From the IMG/VR virus record IMGVR_UViG_3300007735_000800, positions 32,001-96,000 of that record: 64,000 nucleotides of DNA; one strand, given 5' to 3'. The notes under the pieces were generated by a model. The model saw nothing but the letters and a program-made list of their open reading frames with translations, did not search any database and was not told where the DNA came from. Shown here piece after piece: positions 1-64,000 of the stretch (positions are counted from its first letter, which is position 1; each line of letters begins with the position of its first letter). This stretch comes from a virus. A program made the position numbers and the translations under genes.

Positions 1-657
1 TACTATAATAATAGAAGTTTAAGAAAATTGGTAGTAGGTTTTGGATCTCTATTCAGTGATATAAACATTCATCATACTATGAAATCTGGTAATGCGAGTG
101 AAGATATACAGATCAAAGTACCAATAACCTACGCACCACAAGAAAAATTTATTAGAAGATTGTTGGAACCATCATCAATTTCAGATGGAACAAGAATAGA
201 AACTCAACTTCCAAAAATGAGTTATATAATGAGCTCCGTCAATCCCGATCCTTCTAGAAGAATAAACAAATTAACTTCTCTTCAAGCTACTACCGGGTCT
301 GCTGGAGATTGTAGTAACACTGGATATGAAGTAACAGAAAGAATTCCGGTAAACGTAGCTTTTGTCTTGTATCTATATACAAGACATATAGATGATACTC
401 TTCAAATAGTAGAACAAATTTTGCCTTATTTTAATCCAGATCACATAATTTCCATGGACATGAATAATGCACAAACCGATGTACGAATTCCAATTACATT
501 AGTTTCAAATAACATAAATGAAAAATTTGATGGTGATTTTGGTGGTAGACGTGTAAACATATCATCATTATCTTTTGTTGCAAAATCATTTATATACGGA
601 AAAGTAAAAGAACTTACAAAAATAGACACGTTTGACATAAATATTGATAGTCTTTAA
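1..657 (+). CDS. gp15: T4-like gp15 tail sheath stabilizer/terminator (5' truncated by window edge)
   Basis: Frame is open from base 1 (YYNNRSLRKLVVGFGSLF). IKVPITYAPQEKF and QIVEQILPYFNP motifs are typical of gp15. Lies directly upstream of the terminase genes. Confidence 0.9.
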   Translation, partial: YYNNRSLRKLVVGFGSLFSDINIHHTMKSGNASEDIQIKVPITYAPQEKFIRRLLEPSSISDGTRIETQLPKMSYIMSSVNPDPSRRINKLTSLQATTGSAGDCSNTGYEVTERIPVNVAFVLYLYTRHIDDTLQIVEQILPYFNPDHIISMDMNNAQTDVRIPITLVSNNINEKFDGDFGGRRVNISSLSFVAKSFIYGKVKELTKIDTFDINIDSL

Positions 658-659
658 TT

Positions 660-1103
660 ATGAATATTAATAAAAATTTAGCTTCTTTTTTTAATGTGCC
701 TCAAAATAATGTAGACAAAAAACCATCATCCGGTGGAACTTTTGACAGTGCAAATTTTCAAAAAGATTATGAGATGGTTCAATCCAATCTCAAAGATCTT
801 ATTGGAAATGGAAACATAGCACTTGAAAGTGCTCTTAAAGTTGCAACAGAATCAGATTCTCCAAGAGCATTTGAAGTTGTTGCTATATTATTAAAAACAA
901 TGGCAGATTTAAATAACAACGTTTTGGATGTACATAAAAAGGCAAAAGACACAACAGCTCCTCTAAAAACTGAGGTAAAGCAAACAAACAATTCTGTATT
1001 TATTGGGTCTACCAAAGATCTTCAAAATCTGTTAAATAAAGAAAGAAGTACTGAAAAAGATATTGTGGAAGCAGAAATTGTAAATGAGCAACAGCCAAAA
1101 TAA
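660..1103 (+). CDS. gp16: Terminase small subunit
   Basis: A-ESDSPRAFEVVAILLKT and TNNSVFIGSTKDLQNLL motifs of T4-like gp16; overlaps gp17. Confidence 0.92.
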   Translation: MNINKNLASFFNVPQNNVDKKPSSGGTFDSANFQKDYEMVQSNLKDLIGNGNIALESALKVATESDSPRAFEVVAILLKTMADLNNNVLDVHKKAKDTTAPLKTEVKQTNNSVFIGSTKDLQNLLNKERSTEKDIVEAEIVNEQQPK

Positions 1104-2736
1104 AGAAGGTTATAGAAACAATTCTAAACTAAAACTTCCAGGAGTTGAACTTAATTACACAGAAGATCAGCTCAAGGAGTATGTTAAATGCGCAAAAGAT
1201 CCTGTTTATTTTTGTGAAAAATACATAAAAGTAAAAACTCTTGATAAAGGAATTGTTCCATTCAATCTTTATCAGTACCAAAAAAACTTTGTAAATGCAA
1301 TTAATGATAATCGATTTGTAATTTCAAAATGGCCCCGCCAATGTGGTAAATCAACGTGTGTTACAAGTTATATTTGTCATTATATTAATTTTAATCAAAG
1401 CGTAAATGTAGCAATTCTTGCAAACAGATTGAAAACTGCTAAAGAAGAATTATTTTCAAAACTTCAATTGGCTTATGAAAACCTTCCACATTTTCTTCAA
1501 CAAGGCGTGGTTGAATGGAATAAAACTTCTTTTAAACTAGAAAATGGTTCTAGAGTTATGTGCGATGCCACCTCGTCTTCAGCAATTCGTGGTGGTTCAT
1601 ATAACTTGCTTCTTCTTGATGAGTATGCGTTCTTGCCCCCCCATGTTGCTGAAGAATTTTATACATCAACATATCCGACAATTTCTGCCGGTACAACAAC
1701 AAAGCTTATAATAGTATCTACACCCAATGGTATGAATCATTTTCATAAACTTTGGGTTGATGCAAATAGACCTTCTGGACACAAATTAAAAAATAAATTT
1801 GTTCCTCTTGAGGTTTCATGGAGAGAAACACCAATAAGTCCTGGAAAACCAGATCTGAGAAATGATAAATGGGCAGAAGAACAAATAGCCAATACAAGTC
1901 CAGAGCAATTTGAACAGGAATATGGGTGTAGTTTTCTTGGATCCTCAAATACATTAATTTCAACAACCAAATTGAGCGTACTTGCTCCCGAGGATTGTTT
2001 ATCAGAAGATTCAGAAGGATTAAAAATTTTTGAAAAAGCAGATAAAGACAAAGTCTATTTTTTGATGGCTGATGTCTCTAGAGGTCAGGGTTCAGATTAC
2101 TCCGCTTTTGTAGTTGTAGAGGGATCAAAGAGTCCATATAAAGTTGTGGCAACTTTTAGAAATAATACAATAAGTCCATTTGCATTTCCTAATGTGATTA
2201 AAAAGGTTGCAGAACAATATAACAATGCATATGTTTTGGTCGAGACAAATGACATAGGTGGTCAGGTTTCTGCTATCCTATACAATGACTTGAGTTATGA
2301 AAATGTACTGATGACACGGATGATGGGAAGAAAGGGACAAGTTCTTTCCCAGGGATTTGCAAGTGGCAAGAGCGAATTTGGTCTCAGAACAACAGCTCAA
2401 ACAAAAAAATTGGGCTGTGCAATATTAAAAAGATTGGTGGAAGAGGATAAAATTTTACTAAATGATGAAAGAATAATACAGGAATTGATGTCTTTCGTCT
2501 CAAAATCCAACACCTTCAAAGCAGAAGAAGGTCAGCACGATGATTTGGTAATGTCCTTGGTATTTTTTGCCTGGTTATGTCGCCAAGAATATTTTGCAGA
2601 TTTAATTGAATCTGCATATTTAAATTATGAAGAGGCAAAAAAACCAGAAGAAGAAAACACGTTGTTTATGTTAAGTAACACAAATGACGATGATGAAAAA
2701 TTCAGTGACGGTACCGCTGTTTGGTATCCCGCTTAA
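1084..2736 (+). CDS. gp17: Terminase large subunit
   Basis: Walker A PRQCGKST, Walker B LLLLDEYAF, coupling motif IVSTPNG, nuclease motifs ADVSRGQGSDYS and HDDLVM. Confidence 0.97.
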   Translation: MSNSQNKEGYRNNSKLKLPGVELNYTEDQLKEYVKCAKDPVYFCEKYIKVKTLDKGIVPFNLYQYQKNFVNAINDNRFVISKWPRQCGKSTCVTSYICHYINFNQSVNVAILANRLKTAKEELFSKLQLAYENLPHFLQQGVVEWNKTSFKLENGSRVMCDATSSSAIRGGSYNLLLLDEYAFLPPHVAEEFYTSTYPTISAGTTTKLIIVSTPNGMNHFHKLWVDANRPSGHKLKNKFVPLEVSWRETPISPGKPDLRNDKWAEEQIANTSPEQFEQEYGCSFLGSSNTLISTTKLSVLAPEDCLSEDSEGLKIFEKADKDKVYFLMADVSRGQGSDYSAFVVVEGSKSPYKVVATFRNNTISPFAFPNVIKKVAEQYNNAYVLVETNDIGGQVSAILYNDLSYENVLMTRMMGRKGQVLSQGFASGKSEFGLRTTAQTKKLGCAILKRLVEEDKILLNDERIIQELMSFVSKSNTFKAEEGQHDDLVMSLVFFAWLCRQEYFADLIESAYLNYEEAKKPEEENTLFMLSNTNDDDEKFSDGTAVWYPA

Positions 2737-2739
2737 AAT

Positions 2740-2747
2740 TATAAATA
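2740..2747 (+). promoter_or_regulatory. T4-type late promoter (TATAAATA) upstream of the tail sheath gene
   Basis: Exact TATAAATA in the intergenic gap; gp55 is encoded in the window. Confidence 0.8.
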
Positions 2748-2769
2748 TTTTTATAATTTAGGGAAAACC

Positions 2770-4068
2770 ATGACAACAATACCCCCAACCTTTAATTCTT
2801 TTGTGACCCCATCAGTATATTCGACACAAAATACAACAAATGATTTGTATGTAGGTTTTGTAGCTGGAAATACTTATGTTGTACCTACCTTTGGAAATGC
2901 GGGTGCTTGCGCTACCACGGTTGATCCCGGTGGTCTATTCGGATGGTTAATATATTCAAGAACAAGTATTGCCAACCCTGCAAAAGGTTTAACGAGTGAC
3001 CAATATCTTTTATATTCTACTCCAACAGATTTCTTGAATGACTTAAATGCACTAAAAGGTGTGACACAGTGTGTTTTGTCTTTGGCTAATTCGGGTGGGA
3101 CCTATTCCTTCTTTACAAGAAATGCGGCAACCTCTAGTAATGTAGGTTCAACAATAACACCAACAACTATAGGTGCTGACTTTTTACATGCTTTGCATGC
3201 TCTTGCATATGGTGTAAATTTGGTAATAACCGGAACAACCGGTGGTTTAGAAAATTTTGATTTAATAAATTCAAGTAATATAGAAGTTTTGATGGGACAA
3301 ACTGCAAATGCATCTCTGTCTAGTTATTTGTTAGACAATCCATATGTTGTTGGAATATTCCCTTCTAATGGTTATACTGCAGCAAATTTTGATTTATTTA
3401 TTCCCAGTGGCGTAACAAATGCAGATTTTACTGATAGAATTTTCAATATTTACGGTAATGTAAACTACAACATTTCAACATCAACATTATACGCAAATTC
3501 TACGATGAATTATACTACGACACCAGTAGCCCATGTTGTAGGTGCATTTGCAAATTCTAAAAATCAAAATCAATACTATTTAACAGTTGCCGGTGACAAT
3601 CTTTCAGTACCGTTAAATGGAAAAATCTCCAATCCAATATCATGGTACACAACTACAAAGAAAGACATATTTAAAAAGAACAGAGTAAATTTTTATACTT
3701 ATGTTTCCACTCCTTTCTTGGGTTCAGACTTAGTCGGTGCCACTGCCGGAACAAGCACTTCTTATACATCCGATGAAAGAATTGGTGTTGCAAATCTAAA
3801 GAATACAATAGAAAAATCAGTCAATGATATTTTGTTGACATATTTATTCAATGTAAATAACTCGATTACCAGGGCTTCTATAACCACTCAAGTTGAACTT
3901 TATATTGAATCTATAAATGAATATTTGGTTCCCTCCGCAACAATAATAACTTGTGATGGAACCAATAACACAGATAATTCTTCCACACTCACTGTCGATA
4001 TAACAGTAAAACCAATACAATCTGCATCTGAGCTAGTGATCAGGGTTTCGGTTTCTGACGTAGCATAA
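2770..4068 (+). CDS. gp18: Tail sheath protein, short and divergent
   Basis: C-terminal sheath domain (KNRVNF...DERIGV...YLFNVNN...TR...CDGTNNT...DITVKP); position between gp17 and gp19. Confidence 0.8.
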   Translation: MTTIPPTFNSFVTPSVYSTQNTTNDLYVGFVAGNTYVVPTFGNAGACATTVDPGGLFGWLIYSRTSIANPAKGLTSDQYLLYSTPTDFLNDLNALKGVTQCVLSLANSGGTYSFFTRNAATSSNVGSTITPTTIGADFLHALHALAYGVNLVITGTTGGLENFDLINSSNIEVLMGQTANASLSSYLLDNPYVVGIFPSNGYTAANFDLFIPSGVTNADFTDRIFNIYGNVNYNISTSTLYANSTMNYTTTPVAHVVGAFANSKNQNQYYLTVAGDNLSVPLNGKISNPISWYTTTKKDIFKKNRVNFYTYVSTPFLGSDLVGATAGTSTSYTSDERIGVANLKNTIEKSVNDILLTYLFNVNNSITRASITTQVELYIESINEYLVPSATIITCDGTNNTDNSSTLTVDITVKPIQSASELVIRVSVSDVA

Positions 4069-4076
4069 AATAAAAC

Positions 4077-4628
4077 ATGCCAACAGTAAGCAATTCCAAT
4101 TCAATACAAGCATTTAAACAAAATTTTAACGGTGGAACCCGTTCAAACAGATTTGAAGTAATATCATCTTCTGGATGGCCTAGTGGCGTTCAATACAATG
4201 CATTGAATAGTAAATTTAAAATTTATTCTACTTCTATGCCAAAAGCAGAAGTCGGAACAATAACTGTTGGATACCGTGGCAGACCTTTTAATCTTGCAGG
4301 AGATAGATCATATCCAACATGGCAGCTAAATGTTTATGATGATAGAGATACAAAAAATTTGTGGAAATCTTTTCAACAATGGAAAGAATTGATGGATGGG
4401 CATGTAAACCATAAAGTATATAATGCTGATTTTCCTTATAAAAATTTACAAAAAACTTGGGTTTTAAATCAATTAGATTTAAACGAAAATATACTTAGAA
4501 CAATAACTTTAAAAAATTGCTGGCCTAGCCAAGTTGGAGGCTTGCTTTTTGATTCAACATCATCAAGCCAGTCCAGTTTTTCTGTAACCATGGTATTTGA
4601 TTGGTACGAAATCACGAAAGGCATTTAA
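4077..4628 (+). CDS. gp19: Tail tube protein, copy 1
   Basis: GGTRSNRFEV, YRGRPFNLAGDRSYPTWQLNVYDD, CWPSQVG and F-VTMVFDWYE motifs. Confidence 0.9.
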   Translation: MPTVSNSNSIQAFKQNFNGGTRSNRFEVISSSGWPSGVQYNALNSKFKIYSTSMPKAEVGTITVGYRGRPFNLAGDRSYPTWQLNVYDDRDTKNLWKSFQQWKELMDGHVNHKVYNADFPYKNLQKTWVLNQLDLNENILRTITLKNCWPSQVGGLLFDSTSSSQSSFSVTMVFDWYEITKGI

Positions 4629-5201
4629 ATGGCGAAGATATCAATAGCCGATTTCAAATCAAATTTTCAAGGTGGTACCAGAGAAAATAGATTTAGAGTA
4701 AGTGGTATAATTCCAGGAAACGGAGAATTCAGTACTTTTCATATAAGAACTACTCAAATACCAACATTTTCAACAACTACTATTGAATATGGTTATTTTG
4801 GAAGAAAAGCTTTTTATCCTGGAGAAAAACAATATCAACCTTGGTCAGTAAGAATAATTGATGATACAGGACAGATACAGGATCTTTGGAAAAAATTTAA
4901 TAGATGGCAAAATAAAATTAATGATCATAAAACTAATAATTCTCAACTTTTAACCAATCAAACCAGTTACAAAGGATATGGTTGGAGAGTAGATCATTTA
5001 GATCTCAATGGCGATCTTGGTACCGGAAATATAGAAAAATCATTCTATATGCATGGATGTTGGCCAAAAGTTGTAGATTCTATACTTTTGAGTATGACAA
5101 ATCCAAATGCTTTAAATGAATTTAATGTAATATTCTTATATGATTGGATTGAATTGGGTTCCAAAGGAACAAAAATTACAAGATCAGTAGGGTCCTCTTA
5201 A
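4629..5201 (+). CDS. gp19: Tail tube protein, copy 2 (paralog)
   Basis: GGTRENRFRV, YFGRKAFYPGEKQYQPWSVRIIDD, GCWPKVVD and FNVIFLYDW motifs. Confidence 0.85.
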   Translation: MAKISIADFKSNFQGGTRENRFRVSGIIPGNGEFSTFHIRTTQIPTFSTTTIEYGYFGRKAFYPGEKQYQPWSVRIIDDTGQIQDLWKKFNRWQNKINDHKTNNSQLLTNQTSYKGYGWRVDHLDLNGDLGTGNIEKSFYMHGCWPKVVDSILLSMTNPNALNEFNVIFLYDWIELGSKGTKITRSVGSS

Positions 5202-5226
5202 TTCAGTATAACTATAATAGAACACT

Positions 5227-6804
5227 ATGGAAATTGATATTTTTGGTTTTGAATTCGGAAAAAAGGTACCCACAAAGCAAGAAAAACAAGATATTGCTTT
5301 GCAGAAGTTTACTGCCCCAGAAACATTTGATGGTACTGTAACAGTAGAGGCTGGCGGCTATTATAGTTCATCTATTGATTATACTGGAACACTAAAAGAC
5401 GAAAATAGTTCTGTAATACAATACAGAAACATGTCTGTGTATCCAGAGGTCGATAATGCCATCGAAGAGATAGTAAACGCTAGCATTGTCAAAGGAGTGG
5501 ATGGTAAACCATTAAAACTTGATTTAAAAAATCTACCAGTTTCTGAACCTATTAAAATTAAAATTTACAAAGAATTTGATACTTTAGTAAAACTTTTAGA
5601 TTTTAATCATAAATCCTATGAAATTTTTAGAAGATGGTACATTGATTCTAAATTATTTTATAATTTAATAATTGATAAAGATAGACCTCAAGATGGTATT
5701 AAAGATATTCTTCCAATAGATCCTTTAAAAATAAAAAAGGTAAGAAAAGTAAAAAAAGAACAAGAACGAACAAAACATAGTTCTGTTTCTTTGATTAAAG
5801 AAATTGAAGAATATTATCTTTATACAGATTCCGATAAAGAATCATTTTTATTGACTGGTCCACAGGGCCTTCATTTGTCCCTGGATAGCGTCGTATATGT
5901 ACCATCCGGTGTGGTTGATTTAAACAGCAAACGCGTCCTGGGGTATTTACACAAGGCTGTAAGACCTTTGAACATGTTAAGGCAACTAGAAGATTCTCTT
6001 CTAGTTTACCGGGTAGCAAGAGCACCAGAACGTAGAGTATTTTACGTTGACGTAGGTCAGCTGCCAAAACAAAAAGCCGAGCAATACATGCGGGATATGA
6101 TGAGTAGATTCCGTAACAGGGTTGTTTATAATCAAAATACCGGAGAGGTAAGAGATGAAAGAAATCATCTCTCAATATTGGAAGATTATTGGATTCCAAG
6201 AAGAGAAGGATCTCAGGGAACACAAATCACAACTCTTCCCGGCGGAAACGCCATGTCACAAATAGAGGATGTTGATTACTTTAAAAAGAAGCTTTATAAT
6301 TCTTTGAATGTTCCTCTAAACAGACTTGCAGCAGATCAATCTGGGTTCAATATGGGTCGTTCGGTAGAAATTACCAGAGAAGAAGTTAAATTTTACAAAT
6401 TTGTTGATAGACTTAGACATCATTTTTCTAAACTTTTCTTAGATATGTTGAGAGTGCAGCTTCTTTTACGTGGGATAATAACAGAAGAAGATTGGAAAGT
6501 ATTAAAGCAGGAAATAGTGTTTGTTTACAATACAGACAATTATTTCTGGGATCTAAAGGAAGCAGAAATTTTGGCAGAAAGAATTAAAATGATTTCTTAT
6601 GTCGAACCCTATGTTGGTAAATATTTTTCTACAGATTACATAAAGAGAAAAATATTGCATCAAACTGAAAATGATATTGCTGAGATTGATAAACAAATGA
6701 AAGAAGACAAGATAAAAATGCAGCAAGAACAACTTGCTATGATGGCACAGCAACAAGCCATGCAGATGCAGGGAATGGCACCTCCAGAGGAGCAGCAGCA
6801 ATGA
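5227..6804 (+). CDS. gp20: Portal protein
   Basis: YRVARAPERRVFYVDVGQLPKQKAEQY, EDYWIPRREG and TLPGG motifs. Confidence 0.97.
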   Translation: MEIDIFGFEFGKKVPTKQEKQDIALQKFTAPETFDGTVTVEAGGYYSSSIDYTGTLKDENSSVIQYRNMSVYPEVDNAIEEIVNASIVKGVDGKPLKLDLKNLPVSEPIKIKIYKEFDTLVKLLDFNHKSYEIFRRWYIDSKLFYNLIIDKDRPQDGIKDILPIDPLKIKKVRKVKKEQERTKHSSVSLIKEIEEYYLYTDSDKESFLLTGPQGLHLSLDSVVYVPSGVVDLNSKRVLGYLHKAVRPLNMLRQLEDSLLVYRVARAPERRVFYVDVGQLPKQKAEQYMRDMMSRFRNRVVYNQNTGEVRDERNHLSILEDYWIPRREGSQGTQITTLPGGNAMSQIEDVDYFKKKLYNSLNVPLNRLAADQSGFNMGRSVEITREEVKFYKFVDRLRHHFSKLFLDMLRVQLLLRGIITEEDWKVLKQEIVFVYNTDNYFWDLKEAEILAERIKMISYVEPYVGKYFSTDYIKRKILHQTENDIAEIDKQMKEDKIKMQQEQLAMMAQQQAMQMQGMAPPEEQQQ

Positions 6805-7226
6805 AAAACTTAACAAGCAATATAATCGCCAATGGCATTAGATCTTTATTGCAGGAAAATGATGATGCATTTAAGAAAAGTCTTATAAATTGTTTGTCTT
6901 TAAAACTTAATGAATCTATAAAAGAGTCAGAAAAAGAATTTGCAATTAATTTATTAAAGTCAAAAAATCAATTGCCAGAATCAACAGACTTAAAGTATTT
7001 TATAGAATTTGTTGAAAATTATGACGATGTTTTAAATAATAAATTAAAATTAAAAAATCAAACTGTCATAAATATTAATGAATCAGATTTAAATGATCTA
7101 AAAGATTTGTTTGATTGTTTAAATTCAAAAAATCGTAAAATAATGATTTCAGAAATATTAGAATCACCACAAAAATTAAAACAAAATTTAAATTTTTATA
7201 GGAAGGCCCGAGGAATACTAAAATGA
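6801..7226 (+). CDS. Hypothetical protein, probable prohead core component (gp67/gp68 position)
   Basis: Between portal and prohead protease; ATGA overlap with the next gene; L-x-E motifs (LLQE, LNE). Confidence 0.55.
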   Translation: MKNLTSNIIANGIRSLLQENDDAFKKSLINCLSLKLNESIKESEKEFAINLLKSKNQLPESTDLKYFIEFVENYDDVLNNKLKLKNQTVININESDLNDLKDLFDCLNSKNRKIMISEILESPQKLKQNLNFYRKARGILK

Positions 7227-7384
7227 AACAAAATGTAAGACAGATTCTTAAAAGTGTAATTGAAGAAAATGCTGTAAATTTTAAAAACCAAACAAATAAA
7301 ATTTTATATTCCAAGGTTGGAGATAAATTAAAACAAGAATATGTGAATGTTTCTAGAAAATTATTTAATAATAAAGGCCAATAA
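7223..7384 (+). CDS. Small (53 aa) prohead-core-like protein, not in the supplied ORF track
   Basis: My translation: MKQNVRQILKSVIEENAVNFKNQTNKILYSKVGDKLKQEYVNVSRKLFNNKGQ. ATG overlaps the upstream TGA and its TAA abuts the gp21 ATG. Small helical protein at the usual gp67-like position. Confidence 0.65.
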   Translation: MKQNVRQILKSVIEENAVNFKNQTNKILYSKVGDKLKQEYVNVSRKLFNNKGQ

Positions 7385-8029
7385 ATGAAACTTATCACAG
7401 AACTAACAGAAGACATAAAATATGTAAAGGAAAACGTGGGTAATGGCGATAAAAATTATTACATTGAGGGCATATTCATGCAATCAGATGTTAAAAATCG
7501 CAATGGCCGCATATATCCTAAAAATACTTTGGCCAAAGAAACAAGCAGATACATCAACGAATATGTCAATAAGGGTCGTGCCCTCGGTGAATTAAACCAT
7601 CCAACTGGACCAACTGTAAATCTTGATAGAGTATCACACATTGTCAAAGAACTTCAAGAAGATGGAAAAAACATCTATGGTAAGGCTAAAGTTCTTGATA
7701 CCCCAATGGGTAAGATTGTAAAAAATTTAATTGATGAAGGAGCTCAACTTGGAGTTTCAACTCGTGGTATGGGTTCTTTAAAATCAAGAAATGGATACCA
7801 AGAAGTTCAAGAAGATTTCATGTTAGCTGCAATTGATATTGTTGCAGATCCATCTGCTCCAAATGCTTTTGTAAATGGAATCATGGAAGGTAGAGAATGG
7901 ATGTTTGAGAATGGAATTTGGTCGGAAAGACAGTACCAAGGTGCTCGCAAATTAATTTCCAACTCTTCTTCAAGAAATTTAGAAAAAAATATAGTAAAAG
8001 TATTCAAAAACTACTTTAGGAATATTTAA
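7385..8029 (+). CDS. gp21: Prohead core protease
   Basis: MKLITE start, IEGIFMQ..VKNRNGRIYP, ALGELNHP, GVSTRGMGSL and DIVADPSAPNAFVNGIME motifs. Confidence 0.96.
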   Translation: MKLITELTEDIKYVKENVGNGDKNYYIEGIFMQSDVKNRNGRIYPKNTLAKETSRYINEYVNKGRALGELNHPTGPTVNLDRVSHIVKELQEDGKNIYGKAKVLDTPMGKIVKNLIDEGAQLGVSTRGMGSLKSRNGYQEVQEDFMLAAIDIVADPSAPNAFVNGIMEGREWMFENGIWSERQYQGARKLISNSSSRNLEKNIVKVFKNYFRNI

Positions 8030-8832
8030 TGGCGATTATAGATGACCATACCACAAGATTACTTTTGGAGGCTGTTAATAAACCAACAACCAGACAAAAG
8101 AAATTGAAGAAAAAGGCTACAGGAAAAAGCACAATTTCTGGTGGTTATGGCACGGGTGCCCCAAAGAGAGATGATGTTTCTCCTTTAAAGGCAAGTCCTG
8201 AACAAATATGGTTTGGAGCACAAACTAAAACACCACCCGGAACAGATCTTCCCACGCAAGCAATGTGGGGATATCATAAAAATTGGGTAAACAGAGCTTT
8301 GGAAGGTGTTACAGCTGGTAGTCTATACAGTATGGTAGATTCTTTAGCGCAAGGAGTCGGTGCTGGTGTTGGTTCTCTATTTGGTTTAGACCCAAATAAA
8401 AGTGCATATTGGACTGGAAAATTAATAAACAACCCTTTAGTTAAAAATCCAGCATCAGCTGCTGTCATTGAATTTGGTGTAAAACAAGCAGTTAGAACAA
8501 AAATAGCTCAAGAATATTTGGGTGGAACTCCAACAGGATTTTTTCAGCCAGGGACAGCTGAAGCTGAAATGGCTGATTTTTTCGTAGATGTAATAAGTGC
8601 AAAAGATAAACCAATTGCTGGAAAAAATAGATTTGGTAGACTTGGTCAAGCAGTAGCAGCAAAATTGCCCGAAATAGCTGCCATGGGCATTGATCCATTA
8701 GATTTTGCTACCGAATTGTTTGGTGCAAATGCTGCACTAAAGGCATACTCAAATATTGCAGGTAAAAGTGCTGCAGATGCAGCTGGTGCTGGTGGGTATT
8801 TACAAAAGGGTCGTTCTAAAGGAATTTATTAA
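8029..8832 (+). CDS. Hypothetical Gly/Ala-rich protein inserted between gp21 and gp22
   Basis: 267-aa ORF coupled to the gp21 stop; no recognisable family; early LLLE motif. Confidence 0.6.
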   Translation: MAIIDDHTTRLLLEAVNKPTTRQKKLKKKATGKSTISGGYGTGAPKRDDVSPLKASPEQIWFGAQTKTPPGTDLPTQAMWGYHKNWVNRALEGVTAGSLYSMVDSLAQGVGAGVGSLFGLDPNKSAYWTGKLINNPLVKNPASAAVIEFGVKQAVRTKIAQEYLGGTPTGFFQPGTAEAEMADFFVDVISAKDKPIAGKNRFGRLGQAVAAKLPEIAAMGIDPLDFATELFGANAALKAYSNIAGKSAADAAGAGGYLQKGRSKGIY

Positions 8833-8836
8833 AAAT

Positions 8837-8844
8837 TATAAATA
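8837..8844 (+). promoter_or_regulatory. T4-type late promoter upstream of gp22
   Basis: Exact TATAAATA. Confidence 0.8.
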
Positions 8845-8868
8845 ATTAAAGTTCAAGGATCTATTGAC

Positions 8869-9906
8869 ATGAATAAAAGAAACAACAAAAAAGATTTACA
8901 AGAAGTAATGAATGCTATGCAAGCTAACGGTGTAGCATTTACTCCAGATGGTCGTGGAGAAATAATCCCACAACCAATCGTAACCGCTAATAATTTAGCA
9001 AAAGCCCAGGTTCCTACTCCAGCTGCTGCTATGGCCGGAGCTTTTCCTGCTATGGGTGCTCCAGCTCCAATGCAACAATCTGCTCCGGAGCCTGAAGAAG
9101 AGGAAGAAGAAGAGGAAGAGGATGAAGACGAAGTAACAGAAGTAGAGGAAGCTGCCCGCATTCAATTCCGTTCAGCTCTAATTGAACTTCTTGGTGAAAA
9201 TGTTTCAGAATCTCTAGTTTCTCAACTTGAGGGAATTTTCGAAGCTGCTGTTCAAGAAAGAGTCAATGCTCATTTGAATGAAACTTTAGAAAATGTAGAT
9301 GGTAATGTAAAAAATTACCTAAATCAAGTAACAGAGAGCTTGGTTGAAAAAGTTGACGACTATCTAGATTATGTCGTAGAAGAATGGATGCAAGAAAATA
9401 CAGTTGCAGTTGAACAAGGCATCAAGACTCAAATTGCTGAAAATTTTATCGGCGGTCTAAAGAACTTGTTTGAAAATCATTACATCGACGTTCCAAATGA
9501 TAAGTATAATGCTTTAGATGAGCTTTATGCCCAAAATATTTCATTGCAACATACATTAAACAATGCCATCAATGAGAATCTAAATCTTCGCAAAGAAATC
9601 AATCTAACTGAGTGTGCTGGTGTCTTTGTTTCCGAAACAAGAGATCTTGCCGATACTCAAATTGCCAGATTGCAATCTTTGATGGAAAACGTTACCTTTA
9701 ATACAACTGATGAATACCGTGAAAAATTGGTAGCAATAAAGGACAACTATTTGCAATCGCAAAATTTTGTTCGTCCAGTTGTTCAACCAATTCCACAACC
9801 AACAATTATTACAGAAGAAATGACATTTTCGCCAGTCAGAAATACTGAATCATCCACAGTCGATCAGTATGCTGATGTAATTGGAAAACTCAACAGAAAA
9901 GTTTAA
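8869..9906 (+). CDS. gp22: Prohead scaffolding (core) protein
   Basis: Acidic N-terminus with poly-Glu; IFEAAV, VDDYLDYVVEEWM and FIGGLKNLFENHYIDVP motifs; precedes the MCP. Confidence 0.93.
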   Translation: MNKRNNKKDLQEVMNAMQANGVAFTPDGRGEIIPQPIVTANNLAKAQVPTPAAAMAGAFPAMGAPAPMQQSAPEPEEEEEEEEEDEDEVTEVEEAARIQFRSALIELLGENVSESLVSQLEGIFEAAVQERVNAHLNETLENVDGNVKNYLNQVTESLVEKVDDYLDYVVEEWMQENTVAVEQGIKTQIAENFIGGLKNLFENHYIDVPNDKYNALDELYAQNISLQHTLNNAINENLNLRKEINLTECAGVFVSETRDLADTQIARLQSLMENVTFNTTDEYREKLVAIKDNYLQSQNFVRPVVQPIPQPTIITEEMTFSPVRNTESSTVDQYADVIGKLNRKV

Positions 9907-9917
9907 TTTTACAAAAT

Positions 9918-9925
9918 TATAAATA
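9918..9925 (+). promoter_or_regulatory. T4-type late promoter upstream of the major capsid gene
   Basis: Exact TATAAATA followed by an AGGAG Shine-Dalgarno. Confidence 0.85.
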
Positions 9926-9953
9926 ATTTTAACTCACAGGAGATATTACTAAA

Positions 9954-11360
9954 ATGAATTTTCAAGACAATACGCCATATGATATTTTAACAGAGAAGTG
10001 GAATCCCGTGCTCGATCACGGCGCTCTTCCAACTATCGCTGATGATTACCGTAAGAAGGTCACTGCTGTCCTTCTTGAAAACCAAGAGCAATCAATTCGT
10101 GCTCAACACCTAACAGAAGACATGAGCTCCAATAACTTGGGAATGCCATCAAGCTTCACCAACAATGGTAGCGTTGCTGGATATGATCCAGTACTCATTT
10201 CGTTGGTTCGTCGCGCTATGCCAAATTTGATGGCATACGACATCTGTGGTGTTCAGCCAATGACCGCCCCAACTGGCCTCATTTTCGCAATGCGTGCCAA
10301 CTATGGTGGTTTCAGCTATGGTGCTACAGCTGGTTATGCTGAAGCAATGTTCCAAGAAGCCCAACCAAACTACGGTGGTTCTGGTTATACTATAGGATTG
10401 GATTACCGTGGATTTACAGCAGGCTACGGTCTCTGTGGTTCTTGCGGTCCAACCTCCGGTAACCCAACTACTAATGGAATTAGATCCTATACCGCAGCAC
10501 AATTCAGTGCTTTCCGTGGCATGTTGACCTCAACAGGTGAAGCTCTTGGTTCACCAACAGTTTTCAATCAAATGGCTTTCTCAATTGACCGTGTTGCCGT
10601 ACAAGCTCGTACACGCGCTCTAAGCAGCAACTACACAATTGAATTAGCACAAGATTTGAAAGCCGTTCACGGTCTTGATGCTGAAGCCGAACTCGCCAAC
10701 CTACTCAGCACTGAAATTCTTGCTGAAATCAACCGCGAGATCGTCCGCACCATCTACTACGTTGCTCGTAAGGGTTCTGTCCAATCAGATTTGACTGTTA
10801 CAGGTGAATATGATTTGAATTCAGATTCTGATGGTCGTTGGTCAGCTGAAAGATTCCGTGGTCTCACTTTCCAAATTGAGCGTGAGTGCAACGCAATCTC
10901 CAAGGAAACCCGTCGTGGTAAGGGCAACTTCATCATCTGCGATAGCGATACCGCAGCTGCCCTCGCCATGTCTGGCTTCATGAGCCTAAGCCCAGGAATC
11001 GCTCCACAACTCAATGTTGATGATACCCAAGGAACTTTTGCTGGTATCCTAAGTGGAAAGATTCGTGTTTATATCGATCCTTACACCCCACTCGGTGTAA
11101 ACTTCTTCTGCGCCGGCTATAAGGGCGAGTCACCATATGATGCAGGTTTGTTCTACTGCCCATACGTTCCTCTCCAAATGGTTCGTGCAGTTGATCCAAA
11201 TACCTTCCAGCCAAGAATTGCCTTCAAGACCCGTTATGGTGTCGTAGCCAACCCTTACGTCCTAAACGGAACTGCTCCAGATGGCGAAGCTTTAACTCAA
11301 GGTATCAATCAATACTACCGCTTGACTCAAGTCAAGAACCTACACGGTATGACACTCTGA
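9954..11360 (+). CDS. gp23: Major capsid protein
   Basis: LVRRAMPNLMAYDICGVQPMTAPTGLIFAMR, ELAQDLKAVHGLDAEAELANLLSTEILAEINRE, FYCPYVPLQM and FKTRYG motifs. Confidence 0.98.
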   Translation: MNFQDNTPYDILTEKWNPVLDHGALPTIADDYRKKVTAVLLENQEQSIRAQHLTEDMSSNNLGMPSSFTNNGSVAGYDPVLISLVRRAMPNLMAYDICGVQPMTAPTGLIFAMRANYGGFSYGATAGYAEAMFQEAQPNYGGSGYTIGLDYRGFTAGYGLCGSCGPTSGNPTTNGIRSYTAAQFSAFRGMLTSTGEALGSPTVFNQMAFSIDRVAVQARTRALSSNYTIELAQDLKAVHGLDAEAELANLLSTEILAEINREIVRTIYYVARKGSVQSDLTVTGEYDLNSDSDGRWSAERFRGLTFQIERECNAISKETRRGKGNFIICDSDTAAALAMSGFMSLSPGIAPQLNVDDTQGTFAGILSGKIRVYIDPYTPLGVNFFCAGYKGESPYDAGLFYCPYVPLQMVRAVDPNTFQPRIAFKTRYGVVANPYVLNGTAPDGEALTQGINQYYRLTQVKNLHGMTL

Positions 11361-11383
11361 TAGTGTAAAATAAGTTAATAGAG

Positions 11384-11415
11384 AACCTCCCGAGAAATCG
11401 GGAGGTTTTTCTTTT
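11384..11415 (+). terminator. Rho-independent terminator after gp23
   Basis: AACCTCCCGA-GAAA-TCGGGAGGTT perfect 10-bp stem followed by a T-rich tract. Confidence 0.9.
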
Positions 11416-11417
11416 AG

Positions 11418-11425
11418 GATAAATA
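11418..11425 (+). promoter_or_regulatory. Late promoter variant (GATAAATA) upstream of gp3
   Basis: GATAAATA immediately after the terminator, 5 nt before the ATG. Confidence 0.6.
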
Positions 11426-11430
11426 TTTTT

Positions 11431-12021
11431 ATGGCAGAAAACATTTGTCAAGATAACGTAAATCCACTTTACAATAATTACTTTCAATTTGTAATTAATC
11501 GTGGAACACGGCGTCTTGAGTTTATGGTGCAGAAAGTAAACTTACCAGGAATAACCGTTCCAGATCAAAGGCAACCTACAATTTTTGGTACAACTGTTCC
11601 CGTACCAACATTAGTTGCAGATTTTGATCCTCTAAACATAGAGTTCATGGTAGATGCAGATATGGTAAATTGGTTATCCTTATATTCTTGGATAAAGAAT
11701 ATTACAAATATTCAAGATGCAACCACGGATAATTTAAATGAATATCAAAAATGGCATTGGACAGCTTCTTTAATAATACCAAGTCCAATTGTAAATAACA
11801 GTACAAACGATAGAGCAATAACAAAAACAAATCCACTTGTTGTAAATTTTACAAATATTATTCCAATCAAATTGTCTGGACTTATATTCAGATCAGACGC
11901 TCAAGATGCTCAACAATTGCAATCTTCATGTACCTTTAAGTATTCTTACTATACAATAGATAATAAACACAACCCACCGTCAAATTTGACAAACACAACA
12001 AGAACCCAACCTTACATATAA
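11431..12021 (+). CDS. gp3: Tail completion / tube terminator protein
   Basis: NYFQFVI, QKVNLPGITV, FDPLNIEFMVDADM.NW and CTFKYSYY motifs; follows gp23 as in marine T4-likes. Confidence 0.85.
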   Translation: MAENICQDNVNPLYNNYFQFVINRGTRRLEFMVQKVNLPGITVPDQRQPTIFGTTVPVPTLVADFDPLNIEFMVDADMVNWLSLYSWIKNITNIQDATTDNLNEYQKWHWTASLIIPSPIVNNSTNDRAITKTNPLVVNFTNIIPIKLSGLIFRSDAQDAQQLQSSCTFKYSYYTIDNKHNPPSNLTNTTRTQPYI

Positions 12022-12659
12022 TCTTCTGGATTGTCTGACCAAGCTTCTGCACTATTTGGGTTGGCCTGTGGATCGTATGGTAGTTTAGAGGACTCTCTTT
12101 TGCCTTTAGAGCGCTTCTTCTTCTTCTTTTGCTCTTCGGGCTTCGGTTTTATTTCTTCGTCTCTAAAGCCATCCTGGAGCTCTTCTTCTGTTATTATTTC
12201 TATGCCCTCGTAGGTTTCAATCAAGTCATTTACAAAATTTACAAATTCATCATTATTGAAAAGATTATTTAAAAGTTCCAATCCTGGTTGTACGTCTGTC
12301 AATTCTTCGCTGCCGGCAGATACCACAGATTTTGGATCACTTTGCATGGCAACAAAGAATATTTCGTACATTTTTTCCAGTTCTATATTTGGTTGACCTA
12401 TGTATATCACAGAAGATCGAAATATTGATATTTCGGATCCTTTAATATTTGCAAGGTAATTTGTTAATTTAACATAATCAAGAAGATTCCCATTTTGATC
12501 TTTTGATGTATATGTTTCCAACTTAGCTGGTAATTTTATTGTAATTTTATCAGGGCTTGATTCATTTACTAAACCAACTAGTTCTTCACCTGAAACTAAT
12601 TTTAAAACTCTCAGTATTCCTGAGATTGGATCTTCGGGAAGTGACTCGGACATCTGCAT
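12012..12659 (-). CDS. Conserved T4-like hypothetical protein (KLVSGEE, Sm-like), normally uvsW-linked
   Basis: LKLVSGEEL N-terminal motif; downstream of uvsW with an AGGGAGGA SD. True start may be 12653. Confidence 0.6.
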   Translation of the reverse strand: MQMSESLPEDPISGILRVLKLVSGEELVGLVNESSPDKITIKLPAKLETYTSKDQNGNLLDYVKLTNYLANIKGSEISIFRSSVIYIGQPNIELEKMYEIFFVAMQSDPKSVVSAGSEELTDVQPGLELLNNLFNNDEFVNFVNDLIETYEGIEIITEEELQDGFRDEEIKPKPEEQKKKKKRSKGKRESSKLPYDPQANPNSAEAWSDNPEDYM

Positions 12660-12674
12660 GTCCTCCCTTCCTTA

Positions 12675-14174
12675 TTATTTATCTTTTGGTAGCTCCATTG
12701 AGACTATCTTGTAGTCAAACTTTTCTTTTTTGTATATCTTTACACGCTCTTCAAAATGTTTGAGCACATGGTTTTTCTGTGACTTCCACGAAAGATCATC
12801 AACAATATCAAAAACCTTTAGAGTTTTTTTCTTTTCTGATACTCTAAGTCCTCTTCCTATGCTTTGCAGCAAACGAATTACCGATTTAGTAGGAGAGGCA
12901 AAAATAATATTATCAAGGTTGACAATGTTGATGCCAGCAGAAGTAGTACCAAAAGACGCAACCAAAATGGCATCTTTTTCACGATCCACGACTCTGCGGA
13001 TGTATTCTCTTGTCTCAGCTTCTGTCTTTCCAGATATAAAATATACTTTTCTATCGCATCCATCTGCCTGTATGAGATCCGCGAGTGGCTTTCCATGGAT
13101 CTCAACGTAGTTGAAGAGTATGAGTGTGTTTCCTTTTGTTTTGAGGGCAAGGTCTCTGATGAATTGATTTCTTTTTTCATTGGTTACAATCCACTTAATT
13201 TCATCTGGATACTTCTGCTTTTTTAGCAGTTGCTTCTCTTCCTCTGTATATTTAAGAATTATGCAATCTATACCAAGAGTTGCAAGCAACCCTTTTGTCA
13301 TAAGACCTTTGGTTTGTATGAACTGAACAGCTGGCCCTAAAATACCTTCTATGCTCAACCTATGTGCTTGTGTTTGTTGGAGGGTTCCGGTTGTGCCGAT
13401 CCTAAACCAAGCTTTTGATAATTTTTGTCCAATAAAATTTATTGATTCGGCCTTTGCTTGATGGCATTCATCAAAGAAAACTGCATCAAACTGTTGAAAC
13501 CATTCTTTAGGTAGCTTGTATATTGATTGCCAAGTTGAAACAACAATTTGTTTGTTGGTATCTTTATCTTCTCCAGCAAATATTTTATGTATGTATTTTT
13601 TACAAGACCAAGATTTGTCTTGAGAGCAATAATCAAAAAAATCAGATTCCATCTGATTTACCAATCCTACCGTGGGAACTAATATTAAAATTTTACGATC
13701 TGTACCGATAACCTTTTGCAGATATCGAACCAAGACGTATATTATCAAACTTTTTCCAGATCCTGTCGGAGATATTATAACCGATCTGTGATTGTTCAGG
13801 CCATGAAGTATTGCCTGTTCCTGGTGAACATGCATCTGCACATCTTTTTTTCGGACAGATACTTTCAGAGATTTGTAGAATTCCGAAAGTTCTTCCTTTG
13901 TTATGCATAAAGGGTTTTTTGTCTCTTTAATATTTATGGTGTATTTTCTATCTTCACAAAATTTTTGAAGATATGTTTTTAACCCTCTTGGGAGTGTGGA
14001 TGACAGAATATCATATAAACGAATCTTTCCATCCCACAGCCTACGTTTAAACATAGGCATATATTGCGCTCCGGGAACCATAAATGAAAAATAGTCCCTA
14101 AGTTCTTTCTTTAATGCTTGTTCTGTTTTGATGTAGTAGCGAACTTCATCAATAGATTCAACTTCAATATCCAC
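12675..14174 (-). CDS. uvsW: UvsW RNA-DNA/DNA-DNA helicase
   Basis: SPTGSGKS Walker A, DECH, GTTGTL, QSIGRGLR; N-terminal FSFMVPGAQYMP.F.RRLWDGKIRL. Confidence 0.96.
   Translation of the reverse strand: MDIEVESIDEVRYYIKTEQALKKELRDYFSFMVPGAQYMPMFKRRLWDGKIRLYDILSSTLPRGLKTYLQKFCEDRKYTINIKETKNPLCITKEELSEFYKSLKVSVRKKDVQMHVHQEQAILHGLNNHRSVIISPTGSGKSLIIYVLVRYLQKVIGTDRKILILVPTVGLVNQMESDFFDYCSQDKSWSCKKYIHKIFAGEDKDTNKQIVVSTWQSIYKLPKEWFQQFDAVFFDECHQAKAESINFIGQKLSKAWFRIGTTGTLQQTQAHRLSIEGILGPAVQFIQTKGLMTKGLLATLGIDCIILKYTEEEKQLLKKQKYPDEIKWIVTNEKRNQFIRDLALKTKGNTLILFNYVEIHGKPLADLIQADGCDRKVYFISGKTEAETREYIRRVVDREKDAILVASFGTTSAGINIVNLDNIIFASPTKSVIRLLQSIGRGLRVSEKKKTLKVFDIVDDLSWKSQKNHVLKHFEERVKIYKKEKFDYKIVSMELPKDK
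12676..12683 (-). promoter_or_regulatory. Late promoter variant (GATAAATA), minus strand
   Basis: TATTTATC on the plus strand, at the end of uvsW. Confidence 0.5.
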
Positions 14175-14178
14175 ATAA

Positions 14179-14186
14179 TATTTATG
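14179..14186 (-). promoter_or_regulatory. Late promoter (CATAAATA) upstream of uvsW
   Basis: TATTTATG on the plus strand, overlapping the uvsY stop codon. Confidence 0.55.
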
Positions 14187-14619
14187 ATATTCCGTTCATC
14201 ATTTTATTCCATTCGATGGCAGATTTAATCATAAAATTTCTGTTATTTAATGATTTAATAAACTCTTCAACCATCTTGAGTTTTACTTCAGTCACAGCCA
14301 ATTTTGATTTTAGTTCTATTACTTTTACATCTGCTTCAACAAATTGCTCAACATCGCTTTTTAGCAAAGTAAGATCCGAAGGCTCTTCCCCCCAGGCTTC
14401 CAATTCTTCTTTGGAGGCTTTACCGGTATAAATTTTCCATTTCCTCAATTTTAAAACAGCCAAGTCGTTTTGGTGTTTTGTCAAAAGTAATTTGACATCT
14501 GCAAGTATTGTTAAATACTTGGAGTGTATTTGAGGTATCTTAAGAGACTCTATACCTAACTCTGTAGAGTCTATTTGAGAGTCTTTAGTAATAAGTTCTT
14601 TAAGGTTATCTAGATTCAT
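14182..14619 (-). CDS. uvsY: UvsY recombination mediator
   Basis: DSQIDSTELGIESLKIPQIHSKY, LRKWKIYTGKA and NRNFMIKSAIEW motifs. Confidence 0.93.
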   Translation of the reverse strand: MNLDNLKELITKDSQIDSTELGIESLKIPQIHSKYLTILADVKLLLTKHQNDLAVLKLRKWKIYTGKASKEELEAWGEEPSDLTLLKSDVEQFVEADVKVIELKSKLAVTEVKLKMVEEFIKSLNNRNFMIKSAIEWNKMMNGIS

Positions 14620-14642
14620 CTTTAATACTCTTTTTTAGAGTT

Positions 14643-14670
14643 ATTCTAAAGTACCTTTAGATAAAGTCAA
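14643..14670 (-). promoter_or_regulatory. Sigma70-type promoter for uvsY (TTGACT-N16-TAGAAT)
   Basis: Read on the minus strand; divergent from the promoter at 14681. Confidence 0.65.
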
Positions 14671-14680
14671 ATAAATATTC

Positions 14681-14708
14681 TTGACAATTATATAAAGTAA
14701 TCTATAAT
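14681..14708 (+). promoter_or_regulatory. Sigma70-type promoter for the glycosylation island (TTGACA-N16-TATAAT)
   Basis: Consensus hexamers; GAGGA SD and ATG at 14726. Confidence 0.8.
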
Positions 14709-14725
14709 TTATTTGAGGACTATAC

Positions 14726-15361
14726 ATGCAGATCGACTTACGTGAAATTCCAGTTGTTTGGATAAATCTGGATTCGGCAAAAAAGAATGCTGAAACCATG
14801 GAAGAAAGATTTAAAAAGTTTGGATTTAAAAATACACATAGAAAATCCGGACTAATAATTCCACCTCCACCCAATACAGATAAAAGCATTGCTCATTTTA
14901 GGGGATGTGGACAATCACATATAGACATTTTAGATGATGAAAATTATTCAACACCACTTCTTGTTTTGGAGGATGATGTTGAGTTTATTGAAAATTTTAA
15001 TCCTGTAATAGATATACCAGAAGAATCTGATGGAATTTATCTTGGTGTATCAAGTGGAAATCTTTTTTACAAATCATGTAGGAAAGATCAAAATTACCTT
15101 CGAATAGCAGGAATATTGGCTGCACATGCCATATTGTATGTAACCCCTAGATTCAGAGCAGCGATGTCTGAAGCTGGTAAATATTGTTTATATGAAATAA
15201 ATCAACCATGGGATGTTGGAACTGCAGCTATACAAGTAAATTATAACGTGTATACACCCAATATACCACAAATATTTCAATGTGATGATAGAGAAAATGC
15301 CAATAAATGGCAAAGACTCACGGATAAACCTCTGGAAGATAGAAAGTTTATTTTTCCATGA
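14726..15361 (+). CDS. Glycosyltransferase, GT25-like
   Basis: WINLD start motif, GCGQSH and LVLEDD (DxD-like). Confidence 0.7.
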   Translation: MQIDLREIPVVWINLDSAKKNAETMEERFKKFGFKNTHRKSGLIIPPPPNTDKSIAHFRGCGQSHIDILDDENYSTPLLVLEDDVEFIENFNPVIDIPEESDGIYLGVSSGNLFYKSCRKDQNYLRIAGILAAHAILYVTPRFRAAMSEAGKYCLYEINQPWDVGTAAIQVNYNVYTPNIPQIFQCDDRENANKWQRLTDKPLEDRKFIFP

Positions 15362-16185
15362 TAACATTTAATTCACTGGGCAGATTCGGAAAACTTGGAA
15401 ACCAGATGTTTCAGTACGCAGCATTAATTGGTCTAGCAGAAAAAAATGGATATGAGTACGGAATTCCATATTCCAACAGGGAATGGGGAATTAGTGCATG
15501 GTATGATTGTAAATTATTTTTACCGGATTTATTTAACATTACTGCCAAAGACTCAAGCTCAATTGACAACAAACACAAATTTAGATATGATCAATTAATT
15601 TATAATGAGAAGTTTTTTTCATTGCCGGATAATATAGATATTTTAGGGTATTATCAAAGTGAAAAATATTTTACACACTGCAAAGATAAAATTTTAAAAG
15701 AGTTTTCTTTTAAAAATGATGATTTGGTAAACAAAACAAAAGAAGAATTTGATAACAAAAAATTTATAGGTCTTCACATTAGACGTGGTGATTATTTAAA
15801 AATACCGCACATACATAAAACATGTAATCAAGAATATTACATTAAATCAATAAATAAAATTTTAGATAATGTAAAAGATGAACATTTTTTATATGTTTTT
15901 AGTGATGACATAGAATGGTGTAAACACAATTTAAATTTTAATATTAAAACTTTTTTTGATGATTCTCCAGAATCTGAAGAAAAATACTATACAAACCAGG
16001 AAAAAACTTTAATAAAAATGAGTTTATGCAATCATTTTATTTGCGGTAATAGTTCTTTTAGTTGGTGGGGATCTTATCTTATCAAAAATTCAAATAAAAT
16101 TGTCTGCATGCCAAATCAATGGTTTGGAGAAGGTATAAAAGAATCTTGGTCTGACATTTATTATGATGGGGTTTCAATAATATGA
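15358..16185 (+). CDS. Alpha-1,2-fucosyl/colitosyltransferase, GT11
   Basis: GKLGNQMFQYA, GYYQSEKYF, LHIRRGDY, FSDDIEWCK and NSSFSWWG, the GT11 signature motifs. Confidence 0.9.
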   Translation: MITFNSLGRFGKLGNQMFQYAALIGLAEKNGYEYGIPYSNREWGISAWYDCKLFLPDLFNITAKDSSSIDNKHKFRYDQLIYNEKFFSLPDNIDILGYYQSEKYFTHCKDKILKEFSFKNDDLVNKTKEEFDNKKFIGLHIRRGDYLKIPHIHKTCNQEYYIKSINKILDNVKDEHFLYVFSDDIEWCKHNLNFNIKTFFDDSPESEEKYYTNQEKTLIKMSLCNHFICGNSSFSWWGSYLIKNSNKIVCMPNQWFGEGIKESWSDIYYDGVSII

Positions 16186-17003
16186 ATAAGCTTCACATCA
16201 TAACAGATGCATTTAACAACAGTTCTTGCTTAAATTATCTTCCAAAAACTTTTAAATGGGTATTCAATACATATCCTTCTGACAATGGTCCAGTTGTATA
16301 TTTTGATTCTTCAATATTTACTAAAATAAATGATGAATATTCTGGAACAAGATATGGTTGGTTAGGAGAATCTTCAGAAATTATTGCACCATTGATAATG
16401 GGAGTTACATCAAATAAAGATGTATTAAAATTAAGATATAAAAAAATTTTTACAAATGACAGAAGAATTGTCAGTATAGATCCAACTTTTTTTGTTTATA
16501 ATCCCCCAGCATCAAACATGCCGTGGGTAAAAGAAAGAGAAGTATTTACAAAAACAAAATTGTGTTCATACATCACAAGCTTCAAGCAATTCACGTCAGG
16601 TCACATTAAAAGAATGGAATTGTTTGAAAAATTAAAAGATAATCCAAAATTCAAAGATCATATATTTGGAAGAGATTATAGATTTATTGAAAACAAAATT
16701 GATGGGCTTAAGGATTATATGTTTTCTATAGTTGTAGAAAATAGTATCTATCCAAAGTATTATACAGAAAAAATTACTGATTGTTTTGCCACAGGAACAA
16801 TACCAATATATTATGGGGATGAGTCTATATGTGAAGATTTTGATAGATCTGGAATTATATTTTTAAATGAACTTGAATCATTTGATGATTTAAATGAAGA
16901 GTTATATAAAAATAAATTAAGTAGTGCAAAAAATAATTTAATAAAATTAAACTCCATGAAATCAGCTGATGATTACATTTACGAAAACATATTAAATGAT
17001 TAA
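16182..17003 (+). CDS. GT10-like (alpha-1,3/4-fucosyltransferase-like) glycosyltransferase
   Basis: YMFSIVVENS....YYTEKITDCFATGTIPIYYG matches the alpha-1,3-FucT motif. Confidence 0.75.
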   Translation: MNKLHIITDAFNNSSCLNYLPKTFKWVFNTYPSDNGPVVYFDSSIFTKINDEYSGTRYGWLGESSEIIAPLIMGVTSNKDVLKLRYKKIFTNDRRIVSIDPTFFVYNPPASNMPWVKEREVFTKTKLCSYITSFKQFTSGHIKRMELFEKLKDNPKFKDHIFGRDYRFIENKIDGLKDYMFSIVVENSIYPKYYTEKITDCFATGTIPIYYGDESICEDFDRSGIIFLNELESFDDLNEELYKNKLSSAKNNLIKLNSMKSADDYIYENILND

Positions 17004-17865
17004 ATTACATATATCAAATTTTTGGCCATCGTTTGATTACACTAATAATTTTTTTGTAGAATTATTTAAAGATATTTACACACAAGATATAATTTTTACA
17101 AATATCAACGATTGCAATTTATGTTTGATTGCGGATTGCAATATTCCACCAGAATTAGATAAAACAAAAACAAAAACCATTTGTTTTACCGGAGAACCAA
17201 AAAAAATAGATTTTTCTTTATGTGATTATTATCTTACTTTTGATCCCGATTCCGACAATAATATAAGACTGCCTTTATGGTATATTTACATTAATTTTTA
17301 TAATTTAAATAATCAAAAAAATCCTATTCCAGCAGTAAAACCAAGTGAGATTGACGATAATATCTGGCTAAATAAATTAAAAAATAATTTTTGTATAGCT
17401 CCTTTTTCTGTTGCTACTAAAGCTAGAATTGAATTTTATAATTTATTAAATTACTATAAACCAACATATGGATTTGGCCTACCTTTTGGTAACGGAGATC
17501 AAGATAGAAATGAATTAAAAAAATATGACGTAATTTCTAATTTTAAATTTTGCATGACTTTTGAAAATACTTGCAAACAGGGATATGTTACTGAAAAAAT
17601 TTTACAAGCTAAAACAGCCGGATGTATCCCAATATATTGGGGAGATGAATATGTTACAAAAGATTTTAATCCAAATAGTTTTATATATGTAAATAAATTT
17701 AAATCTTTTAATGAATGCTTAGAGTATGTAAAATACGTAGATAACAATTTTGAAGAATACAATAAATATTGTAAAGAACCATTATTTTTAAATGATATTG
17801 AAACAAATTTAAATATAATAAAAACAAAAATTAAAAATAAATTAGCCGATAAGATAGGAAAATAA
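16996..17865 (+). CDS. GT10 alpha-1,3/4-fucosyltransferase-like glycosyltransferase
   Basis: FKFCMTFENT..QGYVTEKILQAKTAGCIPIYWG and FNPNSFI motifs. Confidence 0.85.
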   Translation: MIKLHISNFWPSFDYTNNFFVELFKDIYTQDIIFTNINDCNLCLIADCNIPPELDKTKTKTICFTGEPKKIDFSLCDYYLTFDPDSDNNIRLPLWYIYINFYNLNNQKNPIPAVKPSEIDDNIWLNKLKNNFCIAPFSVATKARIEFYNLLNYYKPTYGFGLPFGNGDQDRNELKKYDVISNFKFCMTFENTCKQGYVTEKILQAKTAGCIPIYWGDEYVTKDFNPNSFIYVNKFKSFNECLEYVKYVDNNFEEYNKYCKEPLFLNDIETNLNIIKTKIKNKLADKIGK

Positions 17866-17870
17866 TTATT

Positions 17871-18401
17871 ATGGAACATTTTTATAAAAATTTGGGAGAA
17901 GATTGGTTTTCATATTCTGAATTATACAATAATATTGTAAAAACACACGGAAGTGGAAGTCATTTTGTTGAAGTTGGATCTTGGAAGGGGAGAAGTTCTG
18001 CTTATATGGCAGTAGAAATTAATAATTCTGGTAAAAATATTAAATTTGATTGTGTTGATATTTGGGAAAAATCAGAAGAATACAGTGAAGAAAATTTATA
18101 TGAACAGTTTTTAACAAATATTAAACCAGTAAAACATATTATAAATCCAATTAAAATGAAATCAGTGGATGCTTCTAAATTATATGAAGATAACAGTTTA
18201 GATTTTGTTTTTATTGATGCTTGTCATTTTTATGAATGTGTAAAAGAGGATTTAGAAGCTTGGTATCCAAAAGTAAAATTAAATGGAATTATTGCTGGTC
18301 ACGATTTTCATTCAGAAAATATTAGAAAAGCAGTAGAAGAACAATTTCCAGAATTTTATTTTAGTCAACAACAAAATATTTGGTTGAAAACAAAAAAATA
18401 A
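17871..18401 (+). CDS. Class I SAM-dependent methyltransferase (Methyltransf_24-like)
   Basis: VEVGSWKGRS, LDFVFIDA.H.YE.VKEDL.AW and GIIAGHD motifs. Confidence 0.88.
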   Translation: MEHFYKNLGEDWFSYSELYNNIVKTHGSGSHFVEVGSWKGRSSAYMAVEINNSGKNIKFDCVDIWEKSEEYSEENLYEQFLTNIKPVKHIINPIKMKSVDASKLYEDNSLDFVFIDACHFYECVKEDLEAWYPKVKLNGIIAGHDFHSENIRKAVEEQFPEFYFSQQQNIWLKTKK

Positions 18402-18421
18402 AAAATTATGTCTTAAATAAT

Positions 18422-19153
18422 ATGATTAAAACAAAAATTTTAAGTATACCAAATTCAAATAGAAAAGACGATATAAAAAAACAAATGGAAAAAAACCATA
18501 TTTGTTTTGATTTTTTTGATGCAATTACTCCAAAAGATTTTTATTTAACACAAGAAAAAAATATTACAAAAATAATATTAAAAGACTCAATATATTTTAT
18601 AAATTCTGAAGTTGTAAATCCAATTATAAAAAGAAATTACATGAGAGTTGGAGAGGTTGCATGTGCAATATCACATATTAAAATATGTGAAAACCTTTTA
18701 AATAATGAAGAAGATGATTATTATCTAGTATTAGAAGACGATACAGTATGTTTAAAAGATATTGAAAAACTTTATTTACTTAAAAATTACATTAAAAATA
18801 ATATTAATAAACAAGATTTAATCTATCTTTTAAATTATTCTCCATCTTTTCAACAAAGAAAACCCTGGTATTATGATTTATGTGAAAAAATAGAAGATCA
18901 TTTTTATGTTTTAAAAAACAATCCAAGTATCTTTTTAGAAGCAACTAATGCATTTATTATTAATAAAAATTTTTGTAAAAAATATTTAGAAATAGTGAAA
19001 AATATCGGACTGATTGGTCCAGCAGATAGCGCGTTAATACATATGTTTGCCAATAAACATATATCTGTTTCAATAACAGATTTAGATTATTTTTCTCCCA
19101 TATTTGAAAATAATCCAAGTTTTGTACATCAAACAGAAAAAATATCAATATAA
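18422..19153 (+). CDS. Glycosyltransferase, GT25 family
   Basis: FDFFDAI, GEVACAISH and YYLVLEDD motifs; ATG at 18422 is the likely start. Confidence 0.8.
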   Translation: MIKTKILSIPNSNRKDDIKKQMEKNHICFDFFDAITPKDFYLTQEKNITKIILKDSIYFINSEVVNPIIKRNYMRVGEVACAISHIKICENLLNNEEDDYYLVLEDDTVCLKDIEKLYLLKNYIKNNINKQDLIYLLNYSPSFQQRKPWYYDLCEKIEDHFYVLKNNPSIFLEATNAFIINKNFCKKYLEIVKNIGLIGPADSALIHMFANKHISVSITDLDYFSPIFENNPSFVHQTEKISI

Positions 19154-19193
19154 TATTTGATTTATTTAAAATATTATTAATAATTCATCTTCA

Positions 19194-20108
19194 ATGAAGA
19201 ACATACATTTTTATAATTTATTTCATAATGGTGATTTACATTATTCTAGAGAATTTGTAAAAGATATTATTAATAAAGTAAAAAATAAATATAAAATTGG
19301 TTATTATATTAAAAAATTAGAATCATCATCATTAAATGATATTGATATTGAATTTAAAAATGTAGATAAAAATAATATTTTGTCTACATTTTTAATTTCA
19401 AATTGCCAAAAAATTATAAAAGAAGAACAAAATGATATTTTTGTAAATACATGGATAGGTACAAATAATGCCAAATATGTAAGCAAACATAAATGTTCTT
19501 TAAAAAGTAATTATTTGCTTTATAAAGATATTTTTGCTTTTTTAGATATACCAATAGATTCAATTTCAAATTATATACCATCTATAGATTATTCAAAATT
19601 TAAAATAGAATCTATAGATAAATTTTTTAATAACAATAAACAAAATTTTTATTGCCTAATATCAAATGGACCGGTACACTCTGGTCAAGCTAATTGTTTT
19701 GATTTATCAAATATTATAAACATTCTTAGTAAAAAATATTTAAATATTGGTTTTATTTTAACCCATAAAACAAATTTGGAACATTCATCAAATATTTTTT
19801 ATACAAATGATATAATAGGTTTACAAAAAGATTTAAATGAAATTTCATATTTATCACTAAAATGTAAAATTATTTTTGGTAGGGCTAGTGGGCCTTATTG
19901 CTTCTCACATGTTAAAGAGAACATGTTTGATATAGATAAAACAATAATAGCCAATTCAAATTTTATAGAAGAGGGTCTATGGGCAATGGAAGATGATTTT
20001 GAAAACAAAAAACATTGTAAACAAATTTGGTTGAATACAGCTTCTGATGAAGAATTAATGAATATAATTCAAAATGAAATAGATGTTAAATTGGAAAGTA
20101 AAATATGA
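19194..20108 (+). CDS. Hypothetical protein of the glycosylation island (possible GT-B fold)
   Basis: 304-aa ORF in the operon; HNGDLHYSR and IFGRASGPYCF segments loosely recall GT9-like proteins. Confidence 0.45.
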   Translation: MKNIHFYNLFHNGDLHYSREFVKDIINKVKNKYKIGYYIKKLESSSLNDIDIEFKNVDKNNILSTFLISNCQKIIKEEQNDIFVNTWIGTNNAKYVSKHKCSLKSNYLLYKDIFAFLDIPIDSISNYIPSIDYSKFKIESIDKFFNNNKQNFYCLISNGPVHSGQANCFDLSNIINILSKKYLNIGFILTHKTNLEHSSNIFYTNDIIGLQKDLNEISYLSLKCKIIFGRASGPYCFSHVKENMFDIDKTIIANSNFIEEGLWAMEDDFENKKHCKQIWLNTASDEELMNIIQNEIDVKLESKI

Positions 20109-20470
20109 GCATATCAAATAATATTGAACAAATAATAAAAGAAACAGTCTCTAAAACCTTAGAGAAAAAAAACATACCCGAAAATCCATCTGATTATTAT
20201 TTTACAGACAATATAGCTGAGACTATCGAAAAACTCTGCATACTTCATATAAGAACATGGTTTTTAGAGGACATGGCTGGAGTTTGTAAAACAGATTCTG
20301 AGTTAGCAGATATAAAAAGAAAAGTAGACATTTGCTTCAAACAAAAAAGGCCAGCTTTAATTCAAGCAATAAATAGAATGGTAGATGCTGCTATATTAGA
20401 TGGAAAAAGTTTAAAAGAAGATTCTGTAAAAATTTATAAGGGATTTGTTAATGATTCAGCTACCAATTAA
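20105..20470 (+). CDS. Small helical protein, DUF4254-like
   Basis: DNIAETIEKLCILHIRTWFLED...KRKVD..F.QKRPALIQAIN pattern. Confidence 0.5.
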   Translation: MSISNNIEQIIKETVSKTLEKKNIPENPSDYYFTDNIAETIEKLCILHIRTWFLEDMAGVCKTDSELADIKRKVDICFKQKRPALIQAINRMVDAAILDGKSLKEDSVKIYKGFVNDSATN

Positions 20471-21620
20471 ACTAGTTAAAGATACGATTTCATCGTCAGA
20501 AATAGATTTATTGTGTGACTGGTTAAAAACCTATCCACAATTAACTAAAGGCAAATTAACTGAACAATTTGAAGCAGAGTTTGCAAATTGGACTGGTACA
20601 AAATATTCTGTTTTTGTTAATTCAGGATCATCAGCAAACTTAGCTATGATCTATGCATTAAAAGTATCAAATAAACTAAAAAATGAAAAAATTGTTGTCC
20701 CATGTGTTTCTTGGGTTACCACGGTAAGTCCAATTATTCAATTTGGAATGAAACCAATTTTATGTGAAACAGATAAAGATAGTTTGGGCATTGACATAAA
20801 TCATTTTGAAAAAATTTGTAAAGAAGAATCTCCCGCCTGTTTGTGCCTAGTACATGTTTTAGGATTTCCAAACAAGATGAAAGAGATTAAAGAAATTTGT
20901 AAAAAATACGATGTAATACTATTAGAAGATTCTTGTGAAAGTGTTGGTACAGAATATGAAGGAAAAAAAACGGGTACCTTTGGGCTGATGTCTTCTTTTT
21001 CAACATATTTTGGTCATCATTTTTCTACAATAGAAGGTGGTTTTATTTGCACTGATGACTTTGAATTATATGAAGTATTAAAATCAATCAGATCGCATGG
21101 TTGGAGTAGAGATCTATCTGAACAAACTAAAAACCGCCTGCAGTCAGAGCATCAAATTGATGATTTCAGAAACCTATACACTTTTTATTTTCCCGGTTTT
21201 AATTTAAGAGCAACAGATGTTCAAGCTTTTTTGGGATTGAATCAATTAAAGTCTTTGAATGAAAAAAATAATAAAAGATATAAAAATTTATTGACATATC
21301 ACTCAAATATAAAAAATAGTTATTGGAAAATTAAGTTTAATAATTATGTAAGTAATTTTGCTTATCCAATAATACACCCATTAAAGAATAAAATTGTAGA
21401 AAAATTAAAAGAAAATCAAATAGAGTGCAGACCATTAATTTGTGGTAGTATGTCCAGACAACCATTTTTTTATCAAAGGTATGGTATTGTTGAACACAAT
21501 TTTTCAGATATAATTCATGATTATGGATTATATTTACCCAATAATCCAGATATGACCGAAGAAGAAGTATTGTATATTTCAAATACAGTTAACTCAATAA
21601 CAAAAAATATAAATGAATAA
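20451..21620 (+). CDS. colD: PLP-dependent DegT-family enzyme, ColD-like GDP-4-keto-6-deoxymannose 3-dehydratase
   Basis: NSGSSANL, LLEDSCES and GFNLR motifs. The active-site segment STYFGHHFSTIEGG has His where aminotransferases have the Schiff-base Lys. Confidence 0.72.
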   Translation: MIQLPIKLVKDTISSSEIDLLCDWLKTYPQLTKGKLTEQFEAEFANWTGTKYSVFVNSGSSANLAMIYALKVSNKLKNEKIVVPCVSWVTTVSPIIQFGMKPILCETDKDSLGIDINHFEKICKEESPACLCLVHVLGFPNKMKEIKEICKKYDVILLEDSCESVGTEYEGKKTGTFGLMSSFSTYFGHHFSTIEGGFICTDDFELYEVLKSIRSHGWSRDLSEQTKNRLQSEHQIDDFRNLYTFYFPGFNLRATDVQAFLGLNQLKSLNEKNNKRYKNLLTYHSNIKNSYWKIKFNNYVSNFAYPIIHPLKNKIVEKLKENQIECRPLICGSMSRQPFFYQRYGIVEHNFSDIIHDYGLYLPNNPDMTEEEVLYISNTVNSITKNINE

Positions 21621-22557
21621 AAACTCTAAAATATTTGTTGCGGGACATAAAGGACTTGTTGGTTCTGCTTTGATGAGAAAACTCCATGAAAATGGATTTA
21701 CAAACTTAATAACAAAAACTAAAGATGAATTGGATTTGAGAAATCAAATTGACGTTAAGTATTTCTTCGATAAAGAGAGGCCAGATTACGTATTTCTAAG
21801 TGCCGCAAAGGTCGGAGGAATTGGCTGGAATAAGAATTGTCCAGCAGAATTTATATACGATAATTTGCAAATACAAAACAATATAATTCACAGCGCGTAT
21901 TTAAATGGAGTCAAAAAACTTTTGTTTCTTGGATCGGCGTGCATTTATCCCAAGATTACACCTCAACCAATTAAAGAAGAATATTTGATGACGGATCAGC
22001 TTGAACCAACAAATGAAGGATATGCTTTATCAAAAATTGTTGGTTTAAAAATGTGTCAATACTACACAAAACAATATGGATTCAATGCCATATCATTGAT
22101 GCCAGCTAATTTGTATGGAATCAATGATAATTTTAATGTAGAAAAATGCCACGTTATACCAGCATTGATACGTAAATTTATTGATGCAAAAGAAAATAAT
22201 GAATCATCTGTGGTGTGTTTTGGTGATGGTACTCCGACACGAGAATTTTTGTTTTCTGACGATCTTGCTGATGCATGTTTATTCTTAATGAAAAATTATA
22301 ATTCTCCAGAAATAATTAACGTTGGTTCAGGTATGGATGTAACCATAAAAGAACTAGCGGAAACAATAAAAAGTAAAATAGGATTTAATGGAGAAATTAT
22401 TTGGGATACATCAAAACCAAATGGAACTTCACTGAGAAAAATATGTAATAAAAAAATAAATTCTATGGGCTGGAACGCCACAACCAAACTAGAAGATGGA
22501 ATATCGAAAACAATAGATTGGTATTTGTCAAATAGAAAAAATTATTATAGAAATTAA
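21613..22557 (+). CDS. fcl: GDP-L-fucose synthase / ColC-type epimerase-reductase
   Basis: GHKGLVGS, AAKVGGI, GSACIYP, YALSK, NLYG.ND and HVIPALI motifs. Confidence 0.93.
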   Translation: MNKNSKIFVAGHKGLVGSALMRKLHENGFTNLITKTKDELDLRNQIDVKYFFDKERPDYVFLSAAKVGGIGWNKNCPAEFIYDNLQIQNNIIHSAYLNGVKKLLFLGSACIYPKITPQPIKEEYLMTDQLEPTNEGYALSKIVGLKMCQYYTKQYGFNAISLMPANLYGINDNFNVEKCHVIPALIRKFIDAKENNESSVVCFGDGTPTREFLFSDDLADACLFLMKNYNSPEIINVGSGMDVTIKELAETIKSKIGFNGEIIWDTSKPNGTSLRKICNKKINSMGWNATTKLEDGISKTIDWYLSNRKNYYRN

Positions 22558-22585
22558 TTGAATACTTTAAAATATAAAATATACT
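22558..22585 (+). promoter_or_regulatory. Sigma70-type promoter, leaderless geometry (TTGAAT-N16-TATACT)
   Basis: ATG of gmd lies 6 nt after the -10 hexamer; AT-rich context lowers specificity. Confidence 0.55.
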
Positions 22586-22591
22586 ACTAAT

Positions 22592-23572
22592 ATGAATAAA
22601 AAAGCTTTAATTATTGGTGCAAACGGCCAAGATGCGTCATATTTGGCTGAATTATTAATTGAAAAACAATATGTAGTTCACGGTACAATCAGAAGAAATT
22701 CTGTACCAGAATCTCAGACAACCAGAATTCAACATTTGCACGATAATAATTTAATTACCCTGCATTATGCAGATCTTACGGACCCAATTAGCATTGAAAG
22801 CGTAATTCAAAAAATACAACCAGATGAAATATATCATTTAGCTGCACAGTCTCATGTTCAAATTTCTTTTGATTTACCTCACTATACTTTAGAAGTAAAT
22901 GGTTGTGGAACGCTGTCTGTATTAGAAGCAGTCAGGCGGTTTTCACCACATTCTAAAGTTTACCATGCAGCAACATCTGAGATGTTTGGAAATTCAAAAG
23001 ACCCAGATGGTTACCAGAGAGAAACTACACCAATGGTTCCGGTGAGCCCATATGGATGCGCTAAACTATATGCACATACTTTATGCAGAAATTATAGCCA
23101 GGCTTATAATATTTTTGCTTGCTCTGGAATTCTTTTTAATCACGAATCTCCAAGAAGAGGGATAAACTTTGTTACAAATAAAGTAGCAAATCAAGCAGTT
23201 AAAATTAAATTAGGTTTGGCGGACAAATTAGTTCTTGGGAATCTTGAAGCCAAACGTGATTGGGGGCATGCAAAGGATTATGTAGAAGCAATGTGGCTTA
23301 TGTTACAAAAACCAACTCCAGAAAGTTATGTTATTGCTACTGGAGAAACTAGAACTGTAAGAGAAATGACACTGTACATTTTTAATAAATTAAATTTAAA
23401 TTTTGACAAATATGTGTCTACAGATGAAAAATATTGTAGACCAGAGGAATTACACTATTTAAAAGGTGATGCAACAAAAGCTTATACAGAATTAGGATGG
23501 AAACCAAAAATAAAATTTGAAACTATGATGGATGAAATGGTAGATTTTTGGATAAAAAATTATAAAAAATAA
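22592..23572 (+). CDS. gmd: GDP-mannose 4,6-dehydratase
   Basis: GANGQDASYLAELL, LAAQSHV.ISF, ATSEMFG, SPYGCAKLY, GILFNHESPRRG.NFVT.K and RDWGHAKDYV motifs. Confidence 0.96.
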   Translation: MNKKALIIGANGQDASYLAELLIEKQYVVHGTIRRNSVPESQTTRIQHLHDNNLITLHYADLTDPISIESVIQKIQPDEIYHLAAQSHVQISFDLPHYTLEVNGCGTLSVLEAVRRFSPHSKVYHAATSEMFGNSKDPDGYQRETTPMVPVSPYGCAKLYAHTLCRNYSQAYNIFACSGILFNHESPRRGINFVTNKVANQAVKIKLGLADKLVLGNLEAKRDWGHAKDYVEAMWLMLQKPTPESYVIATGETRTVREMTLYIFNKLNLNFDKYVSTDEKYCRPEELHYLKGDATKAYTELGWKPKIKFETMMDEMVDFWIKNYKK

Positions 23573-23581
23573 TTAATAACT

Positions 23582-24250
23582 ATGAATATTAAACAATTTA
23601 TATTTGACAATTCACCAATAAATAAATGTGGGCAAAGATGTCCAATTATTTTAGAAGCTGGAACAGCTCATGGGTTTGATACGGTTGAATTTGCTAAAAC
23701 ATATCCAGATGGTGTAATTTATGGAATTGAACCTATTACAGCGATGTATGATCATACATACATGTTAACAAAATCTTTTAATAATGTAAAACTATTTAAA
23801 AAAGCATTATCCGATAAAAATGGCAGCGCGGAAATGTATGTTTCATATTATTATGGTAGCCCAACAGGTTCTAGTTCGATACTGGAACCAAAAGACCATG
23901 TACATTTACATCCGGAAATAACATTTAACAATAAAGAAATTGTTGAAACAATTACGCTCGATGATTTTGTGGAAGAACAAAACATATCACATATTGATTT
24001 TATGTGGTTAGATTTGCAGGGATATGAACCAATTGTATTAAATAAATCAATAAAAACTCTTAAAAAGAGTAGGTATTTACACTGCGAAGTTACTATGATT
24101 GAATATTATAAAGATAATATAAAATATCCAGAGTTTAAAAAATTTTTAAATGATAATAATTTTGAAGTTTTAGATGAAAGTGAAATTTTTACTCCAAATG
24201 GAATTAAAAAAGCTGGAAATGTTTTGTTTAAAAATAAATCATATAATTAA
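23582..24250 (+). CDS. FkbM-family methyltransferase
   Basis: LEAGTAHG, GIEP, TITLDDF and IDFMWLDLQGYE motifs. Confidence 0.85.
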   Translation: MNIKQFIFDNSPINKCGQRCPIILEAGTAHGFDTVEFAKTYPDGVIYGIEPITAMYDHTYMLTKSFNNVKLFKKALSDKNGSAEMYVSYYYGSPTGSSSILEPKDHVHLHPEITFNNKEIVETITLDDFVEEQNISHIDFMWLDLQGYEPIVLNKSIKTLKKSRYLHCEVTMIEYYKDNIKYPEFKKFLNDNNFEVLDESEIFTPNGIKKAGNVLFKNKSYN

Positions 24251-24261
24251 GGTAAAATAAA

Positions 24262-24897
24262 ATGTATTATTCTCAGTATAATCAAGATAAAATTTTAAAT
24301 ACTAGAATTTTTAAAAATAAAAAAAATGGATTTTTTATAGATATAGGTGCACATGATGGAATAACATATTCCAATTCATATTTTTTTGAAAAAGAATTGG
24401 AATGGACAGGTATATGTGTGGAACCAAATCCATCCGTATTTAAACAATTACAAAAAAATAGAAAATGTACTTTAATAAACAAACCTGCTTGGATAGAAAA
24501 TAAAAAAGAAGTATTTTTTACAATTACAGGACATTCTGAAATGTTGAGTGGATTATACGACACATATCATCCAAAACATCTAAAAAGAATAAAGTCGGAA
24601 ATAGATGATTTAAATCAAAAATTTGAAATCACTGAAGTTGAATGTTTTGATTTAAATGAATATTTAATAAAAAATTCTATAAATAATATTGATTTTATTA
24701 GTTTAGACACCGAAGGAAGTGAATTTAAAATTTTAAAAAATATTGATTTTTCTCAAATTTCTATAAAAGTTATTGTAATAGAAATACCATATGATCAAAA
24801 TGAAGTAATAAATTTTTTAGAAAATAAAAATTTTTATCTATATGCATATGCTCAAAATTCAGATTTAATTTTTGTTAATAACAGCTATAAATTTTAA
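24262..24897 (+). CDS. FkbM-family methyltransferase
   Basis: YSQYNQD, FFIDIGAHDG...SNS, GICVEPNP and IDFISLDTEGSE motifs. Confidence 0.88.
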   Translation: MYYSQYNQDKILNTRIFKNKKNGFFIDIGAHDGITYSNSYFFEKELEWTGICVEPNPSVFKQLQKNRKCTLINKPAWIENKKEVFFTITGHSEMLSGLYDTYHPKHLKRIKSEIDDLNQKFEITEVECFDLNEYLIKNSINNIDFISLDTEGSEFKILKNIDFSQISIKVIVIEIPYDQNEVINFLENKNFYLYAYAQNSDLIFVNNSYKF

Positions 24898-24924
24898 TTA
24901 AAAAATTAAAAATATTCTTTATTA

Positions 24925-24952
24925 TTGACAATTAATTTTTTTGTGTTAAAAT
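24925..24952 (+). promoter_or_regulatory. Sigma70-type promoter for gp55 (TTGACA-N16-TAAAAT with extended TG)
   Basis: GTG start 6 nt after the -10 hexamer, no SD. Confidence 0.75.
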
Positions 24953-24958
24953 ATAAAT

Positions 24959-25528
24959 GTGAAAAAACCAAAGAAAAAAAAATCTAAACCGTCTGATGCT
25001 GATTATGTAGACAATCAGGCGTTATATGATGCTTTGGTAGAATTTAAAAAGAAGATAAGAGAATCTGAAAACAGCGGAAAGAAAAAACCAAAACTTCCCG
25101 ATTTTATAGGCGAGTGCATACTAAAAATTGCATCTCGCCTTTCTTATCGACCAAATTTTGCCAACTATCCTTATAGAGAAGAAATGGTATCTGACGCAGT
25201 TTTAAATTGTATTACTTATATTGAAAATTTTGATCCAAAACTCTCAACCAGTCCATTTGGTTATCTAACGCAAATATGTTGGTTTTCATTCGTTAGGATT
25301 ATAAACAAAGAGAAAAAAGAAAAATATGTTCAATACAAGTTTGCAGAACAAAAAAATAATAAAGATTTTCAAAATTGGTTTAATGAAGTATATGCTGGTA
25401 TTGACATTGGAAGAAAAGATTTCTTTGGTTTGACCGATTCGGATATGGAACGGTTTGATAAAATGACTGAACCTAAGGTAAAGAAGAAAAGAAAAAGAAA
25501 AGTAAAAGAAGACATGTTTGAACTATGA
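24959..25528 (+). CDS. gp55: Late transcription sigma factor
   Basis: YVDNQALY, FIGECILKIA.RLSYRPNF.NY.YREEMVSDA and PFGYLTQICWFSF.R.I.KEKK motifs. Confidence 0.95.
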   Translation: MKKPKKKKSKPSDADYVDNQALYDALVEFKKKIRESENSGKKKPKLPDFIGECILKIASRLSYRPNFANYPYREEMVSDAVLNCITYIENFDPKLSTSPFGYLTQICWFSFVRIINKEKKEKYVQYKFAEQKNNKDFQNWFNEVYAGIDIGRKDFFGLTDSDMERFDKMTEPKVKKKRKRKVKEDMFEL

Positions 25529-26571
25529 AAGCCGTAATATTGAATGACACCCATTTTGGATACAAAGCAGATTCTCCGATAGTTTTAGAATACTTTCTAT
25601 CCTTCTTTGAAAGGCAGTTGTTTCCTTACCTAAAAGAAAACAAAATTACAACAATATTTCACCTAGGTGATGTATTTGACCGAAGAAAATACATCAACTT
25701 CAAAACCCTAAATGAAGTAAGAACCAGGTTCTTTGAACCTTTGCGTGATATGGGAATAAAGGTTATTGCAATTTGTGGTAACCATGATACGTATTACAGA
25801 AACAACAATAGAGTAAATTCACTGGATGAACTTATTTCTTATTATGGTAACTGGGAAATTTATTCTGAGCCAACAGAAATAAAAACTAGTTCGGGGTGTG
25901 TTGCCCTGGTTCCTTGGATAAATCCTGAAAATCAAGAAAAATCTGCTGACTTTATAATAAACACAACCTGTCCGGTTTTATTTGGTCATTTGGAATTATT
26001 GGGATTTCAAACTATTCGTGGTACATTTGTGGATCAAGGTTATGACCCAAGATATTTTAACAAATTTGAATGTGTTCTTTCTGGGCATTATCACATCAAG
26101 TCTAGTCGTGACAATATCCATTATTTGGGCACGCAATATCAGATGGCTTTCTCGGACGTTTGGGAGTCAAAGGGGTTCCACGTATTTGACTTCAAGGATC
26201 GTACTTTATCGTTTATTGAAAATCCAAGGAAGCTTTTCCACACGTTTGATTATAATGAAGACAACCCGGAAAAGATCGATTATCAGAACTTCAAAGATTG
26301 TTATGTCAAAATTTTTATCAAGAAGCGCACTAAGGCTGCAGCTTTTGAAAAGTACATTGATAAATTCTATGAAGCAGGTGTGGCAGAATTGGCAATAACG
26401 GACGAGGTATCGACAAATCCAGAATTGGTGGCAGTAGATGTGCACAAGGATACATTGCAGCTTCTTCATGAAGAAATTGAAACAATAAACGACAAATCTG
26501 TTGATAAAAAAATACTTGCAAAGATCATAGATGAGGCTTATAATTCTGCATTGTCAAAGGATGAAGAGTGA
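25525..26571 (+). CDS. gp47: Recombination endonuclease subunit (Mre11/SbcD-like)
   Basis: DTHFG, HLGDVFDRRK, GNHD, GHLE and SGHYH metallophosphoesterase motifs. Confidence 0.95.
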   Translation: MKAVILNDTHFGYKADSPIVLEYFLSFFERQLFPYLKENKITTIFHLGDVFDRRKYINFKTLNEVRTRFFEPLRDMGIKVIAICGNHDTYYRNNNRVNSLDELISYYGNWEIYSEPTEIKTSSGCVALVPWINPENQEKSADFIINTTCPVLFGHLELLGFQTIRGTFVDQGYDPRYFNKFECVLSGHYHIKSSRDNIHYLGTQYQMAFSDVWESKGFHVFDFKDRTLSFIENPRKLFHTFDYNEDNPEKIDYQNFKDCYVKIFIKKRTKAAAFEKYIDKFYEAGVAELAITDEVSTNPELVAVDVHKDTLQLLHEEIETINDKSVDKKILAKIIDEAYNSALSKDEE

Positions 26572-28289
26572 TTGAATTTTTAAAAGTCAGATTTAAAAAC
26601 TTTGGTTCGTTTGGAAACAACTTTTCAGAAATTGATTTAAATAGCAGAAAGACAACGTTGGTCACGGGAACCAATGGTCATGGTAAATCTTTTGCTTTGT
26701 TGGATTCTCTTTGTTTTGGTTTGTTTGGCAAGCCATTCCGACCAATAAATATACCACAGTTGATAAATACAGTTAATGGAAAAAACTGTTTAGTTGAAAT
26801 TGAATTTAACAGATCTAACTCTCATTATTTGGTTCGTCGTGGATTGGCTCCCAAAATTTTTGAAATTCATAAGGATGGTAAGCTTTTAGATCAAAATGCC
26901 AAGTCCAAAGATTATCAAGAAATGTTTGAGGAACAGATCCTGGGATTTGATTATTCTGCCTTTAAACAGGTCGTAATCCTCGGCAAATCCAACTTCATAC
27001 CATTCATGCAGCTGACTCCCATGGAGCGCAGGAAGATCATAGAAGGACTCCTAGAGCTCGATATACTGGCTGACATGAATGTATATGTAAAGGGGCAGTT
27101 GGGTTCTTTGAAAGTCGATATTGCTGAACAGAACAGCCTTTTAAAGATATCCCATGAAAAGATAAAATCCCAAAAAGAATTTATAGAACAAGTGAAAACT
27201 AGTAATGCTGGAGATATAAAAATTCTTGAGGGAAGAATTAAAGAATACAAAGATCAAATTGGTGAAGACAATAGAACACTAAAAACTTTACTTGAGGATC
27301 ATTCCGATAAATCCACGCAGATCTCAGATTTAAAAAAGAAAATTGCATCTCTTAAAGATGTTCCTGGTATGCTAATCAAATTGGAAACATTAAAAATTTC
27401 ATTGCTTGATGACATAAAGGCACTGGAAGAGAATGCAACTTGTAAGTGTTGCTTACAGGTTCTTCCAGTTGAACAAAAGCAAAAGCACATTCAAGAAAAA
27501 AGAACAAAGTCAAAAGAATGTTTTGATGCTTTAAAGGTTGCGACAAAGAAGAATCAAGATTTAGAGCAGTACAATAAAAATTTGGAAAAAATGTCGCAAG
27601 AAGCGGAAATATTAGTAAATGACATTAATGGCATCAAATATAGAATTGGAAATGGTGAATCCAATATCAAAGTTTTGGAGAAAGACATAAAGGAAAAACA
27701 AGCAGCCAACAACCTGACTACTTTACTAGCCAGTTTGGCTGATTCGGAAAGTAAAAAAGATGAAATTGCAAAACAAGTTGAAAAACTCATTCAAGAACAA
27801 ATTCATCACGATGTTGTATATGATATCCTCAAAGATGGCGGGCTCAAGAGCCGCATTATCAAACATTATGTTCCCATCATCAATGGACTCGTCAACAAGT
27901 TCCTCGGAAAACTTAATCTCTATGTTGATTTCACCATCGATGAGGAATTCAAGGAAACAATCAAGTCTCGATATAGAGATGCATTCTCATATTCCTCTTT
28001 CTCTGAGGGAGAGAAACAGCGTATCGATTTGGCCATACTGCTGACTTGGCGTGAAGTGGCCAAGATGAAGAATAGCCTAAACTGCAATCTATTGATTTTT
28101 GATGAGATATTGGATTCGTCTTTGGATTCTTCGGGAACCGAGTCTTTTTTGAAGATATTGAATAAAATGAAAAATAAGTGTTCTATATTCATTATAAGCC
28201 ATAAGGCAGATTCTTTAGTCGATAAATTTGATCAATCATTACAATTTGAAAAGAAAAACAACTTTTCAAAGATAAAAGTAAACATATAA
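26568..28289 (+). CDS. gp46: Recombination ATPase subunit (Rad50/SbcC-like)
   Basis: Walker A GTNGHGKS, zinc hook CKCC, signature FSEGEKQRID and Walker B LIFDE. Confidence 0.95.
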   Translation: MIEFLKVRFKNFGSFGNNFSEIDLNSRKTTLVTGTNGHGKSFALLDSLCFGLFGKPFRPINIPQLINTVNGKNCLVEIEFNRSNSHYLVRRGLAPKIFEIHKDGKLLDQNAKSKDYQEMFEEQILGFDYSAFKQVVILGKSNFIPFMQLTPMERRKIIEGLLELDILADMNVYVKGQLGSLKVDIAEQNSLLKISHEKIKSQKEFIEQVKTSNAGDIKILEGRIKEYKDQIGEDNRTLKTLLEDHSDKSTQISDLKKKIASLKDVPGMLIKLETLKISLLDDIKALEENATCKCCLQVLPVEQKQKHIQEKRTKSKECFDALKVATKKNQDLEQYNKNLEKMSQEAEILVNDINGIKYRIGNGESNIKVLEKDIKEKQAANNLTTLLASLADSESKKDEIAKQVEKLIQEQIHHDVVYDILKDGGLKSRIIKHYVPIINGLVNKFLGKLNLYVDFTIDEEFKETIKSRYRDAFSYSSFSEGEKQRIDLAILLTWREVAKMKNSLNCNLLIFDEILDSSLDSSGTESFLKILNKMKNKCSIFIISHKADSLVDKFDQSLQFEKKNNFSKIKVNI

Positions 28290-28292
28290 ATA
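28285..28292 (+). promoter_or_regulatory. T4-type late promoter (TATAAATA)
   Basis: Overlaps the gp46 stop, 6 nt before the next ATG. Confidence 0.7.
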
Positions 28293-28298
28293 TTTTAA

Positions 28299-28583
28299 AT
28301 GTTCAAGGGAACTTACAAGGCAAAAGATTCATATGGTAACCCCATTTACTACACAAATGGTGATGTTGTCCTCGATCAAGGAAGGGCATATAGATGCCTA
28401 TCAAATACCATATACGGACCTTTACAGAGCCCTGACAATTGGTATGTTACTGGATTAACGGAGCCTTATAGAGGAACCACTGCACCGATAAACCCAATAG
28501 AAAATCAAATATGGGTAACTGATTCGGGAACCAAATACATTTGGTTCAAAGATACAAATGGATTTCAGTGGATTGAAATTTGA
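28299..28583 (+). CDS. Small hypothetical protein with a Trp-rich virion/carbohydrate-binding-like module
   Basis: YTNGDVV..QGRAY and P.NPIENQIWVTDSG.KYIW...W motifs resembling fibre-protein modules. Confidence 0.55.
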   Translation: MFKGTYKAKDSYGNPIYYTNGDVVLDQGRAYRCLSNTIYGPLQSPDNWYVTGLTEPYRGTTAPINPIENQIWVTDSGTKYIWFKDTNGFQWIEI

Positions 28584-28607
28584 TTTGCAGAATAAAGAGG
28601 ATATAAT
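28580..28607 (+). promoter_or_regulatory. Sigma70-type promoter (TTGATT-N16-TATAAT), leaderless geometry
   Basis: ATG at 28614, 6 nt after the -10 hexamer. Confidence 0.6.
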
Positions 28608-28613
28608 AAAGAT

Positions 28614-28766
28614 ATGAACGAAGACAGTTTTGAGAAATTTACTAATCGCCGCAAGAATAAGCCATCTGTTTTTGGCAAAAAGCAACAGAACAGAAACAAG
28701 AGAGGCAATAGGCACGAACAGAAGCAAAAGCTCAATGACACTCTATACAAGAAAGAAGTAGAGTAA
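28614..28766 (+). CDS. Small basic protein (50 aa), not in the supplied ORF track
   Basis: My translation: MNEDSFEKFTNRRKNKPSVFGKKQQNRNKRGNRHEQKQKLNDTLYKKEVE. Fills the gap before gp45 and has its own promoter. Confidence 0.6.
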   Translation: MNEDSFEKFTNRRKNKPSVFGKKQQNRNKRGNRHEQKQKLNDTLYKKEVE

Positions 28767-28777
28767 AGGAATTATAT

Positions 28778-29449
28778 ATGACAACTGTGACTAAAATGCG
28801 TCTCTCAAAAGAGACTTTGACTATACTTAAAAACTTTTCCTCCATCAATTCTAATATCTTGATTAATCCGGGAAGCATTATCAAGACAAAATCTGCAAGC
28901 AGCAACATATATGCAGAAGCAAAAATTGAGGAAGAATTTGATGTATCGGTTCCCATCTGGGATCTAAATAAGTTTTTGGCAGTGGTTAGCATGTTTGCAA
29001 ACCCAGATCTTGAATTTACTGACAAGTATGTTGACATCTCAAATGGTAGATCATATGTCAGATACCATTATTCAAATCCAAAATTGCTATCGGTTCCAAC
29101 CAGAGAAATAAAGATACCAGATGCAATAATAAAATTTGACCTAAATGAAGAAAATCTCAACGAAATGCTGAGAGCTGCAAGCATTCTTCAGGTTGGCGAT
29201 ATTCAGATAACAGCAAAAGATGGTGTTTTGAGCATTGTTGTCGATGATTCTGGAAACAGCAGTTCAAATAGCTTTTCAATGATATTGGATGATAACTACA
29301 GCGGTCCAGATTACAGCGGTTCTTTCAACATCAATCACATCAAGTTTGTCCCTGGATCATATAAAGTACACCTTACGAATACCGTTGTCGCAAAGTTTGA
29401 ACATGAATCTGGCAATTTGTTTTACTACATTGCAATAAACAAGGGATAA
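28778..29449 (+). CDS. gp45: Sliding clamp
   Basis: MRLSKETLTILKNFSSINSNILI, IWDLNKFL and FVPGSY motifs. Confidence 0.95.
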   Translation: MTTVTKMRLSKETLTILKNFSSINSNILINPGSIIKTKSASSNIYAEAKIEEEFDVSVPIWDLNKFLAVVSMFANPDLEFTDKYVDISNGRSYVRYHYSNPKLLSVPTREIKIPDAIIKFDLNEENLNEMLRAASILQVGDIQITAKDGVLSIVVDDSGNSSSNSFSMILDDNYSGPDYSGSFNINHIKFVPGSYKVHLTNTVVAKFEHESGNLFYYIAINKG

Positions 29450-29450
29450 A

Positions 29451-30392
29451 ATGACAGAAATAAACAATTTGATTTGGGTCGAAAAATATCGACCCAAGAC
29501 TCTGTCTGATTGCATTCTTTCTACGGATTTGACCATCATATTCAACGGTATGGTCAAAGATGGCAAAATTCCCAACATGTTATTCTATGGCAAACCTGGA
29601 ACAGGCAAAACCACTGTGGCAAAGGCGCTTGCCAATGATCTGGGTTTAGATTGCATGATGATTAACTGCTCCGAGGAGAATGGTATTGATACCCTCAGAG
29701 TCAAGATAAGAGAATATGCATCCACGGTTTCTCTCACGGGAAATGGCAAAGTCATTATTTTGGATGAATTTGATTATGCTACAAAAGGCATTCAAACAGG
29801 TTTGCGTGGAGCTATAGAGGAGTTTGCAGATAATTGCAGATTTATAATCACATGCAATTATAAAAACAGGGTGATAGACCCATTGCACTCAAGATGCACT
29901 GGAGTAGATTTTAGCATACCCAATTCAGAAAAGGCTGCGATTGCCACCAGGATTCTGCAAAGGATAGAATCTATACTTAATTTTGAAAATGTTCCATATG
30001 AAAAACAAGTTTTGGCAAATGTGGTTAAAAAATATTTTCCAGATATTCGCAGAATCATCAATGAACTTCAAAAGTATTCTTCTTCTGGAAAGATTGATGT
30101 TGGCGTATTGGGACAAAACAGTTCAGATTCATTCAAAGAACTATTGGGGTACATGAAAACAAAGGATTTTGCATCCTGCAGAAAATGGGTTATTCAAAAT
30201 ATAGATCTCAATACAAGCGAGTTTTTTAAACGTCTATACAATGAGCTTTATACAGCTCTTAAACCAAGTTCAATTCCTGCAGCAATTTTGATTATAGCCG
30301 AGTATCAGTACAAATCTGCATTTGCAGCGGATCATGAAATCAATACTATGGCCATGTTGGTACAGATAATGATGGATTGTGAGTTTGCCTAA
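29451..30392 (+). CDS. gp44: Clamp loader large subunit
   Basis: WVEKYRPKT, GKPGTGKT, IILDEFD and PLHSRC motifs. Confidence 0.96.
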   Translation: MTEINNLIWVEKYRPKTLSDCILSTDLTIIFNGMVKDGKIPNMLFYGKPGTGKTTVAKALANDLGLDCMMINCSEENGIDTLRVKIREYASTVSLTGNGKVIILDEFDYATKGIQTGLRGAIEEFADNCRFIITCNYKNRVIDPLHSRCTGVDFSIPNSEKAAIATRILQRIESILNFENVPYEKQVLANVVKKYFPDIRRIINELQKYSSSGKIDVGVLGQNSSDSFKELLGYMKTKDFASCRKWVIQNIDLNTSEFFKRLYNELYTALKPSSIPAAILIIAEYQYKSAFAADHEINTMAMLVQIMMDCEFA

Positions 30393-30781
30393 TGGAACTA
30401 TTTGATTTTATCAACAACATCAATTACCATAAAAAGCCAGTCCTAGATGAGGACGAAAAGGCAGATAAATTTTATCTGCCTTTTATGGTAAATAAATATT
30501 ATTCTTTTTTTGCAGATACCATATTTTATGCAAATGAGATGAATTGCAACTGGGAGTTAGATAAAAAACTTCAACATGATTTTTATTTGAATGGAATAAG
30601 GAAAAAGAAAAGATTTAATGCTTGGGTTAAGAAAGATACCGAAGACGATATTGAAACTATAAAAAAAGCATATAATTACACAGAGTCTAAAGCTCAAGAA
30701 GTGCTAAATATACTTGGACCCGATGGTGTGAAAAAGTTAAAACTTTTTATGCTTAAAGGTGGAACTAATAGTAAAGAGTGA
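30392..30781 (+). CDS. gp62: Clamp loader small subunit
   Basis: YLPFMVN, Y.NEMN, Q.DFYLNGIRKKKRF and Y.Y...KA.E.L..L motifs. Confidence 0.93.
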   Translation: MELFDFINNINYHKKPVLDEDEKADKFYLPFMVNKYYSFFADTIFYANEMNCNWELDKKLQHDFYLNGIRKKKRFNAWVKKDTEDDIETIKKAYNYTESKAQEVLNILGPDGVKKLKLFMLKGGTNSKE

Positions 30782-31212
30782 GTGATATGTCGGAAACATC
30801 AGATAAAATTTTTAATAATGTTGGCGTTCATATAAAACTTTTGGATCCAGAAGATTTTATGGTTGTCAGGGAAACCCTATCGAGAATAGGGGTATCACCC
30901 AAAGGAAAAAAAGTTTTATATCAATCCTGCCATTTAATACATAAAAATGAAGTTTATATCATAGCCCATTTTAAGGAATTGTTTTCCTTGGATGGGCTTC
31001 CTTCCAATGTATCCGAAGAAGATTTAAAAAGAAGAAATGCAATCATATCTCTATTAGAGGAGTGGGAACTCTTAGATGTTGTTGACAAAGAAAAAATTAA
31101 AGATAAGATGCAAATCAGCGGTCTTAAAATTATAAAACATGAAGAAAAGAATGACTGGCAATTAATACCAAAATTTAATCCAGGCACTCTACGTAAATTT
31201 TTTAATAGTTGA
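30778..31212 (+). CDS. regA: Translational repressor RegA
   Basis: DFMVVRETLSRIGV, LYQSCHLIHK and YI.HFKELF.LDG motifs. Confidence 0.95.
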   Translation: MSDMSETSDKIFNNVGVHIKLLDPEDFMVVRETLSRIGVSPKGKKVLYQSCHLIHKNEVYIIAHFKELFSLDGLPSNVSEEDLKRRNAIISLLEEWELLDVVDKEKIKDKMQISGLKIIKHEEKNDWQLIPKFNPGTLRKFFNS

Positions 31213-31219
31213 GGAAATA

Positions 31220-32461
31220 ATGTACAATCTAACTCTTAGCATGATCGTAAAAAACGAGGCACCAAATATTCTACGGTGCTTGGAATCTGTAGCCCCATTT
31301 ATTGATTATTATGTAATATGTGATACTGGGTCAACAGACAATACCAAAGAGATAATTAAAAATTTCTTTGACAGTAAAAACATACCAGGTGAAATATTGG
31401 ACCATGAATGGAAACACTTTGGTCATAATAGAACAGAGGCACTTAAAGCTTGTTATGGAAAAACTAAATGGGCCATGATGATTGATGCGGATGATTACCT
31501 ATCCGGAAAGTTACCAGTAGAAAAATTTGATGATAATTTGGATGGATATGTTGTAAAAATTACAAGAGGGCCATTTGAGTGGTATAGGGCACAATTGTTT
31601 AATTTAGGAAAGAAAAATTGGTGGTATGAAGAACCACTTCATGAATATGCTATATGTGAACAACCTATAAATGTCGTTAGACTTGAAGGTGATTACAGCT
31701 GGGAAGTAAGAACAGAAGGATGCAGATCTAGAGAATCCGGTGGGGACGATAGAGAAAAATACAGAAAAGATTATTATTTCCTTAAAAAATATCTTGAGGA
31801 CCATCCAGATAATGTAAGAACCCAGTTTTATCTTGCACAATCTGCATTTGATGCTCATATGTTTGATGTAGCTGAAATAGAATATGAAAAAAGAGCAAAA
31901 ATGGGAGGATGGGTTGAAGAGGTATTCTATTCTTGGATGAGAGTTGGAATATCCCGGGAATTGCAGAACAAACCTCTCCCAGAAGTTATAGACGCATTCT
32001 TATTAGCACATGAAACTCTGCCAGTAAGAGCGGAACCATTCTGGCAAATGTCGTGCATCTATAGAAAACACAATAGACCAAGAAATGCATATGTAATGGC
32101 ATCTCATGCACTGCAAATACCAATACCACAAGACAATATTCTTTTCGTGGACAAGGGAAATTATACTTGGGGAATTTTGGACGAAATTGCAACAACGGCA
32201 GCACAGGTAGGAAAATTCCATGTTGGCCTTGCTGCATGTGATAAACTTCTTTCGGAATCACATTTGCCACCGGATCAGAGAGAAAGAGTTATGAGTAACA
32301 GAAATCTATATGTTGATGTTGTTTCTAAAATGAATGCTGAATTGATAAAGCAACAGCAAGAAATTTTAGAAAAACAGCAAAAGGCTATGGAATCGGCTGA
32401 AAAAAGATCAAAGCAAACTACTCTTAACATAGATTTATCAAAGCCACCCATTACGTTATAA
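31220..32461 (+). CDS. GT2-family glycosyltransferase with C-terminal TPR-like repeats
   Basis: LSMIVKNEA, ICDTGSTDNT, FG.NRT.AL, MIDAD, HE motif, FYLAQS and helical repeats. Confidence 0.85.
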   Translation: MYNLTLSMIVKNEAPNILRCLESVAPFIDYYVICDTGSTDNTKEIIKNFFDSKNIPGEILDHEWKHFGHNRTEALKACYGKTKWAMMIDADDYLSGKLPVEKFDDNLDGYVVKITRGPFEWYRAQLFNLGKKNWWYEEPLHEYAICEQPINVVRLEGDYSWEVRTEGCRSRESGGDDREKYRKDYYFLKKYLEDHPDNVRTQFYLAQSAFDAHMFDVAEIEYEKRAKMGGWVEEVFYSWMRVGISRELQNKPLPEVIDAFLLAHETLPVRAEPFWQMSCIYRKHNRPRNAYVMASHALQIPIPQDNILFVDKGNYTWGILDEIATTAAQVGKFHVGLAACDKLLSESHLPPDQRERVMSNRNLYVDVVSKMNAELIKQQQEILEKQQKAMESAEKRSKQTTLNIDLSKPPITL

Positions 32462-32466
32462 TAATC

Positions 32467-32474
32467 TCTAAATA
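32467..32474 (+). promoter_or_regulatory. Late promoter variant (TCTAAATA) upstream of the fibre module
   Basis: In the intergenic gap. Confidence 0.5.
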
Positions 32475-32500
32475 ATTAATAATGCATTAAAACATTATTA

Positions 32501-32911
32501 ATGGAGATTTTTATGGCCGAAAACTACGACATAATTGTTGTAAAAGGCGATACAGCTAGATGGTCTTCCTTCTTTTATAGCCTAACAGGAGGAAATACCT
32601 TCGATTTTAGTGGATGTACCATGTACATGCAAGTAAGATCTGGATATTATGCTGAACCCCTTTTGGCCGGCTACACACAATACATTTCCGCAGGAGCCTC
32701 TTTAGATTATCCTAAAGGATTAACCGGAGGAATATCTGCAGGTGCTACTGGAGGAACTGTATATTTTTGCATAGGTTCTTCTCAGTCAAATCAACTCACA
32801 GCAGATAGAATGTGCAAATATGATGTAAAAGTAGAACATCCCAGTTTAATGGACAAATACACAATCATTAGAGGAAATGTTCAAGTATTGGGCAACGTAA
32901 CTAACATATAA
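32501..32911 (+). CDS. Virion accessory / fibre-adaptor-like protein
   Basis: YDI.V.KGDT, D.SG.T.YMQVR, YDVKV and I.RG.V pattern typical of BppU-like/adaptor domains. Confidence 0.5.
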
Positions 32912-34923
32912 TGTTCTTCGGAAAGAACAAAACATCTTTAAAATTGTCTAAACCATTCCCTGGATTGGCCGAAGGTTGTGAATATTTTATAGTGGAGAGT
33001 GCAACAAATCCAAAAAAAATAAAAATTGGAAATGGTCTCACTCAATTATACTTGAGAGACAGTGATGGTGAAAGTTATTTGATTGAGGGAAATTCAACAA
33101 AAATAAAAAACATATTTACACCAATAAAAAATTATGATTCATTGGATGGAAAAATTTACAAATTAAAAAGATCCTTTGGTTCTTTTGATCAAAATGAACT
33201 TGTAAAATTCATAGATCCAACTAATTATGATGAAAAAATACAATTTGGGATTGGAGTCACCGAACAATACATAATCAAAAAGAGCAATGATAAAGTAATA
33301 AAGGTTTATGGAAATTCAAATCAAATAAAAAGTTTATTCGAAGAAGTTCAAATAAATAAACCTCAAATATCAAAAGTAACAGTACCACAAAAACCAGTTA
33401 AAATAATAGAAAAAGTTATAGTAAAAGAATCTATACCTGTCATAGGTGAACAAGGTTTGCGAGGAGAGCGTGGTGAAATTGGTAATGAAGGTCCGCCGGG
33501 ACCACAGGGTCCGGTTGGACCTAGAGGACCACAGGGAATACAGGGAGAGCGCGGTGAAATAGGTCCAAAAGGTGAACAAGGAATTCCCGGTCCAAAAGGA
33601 AATGTTGGTCCACAGGGAGAGCGGGGACCAAAAGGTGATAAAGGAGACAGCGGAGCCAAAGGTGATAAAGGTGATGTTGGGCCACAAGGAAACCCCGGTC
33701 TAAAGGGGGATAAAGGAGATATAGGACCCAAAGGAGATACCGGAGAACCTGGGTTTGATGGAAGAGATGGTCTTCCGGGTCCACAGGGGGAACAAGGAAT
33801 ACAAGGTCCTGTTGGACCTCAAGGTCCCAAAGGTCCACAAGGAATACGGGGACCAGTTGGTCCAGAGGGTCCAATGGGCCCACAAGGAATCGCTGGAAAA
33901 GATGGACAGTCTTCTTTTACTGAAGTAGAACACCCTTTGGTGTTGGAAGACAATATATTAAAATTTGATTCCAAGCACATAGCAACACTTTTAAGTAAAA
34001 GTGGTGGTGGTGATGTAAAAAGTATTTTAGATAAATTGTCATTACTTTATACGAGTGGTGGTGGTGCCGTAGGAATTAAATTTAATGGAAATTATCTTTT
34101 AAAATCTGTAAGTGACGTAAATTTTACTGGAGCCGGTGTAATTGTAACACGTCAGGGTAAAAATGTAACAGTAAACATACCAGGGTCAGAAGGAACAGTA
34201 ACTTCTTTAACTGCTGGTGCCGGAATAACATTGAGCCCATCATCTGGAATAGGCAATGTTACCATAACAAATCTATTAAGCGTAAAGGGACTTGATGGAA
34301 CGATTCAATTATCAAATGATGGTGCAACGGATTTAAAATCTGATAATGCATTTCGTCTGGATCCAATTACAGCTAATTTAGAAATACCAAACGGACTTAA
34401 AATTTTACCTAGTGGCTCAAATGATTATATTGAATTTAAAAATGGATCCACACAAGGAACCGCACCAAATAAATTTTATTATCAAACAACATATCCTTCC
34501 GGCGTAACTCAAGGTGACCGTTGGATGGATTCCGATAATGGTATTGAATATGTTTATATTTACGATGGAAATACCAACCAGTGGGTTCAACCAACTAATA
34601 CAGGCGGATCTAGCAGCACTACAATTTCTGTTCTTGCAACCACCACAGTTATCGGAGCAACTTATGCGGCTCTCCCCACAGACTATTACATCGGTGTAAG
34701 TTATGCTGGTCCAGTAACAGTAACACTCCCAGTAAATCCAGAAACTGGAAGAGAAATTGTAGTAAAAGATGAATCTGGAAATGCAGGCAATGGAGTCAAT
34801 CGTCAGATCACGATTGTCGGAGCCACTGCATCACATAAAATCGACAATCAAAGTTCAGCGATAATAAACCTAGACAATGCCGGTCTCCATTTTATCTACA
34901 GATCCGGCTGGAGAATAATATAA
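32911..34923 (+). CDS. Collagen-like fibre protein
   Basis: 52 uninterrupted Gly-X-Y triplets, a duplicated N-terminal domain and C-terminal fibre modules. Confidence 0.85.
33445..33912 (+). repeat. Gly-X-Y collagen repeat (52 triplets)
   Basis: Counted from GEQ to GQS in the translation. Confidence 0.92.
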
Positions 34924-36158
34924 TGTCATACCTATACAACGATCTGGTTGGATTTAAAGAAAATTCAGTTGATGCTTTCAACCGTTTAAAAGTCAGCCAA
35001 CCATTCACTTTATTTGATAGCCAGCATCGTTATCAGGTAAATGATAAATGGAATTATATTGGTGCAACGGGAGGCACGTATTCTTACAATATAACAGAAA
35101 GCACGGTATCTCTTACTACAGGAACAACGGTGGGGTCCAAATTATATTGTGAAACCAAAAGAGTGTTTTCATACCAGCCCGGAAAATCTTTATTGGTCGT
35201 TTTAACTTCGGCTTTTAATCAACCAAAATCTGGTTTAAGGCAAAGAGTTGGATATTTTGGAGTAACTGGTGGATTTACGGGTGCAACACCATATAATGGA
35301 ATTTATTTGGAACAAGACGGTTTAACTTTATCAATTTGCATGGCATCGGCATCACTTGGAACAACCACGGTCGTTAACCAAAGCAATTGGAATGGTGATA
35401 AGTTTGATGGGACTGGTGAGTCCGGAAGAATTTTGGATGTCACAAAAGCAAATATTTTTTGGCAAGATATTGAATGGCTTGGTGTTGGTGATGTAAGAAC
35501 TGGATTTTTTGTTGATGGTAAACCAGTTGTGGCTCACACATTTCATAATGATAACATAAATTCAACAACTTATATGACAACTGCATGTTTGCCGATGCGG
35601 TATGAAATTGAAAATACTGCAGGACAAACTGGAAGTAGTACCATGCGCCAAATTTGCGCAACTGTGATGTCTGAGGGAGGATATGAGGGATTTACACGAA
35701 GATTTAATGTATCCAAAAATGGATCAAATGCAACAGCATTAACTACTCAGGACGTGCAATATCCAATGATAGCTTTGCGTTTAAATTCAAATCGCTTGGA
35801 TAGCATAATTGTTCCTTCAAATATTAGTGTTGTTGCCGAACCAGGAATAAACAATAAACCAACCACGGTTCAATACAGAATATTGCTTAATCCAACTCTA
35901 ACAGGCAATACTTGGACAACGCATTATAATGGAAATGTCGATTATAATATCACGGCAACAGCTGTAACTGGAGGGACCGATATTATCGGTGGATACGTTA
36001 GCAGCAGTGGATCATTGGACATTTCTAGCATAAATGATTTTAATTTTCAACTTGGAAGAACACAATTGGGGGTCAGCGACACATTTGTGTTAACAATGAC
36101 AGGAATAGAAGATGGAACCAACGTTTATTGCGATCTTTCATGGTTCGAAATCATATAA
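34923..36158 (+). CDS. Putative virion structural protein (beta-rich, lectin-like)
   Basis: DAFNRLKVSQPFTLFDS, YQPGKS and EWLGVG..R.GF motifs; coupled to the collagen gene. Confidence 0.6.
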   Translation: MSYLYNDLVGFKENSVDAFNRLKVSQPFTLFDSQHRYQVNDKWNYIGATGGTYSYNITESTVSLTTGTTVGSKLYCETKRVFSYQPGKSLLVVLTSAFNQPKSGLRQRVGYFGVTGGFTGATPYNGIYLEQDGLTLSICMASASLGTTTVVNQSNWNGDKFDGTGESGRILDVTKANIFWQDIEWLGVGDVRTGFFVDGKPVVAHTFHNDNINSTTYMTTACLPMRYEIENTAGQTGSSTMRQICATVMSEGGYEGFTRRFNVSKNGSNATALTTQDVQYPMIALRLNSNRLDSIIVPSNISVVAEPGINNKPTTVQYRILLNPTLTGNTWTTHYNGNVDYNITATAVTGGTDIIGGYVSSSGSLDISSINDFNFQLGRTQLGVSDTFVLTMTGIEDGTNVYCDLSWFEII

Positions 36159-36161
36159 ATA
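36154..36161 (+). promoter_or_regulatory. T4-type late promoter (TATAAATA)
   Basis: Overlaps the upstream stop, 7 nt before the ATG at 36169. Confidence 0.7.
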
Positions 36162-36168
36162 TTAAGAC

Positions 36169-38187
36169 ATGCCACTAGATTTTCCTCCATCTCCCGCAGT
36201 AAACGAAATTTACACCTTTGGTGGCCGTTATTGGATATGGAACGGCACAGCGTGGGATTCTTACAGTCCAGTTACAACAATCACAACTTTAAATGGTTTA
36301 ACTGGTACGGTAGGAATCACCGCAGGAAGTGGAATGGGTGTTACTGTTTCCGGACAGAACATTGTATTGAACAATACCGGAGTTTTAAGTTTTAATGGTT
36401 TGACTGGAGCCGTTACTGGAGTAACTACAGGAACTGCAAATACATTTGGACCAGTTCAAAGTTTCAATGGTGGGATAGTTGCATCTGGTGCGACTTTGAC
36501 CGGAAATGTTTATATCACTGGATTGACTACCCCATCAGTAGACTCTCAGGCTGCAAATAAAGCATATGTTGATTCTGTTGCAAGCGTAGGAATTCATTAT
36601 CATACCGGAGTAACTTTAGCCTCCACAGATTCCGAGACTTTTAATACTGGTGTAACATATGACAATGGGGCATCGGGAGTAGGTGCTACATTAAGAAAGA
36701 CCGCATCCTTTGCAAGAATAAACATCGACTCAACAGATGGTTCAACTGGCGACAGAATTCTAATAAGATCCGCAGCAACGCAACAGTGGAATGGTGTTTA
36801 CAGCGTAACAAATCAAGGAAGTGGATCTACCGGATGGATTCTCACCAGAACCACGGATGCCGATAATTACCATCCATACGAAAATGATGGTTTGGGTGGC
36901 AATGATTATTTCTTTGTCACTGGTGGCAGTAGCCTAAAGAACAATGCATACATTTGTTCGAATGTCGGTGGAATTACTTTTGGCACAACTGCAATAACAT
37001 TTGCAATATTCAGCACACCACCTGTATACACAGCAGGAACTGGATTGGCTCTGAATTCCCTGCAGTTCAGCAATACGGGTGTTCTTAGCTTTAACGGTTC
37101 TACTGGATCTATAACAGGTGTTTCTAGTGTTCGCGGTCTCACTGGTGCAATAGGAATCACCAACGGCAGCGGAATCGGTCTAAGTGTTTCCGGTCAAACA
37201 ATGACCTTCAGCAACACTGGAGTTTTGAGTATTGACGGGGGAACTGGTGCCATTACGAATGTTGCTAGGACTAATGTAACTAATAATTTTTCAACATCAC
37301 AAAATGTAAATGGATCTATAGTAGCCTCTAACCCAATTTTTAGTGTAACTGTAAGTCCAACAAAAATTACTTTTTATGAAGACAGTCTCGGGTTTTCAAC
37401 AGATTTATATACTGGTCAATATATAAATCAATCCATTTATTTACCTAGTTACACCACCACTTTAGCAGGACTTTCTGGGGATCCTCAAACCTTTACAGGT
37501 ACAAATATATTCAATTCCATTGCATACTTTAATGGTGGTATCAGTGCTGCTGGAGCAACATTCAGTTCACTTGCAAGATTCAATGCAGGAATCTCTGCTG
37601 CTGGTGGTACATTCTCTGCTCTTACAAGATTCACCGCAGGAATCTCTGCTGCTGGTGGTACATTCTCGGGCACTCAAACATTCGTTAATGGCGCAACTTT
37701 TCAAGGAAACATAAATGCACCAAATATTGTTACGAGTTTCAATGGACTGACAGGTGCTGTTACAGGAGTTACCACAGGATCTGCAAATACCTTTACGGCA
37801 CTGCAAACTTTCAACTCTGGTATTAGTGCTGCTGGTGGTGTTACATTTGCAGGAACTGTTGCATCCGATACAGGTTATAGAATTACTTCAAATGCAATAA
37901 ATGCACAGACAGGAACTACATATACATTCTTGGCTACAGACAATGGAAAAGTTGTGACATTTAACAATGGTTCTGCAATAACTGTAACAATTCCTACAGG
38001 ACTTCCTGTTGGCTTCAACTGCACGGGAATTCAATTGGGTGCAGGGCAAGTAGGATTCACTGCAGCATCGGGAGTAACTTTGAATGCATATTCAAGTGCA
38101 TACAAGATTGCTGGACAACATGGAGCTGCTTCTCTTGTGTCATATACAACAAATATCTACAATCTTTCAGGTTCTCTAAATCCATGA
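36169..38187 (+). CDS. Tail-fibre-like, Gly/Thr/Ser-rich repeat protein
   Basis: N-terminal FP.SP.VNE.YTF.GR.W.WNGTAW module; repeated FNGLTGAV and FNGGISAAG motifs; C-terminal fibre-tip module. Confidence 0.75.
   Translation: MPLDFPPSPAVNEIYTFGGRYWIWNGTAWDSYSPVTTITTLNGLTGTVGITAGSGMGVTVSGQNIVLNNTGVLSFNGLTGAVTGVTTGTANTFGPVQSFNGGIVASGATLTGNVYITGLTTPSVDSQAANKAYVDSVASVGIHYHTGVTLASTDSETFNTGVTYDNGASGVGATLRKTASFARINIDSTDGSTGDRILIRSAATQQWNGVYSVTNQGSGSTGWILTRTTDADNYHPYENDGLGGNDYFFVTGGSSLKNNAYICSNVGGITFGTTAITFAIFSTPPVYTAGTGLALNSLQFSNTGVLSFNGSTGSITGVSSVRGLTGAIGITNGSGIGLSVSGQTMTFSNTGVLSIDGGTGAITNVARTNVTNNFSTSQNVNGSIVASNPIFSVTVSPTKITFYEDSLGFSTDLYTGQYINQSIYLPSYTTTLAGLSGDPQTFTGTNIFNSIAYFNGGISAAGATFSSLARFNAGISAAGGTFSALTRFTAGISAAGGTFSGTQTFVNGATFQGNINAPNIVTSFNGLTGAVTGVTTGSANTFTALQTFNSGISAAGGVTFAGTVASDTGYRITSNAINAQTGTTYTFLATDNGKVVTFNNGSAITVTIPTGLPVGFNCTGIQLGAGQVGFTAASGVTLNAYSSAYKIAGQHGAASLVSYTTNIYNLSGSLNP
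37534..37850 (+). repeat. GISAAGxTF repeats, including an exact 32-nt direct repeat at 37585-37616 and 37636-37667
   Basis: GCAGGAATCTCTGCTGCTGGTGGTACATTCTC occurs twice, 51 nt apart; degenerate copies flank it. Confidence 0.85.
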
Positions 38188-38945
38188 GATCAATTCCTTC
38201 TGGCAGAGGTTTTTCGGTTGCTTCCCAGATGCTTACTGTTGTCAAGGACAGCAGCCTTCTTCTCAATCTGGACGCAGGAGACACAAATAGTTATTCTGGA
38301 TCTGGAACCACTTGGACGGATCGCAGCACACAGGCTGGAAGCGTTACCTTGACAAACGGTCCATCATACAATACCACAACATCTCCAAATATTTTGTTTG
38401 ACGGTGTTGATGATTATGCTGTTGATGGAGGAAACTCTGCAATCAAAGCAATATCAAATGGTGGGAGTTACACCATTGATGCATGGATGAAATTAAATTC
38501 TTTGACTACTAGCCAGTATCTTTGTGGAAATCAAAATGCTACAGTTGGCTCATATGGGTTTGGGTTGCTATTGGTGCCATCATTAAACAGCGTAAGATTT
38601 TTTTATACTTCAGCCACATCTATTAATGTATTAACTTTAAGTGGTATTACTTTTAATACAACTTGGATGCATTTTAATGCATCATTTCAATACAATAATG
38701 GTTCGTCACCAGCACAGAGTGTATACACAATATACATCAATTCTGTTCAACAAATAACAAGTACAAACAGTCAGCCTACAGGAACTTTGGCTAATTCTGC
38801 AAATTCTTTTTACATAGGAAGAAGACCCAATGCAACACTTCCGGCTAGTATGAATTTAGCAACTTTTAAACTTTATAACAGAGTATTGAGTTCAACCGAA
38901 GTCACACAAAATTATAATTCCGGAAAAGGAAGATTTGGATTATGA
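38184..38945 (+). CDS. LamG/concanavalin A-like lectin domain protein
   Basis: LLLNLDAG...SYSGSGTTWTD, FDGVDDY and YNRVLSSTEV.QNY motifs. Confidence 0.85.
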   Translation: MRSIPSGRGFSVASQMLTVVKDSSLLLNLDAGDTNSYSGSGTTWTDRSTQAGSVTLTNGPSYNTTTSPNILFDGVDDYAVDGGNSAIKAISNGGSYTIDAWMKLNSLTTSQYLCGNQNATVGSYGFGLLLVPSLNSVRFFYTSATSINVLTLSGITFNTTWMHFNASFQYNNGSSPAQSVYTIYINSVQQITSTNSQPTGTLANSANSFYIGRRPNATLPASMNLATFKLYNRVLSSTEVTQNYNSGKGRFGL

Positions 38946-39181
38946 ATACAACTTATATCATAATAAATGTCTCAGAACTTCCTTTGGTGCATTTTGATGA
39001 TGTATTGGAAAACTCTACAAATACTTTAAGGTATTCTTTGGATGGAACTAAGACAATTGTTAAATGGCAAGGTTCAGATCCAGATTTTTTAAAAGACTTG
39101 ACAACGGTTGAAGGACCTTACACTTTCCAAGAAATTTTACCGATACTTGGAGGAACTGAGTGGACAGAACCGGAGATATGA
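38942..39181 (+). CDS. Small hypothetical protein typical of lectin/fibre modules
   Basis: LRYSLDGTKTIVKW...P.FL and EW motif; coupled to the LamG gene. Confidence 0.55.
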   Translation: MNTTYIIINVSELPLVHFDDVLENSTNTLRYSLDGTKTIVKWQGSDPDFLKDLTTVEGPYTFQEILPILGGTEWTEPEI

Positions 39182-39188
39182 GTATAAT
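39161..39188 (+). promoter_or_regulatory. Sigma70-type promoter for dut (TGGACA-N16-TATAAT)
   Basis: ATG 8 nt after the -10 hexamer, no SD. Confidence 0.65.
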
Positions 39189-39196
39189 ATACTTAT

Positions 39197-39718
39197 ATGA
39201 TCCTTCAATATTTTAAACACTCACCAGATGTCGTAGACCCAAATTTTCAGACTCGTATGGCAGCATGCTTTGACTTGGCTGCATATATCCCAACAAACGA
39301 GAAAATTAAAATTTATCAGGGCAAAAGTTTCACGGAAGTCTTTCCGGAATATGATTCTTCCAATGAAAAGAACTTCATTGCCCTGATGCCCGGAGAAAGG
39401 GCTTTAATCCGCACAGGATTGACTTTTAACGTGCCCGAGCAGTATTCCCTCCGTCTGCACCCCCGTTCAGGGATGGCCCTTAAATACGGTTTAACGCTGG
39501 CTAATTGCGAAGGTATTGTGGACGAGGACTATACTCTGGAGACCAAAATTATCATCCTTAACACCAATACTACCGATGCTATCAAAATTTATGACAGGGA
39601 CAGGGTGGCTCAGGCTGAAGTGGTTGAATACGAACAGTGCTATTTTCAGGAAATTTATAAAGAACCTGATCAAAAATCAAACAGAATCGGTGGGTTTGGA
39701 AGCACCGGAGTCGCTTGA
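39197..39718 (+). CDS. dut: Trimeric dUTPase
   Basis: ACFDL, RTGL, PRSG.ALK, GIVDEDY, AQ and RIGGFGSTG motifs. Confidence 0.95.
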   Translation: MILQYFKHSPDVVDPNFQTRMAACFDLAAYIPTNEKIKIYQGKSFTEVFPEYDSSNEKNFIALMPGERALIRTGLTFNVPEQYSLRLHPRSGMALKYGLTLANCEGIVDEDYTLETKIIILNTNTTDAIKIYDRDRVAQAEVVEYEQCYFQEIYKEPDQKSNRIGGFGSTGVA

Positions 39719-39946
39719 TTTTTTGCTAGGCCACTTAACAGATTTAAATTCTCTCCAAGCTGTCCAAGCAACTATTGCCAAAACGATTATATACCAAAAG
39801 CTCCATTCAGATGCTTGATTTGGTGTACTGAAGAATGGATTTGGTGTTGTTGTATGGATTGGATTTCCAGCCTTGTCTTTCATGTAGACAAACTGTGGAG
39901 ATGTGCAGGATGATAGAATCAAAAATATAGGAATTAGGTATTTCAT
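39677..39946 (-). CDS. Lipoprotein with C-terminal TM helix (u-spanin-like architecture)
   Basis: Signal peptide with lipobox LSSC; TM segment WSFWYIIVLAIVAWTAW followed by a basic tail. Confidence 0.5.
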   Translation of the reverse strand: MKYLIPIFLILSSCTSPQFVYMKDKAGNPIHTTTPNPFFSTPNQASEWSFWYIIVLAIVAWTAWREFKSVKWPSKKSSDSGASKPTDSV

Positions 39947-40377
39947 GCTTTATCTCCAGATACCGAAGTTCCAAAGTAAAACCCAACAACCGCCAACAGA
40001 ACTTGTCGATTTTCTTGAGCCAAGAAGTATCCCGGGATCTCCACAAAATATCTTCTAGTGGTTTCGGGAATCATTCCAAAAATACTTTCGGGTTGTTTTT
40101 GCTCAAATTCAGTGAATGTTGGAATCCCAAAGAATGGAAGTACAAAAGGAGCAGCAACCACGGCAAACAAGCATGTTAAAACAATAAGTCTTCTTACATT
40201 TCTACCAACATCCAAAGGAACTCGTTGGGCTGCTTTGTCTTGGTTGTTTGTTGTCTGTTGGTTGGACTTAATAAGGCGTTCAAACATTTCTTTTTGGTCT
40301 TGAGCCCGTTGAGCCCAATACTTGAACAGAAATCCTGTCACGCCCCCACCAATCAAAGATAAAAGTTCTACGCTCAT
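39943..40377 (-). CDS. 3-TM holin-like membrane protein
   Basis: Three hydrophobic segments; C-terminal LLAVVGFYFGTS resembles the GTA-type 3TM holin ending. Confidence 0.5.
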   Translation of the reverse strand: MSVELLSLIGGGVTGFLFKYWAQRAQDQKEMFERLIKSNQQTTNNQDKAAQRVPLDVGRNVRRLIVLTCLFAVVAAPFVLPFFGIPTFTEFEQKQPESIFGMIPETTRRYFVEIPGYFLAQENRQVLLAVVGFYFGTSVSGDKA

Positions 40378-40384
40378 AATTACC

Positions 40385-40990
40385 TCAGTTCTTTTGATAT
40401 GAAAGTTGTATTTCTACCGAATCACGGATACTTTCAAAATAGTCTGTAACGGATTGTGCATTTTCCATGTCAGGTGGAAAATCAAAATGCCATTGAAGCA
40501 AAATAAAACCAATGTTTACATTTTTGTTTCTAATTGGCAGGCAGGCATAATGAGAAATATTTTCATCCTCAAAGAAATGCTTTGCATAAGAATTGGACAT
40601 TGCCTCAACATGATGCACAATTACTTTGTTATCAAGTACTGCGTGGAGCAGAGGAATAAACAGAGAACAGAGAACATTCTTGAATTTTAAAGATTGTGAA
40701 ATATAACCTTTGTGCGACGATTCGTGTGTGATTGAAAACTTACGCATGGAAATTCCATCCATGAAGTATTCACCATTATGAAATTGCAAAACACTTACAC
40801 GCATCGCCTTGCTGTTTATTCTGAGTTCTGTTAATAATTCATGAATTTCTGTGTGTATGGCAATAAAGTTGTCTGATTTTGGACGAGATTGTATAAATTT
40901 TACTACCCCCCATCCTATTCCCAAAATTCCAAAAACTGCTATGGAAATAACTTCGATAAGTTTAGAAAAATCTGGGATTAGTGCCAACAT
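40385..40990 (-). CDS. T4 T-like holin (single TMD plus GAF-like soluble domain)
   Basis: One N-terminal TM helix. ELR..S.A.RVSVLQFHNG and SHYACLPI....IGFILLQW align by eye with the T4 T periplasmic domain. Confidence 0.5.
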   Translation of the reverse strand: MLALIPDFSKLIEVISIAVFGILGIGWGVVKFIQSRPKSDNFIAIHTEIHELLTELRINSKAMRVSVLQFHNGEYFMDGISMRKFSITHESSHKGYISQSLKFKNVLCSLFIPLLHAVLDNKVIVHHVEAMSNSYAKHFFEDENISHYACLPIRNKNVNIGFILLQWHFDFPPDMENAQSVTDYFESIRDSVEIQLSYQKN

Positions 40991-41014
40991 CTTGTGAAAT
41001 TCTCCGTGTCTTAA

Positions 41015-41022
41015 TATTTAGA
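41015..41022 (-). promoter_or_regulatory. Late promoter variant (TCTAAATA) driving the reverse membrane-protein cassette
   Basis: TATTTAGA on the plus strand, upstream of the ATG at 40990. Confidence 0.55.
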
Positions 41023-41023
41023 C

Positions 41024-41051
41024 TTGACGACCCCTATAACTAGTGTATATT
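41024..41051 (+). promoter_or_regulatory. Sigma70-type promoter (TTGACG-N16-TATATT) for the DUF1599-gp43 operon
   Basis: ATG 8 nt after the -10 hexamer. Confidence 0.65.
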
Positions 41052-41059
41052 GAACTACC

Positions 41060-41386
41060 ATGACTAGAAGAGAAGATTTATTTAAACTACATCAAGATAT
41101 GTGTTCTGAAGCATTAGAATTGATGAAAAAGAAAAACAATGACTATGCTTCCGGCGTTGATCCATTTATGAATTTTAGACGAGCAGAATATTTGGGTTTT
41201 GCAACGGCAGAACTCGGGGTTCTTATCAGAATGACAGATAAAATGTCAAGAATCTCTACTTTCTTGAACAAGGGAGATCTTTCTCTTGCAAACGAAAGCG
41301 TCTATGATGCAATTGTTGATATGATCAACTACAGTGTTCTGCTTGCTGGACTGTTGAAGGACAAAGACCAAAAGAACAACCAATGA
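41060..41386 (+). CDS. DUF1599 / nucleotide-modification-associated domain 1-like helical protein
   Basis: KKKNNDY, PF.NF, GVLIRMTDK.SR and ES..DA..D.INY motifs. Confidence 0.7.
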   Translation: MTRREDLFKLHQDMCSEALELMKKKNNDYASGVDPFMNFRRAEYLGFATAELGVLIRMTDKMSRISTFLNKGDLSLANESVYDAIVDMINYSVLLAGLLKDKDQKNNQ

Positions 41387-43884
41387 AGTTTTATACTGCC
41401 TGTACACTCAAAGGCAATAAAATTTTGGTTCGTGGATACAACAAGGGCAAGAGGTTTACGGACTCCGTGACCTTTAAGCCATCGTTGTACATTCGTTCAG
41501 AAAAAGAATCCAACTACAGAAGTCTCAAGAACATACCCGTCAAGAGAATGATATTCGATTCTCTCTATGACTGCAGAGAATTCTTGGATCAATACAGAGA
41601 CATACCGGACTGCCCAATCTATGGAAACACTGATTTCATTACTCAATACCTCATGGAGACTTATTCGGCTGAGGTGGAATACGATCTTTCCCAAATCAAG
41701 GTAGCATATCTTGACTTGGAGTGCGAATCTGAAGGAGGTTTCCCAGATCTAGATTCACCCAACGAAAGAATCAATCTGATAACCATAAGAATCAACGGTA
41801 CAACCTATGTAATAAGTTTTACTCCAGTTACCTTGCCAGATTGCAAGGTGATCATGGTTGCATCCGAAAAAGAATTGATCAAAAAGATCTTTGAGGTTCT
41901 GGCCAAAGAGGATGTTGACATCATAACCGGATGGAACATCAAGCTCTTTGATATGCCCTATATAATAGGTAGGGCATTGCTTTTTTACGAACCGGAAGAT
42001 ATACAGAGTTGGTTGCCTTTTGGTTTGATGAAGATGCGTGAGACTGATATAGGCGGAAAGAACTATAAAATTTATGAGTTCCCCGGCTATACGATTCTGG
42101 ATTACATGGATCTGTATAAAAAGTTTTCCGGTACCAGCCAAGAAAGCTATGCACTGCAAAACATAGCAAAGGTGGAACTCGATGCGCAAAAACTGGATTA
42201 TAGCGAGTATGGCTCACTGCGTGAGTTTTACAAAAAGAACTTTCAAAAGTTTGCAGAATATAACGTCCAAGACGCTGTCCTGGTTGAACGACTTGACGAT
42301 AAACTGAAACTTATCGATCTTGCTGTTTCTATTGCATATGAGGCAAAGATTACTTATGATACTGTATTCTTTGCTACCCGTATATGGGAAAGCATATGCT
42401 GTGATTATTTGCTAAAGCAAAATATAATTACTCACCTTAAGAAAAAATACGACAAAGATGATCAGTTTGTTGGTGCTTATGTTAAAGACATAGTTCCCGG
42501 ATTCTACAACAATGTTGTAAGTTTTGACGCGACCAGTCTGTATCCATCGATTATAATGCAATGGAATATTTCGCCGGATACCTGTGTAAATGATGATTCA
42601 TCATTGAATGCAGATTACTTTTTACAAGAAAATAAAAAAGAACTCCCGGATCTTTTGGAAGATGCCGAGTCCCGAAATGCATGCCTCGCATGCAATGGTT
42701 CGATGTTCACCAGAGATATAAAAGGATTTATTCCAATTCTCATTGAGAGAACATTCAATCAGCGCAAGGAAGCCAAGAACAAGATGATTGAACTGGAAAA
42801 AGAATATGAACAGACAAAAAATGAAAAACTATTGCCGAGAATCGCGGCACTCAAAGTTCGGCAATCGGTTAAGAAGATTCTCGCAAACAGCCTGTACGGT
42901 TGTCTTGGCAATCCCGCTTTTGTGTACTCATCTCCTGCACTCGCTACTGCGGTTACCGTCACGGGACAGGTAATTATTCGCAAAGCAGAGAATTGCATGA
43001 ATCAGTACATACAGAAGGTAACCAAGACCGATAAAGATTACGTCATTGCCGTTGATACTGATTCCGTATATCTGCATCTAGACGCAATCGTAAAGCAGAT
43101 TTCCAGTAAAACAAAGATAGATGATGTTACTGATTTCATCGACCAAGTTTGTGAACAGAAGATTCAACCAGAGTTCAAGAAAGAGATGGAATTGATTGCA
43201 CATACTCTGGGCTGCACCGAGAACAAGATATTCTTCAAGAGAGAGGCAATTGCATCTGCAGGTATATTCATTGCGAAGAAAAGATATGCACTGTATCTCC
43301 AGGATCTGGAAGGAATCAGGTTCAAGGAACCAAAGCTCAAGATCATGGGTCTTGAGACTGCGCGCAGCAGCACTCCGGTAGTCGTTAGAAACAAACTAAA
43401 AGATTGCATAAAGATTATCCTTACAAAAACCCCAGAGGAGCTGCGAGTTTATGTGGATGAATTCTATGATGAGTTTATTAAAATGCCTATTGAGGATATC
43501 GCAGCTCCTCGGGGTGTAAAGGGCATTGCTAAGTACGGAGACGGCATTAAAATTTATAAAACTGGAACACCAATTGCAACAAAAGCAGCTCTACTGCACA
43601 ATGAATATCTTAGAAAAATGGAACTCACCAAGGACATTCAGATAATCAAAGAGAATGACAAAATGAAGTTTGTCTTTGTAAAAATTCCAAATCCTTATGG
43701 GATAGGTGGCAGGGATGCTGTGATGGGTTTTATCAACAAACCTCCCAAGGAATTTGAATTGGAAACTTACATTGACCGAAACAAGCAGTTTGAAAAAACT
43801 TTCAAAGAGCCTTTGGACAATGTTCTTCAGGCTATTGGTTGGTCGATAAGTAATGAAGTAACACTTGAATCGTTTTTTGTTTGA
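41383..43884 (+). CDS. gp43: Family B DNA polymerase
   Basis: Exonuclease DLECE; SFDATSLYPSII, KILANSLYG, DTDS and KKRY motifs. Confidence 0.97.
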   Translation: MKFYTACTLKGNKILVRGYNKGKRFTDSVTFKPSLYIRSEKESNYRSLKNIPVKRMIFDSLYDCREFLDQYRDIPDCPIYGNTDFITQYLMETYSAEVEYDLSQIKVAYLDLECESEGGFPDLDSPNERINLITIRINGTTYVISFTPVTLPDCKVIMVASEKELIKKIFEVLAKEDVDIITGWNIKLFDMPYIIGRALLFYEPEDIQSWLPFGLMKMRETDIGGKNYKIYEFPGYTILDYMDLYKKFSGTSQESYALQNIAKVELDAQKLDYSEYGSLREFYKKNFQKFAEYNVQDAVLVERLDDKLKLIDLAVSIAYEAKITYDTVFFATRIWESICCDYLLKQNIITHLKKKYDKDDQFVGAYVKDIVPGFYNNVVSFDATSLYPSIIMQWNISPDTCVNDDSSLNADYFLQENKKELPDLLEDAESRNACLACNGSMFTRDIKGFIPILIERTFNQRKEAKNKMIELEKEYEQTKNEKLLPRIAALKVRQSVKKILANSLYGCLGNPAFVYSSPALATAVTVTGQVIIRKAENCMNQYIQKVTKTDKDYVIAVDTDSVYLHLDAIVKQISSKTKIDDVTDFIDQVCEQKIQPEFKKEMELIAHTLGCTENKIFFKREAIASAGIFIAKKRYALYLQDLEGIRFKEPKLKIMGLETARSSTPVVVRNKLKDCIKIILTKTPEELRVYVDEFYDEFIKMPIEDIAAPRGVKGIAKYGDGIKIYKTGTPIATKAALLHNEYLRKMELTKDIQIIKENDKMKFVFVKIPNPYGIGGRDAVMGFINKPPKEFELETYIDRNKQFEKTFKEPLDNVLQAIGWSISNEVTLESFFV

Positions 43885-43892
43885 GGTATAAT
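43865..43892 (+). promoter_or_regulatory. Sigma70-type promoter (TTGAAT-N16-TATAAT), leaderless geometry
   Basis: ATG at 43899, 6 nt after the -10 hexamer. Confidence 0.65.
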
Positions 43893-43898
43893 AAAACC

Positions 43899-44474
43899 AT
43901 GACTTGGAAATATAGTACAGATGTTATGAATGGTAGATACACCATTCATTGGAGTCCCAGTACGTATGGAAACCCATATGTCAATTCAATACAACAAATT
44001 GATTTGGGCGATATTTCTTTTCAAGATGTGACTTTTGTTTATGATATTAATAAACACTCGGGTTATATTTGTGCTGTCATAAAAGATAAACAATCGTCGC
44101 AAACCTATGACATTCCTACATTTATGGTAACTGGTGCATTTTTGAATGATATGGGTTTGAACTGCGAAGATAAAACACCAAAAGACGATAAATTTATTGA
44201 AAAAGTAATTTTGATTTTGAACGAAACTGGATTTTGGAATAGCGCATCAACTAAGCAGAAAATGACGAAAAAGCCTACTAAAACTTATACCATAAAAAAT
44301 TTGGAATATGATCCTAATTTGTTTTATGAGAAAAAACCAACTCAAGTAGATGACAGTTCTAAACTCAAGTATGAAATAAAACAAAAAGATGCATTGATTG
44401 CCGAATTGAAAGAGCAGATTCAGGAACTAAAAGAAGACATTGAAATGCTAAAAGCAGTAAATCAGGAGTATTAA
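43899..44474 (+). CDS. Hypothetical protein with C-terminal coiled coil
   Basis: ORF; ATG at 43899 is favoured over the TTG at 43881 by promoter geometry. Confidence 0.6.
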   Translation: MTWKYSTDVMNGRYTIHWSPSTYGNPYVNSIQQIDLGDISFQDVTFVYDINKHSGYICAVIKDKQSSQTYDIPTFMVTGAFLNDMGLNCEDKTPKDDKFIEKVILILNETGFWNSASTKQKMTKKPTKTYTIKNLEYDPNLFYEKKPTQVDDSSKLKYEIKQKDALIAELKEQIQELKEDIEMLKAVNQEY

Positions 44475-44477
44475 GAA

Positions 44478-44780
44478 ATGGTAAAGAAACTTAAATCTAG
44501 ATATGGTGATGAACGAATTATTACGCTTCTTGAAGATGGACGTTACCGAATCGAAGGCAGGTCTCTTTATACTCGCCACGGCACTGGTCTATTTGACTTT
44601 GAAGGCGGTCCATGCTATATCATTGGTGATAGACTTCTTGATGTTGAAGACACCCCTGTAATAACCAATATAGAAATTGATGAAAGCAACCTTGCAGATA
44701 ACTATGCAAGTGTTATACTTTCCGTTAAGAAAGCAAAAAATGTCAAAGTATCTAAAAAATCTAATAAGCAAAATCGATAA
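44478..44780 (+). CDS. Hypothetical protein
   Basis: 100-aa ORF tightly packed between neighbours. Confidence 0.55.
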   Translation: MVKKLKSRYGDERIITLLEDGRYRIEGRSLYTRHGTGLFDFEGGPCYIIGDRLLDVEDTPVITNIEIDESNLADNYASVILSVKKAKNVKVSKKSNKQNR

Positions 44781-45762
44781 TCCTGACGCAACTCTTGTAT
44801 CGGAAGGTATCGATGGGGCGGATGTATCCGGCTTCATTGACACTGGTTCATATGCATTGAATGCATTGCTGTCTGGATCCATCTTCGGGGGTTTACCAAA
44901 CAACAAGATCTCCTGCTTGGCAGGAGATCCGGCAACGGGAAAGACCTTCTATGCCATTGGCATCGCAGGCCAGTTCCTAAAGGATCACAAAGACGGTGTT
45001 GTGATTTATTTTGATACCGAGCAAGCAGTGACATCTGACATGTTCACTGCAAGGGGAGTTGATCCTGAGCGTGTAGCAGTCATTCCCGTTGCCACAATCG
45101 AAGAGTTCAAGACACAGGCACTTAAGATTGTCAATGACATTCTTGAGCAGCCCGAAGAGGATCGCAAGCCGGTCTTCATGATTCTTGACTCACTTGGCAT
45201 GTTGTCTACTCGTAAGGAGATGACTGATTCTGCTGAAGGCAAGGATGTTCGTGACATGACCAAGGCTCAGCAGACCAAGGCAACATTCAGGGTTCTTACT
45301 CTGAAGCTTGGCAAGGCCAAGATTCCCATGCTCCTTACCAACCACACATATCAGGTAATTGGAGCATATGTACCCACAAAAGAACTTGGTGGTGGCATTG
45401 GACTGAAATATGCTGCTAGCAATATTCTTACTTTGTCCAAGAGCAAAGACAAAACAGATGAGGGTGTTGTTGGAAACTTTATTAAGTGCACCAACTACAA
45501 GAATCGTTTTGTCAAGGAGAACATGCAGGTTGAGACCCGGTTAAACTATACATCTGGTTTGAGCAGATACTATGGTTTGACAGATCTTGCTATAAAATAT
45601 GGAATCTTTAAAAAGGTTTCTACTAGAATTGAATTGCCAGATGGATCAAAGGTGTTTGAAAAAAACATTGACGACGAACCAGAAAAATATTTTACCTTGG
45701 ATATTCTAAATAAACTCGATATAGCAGTTCAAAAGGATTTTAAATATGGACAAAATTCCTGA
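44740..45762 (+). CDS. uvsX: RecA-like recombinase UvsX
   Basis: DTGSYALNALLSG, AGDPATGKT, YFDTE, LDSLG and GG.GLKYAAS motifs; likely start MSKY at 44740. Confidence 0.95.
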   Translation: MSKYLKNLISKIDNPDATLVSEGIDGADVSGFIDTGSYALNALLSGSIFGGLPNNKISCLAGDPATGKTFYAIGIAGQFLKDHKDGVVIYFDTEQAVTSDMFTARGVDPERVAVIPVATIEEFKTQALKIVNDILEQPEEDRKPVFMILDSLGMLSTRKEMTDSAEGKDVRDMTKAQQTKATFRVLTLKLGKAKIPMLLTNHTYQVIGAYVPTKELGGGIGLKYAASNILTLSKSKDKTDEGVVGNFIKCTNYKNRFVKENMQVETRLNYTSGLSRYYGLTDLAIKYGIFKKVSTRIELPDGSKVFEKNIDDEPEKYFTLDILNKLDIAVQKDFKYGQNS

Positions 45763-46066
45763 ATATAAATTTTTAGAATTACTTTGTGAAGAAAACGACA
45801 CATGCCCAATACAAATTTTAAGCGGGCAGTTTAAAGATATAGTTTACAAATATGGTAAAATTTCTTTGCAAGAATTGCCTAATGATGAATTGTCTGTAAA
45901 CATGGATATTACAGTTATAACTTGTCCAGAGAGTTTTGATCAACAAAACAAAGAATTTACTCAAACTGTCGGAGAAATTTTTGTAAATATAATTGAAAAT
46001 AATTTGGCAGAAACAAAAACAAAAGAAGAGCCTATTGATTTGGAAGACGATGTGCATTCTGATTAA
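45746..46066 (+). CDS. Hypothetical protein at the T4 gp40 position
   Basis: Between uvsX and gp41; acidic; no sequence motif recognised with confidence. Confidence 0.5.
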   Translation: MDKIPEYKFLELLCEENDTCPIQILSGQFKDIVYKYGKISLQELPNDELSVNMDITVITCPESFDQQNKEFTQTVGEIFVNIIENNLAETKTKEEPIDLEDDVHSD

Positions 46067-46069
46067 TGC

Positions 46070-46097
46070 TGGACTTTTTTGAAAAAAGCGATACAAT
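46070..46097 (+). promoter_or_regulatory. Sigma70-type promoter for gp41 (TGGACT-N16-TACAAT), leaderless geometry
   Basis: ATG 6 nt after the -10 hexamer. Confidence 0.6.
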
Positions 46098-46103
46098 AAA
46101 AAC

Positions 46104-47519
46104 ATGGAATCAGTAATTCTAAAGAACTTGGTCCTCAATGAGGACTATGCTCGCAAAGTTGTACCTTTTCTGCACGAAGAATATTTTCACGACAAGTGTG
46201 AAAAGACTATCTTTGGCATTGTAGGTAAGTTTATATTAAAATATAACAATATTCCCACCAAAGATGCAATTGTTATTACTTTGGAGAATGAAAAAACTCT
46301 TGGAGAAGTTGAATTCAAGAAGTGTGTCTCTATATGCGATGAGATGTACAAAGAGGGAGAAAAGTCGGATACAACTTGGCTTGTAGAGAATACAGAAAAA
46401 TTTTGCAAAGAAAAGGCAATTTACAATGGTATCATGGAATCCATCGGTATCATTGAAGGCAAAGACAAGGAAAAAACTCAAAATGCTATTCCTGAAATCA
46501 TGTCTAAGGCTTTGTCTGTTTCTTTTGACACTAAGGTTGGGCACGACTTTCTTGAGGACGTAGATCAACGATATGACTATTACCATAGAGTTGAGGAAAA
46601 AGTCCCGTTTGATCTAGACATGTTTAATACCATAACAAGAGGCGGCACAAGGAAGAAAACACTTAACGTTGTCATGGCAGCTTCTGGTGTTGGCAAGAGT
46701 GCATTTCTTTGCCATCATGCAGCCGCATGCCTATCACAGAACCTAAATGTTCTTTACATAACTCTTGAGATGGCAGAAGAAGAAATTGCCAAGAGAATTG
46801 ATGCAAATCTTCTTGATACGGACATGCACGATCTTGAAAAAATGCCACTTACCCAATATGAAGGTAAAGTTGAAAACCTGAAGAGGACTTGCCGTGGACG
46901 ATTGATCATCAAGGAATATCCTACAGCAGCAGCAAACGTAACTCATTTCAAAAATCTAATCGAAGAACTCAAGATCAAGAAAAAGTTTACTCCAGATGTA
47001 ATTTTTGTTGATTACTTGAACATTTGCTCATGCGCAAGGTTTAAACTTGGAAACGGCATGAACAGCTATACCTATGTAAAAGGAATCGCAGAAGAACTCA
47101 GGGGTATGGCAAAGCAGTTTAATGTTCCTCTCTGGACGGCAACCCAGGTTAACAGAGAAGGCGCAAAGAGCAGTGATATGGAAATGACCGATACTTCTGA
47201 AAGTTTTGGTTTGCCACAAACTGCAGATTTCTTCTTTGCTTTGATAGAGAATGAAGAACTCGCTGCATCTGGTCAGATCATGGTAAAACAATTGAAGAAC
47301 CGTGGAAATGACCTCACCAAGAATAGAAAGTTCCTTGTTGGTGTTAATAAGTCGAAGATGAAATTCTATGATGTGGACAACACAAACAATAATTTGGTAA
47401 ACTCCAACAACAACGATGATGAAGATCTTGGATCTGGATTTGATGGAAAAGCATTCAACCCACAATTTGGTAAGAAGAAGAACAAAGCCTTGAACTGGAC
47501 CTTTGAAGGCGCTAAATAA
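46104..47519 (+). CDS. gp41: Replicative DNA helicase
   Basis: AASGVGKS, YITLEM, IKEYPT, VDYLNI and DTSESFGLP.TAD motifs. Confidence 0.96.
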   Translation: MESVILKNLVLNEDYARKVVPFLHEEYFHDKCEKTIFGIVGKFILKYNNIPTKDAIVITLENEKTLGEVEFKKCVSICDEMYKEGEKSDTTWLVENTEKFCKEKAIYNGIMESIGIIEGKDKEKTQNAIPEIMSKALSVSFDTKVGHDFLEDVDQRYDYYHRVEEKVPFDLDMFNTITRGGTRKKTLNVVMAASGVGKSAFLCHHAAACLSQNLNVLYITLEMAEEEIAKRIDANLLDTDMHDLEKMPLTQYEGKVENLKRTCRGRLIIKEYPTAAANVTHFKNLIEELKIKKKFTPDVIFVDYLNICSCARFKLGNGMNSYTYVKGIAEELRGMAKQFNVPLWTATQVNREGAKSSDMEMTDTSESFGLPQTADFFFALIENEELAASGQIMVKQLKNRGNDLTKNRKFLVGVNKSKMKFYDVDNTNNNLVNSNNNDDEDLGSGFDGKAFNPQFGKKKNKALNWTFEGAK

Positions 47520-48496
47520 TGTTGTATATTGATAAAAAGTATGTGAATCTTCTTTCTGGTTCGTTGCAAAAGTTTAAGTGGAAAAAAGATTCGTTAGCCA
47601 CATGCAGGTGTTTCAAGTGTGGCGACTCAAAGAAAAACAAATCCAAGACAAGGGGATATTTTTTTGAGCATAAAGGCCATTATGTTTACAAATGCCACAA
47701 TTGCGGGTTTTCTTGTAATCTTTATTCTGTACTTGAAAGTATCAGCCCATCTCTCTGCAAAGAATACTCGTTTGAACTCTACAAAGAAAAAAATCCAGAA
47801 CCAAAGAGAGAAATTGAATCCAAAAAGCGTCAACCTGTGTTTAGTGAACTCGGCACAAGGCTTGACCTACTCAATCCAGAGCATAAGGCAATAAAATATG
47901 TTGAATCTAGAAGAATACCGAAAGAAAAGTATAGCAATTTTTATTACACTTCAGATTTTGGTAAGATCATGGATTCCTTTGATCGTGAAGGAAAAGCAGA
48001 AGAAAGATTGGTCATTCCTTTCTACAATGAGGCCGGAGAGCTTATTGGTGTGCAGGGACGAGCGTTCGGTGAGAATGCAATACGCTATATTACGCTCAAA
48101 CAAGAAGGTTGCGAACGCCTTTGGTATAATCTAGACAAGGTAGATCCGCGCTCGACTGTTTATGTGACAGAGGGACCCATAGATTCTATGTTTATACCAA
48201 ATGGAATCGCAATGCAGGGTGCCGGATGGTTGGCGGAACTTCCAGAGAAGATAAAAAACTCAAAAGTAATTTTTATTTTTGACAATGAGCCTAGAAACCA
48301 TGAAATAGTCCAGTTGATTGGTAAGTATATTGATTGCGGAAGAGAAGTAGTAATCTGGCCCGAAGAGATAAATAAAAAAGATATAAATGATATGGTTTTG
48401 GCTTATGGATCACAACAGACAATCAAGCTCATAATCAATAATGTTTATTCTGGACTTAAGGCAAAAATGAAATACACTTATTGGAAGAAGGTTTAA
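47519..48496 (+). CDS. gp61: DNA primase
   Basis: Zinc finger C..C.DS...K.RG...CHNCG; GVQGR, VTEGPIDS, DNEPRN and KDIND (TOPRIM). Confidence 0.95.
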   Translation: MLYIDKKYVNLLSGSLQKFKWKKDSLATCRCFKCGDSKKNKSKTRGYFFEHKGHYVYKCHNCGFSCNLYSVLESISPSLCKEYSFELYKEKNPEPKREIESKKRQPVFSELGTRLDLLNPEHKAIKYVESRRIPKEKYSNFYYTSDFGKIMDSFDREGKAEERLVIPFYNEAGELIGVQGRAFGENAIRYITLKQEGCERLWYNLDKVDPRSTVYVTEGPIDSMFIPNGIAMQGAGWLAELPEKIKNSKVIFIFDNEPRNHEIVQLIGKYIDCGREVVIWPEEINKKDINDMVLAYGSQQTIKLIINNVYSGLKAKMKYTYWKKV

Positions 48497-48497
48497 T

Positions 48498-48728
48498 ATG
48501 GACGAAAACGAAGACTTATCAGAGGAAGACATTTTAAAGGCCAGCGAAGCTTATTTAATGTTCGTCCATAGATTTAGTGAATATGTAAAAGAAATGGACC
48601 CAAAGCTCTGGGAAAGAGCCAGAGAATATGCAGCTGATTTTACAAAAATACCAGGTGTAAAGATTGAACTTGTAGATGAGGATATTAATGATGACACAGA
48701 CGGAAACCACAAAAACGGATCAGACTAA
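48498..48728 (+). CDS. Small acidic hypothetical protein
   Basis: 76-aa ORF between primase and thyX. Confidence 0.55.
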   Translation: MDENEDLSEEDILKASEAYLMFVHRFSEYVKEMDPKLWERAREYAADFTKIPGVKIELVDEDINDDTDGNHKNGSD

Positions 48729-49422
48729 TAAAGTTTTAGTTTTGGATCACGGCCACGTTGATTTGATTGATTGGATGGGTTCAGATCTTAGTGTGGTCAA
48801 TGCAGCCAGAGTTTCTTTCAATAAGGAAAGTTCCTGGGATTATGCAGATAGCCATGTTCCAATCAAGTCTTTGCCAGAAAAAGATGCTAAACTAATAAAG
48901 TATCTTGCAAAGCATGATCACTTTACTCCATTTTGTCACCCTCAGATTAGTATAAGGGTCAAGTGTCCAATTTTTGTTCGTGCTCAACTAGGCAAACACC
49001 AGATTGGTCTTGTTATGAATGAGGTTAGCCGGCGCTATGTAACATTTGAACCTGAAATTTATACTCCTCTCTGGCGGAATGCACCAACTGACGGAGCCAA
49101 GCAGGGAAGCAGTGGTGCAATCGAAGATATGGATACTTGCATTCGTATGCGGCAGGAGTATGATGCCGTTGCAAAAGAATGTCTGGATCTTTATAGTAAA
49201 CTTATTCAAGATGGTGTTGCACCCGAACAAGCAAGATCCATTCTTCCCCAAGGAACTTATACGGAATTTGTGTGGACTGGTTCTCTCTACGCATTTGCCC
49301 GCATTTATAACCTGAGAATCGATGCTCACGCACAATGGGAAATTCAGCAATATGCAAAAGCAATTGACAAATTAATTGCTCCCCTTTTCCCAGTTTCGTG
49401 GCAAACTCTAACAACTAAATAA
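48676..49422 (+). CDS. thyX: FAD-dependent thymidylate synthase
   Basis: VVNAARVSF, HFTPF, PIFVRAQLGKHQ, NEVSRRY, PEQARSILP and HAQWEI motifs; true start may be a few codons downstream. Confidence 0.93.
   Translation: MRILMMTQTETTKTDQTNKVLVLDHGHVDLIDWMGSDLSVVNAARVSFNKESSWDYADSHVPIKSLPEKDAKLIKYLAKHDHFTPFCHPQISIRVKCPIFVRAQLGKHQIGLVMNEVSRRYVTFEPEIYTPLWRNAPTDGAKQGSSGAIEDMDTCIRMRQEYDAVAKECLDLYSKLIQDGVAPEQARSILPQGTYTEFVWTGSLYAFARIYNLRIDAHAQWEIQQYAKAIDKLIAPLFPVSWQTLTTK
49414..49421 (+). promoter_or_regulatory. Late promoter variant (ACTAAATA) upstream of the RNR gene
   Basis: Followed by an AGGAG SD. Confidence 0.45.
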
Positions 49423-49447
49423 AGACACCACTACAGGAGTCTCAAAT

Positions 49448-51337
49448 ATGGCAGAAATTTTATCACCGTTTCAATCGTTTATTTTCATCTCACGCTACTC
49501 CAGATGGCTTCCCGATTACAATCGCAGAGAAAGTTGGGAGGAGTGCGTAGAGCGTTGGTGGAATTACTTTACGAACAAGGTCCCTCAACTTGCAGAACGC
49601 CCTGATGTAAAGGATGCAATTCTGAATCTTGAGGTTCTTCCATCTATGCGTAGTCTGATGACTGCTGGACCAGCATTAGACCACGACAATACTTGTTTGT
49701 ACAACTGCTCTTATTTGCCAATTGATTCTCTTGAATCATTTGCTGAGTTGTTTGTCGTTCTCATGAATGGAACTGGCGTTGGTTATTCTGTTGAGCGTCA
49801 ATACACAGACAAACTCCCAACAGTTTCAAGCAAGATTGAGAAGCACTTCAACGTGACTTACGTTGTTGAAGATTCAAAGGAAGGCTGGGGCAATGCAGTC
49901 AAGTTCTTGATGGATCATCTATATGCAGGTCGCCACATCAAGTGGGACTTGAGCAAGATTCGTCCTGCTGGTGCAAGACTCAAGACATTTGGTGGTCGTG
50001 CCAGTGGCCCAGCACCACTTGACAATTTGTTTAAATTCCTTGTCAAGGTTTTCTACAACGCACAAGGACGCAAGTTGACTGCTCTTGAATGCCATGATAT
50101 TTGCTGCGCCATTGCCAATGCTGTGATCGTTGGTGGTGTTCGTCGTTCTGCCATGATTTCTCTCAGCGATTTGTCTGATCGTGAGATGGCTCACTGCAAG
50201 AGTGGTGCATGGTGGGAGCAGGCTGGTTTCCGCTCATACGCAAACAACTCTGCGGTATATCGTGGTCGCCCACCGATGGGTCAGTTCCTTGAGGAGTGGA
50301 CATCACTGTACAACAGTCACAGCGGTGAGCGTGGAATGATTAACCGCAGAGCCTTGCAGGAACAAGCAGCCAAGTGGGGCCGCGACGAAAACTGTGAATA
50401 TGGAACAAACCCGTGCTCAGAGATTATTCTCAAGCCATTTGAGTTCTGCAATCTTTCAACTGTTGTCGTTCGTCCCGATGATACTGCAGCAACTTTGAAG
50501 AAGAAGATTGAGATTGCCACGATCATAGGAACTGTTCAATCTACTTTCACGAACTTCCCATATCTTCGTCCAGAGTGGAAGAAGAATTGTGAAGATGAAA
50601 GATTGCTCGGTGTAAGCATGACAGGGATTTATGACAACAAACTTACCAGTGGTCTTGAAGGTAAGCCAAAGTTGATCCGTCTACTTGAAACCCTTCGTGA
50701 TCATGCAACAGCAACAAATCTCAAGTGGGCAGAGAAGCTTGGTATCAACCCAAGCAAGTCAATCACTTGCGTCAAGCCAGAGGGAACAACTTCTTGCTTG
50801 GTGGATTCTGCATCAGGGCTACACCCAAGATATGCGGATTATTATTATCGTAGAATTCGCATCGACAAGAAGGATCCAATCTACAATCTCATGAAGGATC
50901 AAGGCGTTCCTTGTGAAAATGATGTTATCAACCCAGGAAACACAGCGGTCTTCACCTTTGCGATGAAGGCCCCCAAGGGAACAATCACCACGGAAGATCT
51001 CCGTGCATTGGATCATTTGGATCTGTGGAAGACATATCAGGAACACTATTGCCACCACAAGCCATCTATTACCGTGAACTACAGGGACTCTGAGTTCCTT
51101 GAGGTCGGCCAGTGGCTGTGGGAAAACTTTGATGTGGCAACAGGAATTTCGTTCCTTCCTGGTGGTGATAGCCATACATATGCTCAGGCTCCATTTGAGC
51201 AAATTGATTCTGCTACATATTCGGCACATCCAAAGGTTAAGGTTAACTTCAAGGATCTGTCTAAATATGAAGCAGAAGACAATACTGAGGCAGCAAAGGA
51301 ATATGCGTGCAGCGCTGGCGGTTGTCAGATAGTCTGA
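49448..51337 (+). CDS. nrdJ: Class II (adenosylcobalamin-dependent) ribonucleotide reductase, monomeric RTPR type
   Basis: LPSMR, NC, GTGVG, GG.RRSA, TNPCSEI, FCNL and TCVKPEGT motifs; no adjacent nrdB. Confidence 0.88.
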   Translation: MAEILSPFQSFIFISRYSRWLPDYNRRESWEECVERWWNYFTNKVPQLAERPDVKDAILNLEVLPSMRSLMTAGPALDHDNTCLYNCSYLPIDSLESFAELFVVLMNGTGVGYSVERQYTDKLPTVSSKIEKHFNVTYVVEDSKEGWGNAVKFLMDHLYAGRHIKWDLSKIRPAGARLKTFGGRASGPAPLDNLFKFLVKVFYNAQGRKLTALECHDICCAIANAVIVGGVRRSAMISLSDLSDREMAHCKSGAWWEQAGFRSYANNSAVYRGRPPMGQFLEEWTSLYNSHSGERGMINRRALQEQAAKWGRDENCEYGTNPCSEIILKPFEFCNLSTVVVRPDDTAATLKKKIEIATIIGTVQSTFTNFPYLRPEWKKNCEDERLLGVSMTGIYDNKLTSGLEGKPKLIRLLETLRDHATATNLKWAEKLGINPSKSITCVKPEGTTSCLVDSASGLHPRYADYYYRRIRIDKKDPIYNLMKDQGVPCENDVINPGNTAVFTFAMKAPKGTITTEDLRALDHLDLWKTYQEHYCHHKPSITVNYRDSEFLEVGQWLWENFDVATGISFLPGGDSHTYAQAPFEQIDSATYSAHPKVKVNFKDLSKYEAEDNTEAAKEYACSAGGCQIV

Positions 51338-51344
51338 TCCTCAA

Positions 51345-51418
51345 TCCTCGGTAGCTCAGCTGGTAGAAGCGGGAAGCTGTTAACTTCCATGTCGCTGGTT
51401 CGATCCCAGCCCGAGGAG
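51345..51418 (+). tRNA. trnN: tRNA-Asn (GTT), CCA end not encoded
   Basis: Acceptor stem TCCTCGG/CCGAGGA; anticodon stem GGAAG/CTTCC with GTT at 51379-51381; T arm GCTGG-TTCGATC-CCAGC. Confidence 0.93.
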
Positions 51419-51421
51419 CAT

Positions 51422-51453
51422 AAAAAAATCCTTCCCTTGCGGGAAGGATTTTT
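51422..51453. terminator. Rho-independent terminator, probably bidirectional
   Basis: AAAAATCCTTCCC-TTGC-GGGAAGGATTTTT. Confidence 0.88.
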
Positions 51454-51461
51454 CATAAATA
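51454..51461 (+). promoter_or_regulatory. Late promoter (CATAAATA) preceding the hairpin element
   Basis: Ends 5 nt before the first base of the long helix. Confidence 0.65.
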
Positions 51462-51466
51462 TTTTT

Positions 51467-51556
51467 GTCAGCGGCGGTGGGATATTTCCACGCATTCCTT
51501 TTGGGCCAGTCTAAGTATAAACCCATCGTAATGCTAAGGAACCACCGCTGCTGGCC
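51467..51556 (+). ncRNA. Putative novel rod-like ncRNA (about 90 nt)
   Basis: 14-bp closing helix GUCAGCGGCGGUGG/CCACCGCUGCUGGC with two G-U pairs; inner helices UUCC/GGAA, GCAUU/AAUGC and UGGG/CCCA; no ORF; GC-rich in an AT-rich genome. Confidence 0.6.
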
Positions 51557-51560
51557 AAGG

Positions 51561-51568
51561 TATAAATA
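51561..51568 (+). promoter_or_regulatory. T4-type late promoter (TATAAATA)
   Basis: Exact match upstream of the RuvC-like gene. Confidence 0.7.
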
Positions 51569-51571
51569 TAT

Positions 51572-52132
51572 ATGTTCTTTATGCTCGTAGGGATTGACTA
51601 TTCTATAACCAGCCCAGCCATCTGCCTTTTTGATGAAAAGCGGGAATTCTGCTTTCAAAATTGCTCATTCTATTTTTTGACCAATACTAAAAAATTTGCA
51701 ACAAAAATTGCGCCAAATATTAATGGTGAAGGTTTTGAAGAATATGCCCACGATACAGAAAGATTTGACACAATTTCTGAGTGGGCAACAAATTTATGTG
51801 TTGGTGCTGCTGATGTTGCTATAGAAGGTTATTCATATGGATCTCATGGGAGAATTTTTAATTTAGCTGAAAATTGTGGTATACTCAAGTATAAGCTCCA
51901 TAAGCTCGCCGTTCCAGTAACCGTCGTGGAGCCATCCAGAGTGAAGAAACTCGCCACAGGTAAAGGAAACGCTGATAAACAGGCAATGTACGAAGCCTTC
52001 CTAAAAGAGACAAAGACCGATTTGATTTCGGTCTTTGAGCAAAAATCTTTGACTAACCCAGTTACTGATATTATCGACAGTTATTATATTCTTAAGTATC
52101 TGTTTCAGACAAGAAATAATCAGAATAGTTAA
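51572..52132 (+). CDS. RuvC-like (RNase H fold) nuclease / Holliday junction resolvase
   Basis: VGIDYSITSP, AIEGYS, KK.ATGKGNA.K and DI.DSYY motifs; start may be 51581. Confidence 0.8.
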   Translation: MFFMLVGIDYSITSPAICLFDEKREFCFQNCSFYFLTNTKKFATKIAPNINGEGFEEYAHDTERFDTISEWATNLCVGAADVAIEGYSYGSHGRIFNLAENCGILKYKLHKLAVPVTVVEPSRVKKLATGKGNADKQAMYEAFLKETKTDLISVFEQKSLTNPVTDIIDSYYILKYLFQTRNNQNS

Positions 52133-52388
52133 AAGTTTTAAATTCGTATAATGGTTTAAAATCGGGTGTTGGAGTTAATACCACATTTACAGTTTTAATA
52201 TCATCCAAAATTAAATAATTTCCCTCAAATCCAAAAGATTCAGCCAAGGGTATTATTGGTATATCTGAGGTTTGAACTAGAAGATTTGAATCTGGACTTT
52301 CAAGTACGTGTCCAAGAATATTCCCTTCATGGAGAATATTATATACAGTGCAATTTTTCATTATAATCTTTTGAAGTTCGTAGCTCAT
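52092..52388 (-). CDS. Hypothetical protein
   Basis: 98-aa ORF in the reverse operon. Confidence 0.5.
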   Translation of the reverse strand: MSYELQKIIMKNCTVYNILHEGNILGHVLESPDSNLLVQTSDIPIIPLAESFGFEGNYLILDDIKTVNVVLTPTPDFKPLYEFKTFNYSDYFLSETDT

Positions 52389-52396
52389 AAAATTAT

Positions 52397-52699
52397 TTAG
52401 TGTCTTTCAAATCGACCTGCATTGAAAGTTCTGGATTGTTCTAATCTATCCTGCATGCTCTGAGGAGCTACCTTTTTTACTCTATTGATAACATCATTCC
52501 ATGCATTGCCATATACCTTTAATGGGGTGAGTGTGGTATCGTAGGCAACGCTATTAGCCTGTTCCGACCAATCCTTCACTACCTTTTTCTTTTTGCAACT
52601 TGGGCATGGTTCCCCTATGGGTTTACTGTTTTCCGCCATCTTCAAAAATAATTCAAATTTATGATCGCAAGCTTCGCATTTAAATGAATAGTTAGGCAT
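52397..52699 (-). CDS. FmdB-family zinc-ribbon protein
   Basis: MP.Y.F.CEAC.H.FE and CPSC motifs. Confidence 0.8.
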   Translation of the reverse strand: MPNYSFKCEACDHKFELFLKMAENSKPIGEPCPSCKKKKVVKDWSEQANSVAYDTTLTPLKVYGNAWNDVINRVKKVAPQSMQDRLEQSRTFNAGRFERH

Positions 52700-53189
52700 T
52701 TTTGTCTTTCTTGAATGTTATTAGCATATCATCAAATAAGAATCCATAAGAAGGTTCTTTTGGTTTTGATTTTAGTTCCATTTTAGCTTCTTTTGGGGTT
52801 CTGTTTCCCTTAAACAAATTGCAATCTTTGCAGGCTGCTACCATGTTTGTCCATGTAGACCCACCACCTTTCGACCTGGGTATCATATGGTCAACTGTGG
52901 CGGTTTTATCGCAAAGATCAATACCACAATACTGACATGCATATTTATCACGTTTAAATATGTTTTTTCGTGAGGGAGCCACTTTTTTAAATGGCAATTT
53001 TACATAATACTTCAAAATCAATACTTTAGGTATTTTAATAATTTTTGATACGGATACAACTTCGTAATATTCCCCTATGGAATCATCAGCCCACACTTTA
53101 TCTTTTGTAAGTAATTTAAAAGCCTTTGAAATCGTAATGATATTCAGGGGTGTACTGTCTTGATTCAACAGGAGAACCTGTTTCTTCAT
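52692..53189 (-). CDS. HNH endonuclease (McrA/HNH_5-like)
   Basis: VLLLNQD start; RDKYACQYCG, TVDHMIPRSKGG..W.N...AC..CN..KG; likely ATG at 53189. Confidence 0.88.
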   Translation of the reverse strand: MKKQVLLLNQDSTPLNIITISKAFKLLTKDKVWADDSIGEYYEVVSVSKIIKIPKVLILKYYVKLPFKKVAPSRKNIFKRDKYACQYCGIDLCDKTATVDHMIPRSKGGGSTWTNMVAACKDCNLFKGNRTPKEAKMELKSKPKEPSYGFLFDDMLITFKKDKNA

Positions 53190-53199
53190 ACTTCTTAAG

Positions 53200-53219
53200 T
53201 ATTTATGTAAATCTAAATA
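53200..53219. promoter_or_regulatory. Back-to-back late promoters (CATAAATA on minus, TCTAAATA on plus)
   Basis: TATTTATG at 53200-53207 and TCTAAATA at 53212-53219, in a 40-nt divergent gap. Confidence 0.6.
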
Positions 53220-53229
53220 TTTTACAGCC

Positions 53230-53916
53230 ATGGATAACAAGAATAATAGACAATTTTTTTGGGAAGTCAAGCAATTTTTTAATAAACCTCAGTTGAACGA
53301 GTCTGCTACTCCAAAACCGGATTTACTCAATACAGTAAAAAGTATAATGAGTTCCGACAGAGGGATAGACGGTGGAACTGAATTTAAAGTGCGAGAAGGA
53401 ATTATAAATTCTGGAAGAGATTTGAAACAAAAAACTGCTGATCTTTTAGACAGCTACAGTCATAAAAAATATACACAGACACCTTTGTCTTCAGGAAAAG
53501 GTCAAAACAGAACCGGTAATTTGTTTAACATAAATGAACAAAATATAGATGTAAAAAAACCAAAAGTAACTACTGAAAAAATTCTTGGGTTGGCTGCACA
53601 AAAACAAGATAATGAAGCCATGAATTATAGTTTCAATGCAACAGCTCCCGGAATGCAAAAGGTAAATTTTCCACAAAATCAAAAATATGCTGTTCAAGGA
53701 ACAAATAGAAAAAGTGGAATAAAGTCTGATGTTTATTCTATGGCCAAGGAAAGATTAGCTCTTCAAAAAATGTATAGCAAAATTGCAACTCCTAGACAAA
53801 TAAAAACAACAGGTAACGAAGGAAATGTTGGAGTCAATGTAACTTCCAAGTTGAGCAGTCAAGCTCCAGTAAATAAAACTGATCCGAGCCAATTAAACGC
53901 ACAAGAACTATTATAA
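53230..53916 (+). CDS. Hypothetical basic protein, putative internal head protein
   Basis: QLNE and INEQ (L/I-x-E) motifs; behind a late promoter. Confidence 0.5.
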   Translation: MDNKNNRQFFWEVKQFFNKPQLNESATPKPDLLNTVKSIMSSDRGIDGGTEFKVREGIINSGRDLKQKTADLLDSYSHKKYTQTPLSSGKGQNRTGNLFNINEQNIDVKKPKVTTEKILGLAAQKQDNEAMNYSFNATAPGMQKVNFPQNQKYAVQGTNRKSGIKSDVYSMAKERLALQKMYSKIATPRQIKTTGNEGNVGVNVTSKLSSQAPVNKTDPSQLNAQELL

Positions 53917-54917
53917 TGATTCCTCCAGTATTACATAAAATACTACATGAAAAATATGTTCAAACGAAGTTTGGTACACTTCGTGATGAAGATGACCAAT
54001 TAAAAGGTTGGCAAAGAGGTGAATATGGATCATTTGTATATCCAGGGCAATTAAGTAGAGGTGGGGATTTTGGGCAGTTTCCTCCAGAATCTGGCTTACC
54101 ACCAACAGAACCGCCCCAAACACCTCCTGGAGGAGGACCGGAGGGACCACGAGGTGGAAAACCAAAACAACCTTCAGGAGATCGCCCTCCAAGTAGAGCT
54201 TCTGAAATGGGAAGAAGATTTAGAGGAGCTCCAGAAAAACCTTCTTATGGTGGTATCCCATCAAGAGAAGGTGTGAGATTATCACCATACTTCTTTGATG
54301 ATATGGGGGGAGAAAACGTAAAATATTTTCAAGATTTGGTAAATAAATATAATCCACCCCCACCACCACAACCACCAAAATCAAAATTTTCTATTTCTCC
54401 TGAAGTAACAGGACTAGGAAAATTTGCAACTTCCATGGCAGCAGGAAGTGCAGCAGGGTATTATCCTGCAAAATGGACACAAGAATTAACACAACCTTAT
54501 CTGGGTGATATAGGCTCTTATTATGCAGGAACAGTGGCTGGAACTGCGGCTGGAATTCCAGCAGCAGAGATTGCGGTTACTGGAATCCCAGCGCTAATGG
54601 CAGGTGAAGGTATTGGTGGGGCAGCTTCATTGACAGCAGCTGCAGCCGGAAGCCAATTATTAAATCCTCTTACTTGGGTAACTGCCTTAGGTTTGGCAAC
54701 CATTTATCCAGCAGAAATTATAAAAGCAGAACAGCAGGCTAAAGTGTTGGAAAGAATAGAAAAAGAAGAAAGACTTAGAGAAAATAAAAGAAAAACCAAT
54801 GAAATATTGGGAATTAAAGAAGAAGATGATAATTGGTGGGAAGAATTTAAATATGATTTTAAAAGAGCAATGGCAGTTGGTGGGGCAGATGCAATAATGT
54901 CAGGAGGAAGAATGTAA
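53916..54917 (+). CDS. Hypothetical Pro-rich protein with a long Gly/Ala hydrophobic segment
   Basis: ILHE near the N-terminus; about 90-aa Gly/Ala-rich hydrophobic stretch; charged C-terminus. Confidence 0.55.
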   Translation: MIPPVLHKILHEKYVQTKFGTLRDEDDQLKGWQRGEYGSFVYPGQLSRGGDFGQFPPESGLPPTEPPQTPPGGGPEGPRGGKPKQPSGDRPPSRASEMGRRFRGAPEKPSYGGIPSREGVRLSPYFFDDMGGENVKYFQDLVNKYNPPPPPQPPKSKFSISPEVTGLGKFATSMAAGSAAGYYPAKWTQELTQPYLGDIGSYYAGTVAGTAAGIPAAEIAVTGIPALMAGEGIGGAASLTAAAAGSQLLNPLTWVTALGLATIYPAEIIKAEQQAKVLERIEKEERLRENKRKTNEILGIKEEDDNWWEEFKYDFKRAMAVGGADAIMSGGRM

Positions 54918-55834
54918 TGAAAAAATTAAAACCAGTTCTACAAAATATATTATTTAAAAGATATGTAAATTCATTGTTAAATGAACAATCTATTGCACCT
55001 CCACCAATCAGACTTCCATCGGCTGGATATGCACCATGGAAATTACCTACCCCGAATGCAATTAGACCTACTTTTGAATTACCAGTTACGCCAACAGAAG
55101 TTTCTCCTGGCACAACTACAATTTTTGCAAATCCCAATGTGCCTCCAGGCTCAGGCGCAGAACAAACTAAGAAAAAGTTAAGCTTTGATGATGCTCAAAC
55201 CGTAATAAAAAATGAAATAGAATCAGGATTGTCAAAAACAAAAAATCAAAAAGAACTAGTAGATTATGTTTTTGATAAACAAACAGAACTTTTATCAGAT
55301 TCTGAATATGGAGATCAATTGTCAATCTATGCCGGAAATGAAATAAAAAATAGATTGGGATTGGCTAAAACAGAAACACTACCAACACCGATTGAACCAA
55401 AACCTTTTAAATTTCCAACACAAAATCCGAAAGAAGTAATAAAACCGTCACCATTAACTACGACCCCTTCCACCGCCCCTGTTGAAGAACCAGAATTTAA
55501 TTATTCTCCAAAAGAAAAATCTGTGACACCCACTCTGAGTGCATTGTTTCCTTCCATGGTTCCCATTAGGTATTCTAAATTAAGAGCCTCACCAGATGAA
55601 GAATTGGAACTTCAAACAAAGTCTGAGTTTAAAGGACCAGAAAAATTTAAAACAGCAGTTGGTAGTGACGAATTAGAAATACGTCGAAAAGATGGAATGG
55701 GAACATTTCCCGGTATGGAACCATCTGAACAAGATGAAATAGAGCCATACGAAGGTTCTATGTATGATGTTGATGCAGATTTGTTATTAAAGAACATTTT
55801 AGGAAAATATTCTGGAACTTATAGAATTGAGTGA
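54917..55834 (+). CDS. Hypothetical Pro/Thr-rich protein
   Basis: LLNEQ near the N-terminus; coupled to the upstream gene. Confidence 0.5.
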   Translation: MKKLKPVLQNILFKRYVNSLLNEQSIAPPPIRLPSAGYAPWKLPTPNAIRPTFELPVTPTEVSPGTTTIFANPNVPPGSGAEQTKKKLSFDDAQTVIKNEIESGLSKTKNQKELVDYVFDKQTELLSDSEYGDQLSIYAGNEIKNRLGLAKTETLPTPIEPKPFKFPTQNPKEVIKPSPLTTTPSTAPVEEPEFNYSPKEKSVTPTLSALFPSMVPIRYSKLRASPDEELELQTKSEFKGPEKFKTAVGSDELEIRRKDGMGTFPGMEPSEQDEIEPYEGSMYDVDADLLLKNILGKYSGTYRIE

Positions 55835-55840
55835 TATAAT
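55813..55840 (+). promoter_or_regulatory. Possible sigma70-type promoter (TGGAAC-N16-TATAAT)
   Basis: Perfect -10, weak -35; the ATG only 2 nt downstream makes the geometry odd. Confidence 0.4.
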
Positions 55841-55842
55841 AA

Positions 55843-56511
55843 ATGGAAGTGTGTGAATTTAAAAAATTTAATCATCTTGTAAATCCAATAAAATGTGAAT
55901 TAAAGGAAGTTACAAAAAACGGAAAACGTTTTTATGCAACTCCGGTTGGAGAATTCCCAAGCGTAACTACAGTTGTTGGTTTTAAGAAACAGCAATTTTT
56001 TGCTGAATGGAGACAAAAAAATCCAGAAGAAAGCAAAAGAGTAACGACTAGAGGAACAAAATTTCATAAAATAATAGAACAGTATTTGAATAATGAAGTC
56101 TTGGATCTAGATTCTATAGGATCTGGAAACAAGGCTTTGTTCCTTTTATTGAAACCAGAGCTCGACAAGATAGATAACATCATAGCACTTGAAACTCCCC
56201 TGTGGTCAAAAACAATAGGTCTTGCGGGTAGAACAGACTGTATAGCAGAATATGATGGCAAGCTTTCAATAATAGATTTTAAAGCCAGCACAAAAGAAAA
56301 AAGAAAAAGCGATATTGAAAATTATTTTCTCCAGGCATGTGCATATGCTTTGATGTATCAAGAACAAACTGGGCAGATAATAGACAATTTTTCCATCTTA
56401 ATAGCATGTGAAGATGGTTTACGCCAAGTATTTGAAGACAAACCAATAAAATACGTAAGAGAACTAAAAAATATAATAACAGAATATAAGGAACGGTATG
56501 GAAATTCGTGA
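55843..56511 (+). CDS. PD-(D/E)XK exonuclease (Cas4-like T4-type exonuclease)
   Basis: FPSVTTV, RGTKFH..IE.YL, LAGRTDCIAEYDG...IIDFK and YFLQ..AY motifs. Confidence 0.9.
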   Translation: MEVCEFKKFNHLVNPIKCELKEVTKNGKRFYATPVGEFPSVTTVVGFKKQQFFAEWRQKNPEESKRVTTRGTKFHKIIEQYLNNEVLDLDSIGSGNKALFLLLKPELDKIDNIIALETPLWSKTIGLAGRTDCIAEYDGKLSIIDFKASTKEKRKSDIENYFLQACAYALMYQEQTGQIIDNFSILIACEDGLRQVFEDKPIKYVRELKNIITEYKERYGNS

Positions 56512-57076
56512 ATTAAAAAATATGGAAGATTTTGTTAATAGAAGAGGTTCCAAGTATTGGATTATGATGAATGACAGCTCAAAGGCCAAACTACACAGAG
56601 AAGCTCATATTAAAAAATATGGTGGATTTTTTGAAAAACAGGATAGATTTTTTATTTGGAGATCGCCAGTAGAAGAAAAAAATGGTTATTGGCTGAAAAA
56701 TATTCATACTAACGAAAAAACTTTCTTCAGCAATATGAAAGAATTTGGGGAAAAGAATGGCCTTACTGCTGTAAAAATATGTGAACTTTTAAATGGAAAA
56801 AGAAAAACATATAAAGGATGGACTGCGGTAGAGATAAGAGAAGTCAAGGATGGAGTTGGTTCCAATATAAAAGCCAAAAATGAACCAAAAAAGAAAATAA
56901 AGGTTTTTGAAGGTGCAACTTTCCAAAATATGGAAACAAAGCAAGTGTTCTTTGTTGATAATATAAGTGAGTACGCAAAAGCAAATAATATCAATGGCGG
57001 AAATTTATATAAAGTCGCCAGGGGTAAGATGAAAAGCTACAAAGGTTTGAAACTTTATAACCCACTAGAACCTTAA
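56498..57076 (+). CDS. Protein with two NUMOD1-like DNA-binding repeats, no nuclease domain recognised
   Basis: NMKEFGEKNGL...KICELLNGKRKTYKGW and NISEYAKANNI...NLYKVARGKMKSYKG. Confidence 0.65.
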   Translation: MEIRELKNMEDFVNRRGSKYWIMMNDSSKAKLHREAHIKKYGGFFEKQDRFFIWRSPVEEKNGYWLKNIHTNEKTFFSNMKEFGEKNGLTAVKICELLNGKRKTYKGWTAVEIREVKDGVGSNIKAKNEPKKKIKVFEGATFQNMETKQVFFVDNISEYAKANNINGGNLYKVARGKMKSYKGLKLYNPLEP

Positions 57077-57082
57077 AATTAT

Positions 57083-57090
57083 GATAAATA
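57083..57090 (+). promoter_or_regulatory. Late promoter variant (GATAAATA)
   Basis: 6 nt before the ATG at 57097. Confidence 0.6.
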
Positions 57091-57096
57091 ATTTAG

Positions 57097-59457
57097 ATGA
57101 ACTTCAAAGATTTATTAAAATTAACAGAAGAAAGCCGCACCAAGGCAGATTCTTTCCGTACAACTGGTGAAGCAACTCAAAAAGAGCGAGCAAAGTCTAG
57201 CGCTCCAGATGCAAAAGCCAAAGATGCCGCAAGAAAGCGTGTAGAAAGATCTAAAAAACTTCCAAGGGATAGAATGCCAAAGGAGCAACTCATCCGAGAA
57301 GTTATCGCAGTAAGAACAGCCTCTGGTAGAGTACAATTAATCTTTAAAGATTCTTTCAATAAAAATGTACATACTAAAATAAATCGTGGCGACACTCTTA
57401 CCATGGAGGAAGCCAGATCTTTCACCCAGGAGGATGGGTTTGAACAAACAGGTGCTTCAAAACTTTTGTTTGGAGATGTCAAAACAAAAGAACCAACGGA
57501 TAAAAGAGTAGCAAAAAAGGGGGAAGAGGGAGAAGAAAAGGAAGCTGAAGCCGAGGCAGAGCCTGAGCCCCTTGAAAAACCAGAGAAAAGAGCAAAAAGA
57601 CTGTCTCCAGAAGAAATATTTGATTTGATGAGCCAAATGGGTCCAGAACAATTGGCTCAAATGCCATTTGAGGTCAGACAGCAATATTTTAAACAAGTAA
57701 GAAATCCACCTTCAAATGTTGATTTTGATAACGCATCATTTGAAACTTTAAGCACAAAATTTGGTATCAATCCAATATCATCGGTTCCATACAATCAACA
57801 AGTTTTAAATGCATTGGTATTCTTGGCTAAGATAAAATCTGGTGCCAGCGAACAGGAGCTGGGTACATATACAGCATTAGCCCCAAGTGCACTGGAGTTT
57901 ACAAAAAATGCATTCCTGCAGGCAAAGAAAATATTGTCACAAATAGGTGAACAATGCATTCAAAACTTAATATCAACAATTGAAAATGGAAGCAAGAGCA
58001 CCTTCAGTGAGGGTGGCGTTGATATGGAATGTGGAAATTATAAATTTAAAATGTCCGTTGGTGGTGAAGTCTCTTTGACCACAGATAAGTTTAATCAAGA
58101 AGGAAAAGGAATAAGAGGAATTATTGCCACCGCTATAAATCAAACTCTAAACAATCCTGAAACCATGAATGACCCAAAAGTGAAGGAATTTATATCAACT
58201 TCAGGACAAGTTGGATCAAAATTTGGCCAAAAATTAATAAATCAACAAACATTTTCATCTTTAAAGAATTCACCAGATGTTATAGAACAATTGAAGCAAA
58301 CAATGGTCTTTGGAGAAAATGGACAAGCATTGGGACCTTATGTTGATTCAAAAGGAAATCTTAATAAATTTGCATCTTTTGAGAATTATGAAAAAGAAAT
58401 AACCAAAGATGCTTCATCTTTGTTTAAATCCTCTAAAGATAAACCAAATGGTTTTGCATCAAATTTTGTAAAAACTGTTTTGAAAATGTTTTACAGGGGT
58501 GATGGAATAAAACAACCAGAATTTGCGCCAACACACATGATAACACAAAATGGGGTATTTCCCATGACGGATGCCTATTTTGATGAAATATCAAAAACTG
58601 CAGTTTTAACAATGAACAATGTTAAGCCACTGATCAGTGCTGCAAACATAGAATCGGGAAAGAAAAAACCATCTGAAAGATTGGCTCAATTTGCAACCGT
58701 AGTCGAAGAAACACAAAAGCAAAAAGAACCAGATATTTTTATTGATAGATCAAATATAAATCCATTGCAATTAGCAATGGCTTCTATATCACAAAGCATG
58801 GAATTTGATATCAATGCCAGTCTTTTACCTGGATTCTCTCCAAAAGACCTTAATGCTATACAATATAATATAGTAAGAATCGGTAAAAAGACTGTAAGAA
58901 TCCCAGTTGAGAGAAATGACACAGTTACAAATGAGATAATGGCAGAGAGTCATATACTGGTAAATGATATTTTAGTTGAATCTTTGACAAATAATTTTGT
59001 TTTGAATACATTGCTAGCATCAAGATTGATGACTAAAGATGAAGCAATATCAATTACTTCTGAAAACTTTTTGCTGGAAAGTGCAAATCCGATAAGATCA
59101 ATATATGAAAGAGTATTGACCAGAGTTAACAAAAATCCAGAGATGTTGATTGCAGTATTGAACAAATACAATTCTTATCTCTATGAAAAATATGTCCGTG
59201 ATTACAAAATGGAATACCGAAATTATCATGGAAAAGCAAAACAGAGAAAAGAAAGAGCAAAAAGAACAGCAGCTAGAGAAAATCTCATTAAAAAGGGAAG
59301 AGTAAAAAAGGGAGATGGTAAAGATATTGACCATAAAAAACCACTAAGAAGTGGTGGTTCAAATGGTATAAATAATTTACGAATCAGAAATAAATCTGAA
59401 AATAGAGCTGATAACGGCCACAAAAAAGGTGAAAAACAAAACAAGGATTGGAAATGA
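57097..59457 (+). CDS. Large putative internal head protein with C-terminal HNH nuclease domain
   Basis: N-terminal MNFKDLLKLTEE; C-terminal DIDHKKPLRSGGSNGINNLRIRNKSENR (HNH). Confidence 0.65.
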   Translation: MNFKDLLKLTEESRTKADSFRTTGEATQKERAKSSAPDAKAKDAARKRVERSKKLPRDRMPKEQLIREVIAVRTASGRVQLIFKDSFNKNVHTKINRGDTLTMEEARSFTQEDGFEQTGASKLLFGDVKTKEPTDKRVAKKGEEGEEKEAEAEAEPEPLEKPEKRAKRLSPEEIFDLMSQMGPEQLAQMPFEVRQQYFKQVRNPPSNVDFDNASFETLSTKFGINPISSVPYNQQVLNALVFLAKIKSGASEQELGTYTALAPSALEFTKNAFLQAKKILSQIGEQCIQNLISTIENGSKSTFSEGGVDMECGNYKFKMSVGGEVSLTTDKFNQEGKGIRGIIATAINQTLNNPETMNDPKVKEFISTSGQVGSKFGQKLINQQTFSSLKNSPDVIEQLKQTMVFGENGQALGPYVDSKGNLNKFASFENYEKEITKDASSLFKSSKDKPNGFASNFVKTVLKMFYRGDGIKQPEFAPTHMITQNGVFPMTDAYFDEISKTAVLTMNNVKPLISAANIESGKKKPSERLAQFATVVEETQKQKEPDIFIDRSNINPLQLAMASISQSMEFDINASLLPGFSPKDLNAIQYNIVRIGKKTVRIPVERNDTVTNEIMAESHILVNDILVESLTNNFVLNTLLASRLMTKDEAISITSENFLLESANPIRSIYERVLTRVNKNPEMLIAVLNKYNSYLYEKYVRDYKMEYRNYHGKAKQRKERAKRTAARENLIKKGRVKKGDGKDIDHKKPLRSGGSNGINNLRIRNKSENRADNGHKKGEKQNKDWK

Positions 59458-60605
59458 AAGTCAAGAAACTTCTTGAAAAAGTTTATGCTAACTCTGGTTT
59501 AGGAAAATGGTTCAATAAAGAATCTGGTGGTGGTGGTCCGGGATGGGATCGCTATAACACAAAAGGAGATAGAGTGGGCAAATGCGGAGATAGCGATGAG
59601 GGTGAACCATATGCAGCTTGCTTAAGCAAGCAAAAAGCAAAGAAGTTGGGAAAAGGTGGCGTTGGTTCTTTTGTAAGAAGAAAAAGAGCTGCCCAAAAGA
59701 AGGCTGGCAAGGGAACTAAAGGTTCAGTGAAAGGTAAAGGGAAAAAACCTGTATTTGTAAAAACTGGAGTCACCGAAGTCAAAGAATCATATGATATATT
59801 TTTAGTTGAGGGCGCATCTTCTGTTTTCACTATGCAATTTTCACCTATAGAAGCGTGGGAATTGCTGCCATGTGATTTGATAATAAATGAATCGGGTGAA
59901 ATTTTTGATGTGGATTATATTGAAGAAAAGGATGGAATCTTAATTGTTGAGATGACCGACGAAATTGGAAATGAAATAACGGAATATTTTAATAAAAACA
60001 CTGTAATGGGATTTTTGGATAATTTGGAAGAAACTTCAAGTAATGAGTTTGGAGATAAGATTGAAGTTTATGAGAGTGAAGGTAAAAAAGTTAAATTAAA
60101 CAAAATAATGCGTGGAGATGTTAAAAAATATAAAGTTTTTGTTAAAAATGATAAAGGCAATGTTGTAAAAGTTAATTTTGGTGATCCAAACATGGAAATC
60201 AAACGTGACGACCCAAACAGACGTAAAAACTTCCGTGCAAGACACAATTGCGACAACCCGGGCCCACGATGGAAGGCAAGATATTGGGCATGCAAAACAT
60301 GGAGCAGCAAACCAGTTACAGCAATGTTAAAAGAAGAAGACCTCATACTTGAAGCAAAGAAGAATAAGCCCAAAGATCCCGCTAAATGGTCTTCCTGCAT
60401 CTCACAGGCCAAGAAAAAGTTTGATGTGTATCCATCCGCATATGCAAATGCATGGGCTGCAAAGTGCTATAAAGGCAAAGGAGGAGGCTGGAAGAAGGTC
60501 TCCGAAGATGTTGCCCACAAAATGTTAAAAACACTGGAAAATAAAGAATACAATCCGAATTTATTTGGTTTGATGGAACAAAGAACTTTTAACAGAGATA
60601 AATAA
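59448..60605 (+). CDS. Multi-module basic protein (three Cys/Trp-containing modules separated by acidic linkers)
   Basis: Modules GLGKWF...CLSKQKA, VNFGDP...RRKNFRARHNC...RYWAC and KFDVYPSAYANAWAAKCYKGKGG. Confidence 0.6.
   Translation: MEMKVKKLLEKVYANSGLGKWFNKESGGGGPGWDRYNTKGDRVGKCGDSDEGEPYAACLSKQKAKKLGKGGVGSFVRRKRAAQKKAGKGTKGSVKGKGKKPVFVKTGVTEVKESYDIFLVEGASSVFTMQFSPIEAWELLPCDLIINESGEIFDVDYIEEKDGILIVEMTDEIGNEITEYFNKNTVMGFLDNLEETSSNEFGDKIEVYESEGKKVKLNKIMRGDVKKYKVFVKNDKGNVVKVNFGDPNMEIKRDDPNRRKNFRARHNCDNPGPRWKARYWACKTWSSKPVTAMLKEEDLILEAKKNKPKDPAKWSSCISQAKKKFDVYPSAYANAWAAKCYKGKGGGWKKVSEDVAHKMLKTLENKEYNPNLFGLMEQRTFNRDK
60597..60604 (+). promoter_or_regulatory. Late promoter variant (GATAAATA)
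   Basis: Overlaps the upstream stop. Confidence 0.55.
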
Positions 60606-60614
60606 AATAGAACC

Positions 60615-61148
60615 ATGAAATTTAAACAATTATTACAAATAACAGGACCCATCTATGAAAATTCTGGTGAACAAACCTTTGGTGGTGGTTTGTTCATCGG
60701 TGATCCACAAGCACCAAATAAATCAAGTGCATTGACAGATAAAGGAACTTTCAACATAAAACTTCCTCGTTCTTTAGATGCAATTAATGCTTTGTTGTAC
60801 GGTCTTGGACAAAAAGAATACATTGATCCGGATTCAGTTCTTAATGTTGTAAAACAAAAATTAAATCATTTTGGATTTGATTTTCAATATATGAATTCCC
60901 TTCCAGATGGCGAGACTTTGATCAAGCTATTCCAATATGGAAGTCCATATATCGGTGTTTATGGAATGACTCCTCACCAAGACGTAAATGAAACAGGATT
61001 CTCTTCTGATGGTATCAAGGAAAAACTTGGTCACGGCTTAAACTTAAGAGTAAATATAGTAAAACAGCCAAACATGTTACGCAAGGTCGAACTTATGATC
61101 GTCCCTGCAATGGATAGTGAGAATTCTGATTGTGGCTGCATGCACTGA
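60615..61148 (+). CDS. Hypothetical protein, putative internal head protein
   Basis: MKFKQLL...IYE leader. Confidence 0.5.
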   Translation: MKFKQLLQITGPIYENSGEQTFGGGLFIGDPQAPNKSSALTDKGTFNIKLPRSLDAINALLYGLGQKEYIDPDSVLNVVKQKLNHFGFDFQYMNSLPDGETLIKLFQYGSPYIGVYGMTPHQDVNETGFSSDGIKEKLGHGLNLRVNIVKQPNMLRKVELMIVPAMDSENSDCGCMH

Positions 61149-61155
61149 TTTAAAA

Positions 61156-61551
61156 ATGCAAAACAATATTTTGTTGACAGAGGAAAATTTTATGCTCTTC
61201 TGCCAACAAAATTATTTTAATCCACATTGCAGTGGAAAAAATGAATTTATTGATGATTTAAAACGCATCAAATATATCAAGCGATTAATACAAAAAATTC
61301 ATAAACAAAAGACTTTAAAATCAATTCGGGAAAGATTGATAATAAATCACATAGTTATTTTAAAAAATGTATTTGGTGAGGAAAATTGTGCTAGGATATT
61401 ATTTTTTAGACTAGAACCTAGATTGCATTCTTATTTAAAATCTTTCATGGTATTTTTGGAATTCAATGTCAAGAATATACCAGAAGTTCAGTATAAACTA
61501 ATAAATACTGATCCTAGAGTAGACAGAAAATTAATAGGTGTAGAATCCTAA
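61156..61551 (+). CDS. Conserved T4-like hypothetical protein
   Basis: LTEENFMLF....Y.NP...EF.DDLKRIKYIKRL and LIINH.V.L.NVFG motifs of a family conserved in marine T4-likes. Confidence 0.7.
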   Translation: MQNNILLTEENFMLFCQQNYFNPHCSGKNEFIDDLKRIKYIKRLIQKIHKQKTLKSIRERLIINHIVILKNVFGEENCARILFFRLEPRLHSYLKSFMVFLEFNVKNIPEVQYKLINTDPRVDRKLIGVES

Positions 61552-61554
61552 ATA
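61547..61554 (+). promoter_or_regulatory. Late promoter variant (CCTAAATA)
   Basis: 6 nt before the ATG at 61561. Confidence 0.5.
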
Positions 61555-61560
61555 ATTTTA

Positions 61561-63318
61561 ATGGCTGGCAAAACTTATATACCAACATTTTATTTTTATA
61601 ATTTTGCTGACTTAGTTGCTTCACCATATACTAAGTTTGCCGCATATGCTAGTGGACTTATAGATGAAAAAGGCAACTTGACCGGAAATGAATCATCTAT
61701 AGATCCATTAGAATATTTTGTAATTAAACTAAAGAAGATATTTGAACAATTGCCACCGGGCGTTACAAAATATAAACTTGGAAATATTATGGGAATAATG
61801 CAATTATTCTCAGAAGAAGTTTCATATTTTGGTGTCACAAAAGATCAATTCAATTGTTTGGTGGAAGCTCACATAACAAATATTACGGATGGTAAAGTGA
61901 GCTATTTGGAGTTATTGGAAGATATGAGTACTGGAGGAATGGCTGGTGGGCTTGGGAAGCCTGCAGATGCGCCTGAAGCAAATAAGGGAAACGTATCAGG
62001 ATATGATCCTGTCATGGGTTCTCTCCAGAGCAGATCGGGACCAGTTAACATGATCGGTGCGGTAGAAATGTTTGGAGTTCCTTCTTCCGAATTCCAAATG
62101 ATGAAGAAAACAAATGCATATCCAAAAAATGCAACAGGAAATTATTTGAGAAGATTTGGATTGAGAAATGCCGATAAAAAGATGGCAATAAGGGATGAAG
62201 AAACTGGAGAGATTCACTGGCTCCCGGCTCCAAACAAAAAAACGTTTGTGGAGAAATTTAATTTGAATGATTTAAATATATTAAAAGAGTCTTTTATAGA
62301 ACCTGAAACAACTCCATCTGGGAATTCAGCTAAATCTGAAGTGTGGGCTTTAAAAGCTGTATCAAATTTTTTAAGTAAAAATTTTGAACATGTTCCATGG
62401 GAAGGCGAATTGGGTCCAGGAGAATTTGCTGTATCTACTGGTGGTAGAGGCAAACTCGATATGAAATTAAAAGATCGAGATGGTGTGGAAATACCAATAG
62501 AAGTAAAAAGTATAAAAGCCAACCCAAGTTATACTGCTTTTAATATGGATTTATCTACGAAAAATAATCCAAAAGGTGTAGCCACATATGCATCGACTGC
62601 TCACGGATTAACTGACATATATGATCCAGAATATGAAGAGCAAATTGATGACTTACTTAGAGGAAGTCCAATAGAAAATATTTCCAAACAATTAGAAGCA
62701 AGAGGAGAAAAATTTACAGCACATGGAATCCCGAGCATAGGGTATAGATCTCTTCAACAAAGAGGAGTACCAATACTCGGTAGCCCTCAAAGAGCAAGAG
62801 AAAGGGTTTTAGGCTGGAGAAAGGGACTGTTGGACATTGTTGGTAATGAAAAAAGAGGTGTTGTTCTTGCTGTGAATCCTGAGATGCGCCATATGCATGT
62901 TTTAAATATGGAAACTGGCCAGAATGGTTCTGCAGTTAACAGATTATTAAGAGATATGGGTGGTCTTGTTCCAACCGGAACAGCATCAACACCAAATGTT
63001 GAGAGTGGAATGTATTTGCCATATGTAAAAATGGCAAAAGGATCCAACCCAGAGGAAAGAAAACTAAGAAAAACCTTGAGAGATCAGGGAGCTAGCCCAG
63101 AAGAAATTGCAAGAACTTTGGCAAGTGCTAAAAAGGCTGGAGATATACCACAAGCAAGAAGAATGTTACGTGTAGATTATAGATTCTCTCCAGATGGATC
63201 TACTGATGATCCATGGGTAAGAAATGGTCAAATCGCATTTGGAGATTTGAATCTGGGAAATAGAGAAAATTTTAGAGATTGGGAAAAAGAATTAGAAAGA
63301 TTATCCAGAGCAGAATAA
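61561..63318 (+). CDS. Conserved T4-like N-terminal domain fused to a PD-(D/E)XK nuclease-like domain
   Basis: N-terminal PYTKFAAY..GLIDEKGN...KLKKI.E..PPG; internal GKLDMKL...PIEVKS catalytic-like motif. Confidence 0.6.
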   Translation: MAGKTYIPTFYFYNFADLVASPYTKFAAYASGLIDEKGNLTGNESSIDPLEYFVIKLKKIFEQLPPGVTKYKLGNIMGIMQLFSEEVSYFGVTKDQFNCLVEAHITNITDGKVSYLELLEDMSTGGMAGGLGKPADAPEANKGNVSGYDPVMGSLQSRSGPVNMIGAVEMFGVPSSEFQMMKKTNAYPKNATGNYLRRFGLRNADKKMAIRDEETGEIHWLPAPNKKTFVEKFNLNDLNILKESFIEPETTPSGNSAKSEVWALKAVSNFLSKNFEHVPWEGELGPGEFAVSTGGRGKLDMKLKDRDGVEIPIEVKSIKANPSYTAFNMDLSTKNNPKGVATYASTAHGLTDIYDPEYEEQIDDLLRGSPIENISKQLEARGEKFTAHGIPSIGYRSLQQRGVPILGSPQRARERVLGWRKGLLDIVGNEKRGVVLAVNPEMRHMHVLNMETGQNGSAVNRLLRDMGGLVPTGTASTPNVESGMYLPYVKMAKGSNPEERKLRKTLRDQGASPEEIARTLASAKKAGDIPQARRMLRVDYRFSPDGSTDDPWVRNGQIAFGDLNLGNRENFRDWEKELERLSRAE

Positions 63319-63344
63319 AAAAATTCCCCTTTCGGGGAATTTTT
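63319..63344. terminator. Bidirectional rho-independent terminator between convergent genes
   Basis: AAAAATTCCCC-TTTC-GGGGAATTTTT. Confidence 0.88.
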
Positions 63345-63561
63345 AATCTTGTATAAATCCTTTGTTACATTTATTTTCTGCGCACTGATTTCTTTCTCTC
63401 GCTTCTTTAATCACTTTATCGTCAGCATCCTTCCATCCAGTGGCATATTCCTGCCAATAAGGATCTGAACTTCCACCAACTGCCTGCACTGGAAGTTGAC
63501 CTCCCGCCATCCTGGATCTGTAACCTTTATCATAACCTTCACCAGGAGTATATTTTGTCAT
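63343..63561 (-). CDS. Small protein with ribosome-modulation-factor-like pattern
   Basis: GYDKGY...PY...Y..GWKDA two-helix signature. Confidence 0.45.
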   Translation of the reverse strand: MTKYTPGEGYDKGYRSRMAGGQLPVQAVGGSSDPYWQEYATGWKDADDKVIKEARERNQCAENKCNKGFIQD

Positions 63562-63974
63562 TTTGATTCCTTCGGAATAATTTGAATTTGATTTAACAGT
63601 TTATCCAATGCCTTTACATGGGCATGTTGCTCTGTAATAGCAAGATATCCTCTAATTTCTATTAGTTTTAAATAATCATCTTGATTAAAAATTGTTGTTT
63701 TCTGAGACTTGGAAGTTTTCTTGTTTGGTTGTTTTGATTTGGAATTTAATTCCTTACCCCATTGATTCAACATATCATTCATGTTGAGATAGTCTTTCAT
63801 TCCATCAACCATATCATCAGAATTGTTAATGTTATTCCACAAGTTTTTAAATTTGTCACTCATTGGTCCATAATAAAAGAAACCACCTTTGGGATTCCAG
63901 TTATTTGGATTGTTCATCTCATTGTCATCGCCATTTTGCCAGTTATTGAAATCATTATAATCTGAGTTATTCAT
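63558..63974 (-). CDS. Hypothetical Asn-rich protein
   Basis: 138-aa ORF with an AAGGA SD; low-complexity N-terminus. Confidence 0.55.
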   Translation of the reverse strand: MNNSDYNDFNNWQNGDDNEMNNPNNWNPKGGFFYYGPMSDKFKNLWNNINNSDDMVDGMKDYLNMNDMLNQWGKELNSKSKQPNKKTSKSQKTTIFNQDDYLKLIEIRGYLAITEQHAHVKALDKLLNQIQIIPKESK

Positions 63975-64000
63975 TTAAATCCTTAGTTTGTATCAAAAAT

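Follow-up and report, generated by a model that had tools for sequence, protein, structure and literature searches.

What would a T4-like phage glycosylate with a whole island of sugar genes? The question is raised by the DNA analyzed here, a stretch of 64,000 nucleotides (the window) from a phage that is uncultured, aquatic, and T4-like and that looks lytic. ORF inspection identified 13 co-directional + strand ORFs packed into positions 14726-24897, with junctions that are either overlaps of 4-26 nt or gaps of 40 nt or less, consistent with the block of 13 genes described in the first-pass annotation. The island has a GC content of 26.7%, compared to 39.5% in the remainder of the record (126 kb, ~70% complete), and is flanked by uvsY on one side and by gp55, gp47, and gp46 on the other. 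The island and its promoter comprise the following features:

14681..14708, + strand: perfect sigma-70 consensus promoter (TTGACA-16-TATAAT), 18 nt upstream of the o1 start codon
14726..15361, + strand: o1, 211 aa, probable GT-A transferase with weak likeness to GT25 (15 bits to Pfam GT25, under the cut-off)
15358..16185, + strand: o2, 275 aa, GT11 (alpha1,2-fucosyl/colitosyl-transferase family; PF01531, 3.9e-33, 115 bits)
16182..17003, + strand: o3, 273 aa, GT10-type fucosyltransferase (PF00852, 1.3e-8, 35 bits)
16996..17865, + strand: o4, 289 aa, GT10 alpha1,3-fucosyltransferase-like (PF00852, 2.7e-19, 70 bits)
17871..18401, + strand: o5, 176 aa, Methyltransf_24 (TylF-like) SAM methyltransferase (PF13578, 2.9e-19)
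18380..19153, + strand: o6, 257 aa, GT25 (PF01755, 4.4e-14, 53 bits, cut-off 24)
19194..20108, + strand: o7, 304 aa, GT-B fold transferase by structure model, core gene
20105..20470, + strand: o8, 121 aa, helical, divergent DUF4254 by profile match, core gene
20445..21620, + strand: o9, 391 aa, ColD-type PMP-dependent GDP-4-keto-6-deoxymannose 3-dehydratase (ColD 2gms, 223 bits)
21613..22557, + strand: o10, 314 aa, GDP-L-fucose synthase / GDP-L-colitose synthase type (NF047922, E. coli Fcl)
22592..23572, + strand: o11, 326 aa, GDP-mannose 4,6-dehydratase, Gmd (PF16363, 2.1e-116)
23582..24250, + strand: o12, 222 aa, FkbM-family methyltransferase (PF05050, 1.4e-17; TIGR01444)
24262..24897, + strand: o13, 211 aa, FkbM-family methyltransferase (PF05050, 2.7e-20)

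The enzymology of the island, as assigned from sequence to deoxysugar synthesis, transferases, and methyltransferases, is in our estimation highly probable. The gmd, ColD-like, and fcl/colC-like genes proposed earlier were all recovered, as o11 (393 bits to TIGR01472, cut-off 415), o9, and o10 (437 bits to the NCBIfam model NF047922, cut-off 500, and 318 bits to E. coli Fcl). The o9 protein belongs to the DegT family with ColD as its top match, and its His-His aligns with the S-H-H of ColD, placing the diagnostic histidine where a lysine is usual; this histidine is retained in 88 of the 89 homologues in the fetched loci. Gmd would convert host GDP-mannose to GDP-4-keto-6-deoxymannose, from which o10 would produce GDP-L-fucose, and the ColD-type dehydratase followed by the same Fcl/ColC-type enzyme (a predicted ColC activity) would produce GDP-L-colitose. 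A search of the literature found no phage-encoded colitose route. There is no ManC-type nucleotidyltransferase in the 126 kb, ~70% complete record; hence GDP-mannose, UDP-sugars, and SAM must be supplied by the host, and the description of the island as self-contained was mistaken.

Of the transferases listed in the first-pass annotation, the GT11, the two GT10, and the o6 GT25 stand, and the second GT25, o1, is weak. Profile matches of o1 were to phrog_24091 (6.5e-37) and phrog_2835 ("glucosyltransferase," 3.9e-5), a paralogue in L003 barely exceeds the GT25 cut-off, and an hhalign comparison of the o1 and o6 families gave an E of 0.0015 over a region spanning the EDD motif. The o2 protein matches phrog_2644 (1.3e-65) and is 35-42% identical to its counterparts in most syntenic relatives but 70% identical in L076, which indicates allele replacement. 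Homologues of o3 in relatives have 67-76% identity, and the position of o6 is occupied in relatives by a gene with a mere 23-26% identity. The o4 protein also matches FucT_N (9.4e-8), and its nearest solved structure is the H. pylori alpha1,3-FucT (2nzw, E 1.4e-24). No Pfam family was identified for o7; on its predicted structure (pLDDT 79, pTM 0.82) it is a GT-B fold protein nearest to GT9, with fold matches to GT9 3tov (Z 14.5), WaaF (12.9), WaaC (11.8), and TibC (11.3). With o7 included, the island would therefore have five or six soluble transferases: a GT25, a GT25-like, the GT9-like o7, a GT11, and two GT10.

The three SAM methyltransferases that had been proposed were confirmed by Pfam as o5, o12, and o13, and close orthologues of o12 and o13 were not found among the relatives. 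Of the two proteins originally listed as unknowns, o7 has thus been assigned a fold, and o8 is a divergent DUF4254 protein for which structure comparison gave no fold match. Besides a bona fide DUF4254 protein, the o8 profile picks up one cytidylyltransferase fusion and one GNAT fusion. That flippase, polymerase, and ligase genes are all missing, as reported, was likewise confirmed: no membrane helix is predicted in any of the 13 proteins, and the 126 kb record (~70% complete) encodes neither a polytopic membrane protein nor a Bac_transf.

The genes o7 and o8 together with the dehydratase form a conserved core, present in ~75 of the 80 viral loci fetched, in four arrangements, with o8 next to the dehydratase in almost every locus inspected. 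Homologues of o8 have 58-75% identity across 277 clusters and 213 viral loci, and for o7 there are 220 metagenomic clusters, all unnamed and all lacking a Pfam domain. Among 50,697 GenBank phages there was no match to o8, and none to o7 except in three huge-phage records. The first-pass annotation had pointed to both related phages and bacteria as places to look for the locus; sugar genes fill the same slot in the former (~79 contigs), and of bacteria only three of 185,579 species genomes have o8, all of them MAG contigs and one also having a gp46-like gene. Based on these searches, the core of o7, o8, and the His-type dehydratase looks virus-restricted, and such a conserved core is a new finding. 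In L064, L068, and L070 a minimal core is placed between gp55 and gp47, the site at which T4 has a-gt.

The relatives compared were 79 contigs whose gp47 is 60-92% identical to that of this phage. Nearly all have Gmd-like, SDR, GT, or methyltransferase genes directly upstream of gp55, in combinations that differ greatly from contig to contig. In close relatives the GT11 and GT25 are exchanged while neighboring genes are still 55-90% identical, and in L138 an unrelated sugar cassette occupies the same slot. In every arrangement seen, the cassette is located in the early replication module and not among structural genes. The island thus appears to be one allele of a hypervariable glycan locus that keeps to a fixed site in a clade of T4-like phages, all aquatic and uncultured, and a fixed slot with such diverse sugar genes, also a new observation, is comparable to the bacterial O-antigen locus.

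The promoter ahead of o1 matches the sigma-70 consensus at 12 of 12 positions and is the only perfect one in the window, and an identical perfect motif lies immediately upstream of the o1 homologue in L007-L012. A consensus promoter at the head of the operon implies early expression, and we infer that the operon is transcribed early. The late motif TATAAATA was found upstream of gp23 and other late genes and was not found at the head of the island.

A further transferase gene lies 6 kb downstream of the island:

31220..32461, + strand: GT2, candidate protein-priming transferase, with a putative role as partner of the island (PF00535, 3.5e-15)

By sequence, this protein most resembles the protein/peptide glycosyltransferases GmaR and SunS (best solved relatives GmaR, 3.5e-10; SunS, 7e-7; ThuS-like protein, 1.8e-4); TPR repeats in it were not confirmed by Pfam. 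Its homologues number more than 1000 clusters. The GT2 gene follows regA in all relatives whose sequence extends there, and directly 3' of it are genes for a collagen-repeat protein and a ConA-like lectin-domain protein. In L013/L023, L046, and L078 the island is between regA and GT2, abutting the latter.

Our preferred reading, which as a whole we hold tentatively and at somewhat less than even probability, is that the early operon provides enzymes that would assemble a short branched oligosaccharide in the cytoplasm, bearing fucose or colitose caps and O-methylation. Its acceptor would be one of the phage's structural proteins, probably of the fibres or capsid, with the GmaR/SunS-like GT2 as the priming enzyme, and the glycan would then form a variable coat on the virion. 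Leaning toward the virion are the virus-restricted-looking o7 and o8, the clade-wide GT2 ahead of fibre genes, and the island directly beside GT2 in some relatives. Counting against it are the early-type promoter and the missing late motif, the cassette's place in the early replication module, the membership of GT25, GT9-like, and GT10/11 enzymes in classic LPS/LOS families, and published readings of similar islands, which favor host surface change (PMC9602691, PMC7029224). As an early-type rather than a late promoter is set against the virion-leaning points, the target is one that we infer.

The first-pass annotation had reasoned from the absence of export genes to the virion and away from LPS; the enzymology and the absence both stand, but this step fails because the host's MsbA, Wzx, or WaaL export such products, with no requirement for phage export genes. 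Working on the cytoplasmic side of the membrane, enzymes of the GT25, GT9-like, and GT10/GT11 kinds lengthen lipooligosaccharide, either on lipid A-core or on a carrier lipid of the host. It is quite conceivable, at a probability below even, that at the inner membrane face the transferases of the island add to lipid A-core of the host or to a unit linked to a host carrier lipid, with export by host MsbA, Wzx, WaaL, and Lpt producing a fucose/colitose-capped methylated surface glycan that would block adsorption of competing phages or progeny. The transferase types, which are LOS and Lewis-antigen families, are consistent with this route, as are its independence of phage export genes, an early sigma-70 promoter matching the timing of host take-over, the low GC and allele swapping as in O-antigen loci, and the literature on similar islands noted above. 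That bacterial counterparts of o7 and o8 amount to three MAG contigs in 185,579 species genomes is, however, odd for a borrowed LPS pathway, and the ~70% complete record has no lipid-linked initiating enzyme. Moreover, this phage looks lytic and T4-like, and we know of no LPS conversion by such a phage.

Glycosylation of a modified base of the phage DNA to evade restriction, as by the T4 alpha/beta-glucosyltransferases and the RB69 arabinosyl-5-hydroxycytosine system, would fit the cassette's position in the replication module and the minimal core of L064, L068, and L070 in the place of a-gt, yet we consider it very improbable. Phage transferases are able to assemble multi-sugar chains on DNA (PMC13326640; Pyle 2024, as described in a citing paper). 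The record nevertheless has ThyX only and no thymidylate-synthase-homologue hydroxylase or hydroxymethylase (an absence that is not proof, because the record is only ~70% complete), and the island proteins have no Pfam match to the T4 AGT/BGT families. To our knowledge, there is also no DNA precedent for fucose- or colitose-type donors and three O-methyltransferases. Soluble enzymes and a GmaR-like GT2 are compatible with host flagellin or pilin; however, no data point specifically to another acceptor, whether a host protein (pilus, flagellin, S-layer) or a soluble or lipid small molecule, and with GT2 fixed beside phage fibre genes we think it unlikely.

A glycosylated virion, our preferred reading, has parallels in other virus lineages than this phage's. 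The chlorovirus PBCV-1 makes its capsid glycans without a lipid carrier, using cytosolic transferases and methyltransferases of its own. This virus and mycobacteriophages resemble our island in encoding cytosolic enzymes for sugar nucleotides along with transferases and methyltransferases that act on sugars. Mycobacteriophage transferase genes adjoin structural genes, whereas those of the island do not. Virion glycosylation in these phages is reported by Freeman 2023, as cited in PMC12619734.

Among T4-like phages, the "LPS / cell-wall" islands of cyanophages (S-SCSM1 ORF113-135, Synechococcus phage ACG-2014f gp223-235, and P-SSM2) have been read as host-surface change (PMC9602691). As here, these are single co-directional sugar clusters of putative function in aquatic phages, with export genes absent, and they have in common with our island Gmd, Fcl, a DegT-family enzyme, GT11 or other fucosyltransferases, more transferases, and a methyltransferase. 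They differ in genomic slot, the DegT of ACG-2014f has just 35% identity, and homologues of o7 and o8 are in no GenBank phage bar the three huge-phage records (o7). The GT-rich hypervariable regions of pelagimyophages, read as host O-chain change (Zaragoza-Solas et al., 2020; PMC7029224), likewise contain LPS-type sugar genes, and the phages are again T4-like, aquatic, and uncultured, with freshwater ones among them, but the genes are mostly in a tail-fibre "host recognition cluster" with GT8 dominant. Our island has instead a fixed replication-module slot, GT10, GT11, and GT25 transferases, and a ColD core.

The cytoplasmic GT10, GT11, and GT25 of the H. pylori Lewis-antigen and Haemophilus/Neisseria LOS systems function with no dedicated polymerase. 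The island resembles these systems in its GT10, GT11, and GT25 families, including the match of o4 to the H. pylori FucT, although in these bacteria the acceptor is the cell's own lipid-linked one. Bacterial colitose O-antigen loci of the E. coli O55/O111 type have gmd-colD-colC with manB/manC, wzx, and wzy. The island is without manB/manC, an initiating transferase, wzx, wzy, and waaL, and adds the virus-restricted-looking o7 and o8, but it is similar to these loci in its trio of Gmd, His-type ColD, and Fcl-like reductase/epimerase, in its GT11-type transferases, and in its low GC and alleles swapped between conserved flanks.

The IMG/VR record of 126,277 bases (~70% complete by CheckV), of which the window covers bases 32001-96000, is that of a T4-like myovirus, and the genes 3' of its sugar island are those for a gp55-like sigma factor, gp47, gp46, gp45, gp44, gp62, and RegA, in that order. 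Identity of its UvsW to those of Methylophilales phage Melnitz, pelagimyophage HTVC008M, and T4-like cyanophages is merely 43-47%. Because a megablast search with the island and the flanking replication genes matched no GenBank phage, we consider the lineage to be uncultured. A ThyX gene (PF02511, 152 bits) is present at window 48676-49422 and a ThyA-family gene is absent, a combination shared by many marine T4-like phages. The features of most relevance are:

~9954-11360: gp23
12675-14174, minus strand: UvsW
14182-14619, minus strand: UvsY
14726-24897, plus strand: sugar island, thirteen ORFs (o1 to o13)
31220-32461, plus strand: GT2, candidate protein-priming transferase

The thirteen ORFs are packed with short overlaps or gaps of no more than 40 nt, and the GC content of the island is 26.7% versus 39.5% for the rest of the record, with a minimum of 20-21% in o6, o7, and o13. 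Their products were assigned as follows:

o1: weakly GT25-like, under the Pfam cut-off
o2: GT11, by family search
o3: GT10, by family search
o4: GT10; closest solved relative the H. pylori alpha1,3-FucT (E 1.4e-24)
o5: Methyltransf_24, by family search
o6: GT25, by family search
o7 and o8: neither assigned by family searches
o9: DegT family, ColD-type
o10: Fcl-type; 437 bits versus an equivalog cut-off of 500 (E. coli Fcl, 318 bits)
o11: Gmd; PF16363 2.1e-116, and TIGR01472 393 bits, just below the equivalog cut-off of 415
o12 and o13: FkbM methyltransferases, by family search

This inventory bears out that of the first-pass annotation, which had read the block as genes for deoxysugar synthesis, transfer, and methylation, with the amendments that one of its two GT25 proteins (o1) is a weak member and that one of its unknown proteins (o7) is now a transferase by fold. 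The GT25 signal of o1 comes from a weak match to a PHROG named "glucosyltransferase," from a paralog in the related contig L003 that barely clears the GT25 cut-off, and from a weak match over the EDD motif between the profile of its family and that of o6. None of the 13 island proteins has a predicted membrane helix, and in the 126 kb record, which represents ~70% of the complete genome, none of the ORFs reaches four membrane helices, and Bac_transf and a ManC-type nucleotidyltransferase are both absent. The absence of a flippase, polymerase, and ligase noted at first pass is confirmed within this ~70% complete record, from which a gene for lipid-linked initiation is likewise missing. The description of the island as self-contained fails, because with no ManC-type nucleotidyltransferase in the record the host must supply GDP-mannose, as well as UDP-sugars and SAM.

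The best match of o9 is ColD (2gms, 223 bits), with the perosamine synthases far behind (~99 bits). In the alignment its His-His falls on the S-H-H of ColD, His replacing the Schiff-base Lys. This catalytic-site His is retained in 88 of the 89 DegT homologs of the fetched loci, even in those that are 30-36% identical to o9. For GDP-L-colitose synthesis, the Gmd step (o11) and a His-type, PMP-dependent 3-dehydratase (o9) are present; for the ColC step the candidate is o10, a match of Fcl type only, a homolog of which is absent in some relatives that bear the o7-o8-dehydratase core (L019-L024, L064). Judging from these alignments, the hallmark of the module would be a 3-deoxygenating dehydratase and, as a consequence, a 3,6-dideoxyhexose. 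We propose that Gmd would produce GDP-4-keto-6-deoxymannose, that the Fcl-type o10 could yield GDP-L-fucose, and that ColD and o10 would produce GDP-L-colitose, provided that o10 has ColC activity. Hexose would be added by the GT25-type enzymes, alpha1,2- and alpha1,3/4-linked fucose or colitose by GT11 and GT10, and a further sugar, of unspecified donor, by o7, with O-methylation by the three methyltransferases. We regard this predicted enzymology as the secure part of the mechanism. A literature search found no report of a phage ColD/colitose route, and the putative route is to be counted as new.

The o7 protein, modeled with five homologs (pLDDT 79, pTM 0.82), adopts a GT-B fold whose matches include 3tov (Z 14.5, rmsd 4.7, 257 residues aligned), WaaF (12.9), WaaC (11.8), and the protein heptosyltransferase TibC (11.3). 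By its model, then, o7 is a GT-B protein nearest GT9, a placement made from the fold, with identities of 7-14% and no Pfam hit. Its family consists of 220 clusters, all without a Pfam domain or name, and among GenBank phages the matches were in three huge-phage records only. A relative with a GT9-like o7, L013, has genes for a GHMP kinase, SIS isomerase, and HAD-cytidylyltransferase (a heptose-nucleotide route) inside its island at 3373-5587, and these genes would fit with a heptosyltransferase role of o7 in some alleles.

The neighboring o8 (121 aa) is strikingly well conserved, at 58-75% identity over 277 protein clusters, and had no match among 50,697 GenBank phages. A search for the locus in related phages and bacteria, suggested at first pass, placed o8 in 213 viral loci and, among 185,579 species genomes, on only three MAG contigs; the single long contig of the three bears o7-o8-ColD-Gmd along with a gp46-like gene. 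An Atlas search with o8 returned virus-only, unnamed clusters. This core of o7, o8, and dehydratase, apparently restricted to viruses, is a new finding. In ~75 of the 80 fetched loci o8 is between or beside o7 and the DegT-family gene, and the arrangements are four in number:

uvsY / ...o7-o8-ColD... / gp55
regA / ...o7-o8-ColD... / GT2
Gmd-Fcl-DegT-o8-o7-GT10
gp55 / o7-o8-ColD / gp47 (minimal)

The minimal core between gp55 and gp47 was seen in L064, L068, and L070, and an additional Gmd-like gene (49-50% identical) lies between the same two genes in L104, L109, L112, L118, and others. T4 carries its DNA alpha-glucosyltransferase gene in this interval.

Against Pfam DUF4254, o8 scores 14.7 bits (cut-off 27); some of its homologs of 60-66% identity carry PF14063, and its profile reaches a protein with 155 bits on DUF4254. 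On these matches we class o8 as a distant DUF4254 protein. O8/DUF4254-like domains were found fused to a CTP_transf_3 cytidylyltransferase, a GNAT acetyltransferase, and a GIY-YIG nuclease (single metagenomic representatives each, P0421, P0456, and P0505), and these fusions hint at nucleotide-sugar chemistry; that with GIY-YIG is probably a gene-call artifact. The model of o8 is poor (pLDDT 62) and its fold search, which tops out at Z 6.4, is uninformative for a helical protein. Bromodomain matches of the o8 profile in the PDB (E 0.07-1.5) were taken as chance, and a literature search on DUF4254 provided nothing useful for the function of o8.

Sugar-gene islands of this kind have probably been noted since the first cyanophage genomes. 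Papers on the genomes of cyanophages and pelagimyophages (PMC9602691; PMC7029224) describe them for aquatic T4-like phages, and ACG-2014f has Gmd-Fcl-DegT-GT11-methyltransferase consecutively; in the literature on these islands we found no demonstration of what they glycosylate. Homologs of ColD at 67-78% identity were identified in 11 viral contigs, and in 10 of these the island occupies the same slot between uvsY and gp55. Across these contigs identity is 50-90% for o1, both GT10 proteins, o8, ColD, Fcl, and Gmd, and only 35-42% for GT11, though 70% in L076; at the GT25 position there is a gene of only 23-26% identity, and the two FkbM genes (o12, o13) have no close orthologs. When the sample was widened to 79 contigs whose gp47 is 60-92% identical, sugar-type genes were found upstream of gp55 nearly throughout, in very different sets, and the uvsY-gp55 gap is 6.4-8.6 kb versus 10.3 kb here. 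By sequence comparison, the slot follows the pattern typical of bacterial O-antigen loci, to which the first-pass annotation had likened the block, in that the flanks are conserved, GC is low, and the contents are swapped; the likeness extends to the sugar-nucleotide genes and transferases, and breaks down at the initiation, flippase, polymerase, and ligase genes.

A perfect TTGACA-16-TATAAT is located at 14681-14708, 18 nt upstream of where o1 starts. Nowhere else in the 64 kb does a perfect consensus occur (chance expectation 0.1), and a perfect motif is also found upstream of the o1 homolog in L007-L012. The T4-type late motif TATAAATA is positioned 10-30 nt before ORF starts, that of gp23 included, at window 2740, 8837, 9918, 36154, and 51561, and these copies look like genuine T4-type late promoters. 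No late promoter was found for the island, the sole nearby copy of TATAAATA being at 24678, within o13 and 274 nt upstream of gp55. Based on the perfect consensus before o1 and the lack of TATAAATA before the island, we infer that the host polymerase transcribes it early, from a predicted start at ~14715, and that its genes probably form one operon. Allelic variety in a fixed slot together with a conserved early promoter is also new.

Outside the island, in window 31220-38945, GT2 and a 136-aa ORF precede a 670-aa protein with collagen repeats and abundant Gly-X-Lys (32911-34923), after which are two large ORFs and a protein with a ConA-like lectin domain; the GT2 block, flanked by regA and the DNA-polymerase region, is conserved throughout the clade. 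Immediately upstream of the ORF at 36169 is a late motif TATAAATA. The closest solved relatives of GT2 are GmaR (3.5e-10), which transfers O-GlcNAc to Listeria flagellin, SunS (7e-7), and a ThuS-like protein (1.8e-4), the latter two being peptide glycosyltransferases, whereas ordinary polysaccharide GT2s match it only at E 5e-4. Every relative that extends far enough has this GT2 at 61-84% identity, in some cases twice, and its family has >1000 clusters. In L013/L023, L046, and L078 the sugar island is directly between regA and GT2. Pfam detected no TPR repeats in GT2 at E up to 1; one 67%-identical homolog is named "TPR repeat protein" in one source. The link of the islands to a GmaR/SunS-like GT2 is likewise new.

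As to what is glycosylated, we favor the structural proteins of the phage, with a confidence just short of even, because the core is virus-specific, the enzymes are all soluble, and a protein-type GT2 lies beside fiber genes and sometimes beside the island. A glycan of the host surface, assembled in the manner of LOS, is a serious if less probable alternative: such assembly can dispense with export genes from the phage, the transferase families of the island are those of LOS (o6 is GT25, the o7 fold is nearest GT9, and GT10 and GT11 are present), soluble or peripheral and without a polymerase, the promoter is of early type, and similar islands have been so read in published work (PMC9602691; PMC7029224). 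Glycosylation of DNA, of the T4 a-gt/b-gt or RB69 arabinosyl-5hoC type, is very improbable, as no hydroxymethylase or hydroxylase homologous to thymidylate synthase was found, PF00303 being unmatched in the (incomplete) 126 kb record, which has only ThyX. GT25 is also the family of the collagen hydroxylysine galactosyltransferases, and the many Gly-X-Lys triplets of the fiber protein led us to consider collagen glycosylation; there is no PF13640-type 2OG-Fe(II) oxygenase in the record, and the idea was dropped for lack of support.

The locus sharpens the question of the target by its fixed slot with O-antigen-like allelic variety, its small core apparently confined to viruses, its defined predicted donor chemistry (fucose and colitose), and a candidate protein-priming transferase adjoining fiber genes. 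More speculatively, and with doubt, we suggest that the uvsY/gp55 slot is a phage "serotype locus" and that the virus-restricted core marks an undescribed, widespread viral system of 3,6-dideoxyhexose glycosylation, which with the GmaR/SunS-like GT2 coats the virions of uncultured aquatic T4-like phages in glycans under diversifying selection. A glycan on the virion would mean serotype-like coats for abundant phages of lakes and oceans, and these would affect adsorption, grazing, and the stickiness of particles; a glycan on the host would mean surface conversion by a seemingly lytic, T4-like phage. Either way, colitosyl- and fucosyl-transferases and sugar O-methyltransferases could be drawn from the locus.

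Additional chemistry is encoded in several related contigs. L003 has an extra SDR and, in the same island as GT11, a GT6 gene of the histo-blood-group A/B family (6576-7283, E 1e-46), and together GT6 and GT11 could produce A/B-like antigens; GT6 genes of cyanophage P-SSM2 have been published previously (PMC3516806). L004 adds a FUT8/NodZ-like gene, and both L004 (7392-9999) and L008 (7391-10004) have a split transketolase (N and pyrimidine/C parts) and an SDR between o8 and ColD, suggestive of two-carbon branching of the 4-keto-3,6-dideoxy intermediate to a yersiniose-like branched sugar. In L138 the slot before gp55 (750-9394), the one apparently "empty" case of the wider sample, holds a different cassette, of NTP-transferase, GT2, MT24-like, RuBisCO-like (PF00016, 6e-36), DHBP synthase (3.9e-64), and transaldolase-like genes, representing a sugar or C4-unit chemistry unusual in phage.

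Follow-up and report, generated by a model that had tools for sequence, protein, structure and literature searches.

We describe three adjacent phage genes that most likely form a working nucleotide-sugar module, which would be fed by host GDP-mannose and would deliver GDP-L-colitose. Colitose is regarded as a rare O-antigen sugar, found in a few Gram-negative pathogens and marine bacteria. The predicted chemistry is known from bacteria, and what appears to be new is its occurrence in phages; a literature search of limited coverage found neither ColD nor a colitose pathway described for a phage. The genes lie in a window of 64,000 nt, i.e. the whole stretch of DNA analysed, which spans positions 32,001–96,000 of the IMG/VR record IMGVR_UViG_3300007735_000800 (126 kb, 70% complete). 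An earlier note on this DNA had proposed a complete Gmd-ColD-ColC-type route to colitose. The route itself is supported, with the product predicted from the sequences, and it is complete from GDP-mannose onward; since the record contains no ManC (NTP_transferase) gene, the pathway would have to start from GDP-mannose of the host.

The three genes belong to a 10-kb low-GC island flanked by uvsY and gp55 (Table 1). They are tightly packed, with the stop of the dehydratase gene overlapping the start of the reductase gene by 8 nt, and Gmd follows 1 kb downstream of the dehydratase in the same gene run. The remainder of the island encodes GT11, two GT10, GT25 and GT9-like transferases and three methyltransferases. 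For the first island gene, the match to PF01755 (E 0.017) is under the cut-off. GT11 is 31% identical to the RefSeq-annotated α-1,2-fucosyltransferase of the E. coli O55 colitose cluster, which we take to be the colitosyltransferase WbgN. The 304-aa and 121-aa proteins both fall in virus-only Atlas clusters, the former with TM 0.70 to a GT9 cluster, and their genes are adjacent in all close relatives. The two FkbM-family genes are missing from most of the closest relatives. The T4 late promoter TATAAATA is not more frequent than expected by chance in this sequence and has zero copies 5′ of the island. As a separate observation, the protein encoded at 31220 has a Pfam match to GT2 and none to TPR.

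Table 1. Coordinates of the sugar island features, numbered from the first letter of the window
Feature	Position	Strand	Remarks
Putative σ70 promoter, perfect consensus TTGACA-16-TATAAT	14681..14708	+	12/12 match; just 5′ of the first island gene
Weak GT25-like glycosyltransferase, first island gene	14726..15361	+	phrog_24091 E 6.5e-37; phrog_2835 glucosyltransferase E 3.9e-5
GT11 (α-1,2-fucosyl/colitosyl-transferase family)	15358..16185	+	PF01531 E 3.9e-33
Two tandem GT10-like genes (α-1,3/4-fucosyltransferase family)	16182-17003, 16996-17865	+	PF00852 E 1.3e-8, 2.7e-19; FucT_N E 9.4e-8
Methyltransf_24-type methyltransferase	17871..18401	+	PF13578 E 2.9e-19
GT25 (LPS/LOS-type) glycosyltransferase	18380..19153	+	PF01755 E 4.4e-14
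Virus-specific pair: 304-aa GT9-like (GT-B fold) and 121-aa protein, the latter overlapping the ColD-type start	19194..20470	+	No Pfam match
Predicted ColD-type PMP-dependent GDP-4-keto-6-deoxy-D-mannose 3-dehydratase	20451..21620	+	389 aa from ATG; ORF opens at TTG 20445
Catalytic His codon	21015..21017	+	H191 from TTG, H189 from ATG; = ColD His188 = PerA Lys183
GDP-fucose-synthase-family (Fcl-type) epimerase/4-reductase	21613..22557	+	Only candidate for the ColC step
GDP-mannose 4,6-dehydratase (Gmd)	22592..23572	+	PF16363 GDP_Man_Dehyd E 2.1e-116, 389.5 bits (cut-off 27)
Two FkbM-family methyltransferases	23582-24250, 24262-24897	+	PF05050 E 1.4e-17, 2.7e-20

The first of the three genes, in which ATG 20451 is preceded by AAGGGA, encodes a protein of the DegT_DnrJ_EryC1 family (PF01041, E 5.7e-67), and both Pfam and the AF2/Foldseek comparison place it in the DegT/aspartate-aminotransferase type-I fold. 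Positions 20994-21035 translate to SFSTYFGHHFSTIE, within the full motif STYFGHHFSTIEGG. It had been noted earlier that a His stands here where sugar aminotransferases carry the Schiff-base Lys, and the alignments with E. coli O55 ColD and PerA confirm this reading. In HMMER alignments, the first His of the window motif falls on residue 188 of wild-type ColD (SHH) and likewise on residue 188 of the ColD crystal forms H188N (SNH), H188K (SKH) and S187N/H188K (NKH), and a MAFFT alignment including E. coli O157 PerA puts ColD H188, window H191 and PerA K183 in one column. Moreover, ColD residues D159, E162, S183, R219, N248, R250 and R331 are all kept; their roles, unlike that of His188, are presumed from conservation. 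The best match among PDB sequences is ColD (2gms, E 5.9e-65, 223 bits), and the top 10 Foldseek hits of the AF2 model (pLDDT 95) are all ColD, with TM 0.88. PMP/L-glutamate-dependent deoxygenation at C3 is thus the activity predicted from these comparisons.

The GDP-L-colitose pathway of E. coli O55:H7/O111 consists of Gmd, ColD (WbdK; PDB 2gms, 2r0t, 3b8x, 3gr9) and ColC (WbdJ), with a GT11 transferase. The window shares with it the three enzyme families, the substrate logic from GDP-mannose, the His in place of the Schiff-base Lys without an Fe-S motif, and a GT11 gene in the cluster. The enzymes differ, however: the window dehydratase is only 35% identical to O55 ColD and has Gly for Ser187, and in a tree obtained by a quick method and rooted on PerA, O55 ColD sits in a clade of 14 rows and the window protein in a separate one of 95 rows. 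By its sequences, the latter clade of ColD-type proteins is large, mostly viral and without a characterised member; ColD is nonetheless the nearest of all solved proteins. The surroundings differ as well, since the window module lies in a T4-like phage, beside GT10, GT25 and GT9-like transferases and methyltransferases, and is not accompanied by the ManB/ManC, Wzx, Wzy and priming transferase genes of the E. coli cluster.

Both partner genes that the earlier note had seen next to the dehydratase were recovered. Gmd scores 393 bits against the TIGR01472 equivalog, just below the cut-off of 415. Its PDB matches are to GMDs (E 1e-97, 330 bits), compared with E 1.6e-34 and 123 bits to the GDP-heptose dehydratase, and by these scores it is a canonical GDP-mannose enzyme and not of the heptose type. 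This distinguishes the window from the GDP-3,6-dideoxy-heptose pathway of C. jejuni HS:5/HS:11, in which the substrate of a ColD-like C3-dehydratase that depends on PLP and glutamate is a GDP-4-keto-6-deoxy sugar (PMC10440746). A ColD-like C3-dehydratase of this kind is what we predict for the window, but the C. jejuni substrate is a heptose for which a heptose 4,6-dehydratase of its own exists, and C5 epimerisation and C4 reduction are carried out by different enzymes.

The reductase matches Pfam Epimerase (E 7.9e-60) and E. coli GDP-fucose synthase (PDB 1bsv, E 6.5e-94), and alignment with 1bsv shows intact equivalents of Ser107, Cys109, Tyr136, Lys140 and His179, i.e. the Ser/Tyr/Lys triad and the Cys/His epimerisation pair. 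It is 47% identical to E. coli Fcl and 36% to O55 ColC. Against the Fcl equivalog NF047922 it scores 437 bits, below the cut-off of 500 (for comparison, E. coli Fcl 551 and 539, the gene of Synechococcus phage ACG-2014f 420, E. coli ColC 304). The ColC clade (support 100/98) leaves it out, and forcing it together with ColC costs 13 lnL units, with a borderline p-AU of 0.051. On this evidence the reductase belongs with the Fcl type and is no orthologue of E. coli ColC, and so it can probably make GDP-fucose too, as the earlier note had suggested.

What the sequences show is which genes are present, how they are ordered, and that both the genes and their catalytic residues are conserved; from this we infer the activities, product and acceptor as follows. 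Gmd would oxidise and dehydrate GDP-mannose to GDP-4-keto-6-deoxy-D-mannose. The ColD-type enzyme would form a ketimine with PMP, His191 would take the C4′ proton and the 3-OH would be expelled; hydrolysis would then release GDP-4-keto-3,6-dideoxy-D-mannose and ammonia, and L-glutamate would regenerate PMP, so that neither an Fe-S cluster nor a reductase partner would be needed. Finally, the single Fcl-type SDR would epimerise C5 and reduce C4 with NAD(P)H; if it treats the 3-deoxy substrate with the usual stereochemistry of a fucose synthase, the product would be exactly GDP-L-colitose. Because the same enzyme would turn any Gmd product escaping ColD into GDP-L-fucose, GDP-L-colitose and GDP-L-fucose are probably both made.

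The strongest competing explanation, which we nevertheless consider rather unlikely, is a branch point, with GDP-L-fucose as the product of Gmd and the Fcl-type enzyme. The ColD-type product would then be no substrate of that reductase and would become a different 3,6-dideoxy or 4-keto sugar, for instance if a host enzyme reduced it or if C5 were not epimerised. If the product bypasses the window reductase in this manner, the phage sugar would be colitose-like and not colitose. The position of the reductase outside the ColC clade fits such a branch, the three island methyltransferases point to further tailoring, and the ColD-like C3-dehydratases of C. jejuni feed separate epimerases and reductases to give several 3,6-dideoxy isomers (PMC10440746). 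Against this, the 126-kb record holds no SDR other than Gmd and this reductase, no cupin epimerase gene and no second DegT protein. Furthermore, many ColD-type genes of bacteria and viruses are paired with such an Fcl-type gene: the bacterial relatives of the window type likewise lie in ColD-Gmd-Fcl-type clusters, and among the best 80 of at least 561 IMG/VR contigs that encode His-type relatives, 51 carry Gmd and 52 an Fcl/ColC-like gene at a distance of up to 6 kb; GT11 is present in 25. The established mechanisms of GDP-fucose synthase and ColC predict colitose from the 3-deoxy substrate, and the borderline AU test leaves room for a sister relation to ColC.

It is very improbable that the DegT protein works as a normal sugar aminotransferase, similar to GDP-perosamine synthase, and that the module makes GDP-fucose plus an amino sugar. 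The fold is shared (TM 0.82 to perosamine synthase) and relatives such as that of ACG-2014f are annotated in this way, but authentic E. coli ColD carries the same generic label because NCBIfam has no ColD model. The His that replaces the Schiff-base Lys is invariant across 40 aligned viral and bacterial relatives; the PDB match to perosamine synthase is 100 bits (E 2e-27), against 223 to ColD; and an insertion after the HGW.R motif is common to ColD-type proteins and missing in PerA.

We likewise give hardly any credence to an E1/SpnQ-type Fe-S 3-dehydrase acting on a CDP- or dTDP-sugar with a reductase partner. JGI names for relatives read ‘CDP-6-deoxy-D-xylo-4-hexulose-3-dehydrase’, and RfbH (NF011936) is the best NCBIfam model; its 208 bits, however, are far under the cut-off of 423, as are the 263 bits of authentic E. 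coli ColD. The [2Fe-2S] cysteine motif sets E1 and SpnQ apart from ColD (PMC8987622), and the E1 motif CYCAPGCDNTC (CxC...C) has no counterpart in the window protein or in ColD, both of which show a gap there in the alignment. The PDB match to E1 is 136 bits (E 1e-38), the adjacent dehydratase is Gmd, and the island contains neither a CDP-glucose pathway gene nor an E3-like reductase.

Misassembly of bacterial DNA into phage DNA, with a pathway that is not phage-encoded, would agree with the G+C of the island (21–31%, lower than that of the flanks), but is scarcely credible, as 11 independent IMG/VR viral contigs from different samples carry the island at the same site between uvsY and gp55-gp47-gp46 (trio identity 73–84%), a cultured cyanophage has the trio, and the dehydratase is 63–80% identical to more than 100 metagenomic relatives compared with 49–50% for the nearest bacterial ColD-type proteins. 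The phage origin proposed in the earlier note is therefore upheld by these contigs and by the T4-like core genes on both sides of the island. Judged from these genes, the source is an uncultured T4-like phage of lytic type. Neither the trio nor 20 kb of core genes had a megablast match in the phage collection; a closely related sequenced isolate is lacking, and gp46 shares only ∼41% identity with that of cyanomyoviruses.

T4-like cyanophages S-SCSM1, P-SSM2 and S-SSM7 carry GDP-fucose modules that have been read as ‘LPS / cell-wall modification’ genes (PMC9602691). The window phage similarly has Gmd, Fcl and fucosyltransferase-family genes, but the published description covers fucose only. The cultured Synechococcus phage ACG-2014f (NC_026927 gp223-225) has the trio, labelled only ‘aminotransferase/epimerase’, with a GHH dehydratase, and also a GT11-like gene; its dehydratase, annotated ‘aminotransferase’, is 35% identical to that of the window.

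In the proposed pathway, the GT11 and GT10 neighbours would use both donors to attach the L-sugars, and O-methylation of the glycan would fall to the methyltransferases, with a host envelope glycan or a virion protein as candidate acceptors. We tentatively raise the possibility, which we consider the less probable one, that the target is not host LPS but the fibres or capsid of the virion itself, where self-made GDP-colitose and GDP-fucose would supply a Lewis-like, O-methylated glycan with dideoxy sugars, assembled by the GT9-like, GT25, GT10 and GT11 enzymes and the methyltransferases of the phage. Glycosylation of DNA found no indication: the 126-kb record has no thymidylate-synthase/dCMP-hydroxymethylase or Tet_JBP match, a weak negative because the record is 70% complete and the Tet control had no match anywhere. 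Chlorovirus PBCV-1 reportedly encodes GMD/GMER and glycosylates its own capsid, the capsid protein being the proven acceptor. Similarly, the window virus is predicted to encode its own GDP-6-deoxyhexose synthesis, glycosyltransferases and sugar methyltransferases; PBCV-1, in contrast, is a eukaryotic virus and has no 3-deoxygenation step. Its glycosyltransferases are cytoplasmic (see also references 12 and 29 of PMC8987622).

If phages make colitose, the synthesis of 3,6-dideoxy sugars would be a common auxiliary function among viruses of lakes and oceans, at present masked by generic ‘aminotransferase/epimerase’ labels, as NCBIfam lacks a ColD model. What are called the ‘LPS genes’ in T4-like cyanophages and their relatives would then be read differently. 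Colitose synthesis by phages would also give a testable handle on the target of the glycan island, which may be the virion or else the surface of the host, in superinfection exclusion or in escape from grazing. The divergent ColD and Fcl-type enzymes are new candidates for making dideoxy-sugar nucleotides. Should the virion be the target, this would be a bacteriophage counterpart of the autonomous glycosylation of chloroviruses, and the mostly viral ColD-type clade, with its at least 561 IMG/VR contigs, would mark a widespread, unrecognised system of virion glycosylation in aquatic phages.

The DegT-family ORF of the window (PF01041, E 5.7e-67) opens with a TTG at 20445, but the ATG at 20451, which the earlier note had taken as the start, is the likelier one, since AAGGGA lies six bases upstream of it and alignments of its relatives begin at about residue 3-8. 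In HMMER searches of all PDB sequences, the best match was E. coli ColD, the GDP-4-keto-6-deoxy-D-mannose 3-dehydratase (2gms, E 5.9e-65, 223 bits), followed by E1 (1.1e-38, 136 bits), and perosamine synthases scored much lower (about 2e-27, 100 bits). Identity to E. coli ColD is 35%, the AlphaFold model has a pLDDT of 95, and its ten best Foldseek matches are all ColD structures (TM 0.88).

To align the catalytic site, reference genes for ColD, ColC, Gmd, Fcl and the cluster GT11 gene were taken from annotated E. coli O55:H7 CB9615, and PerA (perosamine synthase) from the annotated E. coli O157:H7 Sakai genome. The translation of 20994-21035 is SFSTYFGHHFSTIE. In a MAFFT alignment with E. coli ColD and PerA, window H191 corresponds to ColD H188 and PerA K183, thus the His that had been proposed to replace the PLP-binding Lys of sugar aminotransferases is indeed found at that position. 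Moreover, the PDB ColD variants H188N, H188K and S187N/H188K align SNH, SKH and NKH against the window GHH, so the first window His is unambiguously ColD residue 188. ColD residues D159, E162, S183, R219, N248, R250 and R331 are all kept; S187 is the only one of the compared set that differs, being Gly in the window protein and in most relatives. In eight or nine of the 80 best of at least 561 viral relatives, Thr takes the place of the second His, so only the first is essential to the family. The Fe-S ligands of E1 (CYCAPGCDNTC) fall opposite a gap here, as they do in ColD; His for Lys and the lack of the four-Cys motif are the features that define ColD against aminotransferases and E1/SpnQ (PMC8987622).

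The phylogeny was estimated by a quick method from 143 rows rooted on PerA. E. coli ColD falls in a clade of 14 rows, mostly with ColC-type partners, and the window dehydratase in a separate clade of 95 rows (SH-aLRT 99), of which ∼70 are viral and among which we found no characterised member; bacterial sisters there include Ca. Fonsibacter, Pelagibacteraceae, Nocardioides and Opitutae. Thus, we regard the window enzyme as a putative ColD by its features, not by its clade. A ColD-type gene of a Saprospiraceae MAG nests in the viral clade beside IMG/VR sequences, and its 20-kb contig (CAXGOB010000083.1) may be a piece of a phage genome that ended up in the MAG bin. SAR11 ColD-type genes from Pelagibacteraceae single-cell genomes (loci L036-L046) are 40-45% identical to the window dehydratase and, unlike most other relatives, carry neither Gmd nor an Fcl-like gene within 8 kb; they may have a different substrate supply or pathway.

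The dehydratase was said to adjoin Gmd and a GDP-fucose-synthase homolog, and both neighbours hold up. The Gmd ORF matches PF16363 (389 bits) and plant, human and bacterial GMDs (E 1e-97), against only 123 bits for GDP-heptose dehydratase, and its sequence marks it as a canonical GDP-mannose 4,6-dehydratase. The reductase belongs to the GDP-fucose synthase family (1bsv, E 6.5e-94) and, in alignment to 1bsv, keeps the Ser107/Tyr136/Lys140 triad and the Cys109/His179 epimerisation pair. The 126,277-bp parent record encodes no SDR besides these two and no DegT protein besides the dehydratase. No ManC is present in that record, hence the pathway, proposed as complete, is so only from host GDP-mannose onward.

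The reductase shares 47% of its residues with E. coli Fcl and 36% with O55 ColC, and against the NCBIfam Fcl equivalog (cut-off 500 bits) the E. coli Fcl proteins score 551 and 539, the window protein 437, that of Synechococcus phage ACG-2014f 420 and E. coli ColC 304. A tree was built of 47 Fcl-like proteins, all encoded no more than 8-10 kb from a ColD-type gene except for two E. coli references and the window and ACG-2014f proteins. One clade (support 100/98) unites E. coli ColC with seven bacterial genes that are linked to ColD, and the window reductase and its phage relatives lie outside it, in the large E. coli Fcl group, together with ∼30 ColD-linked bacterial reductases. Constraining the phage and ColC clades together costs 13 log-likelihood units, with a borderline p-AU of 0.051 for a grouping picked post hoc from the tree. 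The window reductase thus appears not to be a ColC by descent; rather, naturally occurring ColD-type genes are paired with one or the other of two reductase kinds, of which this phage carries the Fcl type. Fucose synthase normally epimerises C5 and then delivers hydride to C4, giving the L-galacto configuration; from the established mechanisms of this enzyme and ColC, the same course on a substrate without the 3-OH would yield colitose. The phage module probably supplies both GDP-colitose and GDP-fucose.

We assign the window DNA to an uncultured T4-like phage, whose core genes surround the island that carries the three enzymes (table below). The parent IMG/VR virus record, of which the window covers bases 32001-96000, has an estimated completeness of 70%; the window gp46 is only ∼41% identical to cyanomyovirus gp46, and a nucleotide search of 50,697 phage records gave no DNA-level match.

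Features of the window around the proposed colitose genes
Feature	Coordinates	Strand	Remarks
UvsW-like helicase	12675-14174	-	T4-like core gene
UvsY	14182-14619	-	T4-like core gene
TTGACA-16-TATAAT	14681-14708		perfect sigma-70 consensus, 18 nt before first island gene
Island	14726-24897		13 genes, between uvsY and gp55
Weak GT25-like gene			first island gene, upstream of trio
GT11			upstream of trio, after weak GT25-like gene; E 3.9e-33
Two GT10-like genes			upstream of trio, after GT11
Methyltransf_24 methyltransferase			upstream of trio, after GT10-like pair
GT25			upstream of trio, after Methyltransf_24 methyltransferase
GT9-like 304-aa protein (GT-B fold) and 121-aa protein	19194-20470		last before trio; virus-only clusters
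ColD-type dehydratase	20451-21620	+	trio
Fcl-type reductase	21613-22557	+	trio
Gmd	22592-23572	+	trio
Two tandem FkbM methyltransferases	23582-24897		after Gmd, before gp55
Sigma-70 match, 11/12, extended -10 TG	24925-24952		just before gp55
gp55, late sigma factor	24959-25528		T4-like core gene
gp47/gp46-like nuclease subunits	25525-28289		T4-like core genes
gp45, gp44, gp62, RegA	28778-31212		T4-like core genes
GT2	31220-32461		directly before collagen-like fibre genes
Collagen-like fibre and virion proteins			further along window
Collagen-repeat tail-fibre gene, virion structural proteins, concanavalin-like lectin-domain protein	32911-38945		after GT2

The island genes lie tightly packed on one strand, the trio being genes 10 to 12, with 21-31% G+C against 30-45% in the rest of the window. 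The GT11 is 31% identical to that of the E. coli O55 cluster, which is annotated as an alpha-1,2-fucosyltransferase and which we take to be WbgN. The 304-aa and 121-aa genes are always adjacent in relatives; the latter, with weak DUF4254 resemblance only, shares 26 nt with the start of the dehydratase gene and is found again at 22 of the 80 best of at least 561 viral ColD loci. Most of the closest relatives lack the FkbM pair and have gp55 within ∼90 nt after Gmd; the pair is a recent addition. The perfect promoter, with no late-promoter motif upstream of the first island gene, suggests early transcription of the island, and the promoter sequences suggest that the host polymerase transcribes both the island and gp55 early.

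The window dehydratase has more than 100 metagenomic relatives at 63-80% identity, and the island occupies the same place in eleven IMG/VR contigs (trio identity 73-84%). A pattern scan found His-type relatives on at least 561 viral contigs; within 6 kb of the dehydratase, the 80 best of these loci have Gmd in 51, an Fcl/ColC-like gene in 52 and GT11 in 25. In cultured phage ACG-2014f, Gmd, an Fcl-type reductase, a GHH dehydratase and a GT11-like gene follow one another and are labelled 'nucleotide-sugar epimerase' (twice), 'aminotransferase' and 'glycosyltransferase'. Even E. coli ColD, despite biochemical and structural characterisation, is a 'DegT/DnrJ/EryC1/StrS family aminotransferase' in RefSeq, and ColC a 'GDP-L-fucose synthase family protein' (O55:H7 CB9615 colitose locus, L016:8701-10787). 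These generic labels, and the lack of any ColD or ColC model in NCBIfam, explain why the phage copies went unrecognised. Cyanophage Gmd, Fcl and fucosyltransferases have been described as 'LPS / cell-wall modification genes' (PMC9602691), and no report of phage ColD or phage colitose was found in the literature searched.

As for the acceptor, the three fucosyltransferase-family enzymes (GT11 and the two GT10-like) fit a GDP-L-6-deoxyhexose donor. GT9 and GT25 are families of the LOS-core type, and their presence in the island would suit the host envelope, with host lipid A-core extended before MsbA flipping; Wzx, Wzy, WaaL and priming transferases are all absent. About equally likely is a virion protein, which the chlorovirus precedent and the GT2 gene in front of the fibre genes would suit; this GT2, in which Pfam detects no TPR, could tie glycosylation to the virion. 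Early transcription would be compatible with either the host envelope or a virion acceptor. Glycosylation of DNA is without support, as neither a dCMP hydroxymethylase nor a TET enzyme turned up in the record, a weak negative.

Taken together, the observation in the earlier note is confirmed and its colitose-pathway interpretation supported. The module would be a phage-borne instance of known bacterial chemistry, from divergent, uncharacterised enzyme lineages and with an Fcl-type last step. The chemistry is ordinary; being widespread and mislabelled, the module is of moderate virological interest.

Follow-up and report, generated by a model that had tools for sequence, protein, structure and literature searches.

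A covarying four-helix RNA rod behind a late promoter of uncultured freshwater T4-like phages, with a counterpart inside a protease gene

Introduction

Upstream of a Holliday-junction resolvase gene in an uncultured T4-like phage, about 90 nt fold into a long RNA hairpin whose first base coincides with the predicted start site of a late promoter. The question that this locus raises is whether such a segment is a separate non-coding RNA, as was proposed when it was first noticed, or a part of the message that follows it. The window analyzed here is a stretch of 64,000 nt, bases 32001-96000 of a 126-kb IMG/VR record that is estimated to be ~70% complete and that comes from a T4-like myovirus. 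Its gene set includes a gp43-type DNA polymerase, a gp20-type portal, a gp23-type capsid, a gp22-type scaffold, a terminase, and a sheath protein. The clade that carries the rod is one of uncultured freshwater T4-like (Kyanoviridae-like) myoviruses.

The Locus and Its Late Promoters

On the + strand of the window, the genes for ThyX (48676-49422) and a class II ribonucleotide reductase (RNR; 49448-51337) are followed by tRNA-Asn(GTT) at 51345-51419, called by both ARAGORN and Rfam, and by an intrinsic-terminator-like hairpin at 51424-51453. The latter folds as a perfect 13-bp stem with a 4-nt loop, between an A-run and a T-run; it marks the end of the RNR/tRNA-Asn unit and lies outside the rod, as part of its context. 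Equivalent hairpins precede the element in most relatives. As a palindrome with both runs, the hairpin could terminate transcription in both directions; it was not called by a simple terminator scan.

Immediately after this hairpin comes a distal T4-type late promoter, P_L1 (CATAAATA, 51454-51461, +), then five T's (51462-51466), and then the RNA rod itself, an 89-nt structure of four helices (51467-51555, +) that is delimited by its fold, by covariation, and by a covariance model, R1, described below. The predicted start of P_L1 transcripts is at ~51467, that is, at the first base of the outer helix, P1. The rod is followed by a 3′ tail, CAAGG (51556-51560), whose GG end is conserved (AAGG here) and which forms a sequence resembling a Shine–Dalgarno (SD) motif 10 nt 5′ of the first ATG. 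A proximal late promoter, P_L2 (TATAAATA, 51561-51568, +), ends 3 nt 5′ of that ATG, and its predicted start, ~51574, falls at or after it. The gene that begins there (51572-52132, +) encodes a RuvC-like Holliday-junction resolvase (phrog_159, E 2.5e-28) of 186 aa when counted from the ATG at 51572.

The resolvase gene has two in-frame ATGs three codons apart (51572 and 51581). The second is invariant in the relatives (M-L-[VI]-G-[IV]-D), while codons 2 and 3 vary freely. A 2-nt insertion throws the first ATG out of frame in L013, L014, L018, and L124, and in a distant group the gene starts at the position of the second ATG. The start may have been misannotated; alternatively, translation may begin at both ATGs, much as T4 gene 49 yields two nested products.

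The element lies in a hyperplastic region rich in homing endonucleases, marked by HNH genes downstream and, in relatives, upstream. Just 3′ of the resolvase, the opposite strand carries an HNH endonuclease gene and two small genes (52692-53270, 52397-52699, and 52092-52388, all −), one of the small genes encoding a zinc ribbon; HNH genes also stand directly 5′ of the element in L020, L032, L034, and L075. Among the relatives, the upstream neighbor may be tRNA-Asn with a terminator, an HNH gene with a terminator, another gene on the same strand with a stop codon that overlaps P_L1, or a divergently oriented gene. Consequently, the tRNA is only a neighbor in this phage, its linkage to the rod is not conserved, and the parallel with the tRNA-linked stable RNAs of T4 that the initial annotation had drawn loses its basis. 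Where the upstream gene is divergent (L009, L012, and L086), the rod is intact, and only P_L1 can transcribe it. The gene 3′ of the rod is usually the resolvase, and another gene has been inserted before it in L036/L092, L062, L072/L118, L079/L159, L108, and L143. A second, truncated copy of the element was observed at L008:1461-1579. It consists of the promoter, the 5′ strands of P1-P3, and the complete P4 hairpin, and is followed by unrelated sequence and another late promoter ahead of an inserted gene for a 425-aa protein. This half-copy suggests that genes are inserted, in the manner of cassettes, when the element recombines internally.

The reading of the octamers as late promoters follows from their distribution. 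The window contains 27 copies of ATAAATA on its + strand and 9 on its − strand, tracking gene orientation, and the motif is found 5-28 nt 5′ of the genes for the major capsid protein (gp23-like), the scaffold (gp22-like), a sheath-like protein, and others. The window also encodes a homologue of the T4 late sigma factor gp55 (24986-25345, +; 56986-57345 of the full record, G000), with 35% identity to T4 gp55 (E 1.8e-17). Given the motif before late structural genes and the gp55 homologue, TATAAATA can be read, at the level of sequence, as a T4 late promoter. Both octamers at the locus have the layout of that class, in which the start lies ~5-7 nt downstream and there is no −35 element, and the scan called no sigma-70-like site on the + strand. 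At several places in the window (11419, 28286, 36155, 57084, and 51562), octamers stand only 3-7 nt 5′ of the next ATG. Transcripts from promoters so close to the start codon would have hardly any leader, or none, and no SD sequence, and this would hold for many of the late mRNAs of the phage.

P_L1 is a constant companion of the rod. Its core, TAAATA, is invariant in 34 aligned variants, the promoter is found upstream of every non-coding copy read, and its spacing to the rod is fixed at 5-6 nt in all of them. The proposal that the rod has a late promoter of its own, with the +1 at the base of the helix, thus holds, the predicted +1 being 51467. On the other side, a second late promoter and a co-directional gene are always found within ~5 nt 3′ of the rod. 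P_L2 has the consensus sequence in 54 of ~66 variants, is of the CTAAATA type in 4, and is displaced in L143; in 5 further variants, representing ~21 contigs, its core is mutated (TATAGATA or TATAAGTA). The resolvase in these ~21 contigs must be read from P_L1 through the rod. In addition, neither a terminator scan nor reading of the sequence found an intrinsic terminator after P1, where CCAAGG is followed directly by the promoter. Since no terminator follows the rod and P_L2 can be mutated, the rod is physically the 5′ leader of the late resolvase mRNA. The idea of a discrete non-coding transcript, as put forward at first, finds no support in this arrangement, in which the transcript would continue into the resolvase; on sequence alone, the rod might in addition be released as a separate RNA.

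Structure of the Rod

P1, of 14 bp, pairs 51467-51480 with 51542-51555. After a 5′ bulge (51481-51485), the rod continues on the + strand with P2 (51486-51489/51538-51541), P3 (51492-51496/51530-51534), and P4 (51502-51505/51522-51525), and closes with an apical loop (51506-51521) that carries a conserved 8-nt core. The only non-Watson–Crick pairs of P1 are U51468-G51554 and G51473-U51549. The 14-bp helix with two G-U wobbles and the three inner helices that had been described from the letters of the window thus match the sequence exactly. The largest internal loop measures 5 by 4 nt. The + strand folds with −42.9 kcal/mol (z = −4.94), as good a value being reached by 0 of 200 shuffles, and the − strand folds more weakly (−37.7 kcal/mol, z = −3.6). 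R1 scores the rod at 105.9 bits and finds exactly one copy in the 126-kb genome.

The apical loop had been compared with the core of a late promoter. Such a promoter-like loop does exist in this phage, but it is not conserved: what the homologues share is only the 8-nt core, UCGAAGUA, which reads UCUAAGUA in this window.

Other local structures were considered and rejected. An alternative small hairpin (51477-51491) followed by a T-rich stretch was called terminator-like by the scan, but in the L069/L075 lineage its pairs are disrupted and no compensating changes restore them. A palindromic loop that could form a kissing dimer would need a 4-6-nt palindrome that is absent from this window and from several relatives. 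A pseudoknot between the tail and the internal loop shows no covariation (variants with an ACGG tail have the same loop), and its segments lie ~23 bp apart along the rod. A T-loop would have T54 as its first position, where U, A, and G all occur among the homologues; ARAGORN and Rfam, moreover, show no cloverleaf or T-arm in the rod, in agreement with the earlier remark that it has no tRNA-like signature.

Comparison with known RNAs and genomes gave little. At the gathering threshold of Rfam 15, the tRNA alone passes and no family is found over the rod, and in a permissive scan of 51250-51750 nothing on the + strand matched the rod at a meaningful E-value; the search that had been recommended for this RNA therefore matched no known family. 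Likewise, the tRNA was the sole match in a DNA similarity search against 50,697 deposited phages. The nearest isolate, as judged by the resolvase protein, is the myophage Pelagibacter phage Mosig (48% identity), whose locus has no intergenic space and, by R1, no rod. A search of the 126-kb genome for antisense targets of the apical loop found only chance 8-10-mers in AT-rich coding sequence. The rod is thus a well-supported phage RNA motif that is apparently undescribed. A published set of 8,495 unnamed candidate structured RNAs, mined from IMG/VR intergenic regions (PMC10690425), may already include it.

Homologues and Covariation

A search of IMG/VR with the resolvase protein yielded 80 loci with 69-96% identity, and in 49 of these the element lies directly 5′ of the resolvase start, as 33 distinct sequences. 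In a plain MAFFT alignment analyzed with RNAalifold, all 10 predicted pairs of the outer helix show compensatory double changes. The closer subfamily was then represented by 23 distinct rows, aligned by MAFFT (A2). In this alignment, 94.0% of the cells of the four-helix structure are paired, vs. 86.0% in shuffles and 26-53% in slid controls; 9 pairs have changed on both sides, and covariation is 0.303, compared with 0.155 in shuffles, of which 0 of 500 reach so high a value.

R1 was built from A2 and recovered a second, more divergent non-coding subfamily (B) as well as a third type (P) within a protease coding sequence (CDS). Scanning IMG/VR with two patterns and then with R1 brought in dozens of further copies and further stem variants; more than 60 sequence variants of the rod occur in related IMG/VR contigs. 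In a 50-sequence alignment fitted to the model (A4), 94.9% of the cells are paired (34-56% in slid controls), compensatory changes on both sides are seen in 25 of the 28 pairs, and covariation reaches 0.521, vs. 0.204 in shuffles; these values lean toward the model by construction, and the MAFFT counts are the independent support. The independent MAFFT alignments support P1, P3, and P4, and P2 is invariant within subfamily A. Several different P1 cores exist within that subfamily, and compensatory changes are seen there among members that share the same deletion junctions. Covariation, whose absence from homologues would have spoken against the initial annotation, is thus present in both kinds of alignment.

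Conservation also extends to unpaired positions, namely the 8-nt apical core, the U-rich 5′ strand of the P3/P4 internal loop, and the CA after P4. The C-G pairs of P2 are kept as well, and so is a GG 3-5 nt past P1, which is invariant in A1.

The kind of mismatch that is tolerated indicates which molecule is under selection. Among the cells of the helices, G-U or U-G occurs 86 times and A-C or C-A 15 times. This excess shows that the + strand folds as a single strand, and it excludes a double-stranded cruciform; selection on the RNA rather than on a DNA palindrome, as had been argued from the two wobbles of P1, is borne out. In sum, the rod is a + strand structured RNA kept by purifying selection on base pairing.

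A Coding Version in a Protease Gene

Some loci seemingly lack the element in front of the resolvase. In these (L006, L022-L029, L064-L068, and L073-L082), R1 matches with 28-44 bits (E 1e-9 to 1e-5) at 615-715 nt 5′ of the resolvase, inside a gene. The order at such loci is a terminator, a late promoter, 8 nt, an ATG, a gene for a 265-aa protease, a late promoter, and the resolvase. The protease (L025:2188-2985, for instance) is trypsin-like and has a lipoprotein-type signal peptide, and its gene stands after the RNR/tRNA-Asn unit and before the RuvC-like gene. A secreted protease in the late operon of a T4-like phage is unusual in itself. The rod occupies codons ~33-66, in frame, and the Pfam trypsin match covers residue 74 onward. 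The coding rod folds with −42 to −51 kcal/mol (z = −5.6), its compensatory changes alter the protein, P3 of L006 differs from that of the others, and an AGG equivalent to the non-coding tail follows it here too. That the same rod is translated in relatives had been missed.

The protein sequence offers a hint as to which version came first. The 3′ arm of P1 encodes D-x-Y-x-C-V-G, which alignment shows to be invariant in protease homologues at 31-44% identity, and P4 with the apical loop corresponds to a ~7-residue insertion in the near protease group. The distant group, L222-L227, also has the protease just 5′ of the RuvC-like gene, and R1 finds no rod in it. A short, ORF-sized spacer of ~100 nt with a hairpin-like stretch was observed there (~3266-3400); it separates the stop codon of the protease from the late promoter that serves the RuvC-like gene. 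Since the 3′-arm motif is kept in distant protease homologues that have no rod, the non-coding element is probably, as far as sequence comparison tells, a relic of the protease mRNA that has been kept under structural selection after gene loss. Both non-coding subfamilies share their junctions, which read promoter/T-run/P1 on the 5′ side and P1/xxRGG/promoter on the 3′ side. In the simplest history, the protease would have stood upstream of the resolvase in the ancestral arrangement, and the rod would have arisen within the 5′ part of the protease mRNA. One lineage would then have undergone two deletions, one from the protease promoter to the rod and the other from the rod to the resolvase promoter. 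After this loss of the protease, the two promoters and the structured segment would have been kept, with compensatory evolution maintaining the rod. Its maintenance in this way after the protease was lost implies a function that would be independent of the protease.

A strongly folding palindromic segment that is translated in some genomes recalls the Rickettsia palindromic elements (RPEs), which are in-frame elements in coding genes and multicopy mobile repeats. Unlike RPEs, the element is single-copy at one orthologous locus, for which reason a mobile palindromic repeat (MITE- or RPE-like) was rejected, and the direction of change is apparently from coding to non-coding.

Possible Roles of the Rod

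The leading reading, held tentatively on the basis of sequence, is that the rod may act in cis as the 5′ leader of the late resolvase message. Late transcripts from P_L1 would start with the fully paired rod and run into the resolvase or into another inserted late gene, and the paired 5′ terminus would shield the message from 5′-end-dependent decay by RNase E/RppH or RNase J. Moreover, the P_L1 transcript would offer the SD-like GG tail and the first ATG, both of which would be lacking from P_L2 transcripts. In bacterial and phage mRNAs, 5′-terminal stabilizing stem-loops, such as that of the ompA leader, are simple hairpins without conserved loop sequence. Like them, the rod is a helix at, or within a base or two of, the +1, forms the head of an mRNA, and has no terminator after it. 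Unlike them, it has sequence-conserved loops and is also found inside a coding region. Four helices and such loops are superfluous for a passive 5′ stabilizer and count against that role; the sequence-conserved apical loop and the U-rich internal loop suggest an additional protein or RNA partner. In the translated protease mRNA, the rod lies ~110 nt inside the message, so it cannot cap the 5′ end there unless the message is processed. In addition, the predicted folds leave the first ATG open whether or not the rod is present (unpaired probability 0.69-0.86 in all transcript versions), and thus no strong translational switch is evident.

Several other roles can be weighed against this cis-acting leader. 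The one with the next claim, which seems somewhat unlikely, is a discrete late small RNA acting in trans: the P_L1 transcript would be trimmed in the AU-rich stretch to a hairpin of ~90-95 nt, whose conserved loops would bind and titrate some factor of the host or the phage (a nuclease, RNA polymerase, or a defense protein, for instance). The rod has its own invariant promoter with the +1 at the base of P1, its loop sequences are held while its stems turn over, and it persists whatever gene comes next; P_L2, right downstream and of consensus sequence in 54 of ~66 variants, means that the next gene is not strictly dependent on P_L1, and survival of the rod as protease coding sequence points to a role of the RNA itself, independent of neighboring genes. 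Nevertheless, the 3′ end of such an RNA would be defined neither by a terminator nor in any other way, the version in the protease gene lacks a separate promoter, and no complementary target stands out in the phage genome. The analogy with 6S RNA, which had been suggested together with a decoy function, fails. 6S RNA has ~180 nt and a large central bubble that mimics an open promoter, and the rod resembles it only in its rod-like shape: it has 89 nt, no such bubble (its widest internal loop being the 5 by 4 nt one), no Rfam match, and a promoter-like loop that is not conserved among its homologues. A related reading, which appears rather doubtful, is that the protease-mRNA structure was exapted after gene loss as an autonomous late trans-acting non-coding RNA with its own gp55 promoter, and that its conserved loops capture a factor from either host or phage (a ribonuclease, a defense sensor, or the late transcription machinery, for example). 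It is improbable that the rod serves as an endonuclease processing site, cut by RNase III within the helix or by RNase E beside it, through which the stability of late polycistronic RNA on its two sides would be uncoupled or tuned, as happens at the intercistronic RNase III sites of T7 or at lambda sib. A ~30-bp rod broken by internal loops does resemble phage RNase III substrates such as the T7 R sites, an AU-rich single-stranded stretch comes after P1, and a cleavage site would serve as well within a CDS as in an intergenic position, in keeping with all three contexts. On the other hand, most loci have a terminator just upstream that leaves little RNA to separate, a cut inside the protease mRNA would destroy the message, and RNase III does not need a conserved apical loop.

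The remaining alternatives are less probable still. T4 genes e, soc, 49, and I-TevI have inhibitory leader hairpins with embedded late promoters (PMC3014915), and the present locus shares with them a late promoter of the TATAAATA type combined with a stable helix just 5′ of a late gene. By the same mechanism, read-through RNA would pair P_L1 with the SD-like tail, adding 7 bp to P1 and masking the RBS, and late P_L1 transcripts, which are devoid of that strand, would be translated. In favor of this, the downstream gene encodes a Holliday-junction resolvase and corresponds in function to gene 49, which is among the four T4 cases (PMC3014915). The extended helix is also predicted, with the AAGG tail unpaired at a probability of 0.12 in read-through RNA and 0.40 in P_L1 RNA. 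However, in the T4 cases the SD and/or the AUG lie inside the helix, whereas here the AUG is outside and predicted to be free in all versions; the T4 late promoter lies within the 5′-strand region, whereas P_L1 precedes the whole rod, so that P1-P4 still form; and the rod, with four helices and conserved loops, is far larger than the T4 leader hairpins and is followed by a second promoter. In addition, little read-through is left to repress behind a strong upstream terminator or, in L009, L012, and L086, a divergent gene; the added 7 bp are weak and do not covary; and neither the four-helix rod nor the version in the protease CDS would be explained. On these predicted features, the element is not a member of the T4 e/soc/49/I-TevI class, and masking of the RBS is very unlikely to be its role. 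About as little can be said for a DNA-level element, a single-stranded DNA hairpin or a recombination hot spot that shuffles genes in the manner of the PeSL/PmSL cassettes of T4-like phages, which are multicopy, have early or middle promoters, and carry a short terminator stem-loop 5′ of the promoter (PMC2839356, PMC4122927); it merits very little probability. The locus is highly mosaic, with HNH genes, the 425-aa gene, and others abutting the element. Variable genes on both sides and the L008 half-copy, which has its own promoters before an inserted gene, associate it with indels and gene replacement, as is the case for PeSLs, and a terminator hairpin, a promoter, and a stem-loop likewise stand together at the borders of shuffled genes. 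A DNA function would also be indifferent to coding status. Unlike PeSLs, which are multicopy with early sigma-70 promoters (PMC4122927) and show no covariation, the rod is single-copy in 126 kb, has late promoters, and covaries over 90 nt 3′ of its promoter. Furthermore, the strand-asymmetric tolerance of G-T (86 to 15) excludes a double-stranded cruciform, and the covariation keeps pairing instead of sequence, which recombination homology would not select. Finally, it is hardly credible that the segment is a functionless protease relic or a small ORF. The element does derive from coding sequence, and an ORF of 41 codons (51465-51590) in the ancestral frame spans it in this window, but close relatives differ by indels of 1 and 2 nt, located in the bulge and in the apical loop, that change the reading frame and leave the nucleotide sequence conserved; the small ORF was rejected for this reason. 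Compensatory changes, moreover, go on in the non-coding subfamily after the deletions, and phage genomes do not retain 90 nt of junk trimmed at both junctions exactly to a helix.

Significance

The rod is an apparently new RNA motif tied to the late-transcription program of abundant freshwater T4-like phages. The same fold is translated in a protease gene and, in sister lineages, stands as a trimmed non-coding segment between two promoters, which amounts to a natural experiment in the passage from an mRNA structure to a stand-alone element. If the reading as a cis-acting leader is true, late resolvase expression in these phages would be tuned otherwise than by the hairpin of T4 gene 49. If, instead, the exapted structure acts in trans, the rod would be a phage non-coding RNA born from coding sequence.
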